From: Macrostomum lignano
Lineage: Eukaryota
Assembly (NCBI GenBank): GCA_002269645.1
Contig: NIVC01002689.1
Coordinates: 85,671 to 149,670 of the forward strand
Reading direction: 5' to 3'
DNA length: 64,000 nt
Shown here in pieces: positions 1 to 64,000 of the stretch. The translations under genes were made by a program, and so were the position numbers. The notes under the pieces were generated by a model. It did no database searches. It had not been told where the DNA came from and saw nothing but the letters and a program-made list of their open reading frames with translations. Position 1 is the first letter of the stretch; the number at the start of each line of letters is the position of its first letter.

Positions 1-1
1 A

Positions 2-343
2 ATTGCCCGATTGTCTGCCGGCAGTCTCATTGACAGTTTTCTGACTGCCTGTGAATCTGCCGAACCGGCGCCAGCTCTGCGGTCTGACACGCTGCTGTCA
101 CTGGTTGATGCAGGTCTTGCTGGCAAACTCCCAGGCTCCTGTCTGTATCCTCAGTTCGTGTCCCGGCTGCTTGCCGATCGAAGCTCGAAATCTTCGAATC
201 GGCTGGCTCAAACTATCGAACAGTTGAGAACGGCCGGTTGTCAACCGGAAGCCGCGTGGCTGATGATGGAGCAGCGAGGCGGAGGCTGTCATCCCGGATT
301 GAGAACTTGGGATAATGCGGCCGCGCTGTTGAGAATGCTGTGA
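2..343 (+). CDS. NBAS: 3' terminal coding part of NBAS (neuroblastoma-amplified sequence / Sec39-like); gene begins upstream of the window
   Basis: Frame open from base 2 to TGA at 341-343. LVDAGL..LYPQFVSRLL..IEQLRTAGCQPEAAWLMMEQRG..HPGLRTWDNAAALLRML resembles the recalled NBAS C-terminus (LLDAKL..FYPRIVDHLL..HLREAGHEAEAGSLLLAVRGTHQAFRTFSTAL). Confidence 0.75.
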   Translation: MARLSAGSLIDSFLTACESAEPAPALRSDTLLSLVDAGLAGKLPGSCLYPQFVSRLLADRSSKSSNRLAQTIEQLRTAGCQPEAAWLMMEQRGGGCHPGLRTWDNAAALLRML

Positions 344-484
344 TTGGATTTTTTGAGATTGCATCGCTGCGCTGACTGTGCTTTCTGGTCTAACTGACTG
401 CATGGTTATTAAATATTAATGTAAGAATTACGTCACATCCAAATCCGTCCCTGAAAGAACCGTCCCTGAATTTTTAGAGCTGCC

Positions 485-740
485 CCTATTGATCCGCTAG
501 TCAATGAGAATCGCCCTTGATTCGATGGCCAATGAGAATCACCCTTGATCCGCTAGCCAATGAGAATCGCCCTTGATTCGCTAGCCAATGAGAGTCCCCC
601 TTGATCCGCTAGCCAATGAGAATTGCCCTTGATCCGCTAGCCAATGAGAATCTCCCTTGATTCGCTAGCCAATGAGAATCGCCCTTGATTCGCTAGCCAA
701 TGAGAATCGCCCTTGTTAATCTAGCCAATCAGAATCGTCC
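485..740 (+). repeat. ~29-bp tandem repeat (CCCTTGATyCGCTAGCCAATGAGAATCG), about 9 copies, most with a CCAAT box
   Basis: Unit seen directly. Confidence 0.9.
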
Positions 741-1377
741 CTAATCTACAAAAAATCGTTAAATAAAAAACTAAAGATGTAAGTTTATTATAGAGTTTCC
801 CAAATTTTTGTTTCAATTAAATCTGGTGTCGGATATTTTCTGTTGCTAATTAATTCAATGTATAATTTTTACCTGCAAAAACAGTGCTTGTCGTTGATTA
901 AAAATTATAGAATATTAATTATGCATAGTCTTCCGTATTCTGCTTACACTAATCAATTATATTGCAATCTAATCATCTGTGCCCCCTTATTTTGAATTTT
1001 GTTTGACTTAAAATGCTTTTTGGTGTTTGTTATAATAATTGTAATTTGTTAATGTCACTGCTCATAGTGCTTATGTACATTTTATGTGATAGCTATGTTA
1101 ACTATGTATGTTCATCAGTGCAGTTTAGAACAGAATGCTATAATTACTGTACTAATAATCACCAAGGTTTCAGATGATTTCATTGTTTTTGCTAAGTACT
1201 CGTCCGTTTGGGAACTGTTGTTTTTGCTTGTATTGCAGTACTACTTTATTATTATTAGTAGTAGTAGTAGTACAGTACTGTAGGATTGTTTACCGAACTG
1301 ATATAAGTCTTTAGTCGAATCTCTATCTGACTGCTTTGATTTCTGAACTGTGTTATCCTGACACTTTAAATATTTTA

Positions 1378-1945
1378 GTCTGACTCATCAGCTATCTTAG
1401 TCTGACTAATCAGCTATCTTAGTCTGACTCATCAGCTATCTTAGTCTGACTCATCAGCTATCTTAATCTGACTCATCAGCTATCTTAGTCTGACTCATCA
1501 GCTATCTTAATCTGACTCATCAGCTATCTTAGTCTGACTAATCAGCTATCTTAGTCTGACTCATCAGCTATCTTAATCTGACTCATCAGCTATCTTAGTC
1601 TGACTAATCAGCTATCTTAGTCTGACTCATCAGCTATCTTAGTCTGACTCATCAGCTATCTTAATCTGACTCATCAGCTATCTTAGTCTGACTCATCAGC
1701 TATCTTAATCTGACTCATCAGCTATCTTAGTCTGACTCATCAGCTATCTTAGTCTGACTCATCAGCTATCTTAGTCTGACTCATCAGCTATCTTAATCTG
1801 ACTCATCAGCTATCTTAGTCTGACTCATCAGCTATCTTAATCTGACTCATCAGCTATCTTAGTCTGACGCATCAGCTATCTTAGTCTGACTCATCAGCTA
1901 TCTTAGTCTGACTCATCAGCTATCTTAGTCTGACTCATCAGCTAT
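1378..1945 (+). repeat. 21-bp minisatellite TCTGACTCATCAGCTATCTTAr, about 27 copies, mostly containing TGACTCA
   Basis: Unit seen directly. Confidence 0.95.
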
Positions 1946-2127
1946 CCACACCTGAGTCAGATTCTATCGCAGTCTGACTCATTCCTTCTCAATCTGACTC
2001 ATTAATTGATCTCAGTAAGACTCGTCAAATATCTTGATCTGTTAGGTACTACTCAATATCTGCAGGTAAAATATTGCTCATATTCTAAATATAAATATTC
2101 GTTATGATTGCTGCAGAATTAATCACC

Positions 2128-3573
2128 ATGGCATCAGCGGCCGACAATCCGATGAAGCGTCCAGCTGCCCAATCGGCGGCCTTATCTGTTGTGCCAGCCA
2201 AGCAGGCTCGCACAGCTGGCGAACTGATTCAACACGGTGGCTCGGCCAACAACAAGCGCCTGGTTTCGGCTGGCCCGTCAAGAACGTCGTCTCTGCACGC
2301 GCCGATCATGCTGCTAACTGGTCACGAAGGCGAGATCTACTGCGGCAAGTTCTCTCCGACCGGCTCCATTTTGGCTACGGCCGGCTACGAACGTAAAATT
2401 TTCCTGTGGACAGTTTATGACGAGTGCGAGAACCTTGCCGTGCTCACTGGCCACGGCGGGGCTATTCTGGAGTTGAAGTTCACCACGGATGGCGAGACTC
2501 TGGTGTCGGCGGCCAGCGACAAGACTGCCGCTTTGTGGGATCTGGAGGCCGGGCTGCGGATCAAGAGGCTTAAAGGTGCGTCTTTGCTCACCTGTGTACA
2601 ATTAGAATGTCTTCGATTGACTCACGTTTCTTATCTTAATTGATCACTCACCTTTCTTATCATACGGTTTATTACCTTGCCTTTCTAATCTTTTAATAGT
2701 TAAGCTTTCTTTATCTTTAATTGACTCACCTTTATTATCATTAATTATCTCACCTTTCTTTTTTAATGATTCAATTTTATTTATCTTTAATTGACCCACC
2801 TGTCCTATCTTTAATTTGTTCGCCATTTAGTTTTATTTAATTAATTGTTTCAACTTTATTGCCTTAATTAAATCACCTCAGTTATCTTGTTTTCAAACGA
2901 CCTCTGCTCCCTTCAAATATTGCCAAATGGTCATTCCGCAGGCCACGAGAAGCTGATCAACAGTGTCGACGTTGTCCGCCGCGGTCCCCAGCTGCTGTGC
3001 ACCGGCAGCGACGACGGCACCATCCGGCTGTGGGATCGGCGAGTCCGCGGACACACGCACAGCTTCGATTCCGGCAACGCCGTCACCAGCGTAGCCTTCG
3101 GCGACACGGGCGAGCTGGTCTACTCTGGCGGCATTGACAACTCAATCCAGGCCTGGGATCTGCGCCGAAGCGCTTGCACTATGCGACTGAGAGGTCACAG
3201 CGACACGGTGACCGGGCTGGCGCTGAGCCCGGATGGCAACTATCTACTGTCTAACGGCATGGACGCCAGCCTGCGAGTCTGGGACATTCGGCCGTACGCG
3301 TCGCAGGATCGTTGCTTGAAAATATTGTCGGGTCATCGGCACAGCTTTGAGCAGAATCTGCTGCGCTGCGCCTGGCAACCGGACGGGCGCCGGGTCACCT
3401 GCGGCTCGTCGGATCGATTTGTGTACGTGTGGGACTGCGCTAGCCGGCAAGTTGTGTACAAACTGCCTGGCCACACCGGCTCGGTTAATGAGACTCATTT
3501 TCATCCCAAGGAGCCGATTATTATGTCTGTTGGCAGCGATAAGAAAGTCTACCTGGGCGAGATCGAACCTTGA
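2128..3573 (+). CDS. SNRNP40: U5 snRNP 40 kDa WD40 protein; join(2128..2575,2942..3573)
   Basis: RTSSLHAPIMLLTGHEGEIYCGKFSP and RRGPQLLCTGSDDGTIRLWD motifs; C-terminal FHPKEPIIMSVGSDKKVYLGEI. GT at 2576 and AG at 2940-2941 restore RIKRLK-GH. Confidence 0.95.
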
Positions 3574-3649
3574 CAATTATGATCAGGCTTAGATAGACTC
3601 CCAGTTTTATTGGCACTTTGTCGACCTGTCCTGTGTCTGTTATATGCTC

Positions 3650-4705
3650 TGTCTTATCTCTCACCTGTCTCATCTCTCACCTGTCTTATCTCTCACCTGT
3701 CTCATCTCTCACCTGTCTTATCTCTCACCTGTCTATCTCATCTCTCACCTGTCCATCTCATCTCTCACCTGTCTGCTTCATCTCTTAGCCTTGTCTGTCT
3801 CATCTCTCACCTGTCTGTCTCATCTCTCACCTGTCTGTCTCATCTCTCACCTGTCTTATCTCTCACCTGTCTGTCTCATCTCTCACCTGTCTGGCTCATC
3901 TCTCACCTGTCTGTCTCATCTCTCACCTGTCTGTCTCATCTCTCACCTGTCTGTCTCATCTCTCACCTGTCTTATCTCTCACCTGTCTATCTCATCTCTC
4001 ACCTGTCCATCTCATCTCTCACCTGTCTGCTTCATCTCTTAGCCTTGTCTGTCTCATCTCTCACCTGTCTGGCTCATCTCTCACCTGTCTGTCTCACCTC
4101 TCACCTGTCTGTCTCATCTCTCACCTGTCTGGCTCATCTCTCACCTGTCTGGCTCATCTCTCACCTGTCTGGCTCATCTCTCACCTGTCTGTCTCATCTC
4201 TCACCTGTCTGTCTCATCTCTCACGTGTCTGTCTCATCTCTCACCTGTCTGGCTCATCTCTCACCTGTCTGGCTCATCTCTCACCTGTCTGGCTCATCTC
4301 TCACCTGTCTGGCTCATCTCTCACCTGTCTGGCTCATCTCTCACCTGTCTGGCTCATCTCTTAGCCTTGTCTGGCTCATCTCTCACCTGTCTGGCTCATC
4401 TCTCACCTGTCTGCTTCATCTCTTAGCCTTGTCTGGCTCATCTCTCACCTGTCTGCTTCATCTCTTAGCCTTGTCTGTCTCATCTTTCACCTGTCTGCTT
4501 CATCTCTTAGCCTTGTCTGGCTCATCTCTCACCTGTCTGTCTCATCTCTCACCTGTCTGGCTCATCTCTCACCTGTCTGGCTCATCTCTCACCTGTCTGG
4601 CTCATCTCTCACCTGTCTGGCTCATCTCTCACCTGTCTGGCTCATCTCTCACCTGTCTGGCTCATCTCTCACCTGTCTGTCTCATCTCTTATCTCTCACT
4701 TCTAA
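3650..4705 (+). repeat. 20-bp minisatellite TCTCACCTGTCTGkCTCATC downstream of SNRNP40
   Basis: Unit seen directly; it generates the spurious ORFs 3610..4770 and 3644..4042. Confidence 0.95.
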
Positions 4706-5329
4706 TCTCTCGTGTCTGTCTGGCTCAGTCTCCGTCAATTACCGGTCTGATTTTCTCCTCTTGTTCATAACACTCGCCTATTATTTTGAATAATAGCTAA
4801 TCCTAGCTTTTAAGCTTATTTCTTCATTCGTATAACTAATTTCCTTCTGGCACCCCTATGTTTTTTATTATTCTTTGAGAAAAATGATGGCCTATTATGC
4901 AATCGTTCCATCTTGTATTAAACTTACTTATAAGCTGTTCGCGGTTCATAAGTATGGATACTGAGACAGTTGCAGTCAGCCTAGTAGAATACTGTTAGAC
5001 AAAGCTGCTATGTTTCTAGCGTTATTATTAATTACATAAATTTTTGTACAGCTTATTCCCTTTCATTGTCATTTATTTGTGCTTTGCTGTCCTGTCAACT
5101 ATTAGTTACCTGGTGGATTACTCAACTGTTGCTGAGGCAAATCAAAAATTAATTAATACTAATTATACGCTGCCATCGTAGTTGTTAAACCTAAAATGCA
5201 TCTTAGCATGCCTTTTGTATATTGATGTGATTCACCAGTGTCATACTGTGTAATAAATGTTTTCTGCTATGATAGAGCCTTCACTGTGACTTCATTTATT
5301 TTATTGTGTATTGTTTTCTGCGATCATGG

Positions 5330-5700
5330 TTAGGGTTGGTGTTTAGGGGGTTGGTGTTTGGGGGTTGGTGTTTGGGAGTCTGGTGTTTGGGGGGTCTGGT
5401 GTTTGGGAGTCTGGTTTTTGGGGGTCTGGTGTTTGGGGGGTCTGGTGTTTGGGAGTCTGGTTTTTTGGGGGTCTGGTGTTTGGGGGGTCTGGTGTTTGGG
5501 GGGTCTGGTGTTTGGGGGGGGGTCTGGTGTTTGGGGGGGTCTGGTGTTTGGGGGTCTGGTTTTTGGGGGTCTGGTTTTTGGGGGTCTGCTGTTTGGGGGT
5601 CTGGTTTTTGGGGGGTCTGGTTTTTGGGGGTCTGGTGTTTGTGGAGCTTTTGTTTCGGGAGCTTTTGTTTGGGGGTTCGTGTTTGGGGGACTGGTTTTTA
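5330..5700 (+). repeat. G/T-rich ~15-bp repeat (GGGGGTCTGGTkTTT)
   Basis: Seen directly. Confidence 0.9.
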
Positions 5701-5827
5701 GAATTGGCGCTTGTGGTATGTGGCTCATAAAGGCAGTGACATCTTCAAGGCAAGGTTGTGTTAAAAAACTTTTCAGGCAAGCAACACAGAGTCTGAGCCT
5801 GTTGCAGAAGAGCGCAGTGGCTCAAAA

Positions 5828-7075
5828 ATGTCTGGAGCTGCTACTAAAAGAAAGCGGCGCGTATTGCTTGGCTGCACAGGCAGCGTGGCCTCGATCAAGG
5901 TGCCACAGATGTGCCAGGGTCTGCTAGATCGCGGGCTGGATGTTGCAGTCGTGTGCACCCAGTCTGCTGAGCACTTCCTAGCTAGAGCTGATTGCTCCAT
6001 GCCCGAAGGTGTCACTCGAGTGTGGCGCGACAGCGACGAGTGGTCCTCTTGGCAGGTTGGCAGGGCCAGGGTTGCATTCCTGATTTACCCTGTTTACATG
6101 TAGCTGTAATTTTAGCTGTGTATTAAGGCATTGTCAGTGTCAGTGCTATACGCAATTCTTCAGGCTTCAGATCCTTCAAGAAATCTGCAAGAAAGCTTTA
6201 GGAAAACTTTCAGGTTGGGTTTTAGTCGCACCTAAAAGACTTCAGGAAAAACCTCAGGTTTATCTTCAGTTAATCTCCCTCCACTTCAGGTAAAAGACTT
6301 CAGGTTATATTTCAATCCTTCTTACCACTCTAATACTTCGGGAACTTGATATTTAACTTCAGTCCATCCCACTACGAAAACTTCAGGATTAACTTCAGTT
6401 ACTCTCTTCAGGAAAAACTTCGGGTTTAACTTCAGTACGTGTGTCCACGAAAACTTCTGAAACTTGAGGTTTAACTTCAGTCCATCTGTCCACGGGTACT
6501 TCAGCAAAAAACTCAGGATTAACTTCAGTCCATCTGTCCACGGGTACTTCAGGAACTTGAGTCTCTCTCTTCAGAAAAAAAACTTATTGTTAGTCAGCTC
6601 AGTCTCTATAAAAGGCTTCAGGGAAAACTTCTGGTCACACTTCAGTCGCTCTCTCTTAAACAAATAACATCGTCAGGCCCGCGGCGACCCGGTGGTTCAC
6701 ATCGACCTGCGCAACTGGGCGGACCTGCTGCTGCTGGCACCGCTGGACGCCAACACCTTGGCCAAGCTGTCATGCGGCCTGTGCGATAACCTACTCACCT
6801 GCATAGCCAGAGCCTGGCCTGTTGGCGACATCGGCCGTCCAATCATATTTGCACTGGCAATGAACTCTGCTATGTACCAGCATCCGCTCACCGCTAAACA
6901 CGTAGCCGTATTGAAAAACACTCTGGGCTATGTTGAAGTGCCTGTTGTGGCTAAAACATTGATGTGCGGTGAAGTTGGAGCTGGGGCAATGGCTGAACCT
7001 GACACCATTGTTGAGGCTGTGATGAAAGCGTTGAGCAGTGTTTCAGGCGGTTTGAATGGGGTCAGCTTCTTTTGA
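5828..7075 (+). CDS. PPCDC: Phosphopantothenoylcysteine decarboxylase (HFCD flavoprotein); join(5828..6055,6677..7075), possibly extended in frame from an acceptor at 5777
   Basis: VLLGCTGSVASIK, DSDEWSSWQ-ARGDPVVHIDLRNWADLLLLAPLDANTLAK, ALAMNSAMYQHP and KTLMCGEVGAGAMAE motifs. GT 6056, AG 6675-6676, phase 0. Confidence 0.93.
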
Positions 7076-8094
7076 GTTCGTATTTCCTTTTTCTGGTCTT
7101 GCTTGTATCATAGACTTCCTGGTATTTTCCAGGTAATTATCTAATTTACAAGTAGTCTCTGTGATTCTGCAGTCACTCGTTCGACCAGATGAAAACGATA
7201 CCAATTGGCCAAGAAGCGTCCCAGAGTCGTTGCAGGTAACACAGGTAAAACAGTAAAGAAGTGAGTCTAGACGACCCTCTCAAACAACGAGATGTCACAG
7301 TGCATGTCGCCAAAGAGTCGTCTTAGAGTCAAGTTGAAACGACTCTGAAATGACTCTCTAAGCCTTAGAGTCGCTGTGGAATCACTGAGTTGAGTCTAAA
7401 GTGCATAGGTGGCACTTTATCGCAGCTGAATTGCATTTCGTATTTAACAACTCCATTTAGTCTAGTTGAGTTAGTAGAAAGGTAAGGCGCGCGCTAACAC
7501 TAGTCCTGAACGACTTTTTCGCGACTCTTACGATTTTGCAATTCACGCGATGTTTGAGTCGTTAATTTTGAGTCATGAGAGTCGCTAGAGTCGTTACTGA
7601 GTTGTTTACAATGACAGTTTTAGCGATTCTGGTCACGGTAATGTTTTTAACGGGCGACCCTCCACATTTGAGTCTTGAGTCTTTGAGTCACTGTTCTTTA
7701 AAAATTGACCCGGGTGAATCATTGACCCGAAATGATCAAATTAAACGTCCAAGATTTTTCTTCTCTACCGGTAAAGACACGCTTCAGAAACATTGATAAC
7801 AATCCATTTTTGAGTTCTGTTTTTCACTTTCACATCTTAAGATTCCTGTTTTTATTATGTAGTGATCCCTCAAACTCAAGTTTAGTTTAACTCAAGTCAC
7901 TGTGTTCTTTGTGCGATTGGCATATTTTTATTTTGTAATTCTTTTATTAACAATAAGTTTGTGAATGGTTTTCTAGACATTCAAATGTAACGTCAATGTT
8001 TGAACTAATCAAATGCTGAAGTTCCATTGTTGCTGTTATTGAACTTGGGATTTTTTCTTAGCTGAAGCATTCACTGCAGGAATTCCGCGTAGAT

Positions 8095-9330
8095 ACCTGT
8101 TAGACAGAGTATAAAGTCACCTGTTAGATAGAGTATAGTGTCACCTGTTAGACGGGGTATAATGTCACCTGTTAGACGGGGTATAATGTCACCTGTTAGA
8201 CGGGGTATAATGTCACCTGTTAGACAGGGTATAATGTCACCTGTTAGACGGGGTATAATGTCACCTGTTAGACAGGGTATACTTTCACCTGTTAGACAGG
8301 GTATACTTTCACCTGTTAGAAAGGGTATAATGTCACCTGTTAGACAGGGTATACTTTCACCTGTTAGACAGGGTATACTTTCACCTGTTAGAAAGGGTAT
8401 AATGTCACCTGTTAGACAGGGTATACTTTCACCTGTTAGACAGAGTATAGTGTCACCTGTTAGACAGGGTATACTTTCACCTGTTTGACTGGGTATACTT
8501 TCACCTGTTAGATAGGGTATACTTTCACCTATTAGACAGGGTATACTTTCACCTGTTAGACGGGGTATAATGTCACCTGTTAGACAGGGTATACTTTCAC
8601 CTGTTAGACAGGGTATACTTTCACCTGTTAGACAGGGTATAATGTCACCTGTTAGACAGGGTATACTTTCACCTGTTAGACTGGGTATACTTTTACCTGT
8701 TAGACTGGGTATACTTTCACCTGTTAGACTGGATATACTTTCACTTGTTAGACAGGGTATAATGTCACCTGTTAGACAGGGTATACTTTCACCTGTTAGA
8801 CAGGGTATACTTTCACCTGTTAGACAGGGTATACTTTCACCTGTTAGACAGGGTATACTTTCACCTGTTAGACTGGGTATACTTTCACCTGTTAGACTGG
8901 ATATACTTTCACTTGTTAGACAGGGTATAATGTCACCTGTTAGACAGGGTATACTTTCACCTGTTAGACAGGGTATACTTTCACCTGTTAGACAGGGTAT
9001 ACTTTCACCTGTTAGACAGGGTATAATGTCACCTGTTAGACAGGGTATACTTTCACCTGTTAGACAGGGTATACTTTTACCTGTTAGACTGGGTATACTT
9101 TCACCTGTTAGACTGGATATACTTTCACTTGTTAGACAGGGTATAATGTCACCTGTTAGACAGGGTATACTTTCACCTGTTAGACAGGGTATACTTTCAC
9201 CTGTTAGACAGGGTATACTTTCACCTGTTAGACAGGGTATACTTTCACCTGTTAGAGAGGGTATACTTTCACCTGTTAGACAGGGTATACTTTCACCTGT
9301 TAGACTGGATATACTTTCACTTGTTAGACG
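8095..9330 (+). repeat. 24-bp minisatellite TCACCTGTTAGACAGGGTATACTT / ...TATAATG between convergent genes
   Basis: Unit seen directly; it generates the SPVRQGIL ORFs. Confidence 0.95.
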
Positions 9331-9919
9331 TTTGAAAACATTAGAGCGTACAAGGTTAAAAAATAAACGTTTTAGACAAAGATTTTCTAAGAAAAGAAAT
9401 AATTTTTACTCAGCGGCTTAGGCACAAGTTTTATTTATTTACTGAAATCAAGAATCTAAAAAATCTTTCAAAAAACTTTGCTCGCAATAACTTTTATGTA
9501 GGTGCGAGAAATTGAATTCAGATAGAAAATATAGTCTGTTGGGTTTATCACAAACAGGCGTCTTAATGATTTATCTAGTAGTAGAGGATATGTACAATAG
9601 TGTTAGCTACTATTCACTCTGTAAAATAAAATAATTTTTGCAAAATTCTGGGGGGGGGCTTAAAATATATCACTCAAATAGCATAGCAAGTTGTAAAATC
9701 TTAGATGTTTTGAACTTGTACATACATGCATACATAAATTCTTCAACATCTACACGTCATTCGGTAGCTGAGGTTTTTGTTTAGAAAACTAATTAAACAA
9801 GCATTGGCATTTGAATGCCAAGAGTGTTTCAAACTACTATCAGTAGCTTAGTAATCTAAATAGCGTTTTTCGTTATTTTCTGTAAATCTTAATGAGAAAA
9901 GTTCAGAAAAGTTTCCCGC

Positions 9920-12900
9920 TCAGCCGTGAATGTACGGCAGGAACAGCTCCTTGAGCTTCGCCTCTCGCCTATCGCCGATCTCGCGCAGTCGATCCTCGAC
10001 AACCCGATGCGCCTTGGCGCGCTTCTCGGCCACCTGCGGCAGCGTCTGCGGCGGCCGGTAATCTACCGGGTAGCGAGTGCTGGACGGAGTGCCGCCAGGC
10101 TGCACTTTTACTTTAGGCCGGTCACGCTCGTCCTGCTTATCGGCCTCATCAGTGTCTGGTTTGTCAACGATGGACGGTTTTGACGGCTGGCCGACTTCGC
10201 TGCTAGCGGCGCCGCTGCTGCTGTAGATGGTGTGCTGTCTGGCCGCCGCCCGCTGAAGCTGCAGCTCGGCGGAGGCCACAGCAGCGGTGGCTTTCAAGCC
10301 CTCCAGCTGCCAGGTGCGAGTTCGGCGTACGGCGGCGAGCACGTGACGCTCGATGTCCGTGTGAGCGCGGGATAGCAGCATCTTCTCCGCCATCTCGTCC
10401 GCGGTCTCCATCAGCGTCATCCATGGGGTGGCCATGCGAAGCTGGAAGTTTTCGGTGGGGATGGTTGAGGTACCATGGTTACTGGGAAGTGCCCATTTGT
10501 GGGGAAAAATATCCACTTGAGATGGGGAAGAGAAGATGAGGAGGGAGAAGGGAAGCTGAGGTTAATGGAGAGCGGAGATTGCGTAGGAAGGGAAGGCTGA
10601 GGGGAGGATGATGAAGAGGGGAGGCTGGGGGGTAGGATGATGGAGAGGGGAGGCTGAGGGGGTAGGATGATGGAGAGGCCGGTGAGGCTGAGGGGTAGGA
10701 TGATGGTGAGGCCGGTGAGGCTGAGGGAACTATGCAAAGCCCAACTGCGATAAGGATTTAGGAAGGTTTGTAATCCGTGATGATTTATTGCTAATGCAGA
10801 ATTAGGCACGATTTAAAATATCATCAAGTGAACAAAATAATTTCAATGAGTTTTAAAACAAAAGAATACCGATAAAATTTGTGACTATAAAACGCATGTG
10901 TTAAAATATAGATCTTATACGTGAACCGAAGTGAGATACGAGAGTACACGTACTTAAACACGTACACATACTTTTCACTGGCCAGATCGATCAACTCACT
11001 TGTCAGTTTAGTGACCACTTCGGTTCTGTACGAGTATGATCATAAAAAACAGAACTATGGACTTTACTGAAACTGCCGATATGTATCGAAAATATCTTTG
11101 AAGGCAACAAATAATTCGAATCATCCGATTCGCATCGTAAATAAATTTAAGGCTACAACTATTTCACATCAGCCGATATGTATCGTAAATAAATTCAAGG
11201 CTAAAATAAATTCGAATTAGCCGATATGTGTCGAAAAAAACTTGATGGCTGCAAAATTAATTGAACCAGCCAATATTTATCAAAATTAAATTCATGGCTA
11301 TACATTTCAAATCAATCCGATTGAAAATTTTGACATTTATTTCGAATCATCCGATATGTATCGACATCAACAAAAAACGTGGTTAAAATGATTATTAAAT
11401 ACCTGATTCCTCGGCAGTAGCAGGGGCTCCAAAGTTGACAAGCGACTCAGCTCCCTCACTGGCAGTTGCTGACCAGCCGCCAGCTCAGCGCGTTTGTTGC
11501 CTAGCAACTCTGGATCGAGCTTGTGCACCAGACTGGGGCTCTTGTGCGTTGACAGGGCGATGAGCAGCTGAAGGCACGCGTTGAGCAGCGCTCTGGATTT
11601 GATGATGAGGCATGGTGGCTTGTGTAAATTGTGTCTACCAGATGACACTATACCTGTCTAACAGGTGTCACTACACCCTGTCTAACAGGTGTCACTACAC
11701 CCTGTCTAACAGGTGACCCTAATCTAAAAAGTGACCCTCCTATCTAACAGGTGACCCTACTATCTAACAGGTTATCCTACTATCTAACAGGTGACCCTAC
11801 TATCTAACAGGTTATCCTACTATCTAACATGTGACCCTAATCTAACAAGTGGCCCCTAGTATCTAACAGGTGACCCTACTATCTAACAGGTTATCCTACT
11901 ATCTAACAGGTGACCCTAATCTAACAAGTGGCCCCTAGTATATAACAGGTGACTAATCTAATAAGTTGACCTACTATCTAACAGGTAACTAATCTAACAA
12001 GTGGCCCTACTATCTAACAGGTGACCCTACTATCTAACAGGTGATCCTACTATCTAACAAGTACTATTTAAGAGGTTATCATTCCATCTAACAGGTGACA
12101 CTCGTATCTAACACCTATCTAACAGCATCCTGTTAGACATTCCCGCCCATGTATACACATTTATTAATGGCCATCAATCTCTCTCACCTGCGCTCATTAG
12201 TCTTAGAAAAGTAGAGAAACTTCCCGAGCTCCACAAAGCCGAGCTGGCGCACCAGAGCCAAAGTTTTTGGCTGGCCTAACAGAATGCGAACAGTCAAATC
12301 CGACTGCTTCACTTGCAGCTCCTCTGCGTGTTTAGTGATTGCCAGCAGGTCGACCAGGTAGGAGATCTTCTCCTGGCTGGTTGGCAGCAGCTGGAATAGC
12401 GACTCCGTGAGTGCCGGGTGTGGAGCAATCGCTAGCAGGCTGGAGAACACGTGATAAGCGGGCAACAGCAGTCCGTCCCGGTCCCAGTGCGGGAACACGA
12501 TCAGCTGTTTCGGCGTGTCCTCGAAATCTGGCTGGAAATGGAAGCCAAGAAATCGCAGCAGGCGAACTGCCGCGGGAAAGTCAGCGAGACAGTCGGGCAG
12601 ACGGCGGTTGGCTTTGCCCGGGTTGCCAAGGAACAGCCGCTTCAGGGCGCCGTCCAGCTGCGGAGCGATGTTGGAGGCAGGGCTGTCTTGTCTCTGTGTC
12701 TCTGCCATGCCTGCCTTGTCTCTGCCATGTCTGTCTCTTGTCTCTGTGTCTCTGCCATGTCTGTCTCTTGTCTCTGTGTCTCTGCCATGTCTGTCTCTTG
12801 TCTCTGTGTCTCTGCCATGTCTGCCTTGTCTCTGCCATGTCTGTCTTGTCTCTGTGTCTCTGCCATGTCTGCCTTGTCTCTGCCATGTCTGTCTTGTCTC

Positions 12901-15900
12901 TGTGTCTCTGCCATGCCTGTCTCTTGTCTCTGTGTCTCTGCCATGTCTGTCTCTTGTCTCTGTGTCTCTGCCATGTCTGCCTTGTCTCTGCCATGTCTGT
13001 CTCTTGTCTCTGTGTCTCTGCCATGTCTGCCTTGTCTCTGCCATGTCTGTCTCTTGTCTCTGTGTCTCTGCCATGTCTGCCTTGTCTCTGCCATGTCTGT
13101 CTCTTGTCTCTGTGTCTCTGCCATGTCTGCCTTGTCTCTGCCATGTCTGCCTTGTCTCTGCCATGTCTGTCTCTTGTCTCTGTGTCTCTGCCATGTCTGC
13201 CTTGTCTCTGCCATGTCTGTCTCTTGTCTCTGTGTCTCTGCCATGTCTGCCTTGTCTCTGCCATGTCTGTCTCTTGTCTCTGTGTCTCTGCCATGTCTGC
13301 CTTGTCTCTGCCATGTCTGTCTCTTGTCTCTGTGTCTCTGCCATGTCTGCCTTGTCTCTGCCATGTCTGTCTCTTGTCTCTGTGTCTCTGCCATGTCTGC
13401 CTTGTCTCTGCCATGTCTGTCTCTTGTCTCTGTGTCTCTGCCATGTCTGTCTTGTCTCTGTGTCTCTGCCATGTCTGCCTTGTCTCTGCCATGTCTGTCT
13501 CTTGTTTCTGTGTCTCTGCCATGTCTGTCTCTTGTCTCTGTGTCTCTGCCATGTCTGTCTCTTGTCTCTGTGTCTGACATGTCTCTCTCTTTTGTCCGTC
13601 TCTCATGTCTCTCTTGTGTCTGCTTTTCTGCCATGTCTCTGTTGAGTCATTCTCGCATGTCTGATGACCCTCTGTCTTTTTCATGTGTATCTTTCACGAG
13701 TATCCTGTCTCTGCTGTGTCTACATTGTCCCTGCGATCTCTTTCCCGTCTATCTATTGTCTATTTCATATCACCCATCTCTTTTATATCATTACTGCGTC
13801 GTCTTTCATATTATTAGGGCCCTACTAACCAGAGAAGCAATTTGGTCCAAGCAGCCCGCGTGTCGCTTGTTTTCCTGCAGCACAGCCGACACCAGACTTT
13901 GCAATTCGTACATCAGAGCGGCTTCTTTTGGAACTGAAAAGTTTTTAATCCAAGTATAGAATAGTTCCTAATTAAAACAAATATTGATAAATTTAAAAAA
14001 AATTACAGGCTTCAATCCCCTAATAAATGACGTAACAATCTGACTATCAAAGCAAAATATACGATACTGCCTGCAACAGGCTACTTTTATAAGTAGCCAA
14101 GTATCGAATTTTCTATCGTCGCTGACGAAAAATCTATGGGGCATAAAAATAAAACTTTTGTTAGTAAATAATACAGGCTCAAAATTTTTGGTCTGAATTT
14201 GTCCTACATAAATATGCTATGCATGCGCAGTAAATGCTACTGACAAGCAGTAGTTTCACTCTTAGTAGAAGCGATGACTGACAAATAATAAAATCTGTGC
14301 GTTTTGTCTACAGGCGGAAAAAACAATAGAATTTGAACAAACTTGAATACACATCGACAAAAAAGACATTGATTTTTTAAAAAACAAGTTGCTTACAAGT
14401 GCATTAAATTATACCCTCATAATTAACCACGCTTGGCCTCATTGTTGTGCAGTGGCATCTAATGATTTAAATTATTAATTTTTACCCTCTTTCTCCAGAA
14501 CAAAGATTTCCTCTTCAGTGTCCTTTGGCGGTTCGACTTTTCAAGTTGGCAATGTGGAAATGAGGTGTTAAAACAATTAGCAGATACCCTCACTGTGGCA
14601 TCAAATTTTAATATAGTAATAATCGTATTACACAAAAGTAAAATATAACTTTAATATTCGTATATTACTCGAACCTGTCACTCTATGGGGGCGGATCACT
14701 CAAACCTTCAGTCACTCTATGGGGGCGGATCACTCAAACCTTCAGTCACTCTATGGGGGCGGATCACTCAAACCTTTATCAGTCACTCTATGGGGCGGAT
14801 CACTCAAACCTTCAGTCACTCTATGGGGGCGGATCACTCAAACCTTCATCAGTCACTCTATGGGGCGGATCACTCAAACCTTCAGTCACTCTATGGGGGC
14901 GGATCACTCAAACCTTCAGTCACTCTATGGGGGCGGATCACTCAAACCTTCAGTCACTCTATGGGGCGGATCACTCAAACCTTTATCAGTCACTCTATGG
15001 GGCGGATCACTCAAACCTTCAGTCACTCTATGGGGGCGGATCACTCAAACCTTTATCAGTCACTCTATGGGGCGGATCACTCAAACCTTTATCAGTCCCT
15101 CTATGGGGGCGGATCACTCAAACCAGTCACTCTATGGGGGCGGACCACTCAAACCAGTCACTCAATGGGGCGGACCACTCAAACCAGTCACTCTATGGGG
15201 GCGGATCACTCAAACCAGTCACTCTATGGGGCGGATCACTCAAACCTGTCAATTGGCTAAGACCAACGCAGTTGGCTAAAATACTCACATTTCTCCTTAT
15301 CGGAGTCATCGTTGAGCAGTTCCCTTGCTCCATCCTGAGCCTCCACGGCGTCAATAGTTTGAGACAGTTGAGCTGACCGAATGTCGGCCAAGTTGATGAC
15401 TAAATCCTTTCCGTAAAGTCGAATAGCGCCTTGAACACTTGGAGCAGCAAATCTGGATGGAGTATATCAATATTGCTACTGAGTTAGTAGCGTGATGAAA
15501 CGACCACTATGATAAAACACTCCAACAAACTCTGAGTGGGAGGCTCATTGTATTTTTGCTTAGGTAGCAATTACACAACTAAATAACTAAACTACCTACT
15601 AAAAGTAGAAATACGCGCAAATAACAACCTATATTCTAAGCAATCTACTAAGAGTAGAAATACGCAAAAATTAGAACCTAAATTCAAAAAACAAAACAAA
15701 AACAAAAAACTCACTCTTCTATCTCCGCCATTTCGCGCAGCGCACTCCGCGCCGCAGCGCCAACGCTAGCGCGTCCCCACTGTAGCGCCAGATAGAACTG
15801 GCGCCAAAATTCAGCAAGCGCTTTGCCAGGCAGAGGCCAAGCCAGACAAAGGACGCATTGAGCTCCCAGTGACAGAAGCAAATTTGGCAGCAGAGAATCT

Positions 15901-18872
15901 TCTTCTTTTGAAGCGGCTAAATCGTCTGCACTGTCCTGCGCAGCTGTGGCGGTTTTGCCTCCGGGTTTGGCCGCCGCTGCAGGCACAGGTGCTGAGTTGG
16001 TTGCCCAGCCACAGCTGAGCACAATCAGACCTGAGTAAAGCAAACCAATTGAAATCTTTGTTTTGTTTCAATTAGTTAATGGGCGCTAAATGATTGTGGC
16101 ACTAAAATAAGAGTCTGGCGCTAAAATAAGAGCCTATGGCGCTAAACTGAGAGCCTGTGGCGCTAACATGAGAGCCTGTGGAGCTAAAACGAGAGTCTGT
16201 GGCGCTAAAATGAGAAACTTTGGCGCTAAAAAAGCGCTCAAACCTTACCAGCTCGAAGTCGACCGCACTGCAGCAGGTCACTCGGTTTCACGAGATAACT
16301 GGCCTCGTCCGCCTCTACTTCCTTTGTCGTTTTACTTTTATCTCCAGAGACAGATTTTGTTGCTGAAGCACTCTTTGATGCAACAACATCGCCGTCATTG
16401 AGTCGCTGGCGTGTTGGATTTGGCGCCAAAGCGAAGTAGCCGCGTCTTAGGCAAGCGTAGGTTGCTGTAAGAAAAGTTTTAAAACGAACTGTACATCTAG
16501 TGTACATCTAGAAACCTTAAACCTCTTCCCCTAGTGTACATTGAGCCCAGCTCATCTACTAGGCCTTTAAGGCTTTGGGTGTACATTTGACTTTTTATGA
16601 CTTTTAAAGTTAGCGCAAGTCAAACTCCGCTCGTTTAAAATTAGCTCCTTTGCTCGCGTGCTCTGTGTTTACTAAAGAGCTGCCTCACCACGTTCACCAA
16701 CCCACCCCCATCCTTTCTACTTTCACCCAAAAAACCACTAGCGCTAACTCCCAATGTACATTCATTCGCTGTACAATAAGCGAACAATAACGCTTGCTTT
16801 TCTATCCAAGTGTACGCGTAAAAATAGCCTCCGATAACAGGGAGAGACTCCGATTTCTTTAATTTGTAGCAGACGATAAGAAGTTGATCTTAAAACTGAA
16901 CTAGCGCATGAATCAAAGCAAACAAACACCAACCAATATGCATAACAGTAGCAGTCTGCAGTTCGCGAAGGAACACATCTTTAGTGGCGTCCTCGCCTTC
17001 GATTGGACAAACTTCGCACATCTCGCCGACCAGCAATAGTTCAGCGTGTGCCTGCTGCATTTGACTAACCGTTGTCCAAGGCTCGCCGTCGACCGTCAAA
17101 CTGAAAAATTGCGGGTTTTAATTCGAATTATTAATAAATCAATCGATGTTTGTTAAACTTAAATCATACCAAGTTCGAATTCGCTCAAAAGTGGACATTT
17201 TAACAATAAACTATTCATATTAAGCGTGATAAACGTCTTTAGTAGCGGCCGTAAACCCACAGCAAGAAATAGCGTTTAAAACAAGCGTCATTAAAACAAG
17301 TGTTCTATTTTGGCGCCAATTTAAATTTCAATAAACTTTTAATTCGACGATCGCAGGCCAAGTTGGAAGATTTCCATTGGCCGATGCGAAATGCTGCGGT
17401 TTAACTAACAATAGAATTTTTATTTTTCCGGAAAAATGCTCACTGTTTCGGCAGCTTCGGGTTTCCAACAACGACGCACTTCTCCGGGTCGCTAATTTGT
17501 CGGAAAGGCGTCACAAACAGGGCAGAGGTGGCCACGTCCGTGTCAGTCGCAGTTCGAGTCGTCACCACGGTCACGGTGTCCGCTACTCGAGTTCGAGTCT
17601 TCAATCTGGCTTGTTGAGTAAAGTGAATACCCGATGAGGCTTCAAATCCGCTGTCTGGCGCCTGCGGACGACGGGAGCCGACCTGCGGTTGGAGCGACGA
17701 CGAAGTCGGCTGCTTTGTCGGCGAGCTGACAGCCACCGCGGCACCGGCCTTTGACGATGAAACTCGAAGCAGATGCGGGTTGGATAGCTGAGGGTGAGGA
17801 AAAGTGGGTCAATCTCCTCACAGCAGGTCAATGTCGTCACAGTGGGTCAGTGTCACAGTGGGTCAGTGTCACAGTGGGTCACAGTGGGTCAGTGTCCCAG
17901 TGGGTCAGTGTCCCATTGGGTCAGTGTCCCATTGGGTCAGTGTCCCAGTGGGTCAGTGTCGCAGTGGGTCAGTGTCTCAGTGGGTCAGTGTCTCAGTGGG
18001 TCAGTGTCGCAGTGGGTCAGTGCAGTCGTCACAGTGGGTCAGTGTCGCAGTGGGTCAGTGCAGTCGTCACAGTGGGTCAGTGCAGTCGTCACAGTGGGTC
18101 AGTTTTGTCTCAATGGGTCAGGGTAAGTGGGTCAACGTCGCAAAGGTTACATAGAAGAATGCTCTGCTCTCACCTGTCTATGATTCAGAGACGGCGCCTT
18201 CTCAACCTCAAAATTTGCTTCTTCTTTTCCACCGCTGTCCTCTGGATCGGCAAAATTAACGCCAGGCGTTGCTATGGAAACCTTCTTGACGCCGACTGTT
18301 TTCTTAGAATCTTTTTTGGATTTTTTATCAGGCATGGACGGCTCAAACGATACGGTTGCTCCTCGCTTCTCCCTGTCGGTGTCTGCAGCTTTGTATCGCT
18401 CGGAATCTTGTGGCAGCAGCATTGTTGATTGATTGACAGGTCTGGGACTGGTGTTGCCTCCCCGCCTGACCAGCTGGCGCTCGAATTCGACATCCTCATC
18501 GACTCTGAGTCTGTCTAACTCGCTGTTGATTGCGCAGTCCAGGTGCCACAGACTGCTAGCGCGGAATAGCGGCGCCGATAAGGCGTCAAATACTGGCGCC
18601 AATTCGAATGGTAGGCTGGCCAGCTCGTGGTCGTCGGTTACTATGGTGACGGCAGTGTCTGGTGGCAGGCTTTGAAGACGCTCGTGAATTGTGCCGCCTC
18701 CCAGTAGCATTCGGTAGAGTTGGTGCAGCGGCTCCAGGGGAGACTGCGTAGGGACAAAATAAGCTTTGGTTTATGATTGGCTTGGAGGCTTCAAATTGAA
18801 TAAAGTGATGGTAAATATGAGGCATTCGAGTGTATACTAGAGAAGACATGGGGTTGGTCAATTGTTCATTGG

Positions 18873-18914
<42 letters not shown>

Positions 18915-21900
18915 TGGTCAAGTGTACACTGGAGAACAGAGAGAGATGAAGAGTTGGTCGAGTGTACACTGGAGAAGAGAGAGTGTGTTTGTCGAGTGTA
19001 CACTGAAGAAGAGAGAGGAGGGGTTGGTCGAGTGCACACTGGAGAAGAGAGAGGGGTTGGTCGAGTGTACACTGGAGAAAAGAGAGAGGGGAGGGTTTGT
19101 CAAGTGTACACTGAAGAAGAGAGAGGAGGGGTTGGTAGAGTGTACACTGAAGAAGAGAGAGGAGGGGTTGGTAGAGTGTACACTGGAGAAGAGAGAGAGA
19201 GGAGGGTTTGTCAAGTGTACACTGGAGAAGAGAGAGAGAGGAGGGGTTGGTCGAGTGCACACTGGAGAAGAGAGAGGGGTTGGTCTAGTGTACACTGGAG
19301 AAAAGAGAGAGAGGAGGGTTTGTCAAGTGTACACTGGAGAAGAGAGAGAGAGGAGGGGTTGGTCGAGTGCACACTGGAGAAGAGAGAGGGGTTGGTCTAG
19401 TGTACACTGGAGAAAAGAGAGAGAGGAGGGTTTGTCAAGTGTACACTGGAGAAGACAGAGGAGGGGTTGGTCGAGTGTACACTGGAGAAGAGAGAGGGGG
19501 TTTGTCAAGTGTACACTGGAGAAGAGAGAGAGACGAGGGGTTGGTCGAGTGTACATGTACAACGGAAAAGAGAAGAAAGATTAGTCAAGTAAGAAACAAG
19601 AGGGCCTATCAAGTGAGGGCTTGTTAGCCAAGTGAACACCCTATAGAGTAAGGATTAGTTTCTAAAATAGAAAAAATCACTTACACCCTCGCTCCCAGAT
19701 TCATCTTTCTTAGCCGCAGCCTCCGCCTCGTCAAACAGTCGCTCCGCTTCGGCCCTCCGATGCGCGGTCGACAGGGCTTCGTAGCGCCTTCGCTGGCACT
19801 TCAGGCGACCCCGAGACTCGGGCAGACGCCGACCCTCGGCAAAGTATCTGAGCCTCTGCCGATCGACCCACCGGTCGTACAGTTGAGCAGTCAATAATTT
19901 CAAACGCCTGCCGCTGAAACCCTTGGAGCTGGTCCGGTGGTCCACTGCGGTCAGACCGCGGCCGGGTTCGAGAAGCCACACCAGACAACCGTCGGTAGTG
20001 AGGCTCAGACAGAGGACTATTGTAGATTGCAGATCCACCTGTGGATTTGGAGTGAAAGAGACATTGTGACATAGTGACAAAAGTCGATGAGAAAAAACAC
20101 ATTGTCTTTGGAACAATAAAATCATTTGGATTATGAGTCGTAGGGACAGAGTCATAAGGCAGCGTCATAGGGACAGTAATAGAGACAAAGTGAGTCACAG
20201 TGACAGAGTCATAGGGACAGAGTAATATGGACAAAGAGTCATAGAGACAAAGTGAGTCACAGTGACAAAGAATCATAGGAACAAGGAATCATAGGGACAA
20301 AGAGTCATAGGAACAAAGAGAGTCATAGGGACAAAGAGTCATGGGGACAAAGAGTCATAGGGACAAAGAGTCATAGGAACAAAGAGTCATAGGGACAAAG
20401 AGTCATAGAGACAAATAGTCATAGGAACAAAGAGTCATAGGGACAAATAGTCATAGGAACAAAGAGTAGGGACAAAGAGTCATAGAGACAAATAGTCATA
20501 GGAACAAAGAGTCATAGGGACAAAGAGTCATAGAGACAAATAGTCATAAGGACAAAGAGTCATAGAGATAAATAGTCATAGGGACAAAGAGAGTCACAGG
20601 GACAAAGAGTCATAGGAACAAGGAATCATAGGGACAAAGAGTCATAGGAACAAAGAGAGTCATAGGGACAAAGAGTCATAGGGACAAAGAGTCATAGGGA
20701 CAAAGAGTCATAGGGACAAAGAGTCATAGGAACAAAGAGTCATAGGGACAAAGAGTCATAGAGACAAATAGTCATAGGGACAAAGAGTCATAGGGACAAA
20801 GAGTCATAGAGACAAATAGTCATAGGGACAAAGAGTCATAGGGACAAAGAGTCATAGGAACAAAGAGTAGGGACAAAGAGTCATAGAGACAAAGAGTCAC
20901 AGGAACAAAGAGTGTTCTCTCACAGTCCGCCTCAGCCGGTCCATATCCCAATTGAGGCGCAGTCGAAGTCGCTCTTTCCCTCGATGATCATCGATTAGCG
21001 ACAACCCGCCACCACCGCCGCCGCCGCCGAGGCCGTCGAATCGATCCGATGACAGCAGCGACTGCCTGCCAGCCAGGTGGTGGCTGAGGCTTCGTTGCCT
21101 GGCCGCTTCAGAGGCCAGCAACGCGCGGTCGAACTTGCCCCGTTTAGCCGCCGAGTTGGCCAAGCCAAAATAGCAACGGCGCAGATCGCGAAGTAGATCC
21201 CCAGGCGCCGGCGCGTCCCATGGCCGGGGCCGATCGAGACCGCGCTCCAGGTTCGGCAGCAGCTGGTAGAACAGGCGCTCGGCCTGCGCAAGCGCGAGAT
21301 AAGGGAGTTTCAAAATGATTGGTCAGGCTTTCTAGGAGAAAATCCCCATCTAAATCCACATCTGAATCTCTCTCTAAATCCCATCTGAATCCCCATCCAA
21401 AGCCCCATCTAAATCCCCATTTGAATCCCCATTCGAATCCTCATTCAAATCCCCATCTAAATCTCCATCCAAATCCCTATCCGAATCCCCATCCAAATCT
21501 CCATCCAAATCCCCATCTGAAACCCCAGCAAAATCCCCATGAACTCCGGATTTGAGTTCAGTTCTCAAAAGCCTCAGAGAAGCACAGTGGACTCACAATA
21601 TCGAGAGCTTCAGGTGATGAAGACATCTGATGAATGACGGCCACCTGCAGTTGCACCGACTGCAGCTGGTCGCTGCTGACCGCGGAGTCAGCCTCCGCAA
21701 TCTCCAGACACCGCTCGAAATGGTACAGGGCCCGCTGAGGCCGGTCGGCGCTGAGGTGAGTCTCTCCGATCTTCACCTCGGCCAGCAGCTTCATCTCCGG
21801 CCTGATAGCGGCTCTGCCAGCTTCCGCAAACGAATCCACGGCCGAATCGAATTTGCCCAGCAGGCGGAGGCTGTCGCCGCTGGCCAGATGGGCGCGTGCG

Positions 21901-24900
21901 AGGGCGTCGCGGTCATCGCAACGGCGACTGTTGATGATCTGGAGGGGGAGCATAGGGATTAGTGTGGAAATTTAAAAACAAGTAAATATTTGCGGATTTG
22001 TTGGCACCTTGGCGAAACACCTTCGATGACTGTGTCTTACAACCAACGCTGAGGCGATTCTGTCCATTCCGCTGACTCACTCTACTGAGATGGAAGATCC
22101 AAGAGCTGAGAGAGATAAGAGAGATAGGAGACAGGTGAGAGAGATAGGCGAGATAAGAGACAGGTGAGAGAGATAGGCGAGATAAGAGACAGGTGAGAGA
22201 GATAGGCGAGATAAGAGACAGGTGAGAGAGATAAGATAGATAAGAGACAGGTGAGAGAGATAATATAGATAAGAGACAGGTGAGAGAGATAAGAGATAAG
22301 ATACAGGTGTAAGAGATAAAAGATAAAGGAAAGCTGAGAGAGAGATAAGAGACAGATGAGAGGGATAAGAGAGATAAGAGATAAAATATTGGTGTAAGAG
22401 ATAAAATATAAAGGACAGGTGTGAGAGATAAGAGACAGATGAGAGAGATAAGAGACAGGTGAGAGAGATAAGAGAGATAACAGACAGGTGAGAGAGATAA
22501 GAGAGATAACAGACAGGTGAGAGAGATAAGAGAGATAACAGACAGGTGAGAGAGATAAGAGAGATAACAGACAGGTACTATCAATATGCCGATAGAGAAA
22601 AGATAAGAACACGCAAGTCAAATCACCTGCTGTTCGTGATAAGCGGCCGACAATCCAGCATTCCTCAGCTCGGCCATCACGCTGCCCAGCAGTCCTTGGC
22701 AGCTGGCCAGCAGACTTGGATCGCCAACTTTCCTGGCATGTTTCAGCGCCTCCTCCAGCGACGATTTGGCCAGCTCAGGCTGGCCGGCTCTGAGCAGAGC
22801 CAGGCCGAAATTCGATCTGCACTGGGCCTGCATTTGAGCAGCTGCCGCCGACTGCTCAGCCGCGGAGACGCTCAGCTCAGCGTAGCGCTTCGACTCGTCC
22901 AGATTGCCAAGAGTGGCACAGCAGATGCTCAAGTTGAGCAATAAGCCACATTCAAGTTCGGGCGACCAGTCATCTCCATTGATCACAGCTTTGTCCTGTC
23001 TCAGGTCCAATAGGCGCTGGTAATAGGCGGTTGCCTTGGCAACATTATCGCTGTGCAGGTGCATAGTGGCCAGGCTGACCAAGCACTTGATCTGGTAGCT
23101 GCTGTCGTGCACTTCTGTGGCCACCTGAGCATTTCGTGGGTTTTGGATTTTCTTGGCAAAATTTACAAGCTATAAAATTTGCGCTATATCTGGTGTCTAT
23201 GGGGCGCTAAATCCGGTGTCTATATGGCGCTAAATCCGATGTCTATATGGCGCTAAATCCGGTGTTTGTATGGCGCTAAATCCGATGTCTAAATGGCGCT
23301 AAATCTGGTGTTTGTATGGCGCTAAATCAAATATCTAATAAGGCGCCAAATCGAGTGTCTAAAGGGCGCCAAATCAAATATCGAATAGGGCGCCAAATCC
23401 AGTGTCTAATTGGGCGCCAAATCCCGTGTCTAATAGGGCGCCAAATATCGAGTGTCTAATAGGGCGCCAAATATCGAGTGTCTAATAGGGTGCCAAATCA
23501 AGTGTCTAATAGAGCGCCAAATATCGAGTGTCTAATAGGGCGCCAAATATCGAGTGTCTAATAGGGTGCCAAATCAAGTGTCTAATAGAGCGCCAAATAT
23601 CGAGTGTCTAATAGGGCGCCAAATCAATTGTCTAATAGGGCGCCAAATATCGAGTGTCTAATAGGGCGGCAAATCAATTGTCTAATAGGGCGCCAAATCA
23701 AGTGTCTAATAGGGCGCCAAATATTTAGTGTCTAATAGGGCGCCAAATATCGAGTATCTAATAGGGCCCCAAATATCGAGTGTCTAATTGGGCGCCAAAT
23801 CGAGTGTCTAATAGGGCGCCAAATATCGAGTGTCTAATAGGGCGCCAAATCCAGTACCTAATAGGGCGCCAACTCAATCATATTTATACGAGTAGTATAT
23901 TTACTTTTAAACACTCCGTGTACAGCTCGATAGCCACTTCGGAGTACTTTCTGCTGGCGTAAGAGTTAGCCAAAGAAAGCAACATTAGCATTCGAAGTCC
24001 CAGCTGTTCAGTTTCGTAAGTCTGCGCAACTTCTAACAGTTGGATGGCCAAGTGCTGGCGTCCTTCTTTAGAGGCGAGCACTCCAATCTGGCACAGGAAG
24101 TTGAATATTTCGAGATCTGCGGAAATTAAAATATAGTTTATAGTATTGGAGATGCAATGCTAATCAGCGGTAAGCTAGGGAAAAAAGAGTAGGAATAGCC
24201 GATCAGCGTTGAGCCAAATACGGTGGACTCATAGCAGATTAACTCACTCTTCATCGCGTCGAGCTGCTCAGCTGTATGAGGCAGCATCCGTCTGAACGAC
24301 AAAAGCAGCGAAGTCTTGACTCGCGGCAGATTGCAATCGTCTAGACTGAGGCAGCGAATGTTGTGCAGGATGGCTTCGTCGTTGCGTTCCAGTTTGCGAA
24401 GTATGGCACTTCGAAAGCAGCAAGTCTGTTGGTTGGGCATGAGTTTTAAGTTTGCTCTGAATCTGTTTAACAAATAATTCTATGACAGCTAGATAATGAT
24501 GAAAAAGGAACTGGCTGTTTTAGGCAGCCAATCAGCGACGAGATGGGGTTAGAAAAGAATTTGTCGATCCAGACAGCCAATAAGCGACGAGATGAGGGTT
24601 GGAAAAGAATTTGTCGATCCAGTCAGCCAATCGGCGACGAGATGGGGTTAGAAAAGAATTTGTCGATCCAGACAGCCAATCAGCGACGAGATGGAGGTTA
24701 GAAAAAATAGTCGCTTCAGACAGCCTAAGATATGCATATTAATAATATGCATAAGATTTATGGAAGAGCTACTATTTAGTCTAATTAATTAGTAATTCTT
24801 CATCACCTCGCAGCTAAACTGCTCAACAGACGCTGCCTGCTCCGCATCGGACAGAGCTGTCTCGAAATCGCCCAGCTGGCAGTAAAGCTGAGCTCTCAGA

Positions 24901-25322
24901 CACAGTAGTCGGGCATTGCCTGCATCAATCTCCAAAGCGTCAGATAGGCGAATCAAGGCTTCTTGACTTTGCCCGGCTTCTAATAGTGTGAAAGCTTCCT
25001 GTTCAAGAGTTCTCACCTGCAGGGTTGAATGAGTTCGGGTAAAATACTTTCACCTGTGATTCTATTTCTAGTTAAGACTATCAAAAGTACGTCAAACCCT
25101 AATAATAACTCAAGTTCGTATTGCTGCAGACACGGAGATCACACTTGTTTGACACAGTTATCACACCTGTTAGACACTGATCACACCTGTTATACACAGT
25201 GATCGCACACTCGCCCCAAGCCTCACCGCTTCGAACTCCTCGCTCTCCGAGATAATTTCGCTGGACTCGTACCGACTCTCCATGGTCCCAGCCGATCGCC
25301 TGGGCATGAAGCCTGGAATCAT
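9920..25322 (-). CDS. TPR-repeat + CHAT-domain protein (TTC28-like), about 1769 aa, 18 exons: 25227-25322, 24807-25016, 24222-24425, 23905-24087, 22627-23124, 21597-21938, 20924-21283, 19685-20038, 18174-18743, 17444-17787, 16934-17100, 16249-16464, 15715-16030, 15289-15452, 13830-13933, 12188-12657, 11403-11592, 9920-10441
   Basis: All junctions are GT-AG and the exons sum to 5310 nt in frame. N-terminal TPRs (EALIRLSDALEIDAGNARLLCLRAQLY). CHAT motifs in TTC28 order: LYRMLL..LASLPFEL, VVVGNPKLP, EGEDATKDVFL..VMHIAT, LIVLSCG, LGAQCVLCLAWPLP, FAAPSVQGAIRLYG. Some acceptors (exons 4 and 17) were chosen by frame and homology; the start could be ATG 25322 or 25307. Confidence 0.85.
11070..11370 (+). 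repeat. Degenerate ~48-bp repeat with conserved core CCGATATGTATCGAAA (intron 17 of the TPR-CHAT gene)
   Basis: Cores near 11076, 11174, 11221 and 11352, with degenerate copies between. Confidence 0.7.
11650..12135 (+). repeat. ~20-24-bp minisatellite CTATCTAACAGGTGACCCTA (intron 16), reverse-complement relative of the 8095-9330 array
   Basis: Seen directly. Confidence 0.9.
12685..13640 (+). repeat. Mixed 30-bp/20-bp higher-order minisatellite (TCTCTGCCATGTCTGTCTCTTGTCTCTGTG and TCTCTGCCATGTCTGCCTTG), intron 15
   Basis: Seen directly; it generates six long spurious ORFs. Confidence 0.95.
14675..15250 (+). repeat. ~34-bp minisatellite CAGTCACTCTATGGGGGCGGATCACTCAAACCTT (intron 14)
   Basis: Seen directly; each unit has GGGGCGG. 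Confidence 0.95.
16080..16240 (+). repeat. ~21-bp GGCGCTAAAATGAGAGCCTGT repeat (intron 12)
   Basis: Seen directly; reverse complement resembles the array inside the MITE at 27796-28378. Confidence 0.8.
17836..18115 (+). repeat. 15-bp minisatellite CAGTGGGTCAGTGTC (intron 9)
   Basis: Seen directly. Confidence 0.9.
18860..19545 (+). repeat. GA-rich ~33-38-bp minisatellite (GAGTGTACACTGGAGAAGAGAGAGGGGTTGGTC) with a (GA)n microsatellite, intron 8
   Basis: Seen directly. Confidence 0.9.
20130..20900 (+). repeat. 16-bp minisatellite AGAGTCATAGGGACAA (intron 7)
   Basis: Seen directly. Confidence 0.95.
21340..21545 (+). repeat. 12-bp repeat AATCCCCATCyr (intron 6)
   Basis: Seen directly. Confidence 0.85.
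22105..22580 (+). repeat. AG-rich minisatellite GAGACAGGTGAGAGAGATAA (intron 5), reverse-complement relative of the 3650-4705 array
   Basis: Seen directly. Confidence 0.9.
23190..23875 (+). repeat. ~24-26-bp minisatellite GGGCGCCAAATATCGAGTGTCTAATA (intron 4)
   Basis: Seen directly. Confidence 0.9.
24520..24720 (+). repeat. ~50-bp repeat CAGCCAATCAGCGACGAGATGGGGTTAGAAAAGAATTTGTCGATCCAGA, about 4 copies (intron 2)
   Basis: Seen directly. Confidence 0.85.
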
Positions 25323-25819
25323 CGCGAATTCCGATTACAGCCCAGTGGTGAGATTTGAGTTGCCTTCCACTGACTGCTGATCAATCTTGAGTCAAGTTGA
25401 TTTGCAGTAAAGTTGTTTAATACTTGATTTTGTCAACACAGTTAATGAAGTACATACTACGATGTAATATCCAAAGCAACTCATCTATATAGATTGCTTG
25501 TCAATTATTTTAGCTACAATGCGAACTGATTTGCATCTACAAATAAAGGTAAAATAATAATATTAAAAAGTGACATGAAACAAGCAATCCTATTCATCAT
25601 GTATTTCATTTTTTAAGTAACAGTCGAACATTATTTAAATCTTCAATAATGATTTACATAAGTTTTTACATAAGTTTCACAGTTTAAACACAGTAAAAAT
25701 TTTGACGGCTGTTTTTCTCATAGACCGATTTAAACAAACTTGATTTATGCAATGGTCTGTCAGAGAAACATAGTTTGCTAATTGGAGGTGCAATTAGAAA
25801 AATAAGCGGGCGATTGATT

Positions 25820-26170
25820 GACTGGGGAGTCTAGGTTTTCGGGCGTGCGGGAAGTGAGGTGGGCGACCAAAGGGGCAGGAAATAAATGGGTGGTGGGTTC
25901 ACTGGAGAGACTAGGGTTTTCGGGTGCGCGGGGAGTGAGGTGGGTGATCAAAGGGGCAGGAAATAACTGGGTTGGTGGGTCCACTGGAAAGTCTAGGGTT
26001 TTCAGATGTGCGGGGAGTGAGTTGGGTGATCAAAGGGGCAGGAAATAAGTGGGGTGGTAGGTCCACTGGAGAGTATAGGGTTTTCGGGTGCGCGGGGAGT
26101 GAGGTGGGTGATCAAAGGGGCAGAAAATAGTGTAGATAGGTTGAATGGTGAGAGTTGACAGGGTTTCGGG
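25820..26170 (+). repeat. G-rich ~81-bp tandem repeat, about 4 copies, between MFI and the TPR-CHAT gene
   Basis: Recurring CTGGrrAGtcTAGGGTTTTCGGG..GGGGAGTGAGGTGGG..ATCAAAGGGGCAGGAAATAA. Confidence 0.8.
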
Positions 26171-26233
26171 AACAGAGATGAATGGCCAGGAATTTTTTCA
26201 ATAAAATCGAGTAAAATCTCAAAGGTGCCCTCC

Positions 26234-29016
26234 TCAATCCACGGTCTTGTCAGGGAGGTCCACAGCCGCCGGATTCGCAGGAGCGACCGGTCTGGGTCTT
26301 GAGTCGGCCGTATTCAAATGTCGCTCCGACACAGACGACTCAGCGGCGGTATTCTGCAGTATGCGCAATTGGGCAGCAATTCTCAGCTGCTCATCCGACG
26401 GAGCCGTTGTAGCCACGCAGCCCCAGTCTGAGGCGTACTGCTCAAAGTCTAAACAGGTTGACCAGTGAAGTAGTTCTTCAACTTCCCAGTCTTCTACCTG
26501 TTTTTGGGAGAGAATTAGAGAAAATTTATATTCATGGTACTCGCCTTACTGGAAAAATTGAGCATGAGAATCTATTACCGCAATACTCGTAGAATGTGTC
26601 CTAAGATCAGGTGTTCTGCTCATGTAGTGTCTCAAGGTTCAGATTTTCTGCTCATGGAAAGAGTCTCAAGGTAATGATGTTCTGCTCATGGAATGTGTCT
26701 GTAGGTTATGATGTTCTGCTCATGGAATGTGTCTCAAGGTAATGATGTTCTGCTCATGGAATGTGTCTGTAGGTTATGATGTTCTGCTCATGGAATGTGT
26801 CTGTAGGTTCAGGTGTTCTGCTCATGGAATGTGTCTTAAGGTTCAGGTGTTCTGCTCATGGAAAGAGTCTCAAGGTTCAGGTGTTCTGCTCATGGAAAGA
26901 GTCTCAAGGTTCAGGTGTTCTGCTCATGGAAAGAGTCCCAAGGTTCAGGTGTTCTGCTCATGGAATGTGTCTTAAGGTTCAGGTGTTCTGCTCATGGAAA
27001 GAGTCTCAAGGTTCAGGTGTTCTGCTGATGCAAAGTGTCTCAAGGTTCAGGTGTTCTGCTCATGGAATGTGTCTCAAGGTAATGATGTTCTGCTCATGGA
27101 AAGAGTCTCAAGGTTCAGGTGTTCTGCTCATGCAAAGTGTCTCAAGGTTCAGATGTTCTGCTCATGCAAAGTGTCCCAAGGTTCAGATGTTCTGCTCATG
27201 CAAAGTGTCCCAAGGTTCAGATGTTCTGCTCATGCAAAGTGTCCCAAGGTTCAGATGTTCTGCTCATGCAAAGTGTCCCAAGGTTCAGATTTGCTGCCGA
27301 TAGAAATGGACAAGTAAATTCATTATTAATCAATCAGTTAGGATACGCGCTCATAGCAGTGCCAATTGGCTTTACCTCTTCTCCAGCTTCCAAAGCTCGC
27401 ACCATCCCGTCTGCTGCACTCTCAACCAGATCGGCAGCTTCGGGCTCGCGACTCTTCAACAGGCCTTCCCGGTGCATCTTCATCAGCCACTGGACTCGCC
27501 GCTGCTTGCGCTTGGCGGCCAGGTCGGCCCGACGCTGCAGCCGGTCGTGATGGAACTCGGCGGCGCCGCTCGCCGGATCCGGGTCGATGGTTTTTCCGCC
27601 GGCCAGGGCGCGGTCGGACACGAGACGCCAGCCGTTGTTCTCGATGCGACGGTACCAGCCATCGCGCTCAGGGCCTTGCTGGATGAAGTCCAGCGGTCTG
27701 GTGTTGTGCAGCTGACGACAGTCCTGAACAAGCGGTTTGGAGCCACATGCTTGTAATAATTAGAATCATGACTGCAGGGAGACTGCGGGCGATACCAGGG
27801 GCGTCGCCATGGATTTTATGGTGGGGGGGGACAAAGCCAAGAATTCAACATGTATGTGTACAGGACTAAATTTCTACATGTACATTATTTTCATTTGTTG
27901 TCATTTTGGCTCCGCAGGCACTCATTTTAGCGCCGTAGGCCCTCATTTTAGCGCCGCAGGCACTCATTTTAGCGCCGCAGGCACTCATTTTAGCGCCGTA
28001 GGCACTCATTTCAGCGCCGCAGGCACTCATTTTAGCGCCGTACGCACTCATTTTAGCGCCGCAGGCACTCATTTTAGCGCCGCAGGCACTCATTTTAGCG
28101 CCGTAGGCACTCATTTTGGCGCCATAGGCACTCATTTTGGCGCCGTAGGCACTCATTTTAGCGCCGCAGGCACTCATTTTAGCGCCGTAGGCACTCATTT
28201 TGGCGCCATAGGCACTCATTTTGGCGCCGTAGGCACTCATTTTAGCGCCGTAGGCACTCGATCATTTTAGCGCCGCAGGCACTCATTTTAGCACTCACAA
28301 ATCATTAGCATGTCCCCCATAGATTTTACTGGGGGGGGGACACATGTCCCCCTTGTCCCCCACGGTGGCGACTCCCTGGGCGACACAACCAGCGCTCACA
28401 GAAATTCTGCCCATTCCGCTGGCTCCTGAGCACACACAAGCGCGCCAACACTGTACACAGACACGCACTCAGGCATGTACACTTCCTGTGCCTCGGGGGT
28501 TGGGCCTCATGGCTGTGAACCGCACGGCGACCTGCCGGCCTATTTTTGTGCACACGCAAGCCCCAAATGAATGTGGCCGCGCACAATTGACAGTTACACG
28601 CCTGTCTATTGAGTTCGATTACGCTCAAAAGTCTTGAGTAGTGTCTAGGTAGTCAATCACTTCCTTGTGTCTGTCAAAGCAAAACAGACAAAAAAGTTGC
28701 CAACCTGCAGCTTAGCCTCTGGTCGAGTGTAGTCCTTGGGACTGTTGGCGCACATGTCCTGCACCGGCCTGTGCGTGAATATCTTATAGAAGATGTTGGG
28801 CGGAAATGTCTCCCCAGCGAGGCGAAATTTCACGTGCACACCGGAGGCGGCGTCCAGCATTTTGGCTTCCATGGGATTGATGCTCTTCAGCATGAGGGCC
28901 GGGTCGCCCTTCTGCTTGAAGTTGATGAGGTCCCTGTAGTAGCGGAATACCTGCATGTCGATGTGACGCCGCCAGGCGCGCTGAATTTTAGTGGCAGCTT
29001 CGTCTGACGTAAGCAT
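26234..29016 (-). CDS. C11orf65: C11orf65 / MFI-like IQ-motif protein, about 307 aa; join(29016..28705,27723..27376,26497..26234)
   Basis: AATKIQRAWRRH IQ motif; INPMEAKMLDAASGVHVKFRLAGETFPPNIFYKIFTHRPVQDMCANSPKDY; GWYRRIENNGWR; EDWEVEELLHWSTCLDFEQYASDW. Exons total 924 nt. The exon 2 acceptor was chosen by frame. Confidence 0.88.
26600..27290 (+). repeat. 34-bp minisatellite GTTCTGCTCATGGAAwGwGTCTCAAGGTTCAGGT (MFI intron 2)
   Basis: Seen directly. Confidence 0.95.
27796..28378. mobile_element. Non-autonomous hAT-like MITE carrying an internal 21-bp minisatellite (GGCACTCATTTTAGCGCCGyA)
   Basis: Ends CAGGGGCGTCGCCA ... TGGCGACTCCCTG are imperfect TIRs. Flanking 8-bp direct repeat GGCGATAC (27788-27795) / GGCGACAC (28379-28386). 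Subterminal GGGGGGGACA / TGTCCCCC motifs. Confidence 0.8.
28390..28600 (-). mobile_element. Truncated copy of the dispersed SINE-like family also at 45760-46080, 56730-57400 and 60180-60365
   Basis: Shares CTGCCCATTCC..GCACACACAAGCGCGCCAA..GTACACTyCCTGTGCC..GCCCCAAATGAATG..GTGGCCGCGCA with the 45.8-kb copy. Confidence 0.65.
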
Positions 29017-31060
29017 TGTACTGTGCTTTATGAATGAGCTGAAAATGAAGTTGATGACTACAAAGCATGACCTATCCTCTTTATTAAACATACACTGTAT
29101 TTAATACTGTCAATATGCAGTCAAATATCAAACAGGCACTATTCCTTGATATCCATCTACATTGTGCTTAATAAGGCCTATTGAATAAAAACCATTAATA
29201 TATTGTAGGTCTCATTAACAGTTCATATTGTGAAATAGTAATCTTTTACTCTAGTAGTCATTTTATTGCAAGTGGGCTTTCACTTGTACATAGGGAAGTT
29301 CTGTTACTGACTCATAACACACAGGCACAGCACGTGTTACATGTAAATATTTTGATATTTAATACACATTAGGAGTTGACATTTTTAAGTAAAATGGATA
29401 GCTTTTTGTAGTTATGGCTTTACAGAAGAGTAATATATAATACAATATATGTCAATACTCCAGAACAAAAGTCATTTTTTATGTTTATCATTTCATGGCT
29501 TAAAACCTTTAAAGATCTAAACCTTTAAGATCTAATATTAAGAGACAAATGAGCAGTATACTTAAATGCTGAAGGTACAATTTACACAATTCTTATAGTA
29601 TATTTTTAAAAAATTAATGCTTAAACTAATACTATATTGCAAATATGCGTCATTTAAATAATGGAGGAGTTAGTAATTAATACAGATCCGTAAGCTGTGT
29701 GAATGAGAACTGATTAAGCAGACTATCTAGATATAGATTATAAGATAGGCATTTTATATGACTTTATAAATCTAAAAAAAAGATTAAGTAAACCAACGTA
29801 CAAAATTTCTACTGTATAAACTGAATTCGCTTATTTTTTAACTTTATTATTTTATTTATAACCGCTTTGCTTTAACTCGCAACTATATTTCTATTTAGTA
29901 TTAGTAGGTCCATTTATTTTTATTCGTAAATCCAGCCAACACAAATTTGTGCATCATTTACAGTAGAAATAAAAACCTTTCCGAGGTTTTTGTAACTTTC
30001 TTTGTAGCCTTTTAAAATAAAAACAATTTGTTATTTTTTTAACCTCAAAAATAAAAAACTGTGCTTCTCTATAAAATTAATTGCGACAATTTTGTTTATA
30101 TGTTGGAGTTGCTTGCGGTTAAATAAGACTTCACGAAACAATTTACGAATCAGTCGTATCGCTATTTATTATTCTTTATTATCATTACTATCGGTACCAT
30201 TATTTACCACTCGACAAATTCAATACAGTGAAAATTAAACTTGTACTTTACATGTACATGTACTTAACACCTTTACATGGAAATAAAGATGACTTCAATA
30301 CATTTATTTATGCTCATCGGATACAGATACGTCGATTCCTATTATTTGATGTCAAATCCTTAAGCTATCGTAAAACATAATTAAAATTAAATTTACTGGA
30401 TGTATAAGACTTGCTCTCTCCACGATTACCATTATTAGACTTCCGGCTCCCTTAGGTTGCATGTATACGTATTCCCATTATCAAAGCTAAATCAAACGAG
30501 TTTTGAATAATCCAGATTTTTTTAGATGCAAAAATAGCGACAATGGGTCGAGGCCTGAACATGCATCGAAGCAATTAAAGCCGGACCAAAGGGTGCGCTT
30601 TAATATTGTTCAAATAAGAAGCGCGACGTGTTAGTCAGGATTCGCGTTTTATTTTATAACAACTAAATTTTGTATTTGTATTTCAGTATATTTCTATTTC
30701 ATCGTACTAATATAACATGACGGGCACAGAGAGAGAGAAAGAAGTTTGCATTTCATCCCCCATATAAATTCTAAAAATTTAAAATTCGCGAAAACGTAGG
30801 AGTGGGCTTAACGCATACGATGTTTCAGAGCAGAGAGCGAAGATTGATAGGGTATAAGTTATTATATTAGCTAGATCTACTTTAGAAACAGTTGCATACG
30901 ATAATAAACAAAACTACGTCAAGTTTATTATAACCGTTGTTTGAAAATTTTCCGGTGTTATTTAACAGACAAAAGATAAAATGAATATTTCACTCTCTCA
31001 TCCTACTAGCTACATATTCAAGTCACTATAAACCTTTCCCAGCCAGCCAGTTAGCCGTTT

Positions 31061-33473
31061 CTACACCCGGTAGAACCACATCTTGCCGCGAATCCTGTTG
31101 TAATCTGGTAGGCCTTCGATAGGTCCAAAGCCGGCAACAACCGGGCAGCGATCGTAGATGTAACGCTGGGCAGCTTGGCTAAGCTCGGCTGGCCGAACCC
31201 GAGCGATTCGGTCCTCCAGCTCGGCCATGGGTATGCGCCTGCCATAGCAGATGATATTACGGCCCAATTCGTCGCAGGCAGCCTGAGTGCCGGCTAGACG
31301 CGAGTACATATTAGTCAGGGTGGCATTCTTAGCACGGACCAAATCGAATTCGCGAACATCCTGCGACAGTTCCATCCAGTCGGTTTGGAAGTCTTTGCTA
31401 AAGAAGTTGACAGACTCCTGATTGGCAACGAAGTGCATGCCCCATAGCGACGTCTCCCGATAGCTGGTTAAGAAGCTATCGTAGGACAGAACTCCGCCGT
31501 TGAAGGCATCGTGAGCCTGACGGGCCAGCCGGGAGGCGATGTTGTTGCCGCCGCTCTGCGCCCGATCCCAGGAGCCGATGTAGGTGGATGCCAGCGATAG
31601 CGGAATGATGTCGTCGTCCGCCCAGCCGGGACCTTCGACGGCAATGGCGACGTGAGCAAACGGCAGGTGATCGTCACGGTCGAGCAGAGAGGAGCCGGTG
31701 AACCTGCGGTATGAATTGAAACAAATATTAATACTTTGGTTAGGAAACAGTGCTCCAAAAGTTCCAACCAGTGTTCCAGTCTATCTAGGTTCGCTGAAAA
31801 TGTAATTGTAGAGTCCACCCAGGGGCGCTTAAAATGTACTTTTAGTCTTCCCAGGGTCGCCGAAATTGTACTTTAGTCTATTCAGGCTCGCCGAAATTAT
31901 ACTGTAGAATAATTATCCAGGTTCGCCGAAATTGTGCGTGTACTTTAGAGTCTATCCAGGGTCGTAAAAATTGTACTTTAGAATATATCTAGGGTCGCCG
32001 AAATTGTATCAATACTCAAGAGTCTATCCAGGGTCTCTGAAAATGTACTGTTAGAGCATATCCGGATCCCTAAAGATGTACTTTTAGTACCCAGGTCGCT
32101 GAAAATGTACTTTTGAATTCCACTCAGGGAATAGGTAGTTTTAGAGTATATCCAGGGTTGCTGAAATTTTTTGGGGCTATTCGAGGGTCGTCGAAAAATG
32201 TTCTCTTAGTGTCTGCCTAACATCTAACACTAGTCTCTCCCTTTTACCTAATAGGCTTCATAGTTGGCGCCAGTCTCGCATAGTCGTTAGTCAAACTGCC
32301 GAAATGCCGTTTGCATAGATCGGCCAGCTCGCTGTGAGCCACAGCGCCAGCAGCCGCAACAACCATCCGGTGCGGCTTGAAATTATCCTCGGCGTAGTGC
32401 TGAATGTCCGTCTTGGAGATTGAGCGAACGGAATCGATGGGTCCCAGGACTGGGCGAGACAACGGCGTGCCCTGATAAGCAGCTGAGTGCAGGTAGTCCA
32501 TGACCACCGTTCGGGGATCGTTCTCAGCCTCCTGCATCTGGCGAAGGATCTCAACTCGGCCGGACTCGATGGCCTCATCGTTGAAGCTGGCATTGCGGAC
32601 AACGTCGGCTAGAAGTTCAACAGCCCAGGGCACGTCCTTGCTGAAGCAGCGAACGCTGTAGGATGTCAGCTCGCGAGTGGTCCGAGCGGTCACCTCGGCG
32701 CCTCGAGATTCGATGTCCTTCTCGATGTCCAGCTGCGACCGGGACTTTGTGCCCTGGATGCAGCGGCAGAGAGGACTTCGAGTGTTTATAAAATCGGCCT
32801 AGGCGACGATATGTATCGAAATTAATTTTTCTTTTGATTTTCTATTGCTACTAAGGGGTGTGATTGTGATTTGATGGGATTGTGAATGCAGATAGGGGCT
32901 CCAAACACCTAGGAATGAGGATTGTGATTGAGGATGAGGGATGCGAACACCCATCTGGGAATTAGGGATGTAAATACTTGGAAATTGGGGATGTGAACAC
33001 CTGGGATTTGGGATCACGAATTAATATTGTGGACGACGAACGTGAACGCTATGAAAGATCAAAGATGTAAACCCTGGGAATAGGAATGGTGAATGAGGAT
33101 CGGGGATGTGAATGCTTAGGAATAGGAATTGCGAATGAGGATTGTGGATGTGAACGTTAAGGAATTTGGCTATGAATGTTAGGGTTAGGGTTACTTTATA
33201 TTCAGCTGTTCCCACCTTAAACAGGACGTGCTCAAGAAAATGAGCAACCCCATTGGTCTCCTCAGTCTCGTAGCGGCTGCCAGCTTCAACCCACACGGAC
33301 ACAGTGCAGGTCGGGGTGTTCCAGTCCTCAGAGGCAACTCGCAGGCCATTGTCCATGGTGGTGACCTGGGCCTCGGGCACGCGAACAAAGGCGGGCTTTG
33401 GTTTGGCAGCGGAGGCGGCAGAAGCGGCGGCAGTGGCAGTTCTGCTGATGCCACGGATGCCATGCTGGCGCAC
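31061..33473 (-). CDS. Mitochondrial M16 family protein (MPP-beta / complex III Core-1-like), 468 codons plus a missing start; join(33473..33216,32753..32248,31703..31061)
   Basis: [70 protein letters not shown] and [25 protein letters not shown] motifs. Exons total 1407 nt in frame. No in-frame ATG; PMPCB versus UQCRC1 assignment is unresolved. Confidence 0.9.
31810..32195 (+). repeat. Degenerate ~33-40-bp repeat (AGTCTATCCAGGGTCGCCGAAATTGTACTTTT), M16 intron 2
   Basis: Seen directly. Confidence 0.7.
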
Positions 33474-34049
33474 CTTGACAGGCGTGTGAGAGCGAAATTT
33501 TGCGGCTGATTACACCAGACTACTTGTTAGTAATGTTTGTAGAAATTTAACAAAGCTAAAATATTTAAAATATAAATGACATATATGTAGTAATATAAAT
33601 TGCATTATTTTACATTATTTTACATTATATTAACTATTATATATACTATATTAAGACCTACTATTACTGGCCTTTGAATTTTTTTAAAAGCATGAAAAAA
33701 AACTCAAATGTTGAATTTAAACTGTCTTGAGTTGAAGGCATAACATTTTAAAATTAGTCATTTAGTGGTCTAATCTTATTAAAGAAAGAATTTGTAGCTC
33801 GTATAAGTAAAGCAGAATTCAGTATCATTTTTGTTACCTCATCATATACTGTTGCTTACAAGGGGTTTTCCTTTATATTGAGATTATTTAAGTATATATA
33901 AAATGGCTTCAATATTTTTAATGGTAAACTAGGCTTACTAAAACAGTAAAAATCACCCAGAAAGCTAATAAATTAATAGATTGATTTATTCAAATGATTA
34001 CTTTATTTTTGTATACCAAAATTCAGTTTATCATATAAATAGGAATTTT

Positions 34050-34880
34050 CTTACTAAAAACACACTGAAACAATTTTTTGGATGAAATTCTGTTCACAGC
34101 TTTCACTACCACAGCCATGACTTCTGACAAAGTAGCTGCCATGGCACAAAGAGCTTCTTGGTGAATGATACAGTGCAGCTTTCAGATGTTGTGCTGGTCT
34201 ATGGCATCACTACACTTTTTCATGAAGAGTGAAATGGCACCCCTAACTTCACCAACCATGGCTGGCTGGCGCTCTATCAGTAGTGATAGAACATAATTGC
34301 TTCAGATCTAAACCAGCTGTCTTGAGGCAGGCCAAAGTAGAGTTGCAGATATCTTTGCCAGTTGTTGTACCTTGCATGGGAACAAGCTAAGAGGTGTCCT
34401 TTGAATCTGTTGACTCAGCAATTGCGATAGAGAAAACTTTAAAAATCAGTTCATGTGGTCATGCAAAGATGAACAAACGTCTGTGGTCATTTTTCCTCTA
34501 TTGTTCATGATACAGTGTCGGCAGATAGACTGACTAAAGAGAATAAATCGTTGAGCAGGGCAGAAAACATCAGCAACAGTCAGAAGATACTCTTTCACAA
34601 ATTCACCTAGTAAGCCTAGTAACTGCCACCTGGTGCAAGGTATCATCCATACTGGGGTACTTTGAAGAGCCATGAGTTGTCTTCCAGTATTGGCAAATGT
34701 TATTTTCCTTGAAGATGGCCACTGTTGATAAGCAAATCAGGCACTGTGCTTTGCCATGTCTTTTAATAGAAAAGTACTGCTATGTCTATCTTATATTAAA
34801 GGCGCAGTTTTCTGAATCCAATTTGCATTCCTTGCTTGCTAGTGGCTTAATAGATTATATTGAGCTTGACATAGCTTTTA
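34050..34880 (-). pseudogene. Fossil hAT transposase (Charlie/SPIN/GTF2IRD2-like) with stops, a frameshift and internal deletions
   Basis: Minus-strand translation gives KLDSENCAFNIR*T*QYF..KAQCLICLSTVAIFKENN (BED-finger region), FSIAIAESTDSKDTS*LVPMQGTTTGKDI, LCSITTDRAPA-fs-MVG and HCIIHQEALCA..VMAVVVKAVN. Confidence 0.85.
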
Positions 34881-35808
34881 CATAGCACGCAAGAAAATAG
34901 TAAATGATTTCAGTTTGAAAGATAGCAGATAGTATAAGTAATCACTAGATTGTTTCAATTATATTTTTCTAGCATTTGTCTAAATTTAAACAAGTGTAGT
35001 GTGAGTATTGTTATATTATATTCCATTAGGCCACAGCCTAACAACATAAGCAATGGTTTTTTAAGTGGGAAAGAAAAATGTACATACTAAAGAACAATTG
35101 TTGAACAAAAGTTTAATGTACATTTGTTCCATTTCACTGTACTGTCAGCCTTATCAATTTATACTCCACCTTGTCATTGGCTAGAACCACCACCTACTTT
35201 CCTTTGCCAGTTCCTTTACACTTGTATTATTTAGTAGTTTGAACTGATATGCTGTCTAGTCTAGAACTTGTAAACAGCCACTCGCGTCTCACTCAGTTTG
35301 TCTTATTACTCATTTGTCCTTGATATTGACAAGGGAAGGAATCCCCCATTTCAATGCACAAAAATTTTATAGGCCAAATAATAGAATTAATATAATGGTG
35401 TAGGCCGGATTATAATAATAAAGATATAGGAAGTTTGAAGGCCACATAGAAAGTCTTTGCAAGCCAGATCTAGCCTGCAGGCTAGAGGTTGCCAACTCCT
35501 AACATAACATAAGTGATCATAAGATAAAACCAAAAGATCTTATTGGTTTTGAATTAAAATCACACTAATAGTAAAATTGTACTAGAGATTGTATTTGAAA
35601 TTTATCAGTATATTAATTAGGAAATTATTGGTATATTAATCAAAATGGACATCCTGCTGTTTTGTCTTGGCTATATTGACATTTTGCACAAGCAAGAATT
35701 GGACATTTATATCCCCTTAGGCCTAGTGAAATGGAAGCATTTTATATTGAGTGGGGATATATATTATATTGAGAAGCAAATACCATAATTAATAATTTTG
35801 TTCTCAAC

Positions 35809-36302
35809 CCATAGTGTAGATCATGTAGTGCACGCAAGAATTTTCCCGCGTGCATTTTCAAAAGTGGCGTGCACCAATGTGCGATTAGGTAAGTGGCATG
35901 CATAATGCACACTATATAAATACACTGGCGTGCCTAGCATGCGCCGCATGCCGCGTGCCTGGCACCTGATGTGGCAAAGCTGCCAATGCAATGGTAAGCA
36001 GACATAAAATACATATTATTGTATTTAACTTTTGAAAAAAAACTATTGTAAATAAACAGTGTATAAGACCTTGTTAAATAAATTAATGTATGAGAAATAC
36101 ATGTTTTAAAAGATATATCATTTCTTTTGTACATCGTTTATTGCTTTGTTTTACACAATGCAATTTAAAATACATTTTTTGTCTTCAATTTGAATTTTAA
36201 TTTATCGGCGTGCATCGGCGTGCATTTGCTTGTTGTCAGTGTGCTTTTGGGAATTAGCTTTGGGTCATTTCTTGCGTGCACTTAGCATGATCCACACTAT
36301 GG
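35809..36302. mobile_element. MITE with ~33-bp TIRs (CCATAGTGTrGATCATG..TGCACGCAAGAA) and an 8-bp target-site duplication
   Basis: TTCTCAAC at 35801-35808 and 36303-36310 (alternatively 9-bp GTTCTCAAC); internal repeated GGCGTGCA motifs. Confidence 0.85.
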
Positions 36303-38505
36303 TTCTCAACTATGTGTCTATCATTGATAGAGTTAGAGATATAGGCCTACTATTTGACATAGACTAGAGTAGACTTTATGTCCATAAAATGTCAAAATGA
36401 ATACTATCATTATCAAATGGTGAATTTGAAACCATACCAATCTATTCAATGTCATGAACAATCTCACTAATACAATTTTTCTATTGGTGTGGTCATAATT
36501 TGAAACCTATAAGCATTTTCAGTTTTGTCTTACAATTACCTACATATAAAATTTCCATATTTAAATGATCGTGTAACAAAAGTGAATATAAGCTACACTT
36601 CCATAACTTTCTATGCTCTAGGTTTCAATGAAAATTGCAGTGATGATTTGAAATTATTTGAAAAGTGAGTACAATGTAAAATGTGAAGCATAATTTTTTG
36701 ATATACTGGATTGGAGTGTATTTGACTCTTTAACGGGGACCGTGAAACGAAACTTGATCTGCTCGGGGATCGTCTAACGAAAGAATGCCATAATAACTAC
36801 AAATACCTATTACCTGAATTGTAACATAAAGACTGTTTATATAATAATTATAGACTATAATCGCAGTTCAAAACAACACTAAGCCAATTTAAAGGTAGAT
36901 TTAATATCATTGACTTACTGCTTTTAAGCAAAGGGACGAAAGTCGGTGTCTTAGTGCTAGCATTTTGTTTTGAAGTTATATTTGTAAGGAATATAGTCTA
37001 CAACAAATTAGACAATAGCAGTCTGACTAGTCAGAAGTCAGTCAGTTAATAATGTTCGTAACGTTTTTGTAAGAAATGTTCTTGGAAATTAAGCTTGAAC
37101 TATAGACTTGTAGTTATTGATATAACAAAATATTTCATAGAAAAAATAACGATTTTTTATAAAACACCCTTGAATAAAGTTTGCTAGTTTATAACAGATA
37201 AATGTAGTTTAATAATCAATCTTTAAAAATTAAAAGATATGTATGATGTAATGTCATTTTTATCCGAATTCAAATTACGACCATGTTGTTCATGACATTT
37301 ATTGTCGTATATATATAAGTAGTATATAAATGAACGTCGGTGATGGTCAGTTGACAGTTAGTGAGTCGTGACAGAAAAACTATATTAATTTACATCTCGA
37401 CTCATATTTAGTTAGTTTATTAAAGAAGTTGCAAAATAATTATTGATGCATTGATCCCGCAACAACAAAAGCATTGTCACAATTGTCACTTTTCTATTCT
37501 AATTCTTTTCGAAAGTTTTTACTGTTTTGCTTGTTATGTTTTAGTATTATCAAATAAAAAGGCTTCTTCAATCACAAAAAATTAAAATTTAAAATATTTT
37601 TAATAGTTTACATAGATGAATAAATGAAACTTTTTGAGCCTAGTACAGATTATCAAAATAATTTTTTATATTTTTTCATTAGGCCTACTAATTTAGTAAT
37701 AGATAATTTAAACTTTAGCACTAGTGGAGATAGTGTACTTTGTGAGAATATTATTTGTTATTTAATGATTTTGTTATTATTTTTTTGCCATTTTGCTATG
37801 GAAAATACATAAAGTCAGACCAGTTTATTGTAAGATATGTAATAGGTCAAAGTAATAAGATATAACTACAAAACTGGCTTGGCCTAATAGAGAAGTTGAC
37901 ACAGCTTGCATCCATTAAGTTTAACCTAGCTTTAATTAGTAAACCAATCAGAAATGGCTTGAACCTTCCAAGGGCATGTGGCATGATTGCAAACCAAAAT
38001 CTAGCTAGCTAGGCCCTAGAAGTGCACCTTAGCCCATAGGTCTAGTGCAAATAAGATTATAGACTAGCAAGTGAGCCCCCCCCCCATTAACTGGTTTGAA
38101 AGGGGGTGACTGGCTATAAATAAAGCTGCATTTTTGTTATCTGAATTTTACCCTTCTCTTCCTTTTACTTCTTACTAGTCTTCACTTGTTCATCTTCTCG
38201 TAAATATTGTTAGTAGGAAGTGCAATCAATCTATATAGAAGCTCACCAAACTATTTTTATCTCACAAATATTATATTTGATTTCTAAGTTATAAATGTTA
38301 TCAAATAAAAGTGCTTCTTTAAATATAAAATTTTATAATTAAACTTTTTTTTCATAAATTTTCATATGTTATTCTATTTTTTTGCATTTGAAATAAGTAG
38401 TTTAAACTCTAGCACTAGTGGAGATAGATAAATACTTATATATTCTTTGTGTTTAGTTTTGTTAGTCAATACTTGTATTACTTCATTCAATTATTTGCAT
38501 GCAAA

Positions 38506-39963
38506 ATGAGTTTTCTAGGCCTATTTAAACATAAAAAATCATCTACTACTACCAAGGCCAAGGACAAAGTGCAGGAGCCTACAACAAGCCATTCCAAGAC
38601 TGATTTGGCACTTTCAGAACCAGCTACAACCAGGCAAACTTGGAAATCTGGCCCAATCACTGCTATTGTGATTGGCTGTGGCCAAAGAGGTCGGTGTTAC
38701 TCAGAGTATGCCTTAATTCGACCAAATGAGCTGCAGATTGTGGCTGCAGCTGATCCAAGGTATGCAAATTATTTGCTATTAACAAGTATCTAGACTCGCT
38801 TTTCAATCAATATATTTGTAGATCTATACTTTAACATTGTCACAGAGCTACAGCTCGAAGCTACATGAGTCGCACATTTGGCCTAGCCAATGATGCAGTC
38901 TTTGAGCATTGGCAGCCGCTGATTGAGAAAGGCCGCATAGCTGATGCTGCTATCATCTGTACTCAGGATCAGCAGCATCTGGAGCCATGCCAGGTGAGTT
39001 TTGTAGATGCGTGTATGCACTAACTACGGCCGAATTTCAGATTTACACACTAGTAAAATATTATCGCATTGCAGGCCTGCAAACGCTTAGGATGTCACGT
39101 ACTACTCGAGAAGCCCATGGCTTGTAACCCGCTGGACTGCGCTCGCCTTGTGCATAGGGAGTGGCTGAGCGAGGCCGATCAGCTGATGGTTATTTGTCAC
39201 GTGCTGCGCTACTTGCCTGCTGTGCGAAAAATTCACCAATTTATCAGGTTATTTTTATAATGCTCTATCCTTGCTTTCCCATTCATGTTACTGCAATTTG
39301 TCATAGGCCATGGTTGCATACCTACCCACATCAGCGTCACCCCGTTGGTGAGGCAACAAAGAATGGAATAAATTTTTTTGATTACACTACATGTAGCTCG
39401 TTGCTTGCTTCTGACCTTTCAGCCTTGACAACTCAGCAATTTCTTTTATGTTTAACATGACGCTTCCTTTATGTTTGATTTTGTCTTGTTTGATTCTCTT
39501 CTTAATTCCATTCTTCTATGACTCTTCTCACGTTCTATGCTACTCGTAGTCCTGTAATTTCTTTTGGTAAATAATTTGTTTGCACTGTCTCCTGCAAGCT
39601 TTTGCATGTTGAATTTCTGTTATCAGCAGAGTACTGACACGACCGAGTGTGACGTGTTGGTGTTGGAAAATTAAAATTAAATATTTAACTTTATAAGCAT
39701 TCAGTGCCTAATTCAGTGTTTATTAGGTAAGAATTTCTCTAAATTTAGCTTAAATGTATTATGCAATGTCAAAAACTACCACAAGTGCGTACTAGACTAT
39801 TGCAGACATCGTGCAGGCGAACTGCATTCACGTACAGCTGTTGTGAATAGCAAGCAGTTTTATTATTAGTCTGCTGTCAGTTCTTTGCTAGTCCTCTTAC
39901 TCATAGTAGCTGACATGCAGCTTTGCTCGCGACAGACGGACAGACAGGCAGATAGACAGACAG

Positions 39964-40018
<55 letters not shown>

Positions 40019-40052
40019 GCAGACAGACAGACAGACAGAGACACAGACAGAC

Positions 40053-40083
<31 letters not shown>

Positions 40084-40131
40084 CAGACAGACAGCAGACA
40101 GACACAGACAGACACAGACAGACAGACAGAC

Positions 40132-40188
<57 letters not shown>

Positions 40189-40254
40189 AAGACAGACACA
40201 GACAGACAGACAGCAGACAGACACACACACAGACAGACAGACAGACAGACAGAC

Positions 40255-40288
<34 letters not shown>

Positions 40289-43239
40289 GAGCAAAAAGCA
40301 GACAGACATCCGCCGCCCCTACCGCAGGTCTGGCCAGCTGGGCCGCCTGTGCCACGTGCAGCACACCGAGCCAGTTGGTTACGCTCATTTCGCGCACTCC
40401 TACGTCAGAGGCAACTGGCGCAACGAGGCTGGCAGCGCGTTCTCCCTGCTGACGAAGTGCTGCCACGATGTGGACCTGATCTGCTACTGGATGCCGTCCC
40501 GCTGCTCCAGGGTGTCCAGCTTCGGCAGCCTGGTGCACTTCCGGCCGGAAGAGAAGCCAGAGGGGGCCGCCGAGCGATGTGTTGATTGCAGCGTGGAGAA
40601 AGATTGCCCCTACTCTGCCGTTAAGGTGGCTGCGATGGACACTTCAATGCATTCTCCCTATCCTGTTCCCTGCATTCTCCCTATCCTGTTCCCTGCATTC
40701 TCCCTATTCTATTCCCTGCACTCTTCCTATCCTATCCCCTGCATTGTCCCGATCCTATTCCCTGCATTCTCCCTATTCTATTCCCTGCACTCTTCCTATC
40801 CTATCCCCTGCATTGTCCCGATCCTATTCCCTGCATTCTCCCTATTCTATTCCCTGCATTCTCCCTATCCGTTCCCTGCATTGTCCCTATCCTGTTCCCT
40901 GCATTCTCCCAATCCTATTCCCTGCATTCTCCCTATCCTATTCCCTGCATTCTTCCTATCCTATTCCCTGCATTCTTCCTATCCTATTCCCTGCATTCTT
41001 CCTATCCTATTCCCTGCATTCTCCCTATCCGTTCCCTGCATTGTCCCTATCCTGTTCCCTGTATTCTCCTTATTCTATTCCCTGCACTCTTTCTATCCTA
41101 TCCCCTGCATTGTCCCGATCCTATTCCCTGTACTAACCGTTTTCCCTTAACTATCCCTGTCTCACCTGTCTCTCATGCTTCGCCCACCCGGAAACCCCTG
41201 CCTCGAATCAAGGCCTACATTTTCCCCGGAGTCTGGAGCCCGGCAGCTTTCGTCGACCGGGAAGCGTGCAATGGAGACCATGCGAAATATCAGCAACTGG
41301 TTGAGGAGGCCGTTAAGACTGGGCCGTACGGCCGCTGCGTTTACAACTGTGACAATGACGTTTGCGATCATCAGGTGAGCGGGTTGGCAGCGTATGGTAT
41401 TCAGGTGTTAATTGTGATGGTATTCAGGTGTTAATTGTGATGGTATTCAGGTGTTAATTGTGATGGTATTCAGGTGTTAATTGTGATGATATTCAGGTGT
41501 TAATTGTGATGGTATTCAGGTGTTAATTGTGATGGTATTCAGGTGTTAATTGTGATGATATTCAGGTGTTAATTGTGATGGTATTCAGGTGTTGATTGTG
41601 ATGGTATTCAGGTGTTGATTGTGAGGATATTCAGGTATTGATTGTGAGGATATTCAGGTGTTGATTGTGATGATATTCAGGTGTTGATTGTGATGATATT
41701 CAGGTATTGATTGTGAGGATATTCAGGTGTTGATTGTGAGGATATTCAGGTGTTGATTGTGAGGATATTCAGGTGTTGATTGTGAGGATATTCAGGTGTT
41801 AAGTGTGAGGATATTCAGGTGTTAATTGTGATGGTATTCAGATGCTATTTCCAGCTTTAACAAACATCAAGATTCACATTAAAATAAAGTTATTTTGTCT
41901 CAAACCTGCTAATCCCGCAGGTAGTAAACATGGAATTCGATGATGGGGCCACCGCCAGCCTCACCATGATGGCCTTCACCGAGGCGGTCTGCGTTCGTTC
42001 CAGCGTTTTCTATGGGACCCGCGGTGAACTGCGCTGGAACGGCGCCTCCTATGGAGACACGGCTCTGACCATGTACGAATTTGCCAGCATGGACCACATG
42101 CACGTGCCTGTGGGCCTGGGCCCCGAGGGCGACAATCAGGAAGCCCCACCAGCTGGTAGCGGTCGGATGCGAGGCCACGGTTCGGCCGATTTCTTCCTGG
42201 CTCAGGTGAGGTTAAATTTGTCTACCGATATGTATCGAAAAGTGCATTTTGACTGTTTGATTGAGTTGTGTTATAACCCGACATGTATCGAAAATAATAT
42301 CATATTTAGTCTTTCAAAACGAGTTCTAATTGCACCGATACATTGCGAAATGTCCCGATATGTATCGAAAAGTGCATATTTAGCCGTCTTCTGCTATCAA
42401 GATTTAGAGCGATGTGTATCAAAATTACGCAGTCGTTCAGTACAAAATCGGCTTGTAAAATCTTGATTTATTCCGATATGTATCGAAAATAATATTATAT
42501 ACCATTTTTAATACAAAATCTGCCCGAAATGGTGACATCTCCCGATATGTATCGAAAAGACGTTTCTGGCTAAGTCACTAGACAAATTCTGATTGATCTT
42601 TAATTCCAGATTGGGTCTCGTAGTACATGCCTGACGATGGGAATGTCCGGGACGCTGTACACCCTGTGTGATTTGTGTTACTGGGGTGTCAGCAAAATTA
42701 AATGAATTGGATTGGGGCATTGTGAACATTGATGAAGCTATTTTAGACGTGATTCTGTATATAAAATGTACTGTAAGGCACAGGATTATGAATTTTTGTT
42801 ATTTTGAATGACGTCACTGGAGAATGTTTCTTTACGAAGTAGTTTTTGACATATGCGGTTCCTTATTATTCTGTGTATTATTCCTATAAGGCAGTACCTT
42901 CGGTTACCAGATACAGGTAAATGGCAGTACCTTGTTAATGACAAGCTACTCCTCTGTGCGTATAGAACGGGTAGTGCCTCGTTGAAACCTATTTTTTTTT
43001 AAATTGTCATTTTTCTGCAGGCCTTTGTTCGGGCCCTGCTCAAAGCCAAGGACTCAGCTGAGGTAGGTGGTGACACTGCAGGCAGCAGCTTAGCGGAACT
43101 GCAGCGCGAACTCAATGATTCCACTCTCTACGGTCATCTGGTGGCGTTCGCCGCTGAGGAGTCTCGAAAACGCGGCACCGTGGTGTCAATCGGAGAGTAC
43201 ATCGACAGCGTGATGAGTCGTTTGGACGAGGATTGTTGA
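38506..43239 (+). CDS. Gfo/Idh/MocA-family NAD(P)-dependent oxidoreductase (YteT-like), about 512 aa; join(38506..38759,38846..38993,39075..39247,40328..40625,41213..41374,41921..42205,43021..43239)
   Basis: Rossmann [84 protein letters not shown] and FAAEESR motifs. Exons total 1539 nt in frame with GT-AG junctions. Confidence 0.9.
39935..40305 (+). repeat. (GACA)n microsatellite, oxidoreductase intron 3
   Basis: Seen directly. Confidence 0.95.
40650..41150 (+). repeat. Pyrimidine-rich minisatellite (CCTATCCTATTCCCTGCATTCT), intron 4
   Basis: Seen directly. Confidence 0.9.
41395..41840 (+). repeat. 23-bp minisatellite GATGGTATTCAGGTGTTAATTGT, intron 5
   Basis: Seen directly. Confidence 0.95.
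42220..42560 (+). repeat. Degenerate repeat with core CCGATATGTATCGAAAA, intron 6
   Basis: Cores near 42226, 42278, 42355, 42473 and 42542. Confidence 0.7.
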
Positions 43240-44269
43240 GCTGCCGCCCGGGAGCGTTGCTCAAATCATGAAACGCACAATCTTAAAAACAGTTTTTTTA
43301 TATTTTAATTTTTATTCAGTAATTATCAAGAAGATTATCAATACAGAATTATTGCAAATTTAAGCGACGAATGTATCGCAATATTCAATATCGCAATAAA
43401 ATACGATATAATTTATTTATTTTAAATCAAGCAGATTAAAAATACAGTCTCTGACGTATACTCCTTCAGTCGGTGTAAATTTTTCTGTAGCATTTCAAAA
43501 TTGTAACGCTTGAGTTCGACCGCCTGAAAAACTAGTTTGATTTAACTAATTAAATAACTGCTTAAAAATAGTTTTTGTCTTATACTCCGTATGTACGAGC
43601 TATATCTACTCACGACTATAGCTATAACAACTATATCTTGAAAGTTTTCAAATGAACTGTAGACATGATGTACTTAGTCAAAGCTTGCTGTGATCGTACA
43701 TTTAGCCTCTATAGCGGCTTAATAAGAATTTTTCAGGCCGGAAAAAAAACAAAATTTTATATTCCCATTTATGAATTTTCACATATTTCTTCAAATAGCT
43801 AGCTACTGTAGATATGGTTGACGAGGTATTTTCCAAACTTAGATTTGAAATTTGCCTCATTTCCTGATACAACCATGCTATTTTTAGCAAGTGTGCTATG
43901 AGCGTATATACGGTCTTTTATAAACATTTCTGACGCATTTGGCCAATCATAGGGTGAATATTATTGGAACTAGGTACTACAACAGCACGACGTATTCTAC
44001 CGTACAAGTACCATTTACGATGAGAAAATATACCTCAACCAAGCACATGTCCCAGAATGTCTCTCGATCGTCTGCACTTCTACCCTTTACTTCTGTCTCT
44101 TCAAAATTTGGCTAACCCTTGTACTTTTCTTATCTAGCCCTTGCCTCATTCTGAAATTGGCTGATCTTCACCTGACATCATTAATGTAGTGCAGAAAATG
44201 ACTTATTCTTTAAAACAGTGCAAGGCATGACTAACACAACAGTAAGGACGGAAGCTTTTGAGTCTAGAT

Positions 44270-44320
44270 CTGGGGTCGGCAAACTCCGGTCCGCGAAGCC
44301 CCACTATCGGCCCTCGGATC
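44270..44320 (+). mobile_element. Possible Charlie-type hAT terminal fragment
   Basis: CTGGGGTCGGCAAACTCCGGTCCGCG resembles the common CAGGGGTCGGCAAAC..CGGCCCGCG hAT-MITE end; no partner end identified. Confidence 0.35.
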
Positions 44321-44645
44321 CTTGTTCTCTATAATATCTTCTCTTTTCTCTCCTCTCATGTCCTCTCTCCTGAGAAGACAACTTAAGTTGTCCTTGGCTG
44401 TTAGCTCAGAAGTAAACCTTTTACTGATTTTTCGTGCATGAAAAAATACACAAGTAAATAGTCAACTGATAGATGTATCATTCGCGGTTAAGAAGAACGA
44501 GAGACATTATGGTTGCAACATGCATGTACGTTATTTTTACATACTCGTTAGTAGCAAATTTATTTTATTTCAATGTTATTTTGTTTGCGCATCTAAAAAT
44601 CTTGCTCTCCGCTTCCGCTGCAGTCAACTTGTTCGATTCGAAATC

Positions 44646-45407
44646 TCAGACCCGAAAGCTTCGCAGCGTTGCAGCCAGATCGAACTGGCCAGGAAAGTTC
44701 GGTGCTCCATCGCTGAACTTCGAGCTGTTGCTGCCCCCCAGCATCTCTCGGTCCCATTCGGCCTGCAGCTCCGTGATCAGCTCCTGCAGCGTCATCTTGG
44801 CCCTCTGCCGAATATACCGACGCGCGATGCACAGCATCACTTTCGTGTCGTTGAACCCGCTGCCGCAGGTGACTACGGCGTACGGACTGTCCAACTCCTG
44901 TTTGATCTGCCGCATCAGCCCGTTGTGGTCCTGGCGCAGATACGAGGTCGGGTAGTTCGGCGGCCGGCTCGACCGACTCCGAAGCCAGTCCAGACCGCGA
45001 GAAGCCTTGAGAAAGAAGCAGAGAGGGCTGAACTTGGCGTGCTCCATCTCGGCTGTGTCGGCCGGGTTCCAGTCTCTGAGGCCCAGATCGCAGAAGAAGC
45101 ACTTCACATGGTCTGCTTCTCCCAGATAGTAGAACCCGGCTTCTACCATGCTCTCCTGCGATTGGCAGCAATTCTTCTCTGACCAGCGGCCTTCCCTGAA
45201 AGTGGCCAGACGAGCTTCTCGACTCACATGCCTCTGGCTTGCTGCGCTTGATATCAAATAGACGCACGCGTTGATACATTCGTATTGGTCACCTTGGCGA
45301 CAGGACCGCGCTAGCGGGCCTAATCTTGCGTACAGAGTCTCCGAGGTGTAGCGCAGAGCCGCTTCAAGCTGCGACGCGCACTGTTCCGACAATGGCTCTT
45401 CGCTCAT
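44646..45407 (-). CDS. Inhibitor-of-apoptosis-like protein: one BIR domain plus a UBA-like segment, no RING; single coding exon (frame open up to a splice acceptor at 45445)
   Basis: EARLATF..W..SMVEAGFYYLGEADHVKCFFCDLGLRDWNPADTAEMEHAKFSPLC has the full C-x2-C-x16-H-x6-C zinc motif. SPYAVVTCGSGFNDTKVMLCIARRY..TLQELITEL resembles the IAP UBA domain. Confidence 0.85.
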   Translation of the reverse strand: MSEEPLSEQCASQLEAALRYTSETLYARLGPLARSCRQGDQYECINACVYLISSAASQRHVSREARLATFREGRWSEKNCCQSQESMVEAGFYYLGEADHVKCFFCDLGLRDWNPADTAEMEHAKFSPLCFFLKASRGLDWLRSRSSRPPNYPTSYLRQDHNGLMRQIKQELDSPYAVVTCGSGFNDTKVMLCIARRYIRQRAKMTLQELITELQAEWDREMLGGSNSSKFSDGAPNFPGQFDLAATLRSFRV

Positions 45408-45759
45408 GGACTGAAAACTGCTTTTCACCAAGTATTGCAGATGACCTGTAATAGTTGTAGCAGGAGATAGGCTAGAAATAGTTACTGACTATGATCTCCT
45501 GTTGGACATGATTTTTAATAGTTGGTTAGACCGTGTACTACCTAAAAGAGAATATCCGATATATTTTTAGCATCCTATATATAAAACCCTATCTTTGCAC
45601 AAGGCGCTACTGATTCAAGTAAGGAGGTACTAGCTTGTTGACTATGAATATACTTAAACGCGTACATGAATGTCCATTAAATTATATTAGCTGTTCCGCT
45701 TATATCAAGAATAATTACAGGAGGTCTTAGCGACATTCGGCAATATCCTCCCACAAGCC

Positions 45760-46080
45760 ATGCAGCGCTGAGGCACTGCCCATTCCACTGACTCCTAAGC
45801 ACACACAAGCGCGCCAATACTGTACGCAGGCACGCACTCATGTACACGCTCACACAGGGTGTACAGCGGGCCTGACTTTAGAATTACCACCAGAAATGTA
45901 CACTCCCTGTGCCTTGGGGGCTGGCCCTCAGTTGCCGTGAATCGCACCGACAACCCCTCTCGGCCAATTTCCGTGCACCAAAAGCCCCAAATGAATGATT
46001 GTGGCCGCGCAAGGAATCGAACCAGCGGCCTCCAAAAGAGAGCCAGCAGCGGTGGCGCGAAAGTAGCAACTGGGGCTACA
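45760..46080 (-). mobile_element. tRNA-derived SINE-like element (most complete copy)
   Basis: Minus strand has a B-box GGTTCGATTCC (46013-46023) and an A-box-like GTAGCCCCAGTTG near 46080; the body is shared with three other loci. Confidence 0.65.
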
Positions 46081-46154
46081 GACGTTGGGGCACCAAACTA
46101 TCGCGTTTGCCAATCTATTTTGCCGACACAGAAGGTCAAAATGTGAGTCATTTG

Positions 46155-46405
46155 CACAAGCTCGAGTCTTCACAAGCTCGAGTCTTCACAAACTCGAATC
46201 TTCACAAGCTCAAGTCATCAGAAGCTCAAGTCATCACAACTCGAGTCTTCACAAGCTCAAAACTTCCCAAACTCGAGTCTTCACAAGCTCAAAACTTCCC
46301 AAACTCGAGTCTTCACAAGCTCAAAACTTCCCAAACTCGAGTCTTCACAAGCTCGAGTCGTCACAAGCTCGAATCTTCACAAGCTCGAATCTTGACAAAC
46401 TCGAA
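46155..46405 (+). repeat. ~15-16-bp repeat (CTCGAGTCTTCACAAG / CTCAAAACTTCCCAAA)
   Basis: Seen directly. Confidence 0.85.
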
Positions 46406-46909
46406 ATTTTGCATCGTCAATCCGTCATCATAGTCTACGTTTAAAAGGTCCTCGGCGACACTCAACGGATCAAGTATGGAGTAATACCCTGTAGGTGACG
46501 CACAAGAAACTTGAAATAGTCCGAATTGGCTGATCCCTGTGAAGCAACCAACAAAAAAGGAAATATTTTTGTACATTTTGTCACTCACCCGAGTACAAGA
46601 TTTGTAGCTACGAGTATCCCAACTCCAAGGACTGCATGCATTAGCAATACAATGCTGGTGTGTGGTACAAGGTACTACCTAATACACATTTATATGCAGC
46701 AGTGTGCAGAGACTAGCGACGAAAGTCACAGCCATTATCAGAGTGCATATGTTGGACTGTGTACTGGAGTGAGTGTACGCTGTAGTTTACTTTTGTAACT
46801 TGAATGTACAGTACGAGCTACGTGCGTGGCGTGCATGGGAAAGAATAGATGCATGTAAGAGACTTCTATTCAGTTCAGGTGCGCAAAAGCAGAAAGCAAT
46901 CATAACAAT

Positions 46910-47170
46910 TAACAATTGGCGCTACTAGAGTTGGCGCTACATGATTTGGCGCCACTAGGATTAACGCCACAAGGATTGGCGCTACTAGAGTTGGCGCTAC
47001 ATGATTTGGCGCCACTTGGATTGGCGCCGGATGGTTTTGGCGCCACAAGGATTGACGCCACAAGGATTGGCGCCACTAAAGTTGGCGCTACATGGTTTGG
47101 CGCTAGACGGGTTGGCGCCACAAGGATTAGCGCCACTAGAGTTGGCCCTACATGGTTTGGCGCTACCATG
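46910..47170 (+). repeat. 15-bp repeat TTGGCGCyACwAGrr
   Basis: Seen directly. Confidence 0.85.
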
Positions 47171-47506
47171 GGTTGGGGACTCTGTGCCCTGGGGATTGGC
47201 CCTCCTGGGAAGTGAAATTCTAATCAGTTTTAGAATAAAGAAATAAATAAACTGAACTCATTCTCTTCTGTTGCACTGTATTCAAATTTTATCACTGAAC
47301 GATTAGTACCTCTAAAAATATATTCTTAAGTGCCAGTCTTTATGAGATTATTGACGACTACTCGACTGATACTAATCCATACTACGTGTTTATTTCTATT
47401 ATCAACGCCTTTTATTGATGCATATTTTCGGTATTATTTTTTTAATGTTTATCTGTTGTACTCGTATAAACCGATCTGTCCAGAGGTTCTTCCACGAGCT
47501 GGATTG

Positions 47507-49514
47507 CTACCCTTTCAGTAACATCTCAAACTGTTTCATCGAATAGTAGTAATCGGAACTCCAATACCAGTTGATCCCGACAGCATACTGAAGAGTGGCA
47601 AGAGCTTCCGGGGGATTAAAGTACAGACCGTTCGGGTTTGTGCGATGGCAATCTTTATACCACCAGCCTCTTTTAAAGGTGACGCTGCAGCTTCTGACGG
47701 ATGAAATGTCGTTGTCCGAGTCGATGGTGCTGAACTGCATGCCATTGTGGAAGGCCATGCAGTCTCCAACGCCAGGGTGGCTGGCGGAGAACCCGGAGAT
47801 GCTCATGCGGAACTTGTCGGCCTCGCTGGCCACGGAGAAGCTGGAGTAGTCGGCCCAGAGCTCCGTGCCATTCCACAGCCTCATTCGCATGCGAAGTGCT
47901 CGACCAGACGGCCAGGTCAGAGAGTGCACAGCTCGCAGACCTGCAGTTGTCAAGCATAGCTCAATGCTGAGCAGCTCACAGCCACAGGAGGCCAGCGCTA
48001 TCAAAAAGTGCATCAATACCGTCATGACCGCACTGCACTGCACTCACCGAGCCAGTGGTTCGTGTGGGCTCCGTCTCCGAAGCCGGCTGCGTACTCGGTC
48101 CAGTTGCGATAGAAGTCTGTCGAGTTGTCCACCCGACGCTGGATGCTGATCCAGCAGTCGCTGAGTGACGTCACAAACACCTGCAGTGAGGCATTGAGAG
48201 CTGCGGTCAGGCAAGTGCTGTCAGTTACCTGGCCGTCAGGTGAGTCAGTGCACGCTTGCTACTCACCCTGATGCAGCACGGAGACTGGTGAGTGTGAGGC
48301 GTCAGTCTGCGACACACAGCGCCACTTCGGTTTGCTGGAATGAGAATGAGCTCAGCTGGGTGAGCAGCTTCATCAGGTTTAAGGCATGGAGCATGAGTAA
48401 TGATGTGAGATGCTAGCTGTGGCTGCACTGCTGCTCACACACTGCAGACACTGCTCACACACTGCAGACACTGCTTACACACTGCAGTCACTGCTCACAC
48501 ATTGCAGACACTGTGAGAGCCACTGCTGCTCACACTGCAGACACTGCTCACACACTGCAGACACTGCTCACACACTGCAGACACTTTCCACACACTACAG
48601 ACACTGTTCACACACTGCAGACACTGCTCACACACTGCAGACACTGTGAGAGCTCACACACTGCAGACACTGCTCACACACTGCAGACACTGTTCACACA
48701 CTGCAGACACTGCCCACACACTGCAGACACTGCTCACACACTGCAGACGCTACTCACACACTGCAGACACTGCTCACACACTGCAGACACTGCTCACACA
48801 CTGCAGACACTGCTCACACACTGCAGACGCTACTCACACACTGCAGACACTGCTCACACACTGCAGACACTTCTCACACACTGCAGACACTGTTCACACA
48901 CTACAGACACTGGTCACACACAGCGGACACTGCTCACACACTGCAAACACTGCTCACACACTGCAGACACTGTGAGAGCTCACACACTGCAGACACTGCT
49001 CACACACTGCAGACACTGTGAGAGCTCACACACTGCAGACACTGTTCACACACTGCAGACACTGTTCACACACTGCAGACACTGCCCACACACTGCAGAC
49101 ACTGCTCACACACTGCAGACGCTACTCACACACTGCAGACACTGGTCACACACTACAGTCACTGGTCACACACTACAGTCACTGGTCACACACTGCAGAC
49201 ACTGTTCACACACTACAGTCACTGGTCACACACAGGTCTCGGCAACGCAATGCAGCCAGGACTCACTCACCCACGATGCACTGGGGCTGATGTGCCCCAT
49301 CCCGAGGGATGAAGACCAGCAGCTGGTGAGCGAGCAGGTGCTTGGCAGCCAGTGCAGCGCACTGCAGCACATCGCTGGCTTGCTTGATGGAGGAGAGAGC
49401 GAAGTGGCGGACTCGACCGCCCGACCAGCTGCTGCTGTGGACTTCGTTCAGCTCGATGGCCGAAGCCGCAGCCGCTGCGGTCAGGAAAATCAGCAGCTTG
49501 GAGAACGTCTTCAT
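47507..49514 (-). CDS. Secreted fibrinogen-related protein copy 1 (signal peptide + degenerate PAN-like segment + FReD), about 318 aa; join(49514..49271,48412..48267,48180..48048,47940..47507)
   Basis: Signal MKTFSKLLIFLTAAAAASA. FReD motifs IQRRVDNSTDFYRNWTEYAAGFG..HWLG, FHNGMQFSTIDSDND, GWWYKDCHRTNPNG. Exons total 957 nt in frame. Confidence 0.87.
48430..49240 (+). repeat. 20-bp minisatellite CACACTGCAGACACTGCTCA in FReD copy 1 intron 1
   Basis: Seen directly. Confidence 0.95.
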
Positions 49515-51458
49515 CAGCCTCACTAATGTTTCTAACTGTGACATCTGTTTTAAGCGTAAGCTCTGTTTACCAGCTTTAATGACTGCCTTCACAACCCCTC
49601 CCTACTTTTGAGAGCCGGAGCAGGTGGTTTGGAGGATTGGACAGAATTCAGTTGGATGTCTTTAAGTTGAGTGAGTTTCTTATTGTGTCTAAGCCATCAG
49701 CTATATGGAGGCGAAATGCATGAGTGTCAGCATGCAAACAGTTATTAGCAGGTGAAAGACAGCTGTGCAAAAATCTTTTCCATTGTTCAACCATAATTTG
49801 GATGCTTTGCTAGCTACACACTTCTCCCTCTTATTTTTCAAGCTTTTTAATAAACTCTAGAGGAAAATCATTACTCTGTCAGTGCCATAATTGACACTTG
49901 GATTCAACAATGCCTAATATTGCGTTAGTGTCTGCCTGGCAAATCAACAGGTAATATTAAGATTGCCAATATTACTCTACAAGATATACTTCACTGTAGA
50001 TATAAGTTACTTTTAAAACAGTAAATTTTAAATTCAGTTACAGCTGTCTATCTCACCGTGACAGCTAAGAAAGTCCTTAGAGCAACCTTGCTAAAATAGC
50101 AAACATATTTTGAAAGTTACTTAACATGCAGACAGACCTCTGAGCTTTCGAAGCGCAGATAAGTGTTCAAAATTGAACATAATTTTATGAATCGCAATGA
50201 AATGTTGGTTTAACCAACGCGAGCGCTATATGACATCACTGCTACTTGTATTGGCAGCTGAAGTCTCAGTCACCAATGTCTCCTGCGCATTTTGCTCTGG
50301 AGGTTATTCTGAAAGACACTTCTTTGGTACCTTTGAGTAGTTCGATACGTTGCTGAACGTTACTAAATGCAAGAAGGTACTTTAAGTAGGGGGCTCAGCC
50401 CCTGGGATACTGGTTTTCCTCTTGGTAACACGGGTGAAGGGTATTAAATGTAAGAAGAGTTGGAACATGTATCATTGTGAAGAGTTTCAACTGATAACTG
50501 AGCCGTGAGTCCAATAAAGCAGCTGTAATCAAATATTATGATTATTATTTCCTAAATGTTTTTTACTACTATAGCATACTATACTACTATATAGTAACGC
50601 AGTCACATGAACTATTTAAGCATCTGAAATGTTAAAATGAAATTTCATAACTTCTTAAAACTTCTTAAAATTGCAGCAGAGTACTGTGTAGTTTTGAAGC
50701 AAAATTCCTTGCCGAAACAGTAGCAAAAGCAGTCCTCCACATTGTTGCTTCAGACAAGTACCTGTTTCAAGCTGCTGCACGCCGAACCCAAAGAATTTAA
50801 TTCTCCACTCCGCCCTTTCTGGCTGCTCAAAACTTATGCATTTTTTAAGAGTTGGGACATGTGCGCCTTGGAGAGGCGCTGAAGCAGTCATTGTAAGAAT
50901 CCCTGCCACTGCATGAATTCACTAGGGAGAAATTTCTTGAGTGACTCAAACAATAAGCACTCTAGCAGCTATAGTTTGTGGAGCGGTTGGCATGGCAACG
51001 AGGTTAACAACTCCCTGGCAAAGCTCTTTCCTTACTGGAAAAGGTGTTTTTTGTTAGCCCTGCAGGAAATTCTTTTCCCAATCAGACGCCCCCATCTATT
51101 TTATGCCTGAAAAGCTTGGAAATTGCACCAATACAATGGCTGCTGCAACTTGCAGTGACGTCGAAGAAAATTGTCTTCAAATGTCTCAGTTATGAATTTA
51201 TTCAACACGACAGAAGAATTTGATTATAAGCAGTTTTGTAAGCCTATAAGCATACTCAGTTGCTCATAGTTTCATACCCGAGTAGTTAGTTGAGATTTAG
51301 TAGAGTTTTCTAATTTTCGAGTTCTAAAATTAGGTTATTTGGTGCGTTTTTGGTGCCACAGGAACTTGGTTAACAGTCAATCGTCAAAGTTATGGCTCAA
51401 AGTTCGTTTACATCGCTATCAACCATACTCATAATAGAAAAATGTGATGATTGTACAC

Positions 51459-52394
51459 TCAGCACAGCTCAAACAAAGAAGCAACTTCAGAGTCGCTCAG
51501 AGCTCTCTCTGAGACTCCGAAGCATCTCATGAAGCCTTGGAACACGCGGTTGTGATCGGCACTGCGGCTGACGGCTCCGATCTGCACGCTGCTGCCGAAG
51601 TTCGCACAGGATGTCACAGCAGCTACCGGACCGTTAGTTGCTTTCTGAGTTCCGTTGACGTAGATCCTGACTTCCGGTGTCTGCTTGTCGTACACAGCGG
51701 CGATGTGGGTCCAACCGCTGGCCGTGTCGGTGGGTCCGGAAAATGAGAGTCCCGCCTCCGGGGACAAAACTACGAAGTGTATGGCTGTAACTGTGGGATA
51801 AAGCCAAAATCGAGTGTAGCTTGAGGTAGGCATTGTGAGGCCCTCCAGCAGAGGCATCGAACCCCTTGACGAATTGGTGACCTTGACCCACACTGACATG
51901 GTGAGGCTGGTGAGACACACCGAATTCAGCTCGTCAATGTTGAACCGCTCTGACACACCCGAATGACCAGTGAAGTTGACGGCGCTGTCCGTGTACTGCA
52001 TCGGGATGTTCTCCTGCAGGTCGAGATGGCCGCTGTTCGAGACCGCATTGCGAGTCCGAGTGGCGTTGCTCATGGGCCAGAAGGCGACGAGGCCGAGCTG
52101 GCGCAGGGCGCTCCACGACTGGCAGTCGGTGTCGTTCGTCAGACTGGCGGTCTGGAGGCTGTCCGACATGTTGCAGACGCCTGCGCGGTGGCTCCAGGCG
52201 ATGCAGGGACGACGGAGCTGAGAGCACAGGAAGGCGCACATGCGGGCGCTCGAGGCCGTCAGCGAGTGCTGCGGAGTCTGCGGCACCACGCAGCCGCCGA
52301 GCGAGATGCTGCTGTGCAGGGTTCCGTTGCCGCAGTGCACCAGGAGTGGCAGCAGCATCGCCGCAGTCAGTCCAGTTAGGATGCTGCAACTCAT
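51459..52394 (-). CDS. Secreted PAN/apple + LamG-like (concanavalin A-like/pentraxin fold) protein, copy A, 311 aa, single coding exon
   Basis: Hydrophobic signal; SARMCAFLCSQLRRPCIAWSHRAGVC (PAN pattern); GLVAFWPM, LTMSVWVK, GWTHIAAVYD..VRIYVNG, QIG..FQGFMRCFGVSERALSDSEV (LamG_3 pattern). Confidence 0.85.
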   Translation of the reverse strand: MSCSILTGLTAAMLLPLLVHCGNGTLHSSISLGGCVVPQTPQHSLTASSARMCAFLCSQLRRPCIAWSHRAGVCNMSDSLQTASLTNDTDCQSWSALRQLGLVAFWPMSNATRTRNAVSNSGHLDLQENIPMQYTDSAVNFTGHSGVSERFNIDELNSVCLTSLTMSVWVKVTNSSRGSMPLLEGLTMPTSSYTRFWLYPTVTAIHFVVLSPEAGLSFSGPTDTASGWTHIAAVYDKQTPEVRIYVNGTQKATNGPVAAVTSCANFGSSVQIGAVSRSADHNRVFQGFMRCFGVSERALSDSEVASLFELC

Positions 52395-54250
52395 GCCTTG
52401 GTGACGCTGTAGATAACGAACTCGTTCTTGCTTTTTAATTGGATTTTGACAGTTGCAATGCAGCTGCAGACTGGAGCTTCTCAGCAGCTTTTTTACTTTA
52501 ATGCTTTTCCCTCGGCTTTTGTCATTTAGAGTTTCTCTCGTTGGCTAAGGAAGCCTTCTTAAATATCAATCCCCGCTGTGAGAAAAATGAGGAAACGCAA
52601 AATTCCATTGTTCGCAGTACAGTCTCTCCCAATTGAGTTGTTAGGCGAGCTCAAGCCCATTGTCTGAATGTGGCTGCAATTTTAATCAAGGACAGAATTT
52701 CCTGCTGCCGCATTTTTCAGCTTAACAAGCAAGCTTTGATGATTTTTTGTCGGAGTTCTTTTTTTGCTGGGCTCTTTATAACTTATTCAGAATTTCTTCT
52801 CTCCCGGTTTGCCTCCTGTAAATTGCTTCTAGCAAGCTGTGTTCCTCTCCCATGAATTTCTGCGCGCAGGTATGCTGAGGAACCGACAGCTCTAATTAGC
52901 AATGCGACAGTCCACAGAAGCCGCGCGGCAAAACCCTGCCGGCTGACGCATGTAAACTGAGGTGGCAGATCCTCAGCAGTGCAGACTCATAAGTTGTAAT
53001 TCTAGCTACGAACTCAGGATTTGACTGTGGCTATAGCTACCATGCCCTGCTGCGACTCATTGTGTCGACAAGGGGTTTCACTTTTACTTTAAAAGTTCCT
53101 TGAATTCGCAGAATTTTCTGGGTAAAATGGCTTCCAGAGGTCATTTCTTAAAAGTGGCGTGCGTGAAAGAAAGTATTTTATCTTGTCTCTATCCCAATGA
53201 TGAACGCTTACAATTCAAGCATCCATTCACCTCGATTCACCCGCTATTTCCCCTGATTTATCCATCATTCACTTACCGATTCACCCCCTGATTCATCCAA
53301 TCAGATTCACTTCTGACTGACCATCTATACTTCACTTTTAATTAAGCCTCGATCCAACATCTATCATATTCACTGCCGAACCACCTGAACTCATCTTCAG
53401 ATTCTTGGAAATTAGAAAATAACCTGCGGTTTTGAAATACAGTAAAGGCAAACCTGAGTATGTCATAAACGTACCAGTTTCGATTGGAAAAAAAGTACTC
53501 GATTATATCATGTCCTCGTGCGTTTATGTTACTGGCTTGAAAGTGAAATGAATTGACAGTTCATCCGATCGCGAGGATGATGAAGAATAGACCGCCACAG
53601 GTGTGCTACGAAGACTGTTTTTGATTTGAAAAATTAAGTCTTCCTCGTCGCTAGGAGAAGAGGAGCCACGCAAACTTCAAATATTGAGGCACAGTTGGTG
53701 TGTCCTTTGCTCAACCAGTGTTTGGTTTGCCTAGAATTACTTTAGGTTCTTTGAAAAGAAAATCATCCCAGGATTGAATGCTTCACTCTGATACAAAGCC
53801 AGGTTAGCCAACACTGTATTTAGTCTCCCTTTGTTTAATAGTGCCAAGTCTTGAAACACAATCAGATATGCTGCGTTTCGCTCAGGTTATTAGTTTTCAA
53901 GAAAAAATATTGGTTACTTATTCCACAAGGATCTTTACTACAAAAGAAAATTCAGCAGTATAGCCTTTCATCGATTTAAAAATTAAAAGAACAGTTATTA
54001 TTCTAAGAACAGCATCCGCATAGTGCCTTTGAAACATGAATAAATATGTGTCACACAGACTACTGAAGAGCGCTACTTTTACGCTACACTTTACTAGACG
54101 TCCAAAGGGCGGAAAATATTGAAAAGAACTGCTGCACTAACTAAAAGTTAAAAAATCTTTCTGAGTCGGTTAGGCGAATATTGTTCCAAAGTTAGAAATT
54201 GTTTGAATTGGATGAGCTCCGAGTACTCCGTTTGTGATGGCATAACCTGC

Positions 54251-55186
54251 TCAACAGAGCTTCATTAAATGGCGAACTTCAGCCTGGCTCAGGGCTCTCT
54301 GTGAGACGCTGAAGCATCTCATGTAGCCCTGGAACACGCGGTTGTGCGTCACGTCGCTAGTCGAGCCGCCGATTTGAGCAGTGGTGCCGAAATTCGCGCA
54401 CGAGTTCAGAGTGGCCGGTATACCAGAGATGGCCTTCTCCGTACCGTTCGAGTAGATCTTCACTGACGGCGTCTGCTTGTCATATACCGCGGTAAAGTGG
54501 GTCCAACCGCTGGCCGTGTCGGTGGGTTCGTCGGCTGTGCAGTGAGAAATTGGCGACTCAATCACCACGTGGAGGCTCGTACTGTTTGGATGAAGCCACA
54601 GTCGAGTGAAGTATCCTCCTGGCAGGGTCATGCTATCCAGCAGAGGCATCGGACCTCTCGACGCATTGGTGACCTTGACCCACACGGACATGGTGAGGCT
54701 GGTGAGACACACCGAATTCAACTCGTCAATGTTAAACCGCTCTGACACACCCGACTGACCAGTGAAGTTGACGGCGCTGTCCGTGTACTGCATCGGGATG
54801 TTCTCCTGCAGGTCGAGATGGCCGCTGTTCGAGACCGCATTGCGAGTCCGAGTGGCGTTGCTCATGGGCCAGAAGGCGACGAGGCCGAGCTGGCGCAGGG
54901 CGCTCCACGCCTGGCAGTCGGTGTCGTTCGTCAGACTGGCGGTCTGGAGGCTGTCCGACATGTTGCAGACACCTGCGCGGTGGCTCCAGGCGATGCAGGG
55001 ACGACGGAGCTGAGAGCACAGGAAGGCGCACATGCGGGCGCTCGAGGCCGCCAGCGAGTGCTGCGGAGTCTGCGGCACCACGCAGCCGCCGACCGAGATG
55101 CTGCTGTGCAGGGTTCCATTGCCGCAGTGCACCAGGAGTGGCAGCAGCATCGCCACAGCGAGTCCAGTTAGGATGCTGCAACTCAT
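54251..55186 (-). CDS. Secreted PAN/apple + LamG-like protein, copy B, 311 aa, single coding exon
   Basis: Direct paralogue of 51459..52394, offset 2792 bp; same motifs. Confidence 0.85.
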   Translation of the reverse strand: MSCSILTGLAVAMLLPLLVHCGNGTLHSSISVGGCVVPQTPQHSLAASSARMCAFLCSQLRRPCIAWSHRAGVCNMSDSLQTASLTNDTDCQAWSALRQLGLVAFWPMSNATRTRNAVSNSGHLDLQENIPMQYTDSAVNFTGQSGVSERFNIDELNSVCLTSLTMSVWVKVTNASRGPMPLLDSMTLPGGYFTRLWLHPNSTSLHVVIESPISHCTADEPTDTASGWTHFTAVYDKQTPSVKIYSNGTEKAISGIPATLNSCANFGTTAQIGGSTSDVTHNRVFQGYMRCFSVSQRALSQAEVRHLMKLC

Positions 55187-55876
55187 GCCTTGGTGACGCT
55201 GTAGATAACGAAATCGTTCTTGTCTTTGAGAAGGGGATTTTATTTCAAATCGTCATTCTCATAGTTGGCTACGTCTTTAGGAGCCTTGCAAGAGTTTGGC
55301 ATCCACGATTGAAGGGTTGAAAACAATGGATGTGAAGAGGTTCCTTTATAAGCACCAGCTCCACAACCCAGACCCTACCAGTAAGGCTTCACTTCAAGCT
55401 GGCAATTTAATTGCTTCTCTGCCCCTGTCAGCAGCTTCTCCTACTGACTTGGAATTCTAGTGAGAAGTAGTTTGATTGGATGTGAGAGAGTTTAAGAATT
55501 TTCCTCATTACGGAAACGCATTCAAAGTCTAAAAAAAGAAACGTTGAGTAATGACTAATTTCTGAGCCTTAGAAAATTCCGCAGAGAAGGATTCTAGGAA
55601 TAACAGAAACTGAAATTCACTGCCAACTTCCTCGTCTGGCCTCTTGCGATGCCTTTCTATTCTAATCCCATTTGATTATTCTCGTCCATCAACGGGTGGC
55701 TATCACATGCTGGAATTACCTGATTAGATACTAAAGCAGTCCGTTGCGTTAGGCACATCTGCAGAGTGTTCTACTTCCCACAGAAAATCATAAAGTTGTT
55801 AAGGTGAAGGTTATTCATAGATTGCTACTGAGTAGACTGGCGGACATTTGCACACCTAAACCTTAAATATGAATCG

Positions 55877-56652
55877 TGTTACTATTTATACGGAAAGGAT
55901 GATTCATGTTGCTATTTATAAACGAAATGAGTCATGTTACTATTTATAACCAGAAATTGAATCATATTACTTTTTATAGCGAAACAGATGAATCATGTTG
56001 CTATTTATATCTCGCGAAATCGCCCTTAAATACAAGTGGTCCGAAGCGGACCCGAGCAACAACAGAGACAACAGAGAACCTTCCAGAGGGAAGAAGAGCT
56101 CCGAAGAGGAAGTCGGCGAGGAACTTTCTTCAGACCAAGTCAACCGAGACTCGGCTGAGTTCTTGCGGTAAGCCTTACTCATTTGCGCCAGGTGTTAAGA
56201 TCCGACTCGATATTATTGTTGTGACGGAGTCTATTTGAGACTCCATTTGTTGTAATCTCCAGAAGGACTACCCTGATAGCCATCAGAAGACTTATCAGTG
56301 ATTACCGGAGCTATACCTAGAGTGCATTAAGACACTGCTAGAAGGAGAAGGCTTATTGAAACCGCAGCGCGGCGCAGGGATCCCCCATTGTTGATTCAAA
56401 GCTTCTGATTGGTCCGAACTACAGATACCCACCGGAGATAACTTCGTTGGAAGTACACAAGGAACCAGGACCAGAACAACTGATTCAAGACGTCTGAACT
56501 TCCTGGAGGTCGAGAACACCGCTTAGGAAGAGAACTACTAATCCGGATTCAAGGTAATAGATACCTTCATTTAATTACTGGGTTGCCTAGCAGTAGCTAG
56601 AAGTGATTGTTCCTTGATTACTGAGAGAGTCTTGGTAGTAAGGAAGACATCA
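55877..56652. mobile_element. Possible solo LTR (TG...CA) with internal ~36-bp repeats at its left end
   Basis: Begins TGTTAC, ends CATCA; flanks AATCG / AATCA match 4 of 5. No internal retrotransposon ORF. Confidence 0.25.
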
Positions 56653-56784
56653 AATCAGATGGGGGAGTTTCGGACTCATTTTAAAATAAGGTCATTATCT
56701 ACCCTAGCGCAACGCCTTTTGGCGGCGTCTTCCCACATCCAGTTCTGAGGCAGTGCTGTCCAACTTCTGAGGGCACACAAGCTC

Positions 56785-57365
56785 ATCATGCACACGCTCA
56801 CGCAGGGTGTACACTGCGGCCCATTTCATGCACACGCTCACGCAGGGTGTACACAGCGGCCCATTTCATGCACACGCTCACGCAGGGTGTACACAGCGGC
56901 CCATTTCATGCACACGCTCACGCAGAGTGTACACAGCGGCCCATTTCATGCACACGCTCACGCAGGGTGTACACAGCGGCCCATTTCATGCACACGCTCA
57001 CGCAGGGTGTACACAGCGGCCCATTTCATGCACCGGCCCATTTCATGCACACGCTCACGCAGGGTGTACACAGCGGCCCATTTCATGCACACGCTCACGC
57101 AGGGTGTACACAGCGGCCCATTTCATGCACACGCTCACGCAGGGTGTACACAGCGGCCCATTTCATGCACACGCTCACGCAGGGTGTACACAGCGGCCCA
57201 TTTCATGCACACGCTCACGCAGGGTGTACACAGCGGCCCATTTCATGCACACGCTCACGCAGGGTGTACACAGCGGCCCATTTCATGCACACGCTCACGC
57301 AGGGTGTACACAGCGGCCCATTTCATGCACACACTCACGCAGGGTGCACACAGCGGCCCATTCAC
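56785..57365 (+). repeat. 40-bp minisatellite CACACGCTCACGCAGGGTGTACACAGCGGCCCATTTCATG embedded in a SINE-like copy
   Basis: Seen directly; the unit and its flanks match the 45.8-kb SINE body. Confidence 0.9.
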
Positions 57366-58031
57366 TTTCTAATCGTCGGGCCAATTTTTTGTGCACAAGC
57401 CTCAAAGTATAGCTTTATCTCTAGGAGTTCACTATTCAACGTTATAATGGAACAAACTTTTCGAAAATCTGTACAGCTCACTCGAATTTATGAAACGAGA
57501 TAAAGTTGTCTAAACATAGGAGGCTTTGGAAAACTTCTAGCTGAGAGTATTCCAAGCTCTATCTCGGGGTATCCTTGCCTTGGCTAATAGCAGACAACAA
57601 TTTTATGCATCTAAGCTATCCACATATAGTTTAAAACGATAACTTGTTGCATATTTCATCAAACATACTCATGCAAGGCAGTATAATCATTAAATGATCA
57701 CGCTTCAGAGAGGCGTTGTAAAAGTTTTAGACTGGGCAGGCACACAGAATCATATTGAGCCATCAAGCCAACAATAAAACAAATTAATTTGGATTTTACC
57801 TGCTGTAGCAGTGCAATAAACTAAAGCAGCAATTCATCTATTGCTCTCTCCATCCAGGAAATCAATAGCAAGACTTGGAAGACTGTACCGACCAGACCCT
57901 CTCGCTGCATGTGTTGCCTGCGAGAGATGAAACTGTATAAATTACACACTTTGCAGCCAGTGGTCACGGCAGCTCCAGTGGCGACAGACACGACTCACGT
58001 GGACTCAGAAACGCTTGGAATTTTCGTAAAA

Positions 58032-59954
58032 ATGCAACTCGCTCAACTCCTGCTGCTCTTCTCAGCCGTGGCCGCCGGCAGCGCTTTGGACTTGCACGAA
58101 GTCCACAGCAGCAGCTGGTCGGGCGGTCGAGTCCGCCACTTCGCTCTCTCCTCCATCAAGCAAGCCAGCGATGTGCTGCAGTGCGCTGCACTGGCTGCCA
58201 GGCACCTGCTCGCTCACCAGCTGCTGGTCTTCATCCCTCGGGACGGGGCACAGCAGCCCCAGTGCATCGTGGGTGAGTGAGTCCTGGCTGCATTGCGTTG
58301 CCGAGACCTGTGTGTGAACAGTGACTGTAGTGTGTGAACAGTGTCTGCAGTGTGTGGGCAGTGTCTGCAGTGTGTGACCAGTGTCTGCAGTGTGTGAACA
58401 GTGTCTGCAGTGTGTGAGCAGTGTCTGCAGTGTGTGAGCAGTGTCTGCAGTGTGTGGGCAGTGTCTGCAGTGTGTGAGCAGTGTCTGCAGTGTGTGAGCA
58501 GTGTCTGCAGTGTGTGAACAGTGTCTGCAGTGTGTGAGCAGTGTCTGCAGTGTGTGAGCAGTGTCTGCAGTGTGTGGGCAGTGTCTGCAGTGTGTGAGCA
58601 GTGTCTGCAGTGTGTGAACAGTGTCTGCAGTGTGTGAGCAGTGTCTGCAGTGTGTGAACACTGTCTGCAGTGTGTGAGCAGTGTCTGCAGTGTGTGGGCA
58701 GTGTCTGCAGTGTGTGAGCAGTGTCTGCAGTGTGTGGGCAGTGTCTGCAGTGTTTGAGCAGTGTCTGCAGTGTGTGGGCAGTGTCTGCAGTGTTTGAGCA
58801 GTGTCTGCTGTGTGTGAGCAGTGTCTGCAGTGTGTGAGCAGTGTCTGCAGTGTGTGAGCAGTGTCTGCAGTGTGTGAGCAGTGTCTGCAGTGTGTGAGCA
58901 GTGTCTGCAGTGTGTGAACAGTGTCTGCAGTGTGTGAGCAGTGTCTGCAGTGTGTGGGCAGTGTCTGCAGTGTGTGAGCAGTGTCTGCAGTGTGTGAAAA
59001 GTGTCTGCAGTGTGTGAGCAGTGTCTGCAGTGTGTGAATAGCAGTGCAGCCACAGCATCTCACAGCATTACTCATGCTCCATGCCTTAAACCTGATGAAG
59101 CTGCTCACCCAGCTGAGCTCATTCGCATTCCAGCAAACCAAAGTGGCGCTGTGTGTCGCAGACTGACGCCTCACACTCACCAGTCTCCGTGCTGCATCAG
59201 GGTGAGTAGCAAGCGTGCACTGACTCACCTGACAGCCAGGTAACTGACAGCACTGCCTGACCGCAGCTCTCAATGCCTCACTGCAGGTGTTTGTGACGTC
59301 ACTCAGCGACTGCTGGATCAGCATCCAGCGTCGGGTGGACAACTCGACAGACTTCTATCGCAACTGGACCGAGTACGCAGCCGGCTTCGGAGAGGGAGCC
59401 CACACGAACCACTGGCTCGGTGAGTGCAGTGCAGTGCGGTCATGACGATATTGATGCACTTTTTGATAGCGCTGGCCTCCTGTGGCTGTGAGCTGCTCAG
59501 CATTGAGCTGTGCTTGACAACTGCAGGTCTGCGAGCTGTGCACTCTCTGACCTGGCCGTCTGGTCGAGCACTTCGCATGCGAATGAGGCTGTGGAATGGC
59601 ACGGAGCTCTGGGCCGACTACTCCAGCTTCTCCGTGGCCAGCGAGGCCGACAAGTTCCGTTTGAGTGTCTCCGGTTTCCATGGCAGCCACCCGAGTCTGG
59701 GAGACTGTATGGCCTTCCACAATGGCATGCAGTTCAGCACCATCGACTCGGACAACGATGCAGGACATGGCAGCTGCAGTCTCGCCTACAGAGGAGGCTG
59801 GTGGTATAATGGCTGTCATCAGACCAACCCGAACGGCCTGTACTTTAATCCCCCAGAAGCTTTTCACCTGTCAGTGGAAGCCGTCGGTATTTGCTGGTAT
59901 TATCCCTTCGGCAACTTCTACTCGATGAAGGAGTTTGAAATGCTTGTCAAGTAA
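58032..59954 (+). CDS. Secreted fibrinogen-related protein copy 2, about 315 aa; join(58032..58272,59056..59201,59287..59419,59527..59954)
   Basis: Signal MQLAQLLLLFSAVAAGSA; same FReD motifs; exons total 948 nt in frame; inverted paralogue of copy 1. Confidence 0.87.
58305..59040 (+). repeat. 20-bp minisatellite GTGTGAGCAGTGTCTGCAGT in FReD copy 2 intron 1
   Basis: Seen directly; generates ORFs 58062..59342 and neighbours. Confidence 0.95.
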
Positions 59955-60179
59955 TTTTAGTTTTAACAAAGAGGTTTTTCAAGTGGATAAACTAACGGGT
60001 TTTTGGAAGAGTTGTTTGAAAATCTGTAAATATTTTTGGAATCTAACAACAAAGTCTGCAGTTGTTCCTTTCTTCTTTGCTGTTTATCCGGACGGATTTT
60101 CCTCGACCGAGTTTGTCTATGGGGAAACCCTAGTTATGGCTGTGCAGAAAGGCAAGTCTAATGAGAAACTAGTAAAGCG

Positions 60180-60365
60180 TAGGAGTGTGTACAGCGGCCC
60201 TAACTTTATTTATCGTTAGGCAGGTACCCCGTGCCTTCGGGGTTGGCCTTCAAGGGCGTTAATTGCACGAGCAGAGCCAAGCCGAGATTCCAATTTAGGC
60301 CCAAATTAATGTGACTGCACCTGGAATCGAGCCTGGGCCGCTGGCACATCAGAGGGCCGCGCTTT
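60180..60365 (-). mobile_element. Diverged copy of the tRNA-derived SINE-like family
   Basis: GTGTACAGCGGCCC..GTACCCCGTGCCTTCGGGGTTGGCC body; B-box-like GGCTCGATTCC on the minus strand (60323-60333). Confidence 0.55.
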
Positions 60366-60649
60366 AGAAAGTTTAATTAACAAAAAATTGAGACTAGTGA
60401 AAAAATATATATAAAGATCTTCATATGCTCCGTTTTACTGATATAAATATTTTGTTTGTTGCACCTTCCTCCGCACCCATGAGAAATGCCGGCTGCTTCA
60501 CCCGGCTGCTTGCCGTTATTTTTCTTCTCTTTTTTTCGAATAAGAGTGCTTTGATTATTTTTACTCAATAATTAACTTCTTCGGTGTTTGACTTTGAAAT
60601 TTTGTGCATTTGCGTTTTCATTCGGGTACACCGTAGTGTAAAGACACTA

Positions 60650-62260
60650 ATTCTTCAGTAAGCCCCGATTCTTCTGGGCTGTCTTATGCCAGACGCCAAT
60701 TCTTCAGTAAGCCCCGATTCTTCTGGGCTGTCTTATGCCAGACACCAATTCTTCAGTAAGCCCCGATTCTTCTGGCTGTCTTATGCCAGACGCCAATTCT
60801 TCAGTAAGCCCCGATTCTTCTGGGCTGTCTTATGCCAGACGCCAATTCTTCAGTAAGCCCCGATTCTTCTGGGCTGTCTTATGCCAGACGCCAATTCTTC
60901 AGTAAGCCCCGATTCTTCTGGGCTGTCTTATGCCAGACGCCAATTCTTCAGTAAGCCCCGATTCTTCTGGGCTGTCTTATGCCAGACACCAATTCTTCAG
61001 TAAGCCCCGATTCTTCTGGGCTGTCTTATGCCAGACACCAATTCTTCAGTAAGCCCCGATTCTTCAGTAAGCCTTGATTCTTACTCGTAAGTAGACCTTG
61101 TTTCTTTATTAAGCACCGATTCTTCAGTAAGCCTTGATTGTTAAGTAGACCTTGATTTTTCAGTAAGTCTTGATTCTTCAGTAAGTCTTGATTCTTCAGT
61201 AAGCCTTGATTCTTAAGTAGACCTTGATTTTTCAGTAAGTCTTGATTCTTCAGTAAGCCTTGATTCTTACTCGTAAGTAGACCTTGTTTCTTTATTAAGC
61301 ACCGATTCTTCAGTAAGCCTTGATTCTTAAGTAGACCTTGATTTTTCAGTAAGTCTTGATTCTTCAGTAAGTCTTGATTCTTCAGTAAGCCTTGATTCTT
61401 AAGTAGACCTTGATTTTTCAGTAAGTCTTGATTCTTCAGTAAGCACCGATTCTTCAGTAAGTCTTGATTCTTCAGTAAGTCTTGATTCTTCAGTAAGCCT
61501 TGATTCTTAAGTAGACCTTGATTCTTCAGTAAGTCTTGATTCTTCAGTAAGCACCGATTCTTCAGTAAGTCTTGATTCTTCAGTAAGTCTTGATTCTTCA
61601 GTAGACCTTGATTCTTCAGTAAGCACCGATTCTTCAGTAAGTCTTGATTCTTAAGTAGGCCTTGATTCTTCAGTAAGCCCCGATTCTTCAGTAAGCCCCG
61701 ATTCTTTAGTAAGCACCGATTCTTCAGTAAGCCCCAATTCTTCAGTAAGCCCCGATTCTTCAGTAAGCCCCGATTCTTCAGTAAGCCCCGATTCTTCAGT
61801 AAGCCCCGATTCTTCAGTAAGCCCCGATTCTTTAGTAAGCACCGATTCTTCAGTAAGTCTTGATTCTTCAGTAGACCTTGATTCTTCAGTAAGCACCGAT
61901 TCTTCAGTAAGTCACGATTCTTCAGTAAGCCCTGATTCTTCAGTAAGCTCCGATTCTTCAGTAAGTCTTGATTCTTCAGTAGGCCTTGATTCTTCAGTAG
62001 GCCTTGATTCTTCAGTAAGCCCCGATTCTTCAGTAGGCCTTGATTCTTCAGTAAGCACCGATTCTTCAGTAAGCACTGATTCTTCAGTAAGCACCGATTC
62101 TTCAGTAGGCCTTGATTCTTCAGTAAGTCTTGATTCTTCAGTAGGCCTTGATTCTTCAGTAAGCACCGATTCTTCAGTAGGCCTTGATTCTTCAGTAGGC
62201 CTTGGTTCTTCAGTAGCCTTGATTCTTCAGTAAGCCCCGATTCTTTAGTAAGCCCGACTC
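60650..62260 (+). repeat. Compound minisatellite: ~50-bp unit (60650-61070) followed by variant 18-bp units GATTCTTCAGTAAGnCnn
   Basis: Seen directly; the 50-bp unit contains the 18-bp core. Confidence 0.95.
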
Positions 62261-62814
62261 TCCAACAAGTCCCGATTATTCATTAGGCTCCGATTTTTCT
62301 ACAAGCGTCGAATCTTTAATACCGTTAGTAAGCCCAGATGCTTCCGTAAGCGCTGTGATTATTCAGTAAGCGCTTATTTTCCCATACAGGTAGTCCTTTA
62401 TCAGACGCCTAATAGTCCGCATTGAGTGCCAATCATAGCCAGCAGCACTGACGGTGCAATGTTTAACTTCAGTAAAAAATAAACAGCTGACGCGAAAAGA
62501 AGCTACCAGGTGCTCAGCCTGGACCATAAAAAATTCCAGTTTGCATGCAGGCTGCTGCCAATAGAAGCCGAGTGTCAACATCACAGCTTCTGTAAAACAA
62601 TGGGGGGGGGTTACTAGCGGCCACTGGGCACTAATTCTCAGACAGGAAATCAATATAGCCAGGAAATTGTTGACTTTCGCTTAGCAAATGCAAATCAACA
62701 TACAGAGCCCAGGATCCTTAAAATCAACTGGACTGGAGAACCGAAATTGTACACGTTGAATTTTTTCACTACTAAGGAGATTTCGCTTTGATAATTAAGG
62801 ATTTCTGATAAATT

Positions 62815-63080
62815 GCAGGCTAGCTGTAGCCTATTGAGCCTCGGACTCACGGCTGAAAGGTCGGGGTTCGATTCCCGATCCCACTGGAACAATTTGTGTC
62901 CTTGAGCAAGACAATTAACTCTACATTGCTTCAGTTCACCCAGCTGTAAAATGGGTTACCAGCATTAGCTGGGGTAATTGAGGGTGTGCGGCGACCCCCC
63001 AGTCCTTGGACTGAACAGCCGTACGCAGCCTTCAGATGCGCCGCGCAAATAGCTGCGGCTGAGCTGTCGGTTGCTCATCT
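62815..63080 (+). mobile_element. tRNA-derived SINE with a conserved central domain (V-/Nin-Deu-type resemblance)
   Basis: tRNA-like head with B-box GGTTCGATTCC (62865-62875), then GTGTCCTTGAGCAAGACA (62896-62913) and CACCCAGCTGTAAAATGGGTTACC (62937-62960). Confidence 0.7.
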
Positions 63081-63307
63081 GCCATTGGATGCAGTGCTGA
63101 CTAACTTTCGCCAGCTCGCTTCCAGTCCAGTTGACTTCCAGAGTCCATGACTTGGTGGAAAATTTATGAACAAGAACACCCAGCCTCTCACAGTGACTAC
63201 GGCAAGAATTTTATAGCTATCAAGTACCATTGCCAGTGGTCACGGCAGCTCCAGTGGCGACAGACACGACTCACGTGGACTCAGAAACGCTTGGAATTTT
63301 CATAAAA

Positions 63308-64000
63308 ATGCAACTCGCTCAACTCCTGCTGCTCATCTCAGCCGTGGCCGCCGGCAGCGCTTTGGACTTGCACGAAGTCCACAGCAGCAGCTGGTCGGGC
63401 GGTCGAGTCCGCCACTTTGCTCTCTCCTTCATCAAGCAAGCCAGCGATGTGCTGCAGTGCGCTGCACAGGCTGCCAAGCACCTGCTCGCTCATCAGCTGA
63501 TTGTCTTCATCCCTCGGATGGGGCACAGCAGCCGCAGTGCATCGTGGTGAGTGAGTCCTGGCTGCATTGCGTTGCCGAGACCTGTGTGTGACCAGTGACT
63601 GTAGTGTGTGAACAGTGTCTGTAGTGTGTGACCAGTGTCTGCAGTGTGTGACCAGTGACTGTATTTGTGACCAGTGACTGTAGTGTGTGAGCAGTGACTG
63701 TAGTGTGCGACCAGTGACTGTGGTGTGTGACCAGTGACTGTAGTGTGCGACCAGTGACTGTAGTGTGTGACCAGTGACTGTAGTGTGCGACCAGTGACTG
63801 TAGTGTGTGACCAGTGACTGTAGTGTGTGACCAGTGACTGTAGTATGTGAACAGTGACTGTAGTGTGTGAACAGTGTCTGCAGTGTGTGACCAGTGACTG
63901 TAGTGTGTGACCAGTGACTGTATGTGTGAGCAGTGTCTGCAGTGTGTGACCAGTGTCTGCAGTGTGTGAGCAGTGTCTGCAGTGTGTGAACAGTGTCTGC
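63308..64000 (+). pseudogene. Fibrinogen-related protein copy 3, exon 1 (63308..63546) and start of intron 1; two single-G deletions relative to copy 2; continues beyond the window
   Basis: Near-identical to 57955-58320. CGGGAC becomes CGGAT and GTGGGTGAG becomes GTGGTGAG, making exon 1 239 nt rather than 241 nt. Could be assembly error. Confidence 0.55.
63590..64000 (+). repeat. 20-bp minisatellite variant GTGTGACCAGTGACTGTAGT in FReD copy 3 intron 1
   Basis: Seen directly. Confidence 0.9.

What the first reader, a model, noticed from the sequence alone, without database searches (positions are those of the whole stretch)
47507..64000. Cluster of secreted PAN + lectin-domain genes of two families: candidate diversifying recognition locus
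Seen: five genes with signal peptides, arranged FReD(-), LamG(-), LamG(-), FReD(+), FReD(+, partial). LamG genes carry a PAN/apple cysteine pattern; FReD genes carry a reduced version (QCAALAA..PQCIVG) with only two Cys. In both families paralogues combine a near-constant block with a strongly diverged C-terminal binding region. Established: FReD proteins (ficolins, tachylectins, snail FREPs) and pentraxin/LamG folds act as invertebrate pattern-recognition or adhesion molecules. Inference: an undescribed flatworm locus making secreted receptors with a shared stalk and variable binding heads (immunity, mucus/adhesion or reproduction).
Basis: partly seen in the sequence, partly recalled or inferred. 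Interest (0 to 1): 0.75.

Follow-up and report, generated by a model that had tools for sequence, protein, structure and literature searches.

The report
Flatworm lectin gene cluster shaped by gene conversion
This is a real cluster of five secreted lectin-like genes in the flatworm Macrostomum lignano, but its "constant part plus variable end" pattern comes from neighbouring copies recently overwriting each other's front parts (gene conversion), not from fast adaptive change, so it is a fairly ordinary multigene-family locus.

Summary
The five genes exist in the stated order and orientation: FReD(-), LamG(-), LamG(-), FReD(+), FReD(+, cut by the window end). The organism is Macrostomum lignano; one FReD is 100% identical over 188 aa to a UniRef protein of that species.

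Corrections:
- The FReD genes have four exons. A 20-bp minisatellite fills intron 1 in all three copies.
- The FReD "reduced PAN" is not supported. Its second Cys is the canonical first Cys of the fibrinogen domain. No profile, profile-profile or structure evidence links the leader to PAN.
- The LamG genes do carry a six-Cys apple-like pattern, but the Pfam PAN_1 score is below threshold.

The mosaic is real and sharp, yet it is a difference in age, not in selection.
- FReD codons 26-199: dS 0.008. Codons 200-299: dS 1.0, dN/dS 0.22.
- LamG codons 1-185: dS 0.06. Codons 186-311: dS 0.94, dN/dS 0.39.
- FReD introns 2 and 3 are as identical (98-99%) as the exons around them.
- One UniRef LamG paralogue is a B-type/A-type chimera.

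Best reading: old paralogues whose 5' two-thirds are homogenised by gene conversion. Lectin function is inferred, not shown.

The parts
47507..49514 (-). FReD gene 1 (299 aa). Exons 49514-49271, 48355-48267, 48180-48048 and 47940-47507. Signal-peptide-like N-terminus MKTFSKLLIFLTAAAAASA.
   Evidence: Splice sites read from the sequence: G|GTGAGT donors and CAG acceptors. The exon joins match UniRef paralogue P0151. Pfam Fibrinogen_C E 4e-49. Residues 112-299 are 100% identical to UniRef M. lignano P0153.
48431..49233 (-). 20-bp minisatellite (about 40 copies) inside intron 1 of FReD gene 1.
   Evidence: TRF. Pattern search: all 85 matches in the window lie in intron 1 of the three FReD genes, always in gene-sense orientation, against 0 expected by chance.
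47810..49445 (-). Homogenised (gene-conversion) tract of FReD gene 1 shared with gene 4. It runs from about codon 24 to about codon 199 and includes introns 1-3.
   Evidence: dS 0.008 inside against 1.0 in the head and 1.8 in the signal peptide; Fisher p 1e-18. Introns 2 and 3 are 98.8% and 98.1% identical. Both flanks cannot be aligned.
51459..52394 (-). LamG-A: single-exon gene of 311 aa. Signal-peptide-like N-terminus, six-Cys apple-like region (about aa 35-91), Laminin_G_3 jelly-roll (about aa 100-311).
   Evidence: Pfam Laminin_G_3 63.5 bits; PAN_1 E 0.025, below threshold. AF2 gives a jelly-roll at pLDDT 70-94. The best Foldseek match is the PTX3 pentraxin domain.
54251..55186 (-). LamG-B: tandem paralogue of LamG-A, 311 aa, single exon.
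   Evidence: Pfam Laminin_G_3 59.7 bits. 86% nucleotide identity to LamG-A over 960 nt.
51840..52434 (-). Homogenised tract of LamG-A shared with LamG-B (55227-54632). It runs from 40 nt upstream of the ATG to about codon 185.
   Evidence: dS 0.06 in codons 1-185 against 0.94 in codons 186-311; Fisher p 6e-16. BLAST extent.
58032..59954 (+). FReD gene 4 (296 aa). Exons 58032-58272, 59113-59201, 59287-59419 and 59527-59954. It lies head-to-head with gene 1, with the LamG pair between them.
   Evidence: Pfam Fibrinogen_C E about 2e-52. Best solved relatives are ficolin-2 and ficolin-1, E about 1e-33. AF2 pLDDT is above 90 from residue 120 onward.
58310..59037 (+). 20-bp minisatellite (about 36 copies) in intron 1 of FReD gene 4.
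63308..64000 (+). FReD gene 5, partial. Exon 1 is followed by the intron-1 minisatellite (63584 to the window end). Exon 1 has two 1-nt deletions relative to gene 4 (opposite g4 58240 and 58271) and an in-frame TGA at 63548-63550.
   Evidence: 91% identity to gene 4 from 76 nt upstream of the ATG. It is either a pseudogene or carries homopolymer assembly errors; I could not tell which.

Best explanation
Window 47.5-64 kb holds a Macrostomum lignano cluster of five paralogous genes for small, probably secreted, lectin-fold proteins.

Gene content:
- Three genes encode a short Cys-containing leader followed by a complete but divergent fibrinogen-related domain (FReD, ficolin-like).
- Two intronless genes encode an apple/PAN-like six-Cys module followed by a LamG-like (Laminin_G_3, pentraxin-like) jelly-roll.

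Evolution:
- The paralogues are old; the synonymous divergence of their 3' thirds is about 1.
- Non-allelic gene conversion has recently overwritten their 5' two-thirds, introns included. This happened between the head-to-head FReD copies and between the tandem LamG copies.
- The result is a nearly identical block joined to old, different C-terminal parts. In FReD the C-terminal part is the P subdomain; in LamG it is the second half of the jelly-roll.
- The heads themselves evolve under net purifying selection, so each head type is a maintained, functional variant.

Shown: gene identity, exon structure, species, the mosaic and its synonymous-site signature.
Inferred: secretion, glycan or acetyl-group binding by the heads, and any role in immunity, mucus or reproduction.
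For: - Family assignments: Pfam, solved-structure relatives, and AF2 plus Foldseek.
- Species: 100% identity to P0153 and 91% to P0001, both UniRef M. lignano.
- Duplications: self-BLAST gives 89% over 1933 nt for FReD1 against FReD4 (inverted), 86% over 960 nt for the LamG pair, and 91% for FReD4 against FReD5.
- Gene conversion, synonymous sites: FReD has 1.0 synonymous differences in 124.7 sites in codons 26-199, against 31.8 in 57.5 sites in codons 200-299 (p 1e-18). LamG has 8.0 in 133.5 against 47.8 in 89.5 (p 6e-16).
- Gene conversion, non-coding: FReD introns 2 and 3 are 98-99% identical, like exons 2 and 3, while the signal-peptide codons and both flanks are saturated or cannot be aligned.
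- Chimera: UniRef paralogue P0001 equals LamG-B over residues 1-200 and is LamG-A-like over residues 201-311.
- Family scale: FReD blocks are 95-100% identical within the group but 70% identical to the sister subfamily P0156/P0157. Heads within the group (38-67%) are as far apart as heads between subfamilies (44-64%). This is the signature of concerted evolution of the block only.
- Purifying selection on heads: dN/dS 0.22 and 0.39.
- Conserved FReD functional landmarks: the DSDND motif aligns to DQDND of ficolin-2, and the C...GGWWY..CH disulphide region is present.
Against: - Only one pairwise comparison per family has nucleotide data. Pairwise dN/dS cannot exclude positive selection at a few sites, and LamG codons 181-225 reach about 0.8-0.9.
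- No expression data were available, so function and even transcription are unverified.
- Gene 5 looks broken.
- P0001 and the other UniRef models are automatic predictions from another assembly of a polyploid, repeat-rich genome. Some are visibly wrong (P0002, P0003, P0152), so the chimera could be an assembly or annotation artefact.
- Polishing of long-read assemblies can itself homogenise paralogues.
- Signal peptides were judged only by hydrophobicity.
Confidence: 0.72

Rival explanations
1. This is a diversifying recognition locus in which a selectively constrained shared stalk carries heads driven apart by positive selection for new ligand specificities, as in immune pattern-recognition receptors.
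For: - The mosaic is real and recurs over at least five head types.
- The FReD divergent part is roughly the ligand-binding P subdomain.
- LamG codons 181-225 have dN/dS of about 0.8-0.9.
- Recombinant combinations exist (P0001).
Against: - Synonymous sites and introns are as invariant as replacement sites in the block. Within the block dN/dS is about 1.6 (FReD, on 6 differences in total) and 0.39 (LamG), so constraint does not explain it.
- The heads have dS of about 1 and dN/dS of 0.22-0.39.
- The block/head boundary in LamG cuts through the middle of one domain.
- There are no expression or infection-response data.
Confidence: 0.15
2. A recent whole-gene duplication followed by locally raised mutation (targeted hypermutation) in the 3' third. 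This would raise dS and dN together there.
For: High dS and high dN are both confined to the head. Repeat-rich surroundings might favour instability.
Against: - The signal-peptide codons and both flanks are also saturated or cannot be aligned. The conserved tract is an island bounded on both sides, as a conversion tract would be, not one end of a young duplicate.
- Heads of different paralogues are as far apart as heads of the sister subfamily, which implies age.
- The head of gene 1 is 100% identical to P0153, so it is stable.
Confidence: 0.04
3. Assembly artefact. The identical blocks arise from collapse or consensus polishing of similar paralogues or homeologues in a polyploid, repeat-rich genome.
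For: - Gene 5 has two homopolymer-type 1-nt deletions, which are typical long-read errors.
- UniRef models from another assembly contain obvious errors.
Against: - The block still carries a few private differences, 6 in FReD and 18 in LamG.
- Minisatellite copy numbers differ between copies.
- An independent protein set shows the same block with other heads.
- The boundaries are sharp, and each copy is embedded in unique flanks.
Confidence: 0.06

Closest known systems
Ficolin / tachylectin-5 type fibrinogen-related lectins (Pfam PF00147)
   Same: - The FReD is recognisable from about Cys78 to the C-terminus. The best solved relatives are ficolin-2 and ficolin-1 at E about 1e-33.
- The Ca-site-like DSDND motif and the P-domain disulphide region are present.
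- The protein is small and has a signal-peptide-like N-terminus.
   Different: - There is no collagen-like region. Pfam reports only Fibrinogen_C and no G-X-Y run is visible.
- The A subdomain is divergent. The Pfam match starts at profile position 29-35. The canonical second Cys (CDM) is Val, with a CC pair 3-4 residues upstream.
- GGGW is replaced by SDCW.
- A private leader of about 55 aa with one Cys precedes the domain.
Snail FREPs and other expanded invertebrate FReD families (Biomphalaria FREPs, mosquito and bivalve FReDs)
   Same: Clustered, multi-copy FReD genes in a lophotrochozoan. Gene conversion and recombination among paralogues are discussed for such families in the papers listed, for example PMC7588048 and PMC3313920. 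I read only their titles and abstracts.
   Different: - No IgSF domains are present.
- The variable part here is the FReD P subdomain itself. From my own knowledge, the diversified part described for Biomphalaria FREPs is the IgSF region.
- Nothing here bears on somatic diversification.
Concerted evolution with escape of one gene segment (partial gene conversion in tandem or inverted paralogues)
   Same: There is a sharp, bounded tract in which exons, introns and synonymous sites are all homogenised. It is flanked by old sequence, and chimeric family members exist.
   Different: Nothing distinguishes this locus from the general phenomenon. The only local peculiarity is a conserved 20-bp minisatellite inside the tract. 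Whether it promotes recombination was not tested.
LamG-like jelly-roll proteins (Pfam PF13385 / SMART LamGL) and pentraxins
   Same: - Laminin_G_3 scores above threshold.
- The AF2 jelly-roll is structurally closest to the PTX3 and CRP pentraxin domains, TM-score normalised to the target 0.6-0.7.
   Different: - There is no pentraxin Pfam hit and no H-x-C-x-S/T-W-x-S signature.
- By sequence, the nearest relatives outside Macrostomum are prokaryotic or metagenomic LamG_3 proteins at 25-36% identity.
- The fusion to an apple-like six-Cys module was seen only in M. lignano proteins.

Membership tests
Fibrinogen-related domain (PF00147) | Profile match above Pfam's gathering score | tested here: met
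   178 bits against a cut-off of 22, E about 2e-52, for the spliced gene 4. 168 bits for gene 1.
Fibrinogen-related domain (PF00147) | Canonical A-subdomain disulphide (first Cys ... CDM Cys) | tested here: inconclusive
   The first Cys is present: C78 lies in the column where 40 of 51 homologues have Cys. The canonical second Cys column holds Val, with Cys107 and Cys108 lying 3-4 residues upstream. AF2 confidence here is only 59-75.
Fibrinogen-related domain (PF00147) | P-subdomain Ca-site motif (D-x-D-x-D) and disulphide (C...GGWWY..C) | tested here: met
   DSDND and SCSLAYRGGWWYNGCH align to DQDND and NCAVMFQGAWWYKNCH of ficolin-2.
Ficolins | Collagen-like G-X-Y region N-terminal of the FReD | tested here: not met
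   Pfam reports no Collagen match and no G-X-Y run is visible in the 77-residue leader.
Snail-type FREPs | One or two IgSF domains upstream of the FReD | tested here: not met
   Pfam finds no Ig-family hit in the models at E up to 10. The leader is too short at about 55 aa.
PAN/apple domain (PF00024) in the LamG genes | Profile match above the gathering score | tested here: not met
   PAN_1 scores 14.9 bits against a cut-off of 21.4 (E 0.025) for the isolated region. PAN_4 scores 11.8 bits.
PAN/apple domain (PF00024) in the LamG genes | Six-Cys apple pattern with a C-x3-C-x5/6-C core, and the apple fold | tested here: inconclusive
   The pattern C35...C53-x3-C57-x6-C64-x9-C74...C91 is present and conserved in the diverged paralogue copies of P0002. 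The AF2 model of this region has pLDDT 30-40, so the fold could not be checked. There is no PDB sequence hit.
   Pfam gives 0 families at E up to 10 for five leaders. hhalign probability is 0.2%. One of the two Cys belongs to the FReD itself. AF2 pLDDT is 30-67.
Laminin_G_3 / LamG-like jelly-roll (PF13385) | Profile match above the gathering score, and a jelly-roll fold | tested here: met
   63.5 and 59.7 bits against a cut-off of 27.6. The AF2 beta-sandwich has pLDDT 70-94. Foldseek matches pentraxin and other ConA-like jelly-rolls at E about 1e-9.
Pentraxins (PF00354) | Pentraxin profile match or signature | tested here: not met
   No Pentaxin hit at E up to 1. No PDB sequence hit at E up to 0.01. 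The similarity is at fold level only.
Diversifying (positively selected) recognition-receptor locus | dN/dS above 1 in the variable region, with a constant region kept by constraint (low dN but normal dS) | tested here: not met
   Heads have dN/dS 0.22 and 0.39. Blocks have dS 0.008 and 0.06, with equally identical introns. This is a pairwise test only, so site-level selection was not testable with two sequences.
Diversifying (positively selected) recognition-receptor locus | Expression, secretion, and response to or binding of microbes | not testable with these tools
   No transcript or read data were available. The contig look-ups returned nothing.

The most novel reading that the evidence does not exclude
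The locus is a germline head-swapping system. Recurrent gene conversion and crossover within the homogenised block, possibly promoted by the conserved intron-1 minisatellite, re-assorts old, selectively maintained heads, as in the P0001 chimera. This would give the flatworm a combinatorial repertoire of secreted lectins for recognition. One of the two families would also be built on a LamG-like jelly-roll whose nearest relatives are prokaryotic. Those genes are intronless and fused to an apple-like module seen only in Macrostomum, so the domain might have come by ancient horizontal transfer.
Probability: 0.15. Interest if true: 0.6.

Novelty: new member of a known kind. Interest (0 to 1): 0.33.

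Why it matters
Free-living flatworms have almost no characterised humoral recognition molecules. M. lignano is a transgenic model in which such genes could be tested, so a defined cluster with correct gene models is a useful starting point.

The locus is also a clean teaching case. A "conserved stalk plus hypervariable head" pattern can be produced by partial gene conversion alone. Synonymous-site and intron comparisons are needed before diversifying selection is invoked.

The apple-like + LamG_3 architecture, and its prokaryote-leaning LamG domain, is a small curiosity worth a proper phylogeny. None of this changes current understanding of FReD or LamG families.

Tried and rejected
- First FReD models rejected. 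I tried a three-exon model and a model with a 40-nt mini-exon. I dropped both once UniRef P0151 showed the 89-nt exon 2.
- FReD leader as PAN rejected. Pfam found nothing for five leaders. hhalign against the LamG N-terminus gave probability 0.2%. The PDB profile search gave only a chance hit at E 1.3. The AF2 model has low confidence there.
- LamG PAN fold left open. AF2 with six PAN-bearing sequences gave pLDDT 30-40, and the PDB profile search found nothing.
- Genomic context of paralogues unavailable. The look-up of encoding contigs had no record for the window's LamG protein or for P0001. No further nucleotide sequences were therefore available for dN/dS.
- Recent horizontal transfer of LamG not supported by composition. 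GC3 is 0.75-0.77, against 0.67-0.72 for neighbouring host genes.
- Structural matches to receptor-binding domains of clostridial neurotoxins were not pursued. I read them as the generic lectin-like jelly-roll: identity is only 9-15%, there is no sequence-level PDB hit and no toxin domain.
- Rfam found nothing in the window.
- Literature searches found no description of Macrostomum FReD or LamG genes.

Full report
**What is there**

The window is eukaryotic and rich in minisatellites. Between 47.5 and 64 kb there are five copies of two gene families and no others (tblastn).
- Two uninterrupted 311-codon ORFs on the minus strand, 52394-51459 and 55186-54251, match Pfam Laminin_G_3 at 63.5 and 59.7 bits against a cut-off of 27.6.
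- Three genes carry fibrinogen-related domain sequence: gene 1 (minus strand), gene 4 (plus strand) and gene 5 (plus strand, cut by the window end).

- Translating the supposed intron revealed the missing FReD core, CWISIQRRVDNSTDFYRNWTEYAAGFG...HWLG.
- An alignment with UniRef paralogues showed one more 89-nt exon, AELIRIPANQSGAVCRRLTPHTHQSPCCIR.
- The resulting four-exon models use consensus G|GTGAGT donors and CAG acceptors.
  - Gene 1: 49514-49271, 48355-48267, 48180-48048, 47940-47507.
  - Gene 4: 58032-58272, 59113-59201, 59287-59419, 59527-59954.
- They give proteins of 299 and 296 aa that match Fibrinogen_C at E about 1e-49 to 1e-52.
- Intron 1 of all three genes is filled by a 20-bp minisatellite. 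It occurs nowhere else in the window: 85 matches against 0 expected.
- Gene 5's exon 1 has two single-base deletions relative to gene 4 and an in-frame stop. It is either a pseudogene or carries homopolymer assembly errors.

**Organism**

Gene 1 residues 112-299 are 100% identical to a UniRef Macrostomum lignano protein, P0153. LamG-A is 91% identical to A0A1I8I643 (P0001). All close relatives are M. lignano proteins.

**The proteins**

All four complete genes begin with a hydrophobic, signal-peptide-like N-terminus and have no later membrane-span-like segment. This is a hydropathy heuristic only.

*FReD*
- The best solved relatives are ficolin-2 and ficolin-1, E about 1e-33. The Ca-site-like DSDND motif and the C...GGWWY..CH region are conserved.
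- AF2 models residues 120-296 at pLDDT above 90.
- There is no collagen or Ig region, so these are neither ficolins nor snail-type FREPs.

*The FReD "reduced PAN" (QCAALAA..PQCIVG)*
- It does not hold. In a 59-sequence alignment the Cys of PQCIV falls in the column where 40 of 51 other FReDs have their canonical first Cys. The SG that follows falls in the conserved sG column. The FReD therefore starts there.
- What precedes it is a leader of about 55 residues with a single Cys and one predicted helix.
- Pfam finds nothing in five such leaders.
- hhalign against the LamG N-terminus gives probability 0.2%.

*LamG*
- The N-terminus has a conserved apple-type six-Cys pattern, C35...C53-x3-C57-x6-C64-x9-C74...C91.
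- PAN_1 reaches only 14.9 bits (E 0.025), and AF2 is unconfident there. "PAN-like" is probable, not shown.
- The jelly-roll (about residues 100-311) is modelled at pLDDT 70-94. It is structurally closest to pentraxin domains such as PTX3 and CRP, and to other lectin-like jelly-rolls.
- By sequence, its nearest relatives outside Macrostomum are prokaryotic or metagenomic LamG_3 proteins at 25-36% identity.

**The mosaic and what causes it**

Self-BLAST shows three duplications.
- Gene 1 against gene 4: 89% over 1.9 kb, inverted and head-to-head.
- The LamG pair: 86% over 960 nt, in tandem.
- Gene 4 against gene 5: 91%, in tandem.

It extends to at least five head types among UniRef paralogues, with blocks 95-100% identical and heads 38-67%.

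The codon analysis shows that the contrast lies in synonymous divergence.

| Family | Region | dS | dN | dN/dS | Fisher p on synonymous sites |
|---|---|---|---|---|---|
| FReD | codons 26-199 | 0.008 | 0.013 | not informative (6 differences) | |
| FReD | codons 200-299 | 1.0 | 0.23 | 0.22 | 1e-18 |
| FReD | signal-peptide codons | 1.8 | 0.42 | | |
| LamG | codons 1-185 | 0.06 | 0.024 | 0.39 | |
| LamG | codons 186-311 | 0.94 | 0.36 | 0.39 | 6e-16 |

- FReD introns 2 and 3 are 98-99% identical, the same as the exons around them. The flanks on both sides cannot be aligned.
- The constant block is therefore a bounded tract of recent homogenisation, that is gene conversion between old paralogues. 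It is not a selectively constrained stalk.
- Independent support comes from P0001. It equals LamG-B for residues 1-200 and is LamG-A-like for residues 201-311.
- Further support comes from the sister subfamily P0156/P0157. Its block is only 70% identical to this group's block, yet its head is no more distant than the group's heads are from each other.
- The tract boundary falls near the B/P subdomain border in FReD, so the old part is roughly the ligand-binding P subdomain. The subdomain limits are recalled from the ficolin literature and applied through the alignment.
- In LamG the boundary cuts through the middle of the jelly-roll.

**Selection**

Head dN/dS is 0.22 and 0.39. This indicates net purifying selection, so each head is a maintained variant.

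Two caveats apply. Two sequences per family cannot reveal site-specific positive selection. One LamG stretch, codons 181-225, has dN/dS of about 0.8-0.9.

**Mechanism proposed**

These are secreted, possibly oligomeric lectins. The odd Cys counts suggest a free Cys. Specificity would reside in the old C-terminal parts. The family evolves by tandem and inverted duplication plus partial gene conversion. The conversions also create new block/head or head/head combinations.

Binding, secretion, expression and biological role are inferred from family knowledge only.

**Comparison and novelty**

Clustered, expanded FReD families with recombination among paralogues are well known in invertebrates (papers listed). 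Partial gene conversion that leaves one segment divergent is a general phenomenon.

The new points are modest:
- corrected gene models for an uncharacterised M. lignano cluster;
- a divergent FReD A subdomain;
- an apple-like + LamG_3 architecture seen only in Macrostomum, with prokaryote-leaning LamG affinities. Its GC3 gives no sign of recent transfer.

I found no paper describing these genes. They exist only as automatic UniProt entries, several of them mis-modelled.

**Verdict**

The "reduced PAN" and the "stalk under constraint, heads under diversifying selection" readings are not supported. The best explanation is concerted evolution by gene conversion in a lectin gene cluster. Interest is low to moderate.

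Noticed in passing
window 3610-4770, 5306-5930, 8138-9421, 12184-13960, 14685-15376, 17751-19584, 21913-22621, 26776-28270, 39866-41150, 46155-47163, 56786-57362, 60642-62254: The whole window is studded with minisatellites with units of 15-97 bp. They produce long spurious ORFs on both strands, for example a 426-aa ORF through the FReD intron-1 array. Arrays of 40-bp, 49-bp and 18-bp units lie between the cluster genes.
   Followed up: partly
window 51963-52379 (+) and 54818-55171 (+); UniRef A0A1I8IHS7 (P0002) and A0A1I8IN27 (P0003): Long antisense ORFs overlap both LamG genes. The same antisense translation is embedded in the 1519-aa UniRef model P0002, which also fuses two further PAN-LamG copies with a diverged PAN to PLAT-like sequence. 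P0003 fuses a LamG copy to a MATE transporter. These public models are chimeric mis-annotations, but they show that more family members lie at other loci.
   Followed up: partly
window 59420-59526 (FReD gene 4, intron 3); UniRef P0152, P0154, P0155: Several UniRef paralogue models contain ALASCGCELLSIELCLTTAG between HWL and LRAVHS. This is a read-through of part of intron 3. It is either a mis-prediction or an alternative splice form.
   Followed up: no
window 63516 and 63545 region; TGA at 63548-63550: Exon 1 of FReD gene 5 lacks one G in each of two G-runs relative to gene 4. This shifts the frame and changes the splice phase. It could be a pseudogene or a long-read homopolymer error.
   Followed up: partly
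window 2104-3573 (+), 6692-7075 (+), 21558-23124 (-), 28657-29091 (-), 31061-33473 (-), 44646-45431 (-): Ordinary host genes lie upstream of the cluster: a WD40 beta-propeller protein, a flavoprotein (PPC-decarboxylase-type) fragment, a TPR protein, an IQ-motif protein, an M16 peptidase (mitochondrial processing peptidase-like) and a single-BIR-domain protein directly next to FReD gene 1.
   Followed up: partly
LamG-A residues about 100-311 (window 52097-51459): Every named relative of this LamG_3 domain outside Macrostomum is prokaryotic, archaeal, phage or metagenomic. The genes are intronless while the neighbouring FReD genes have three introns. Codon composition is host-like. This may hint at ancient horizontal origin, or it may only reflect database composition.
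   Followed up: partly
Pomacea canaliculata protein P0180: A mollusc protein combines a Pfam-recognised PAN_1 domain with a FReD. The PAN + FReD architecture therefore exists elsewhere, even though it is not demonstrable in the Macrostomum FReD genes.
   Followed up: no
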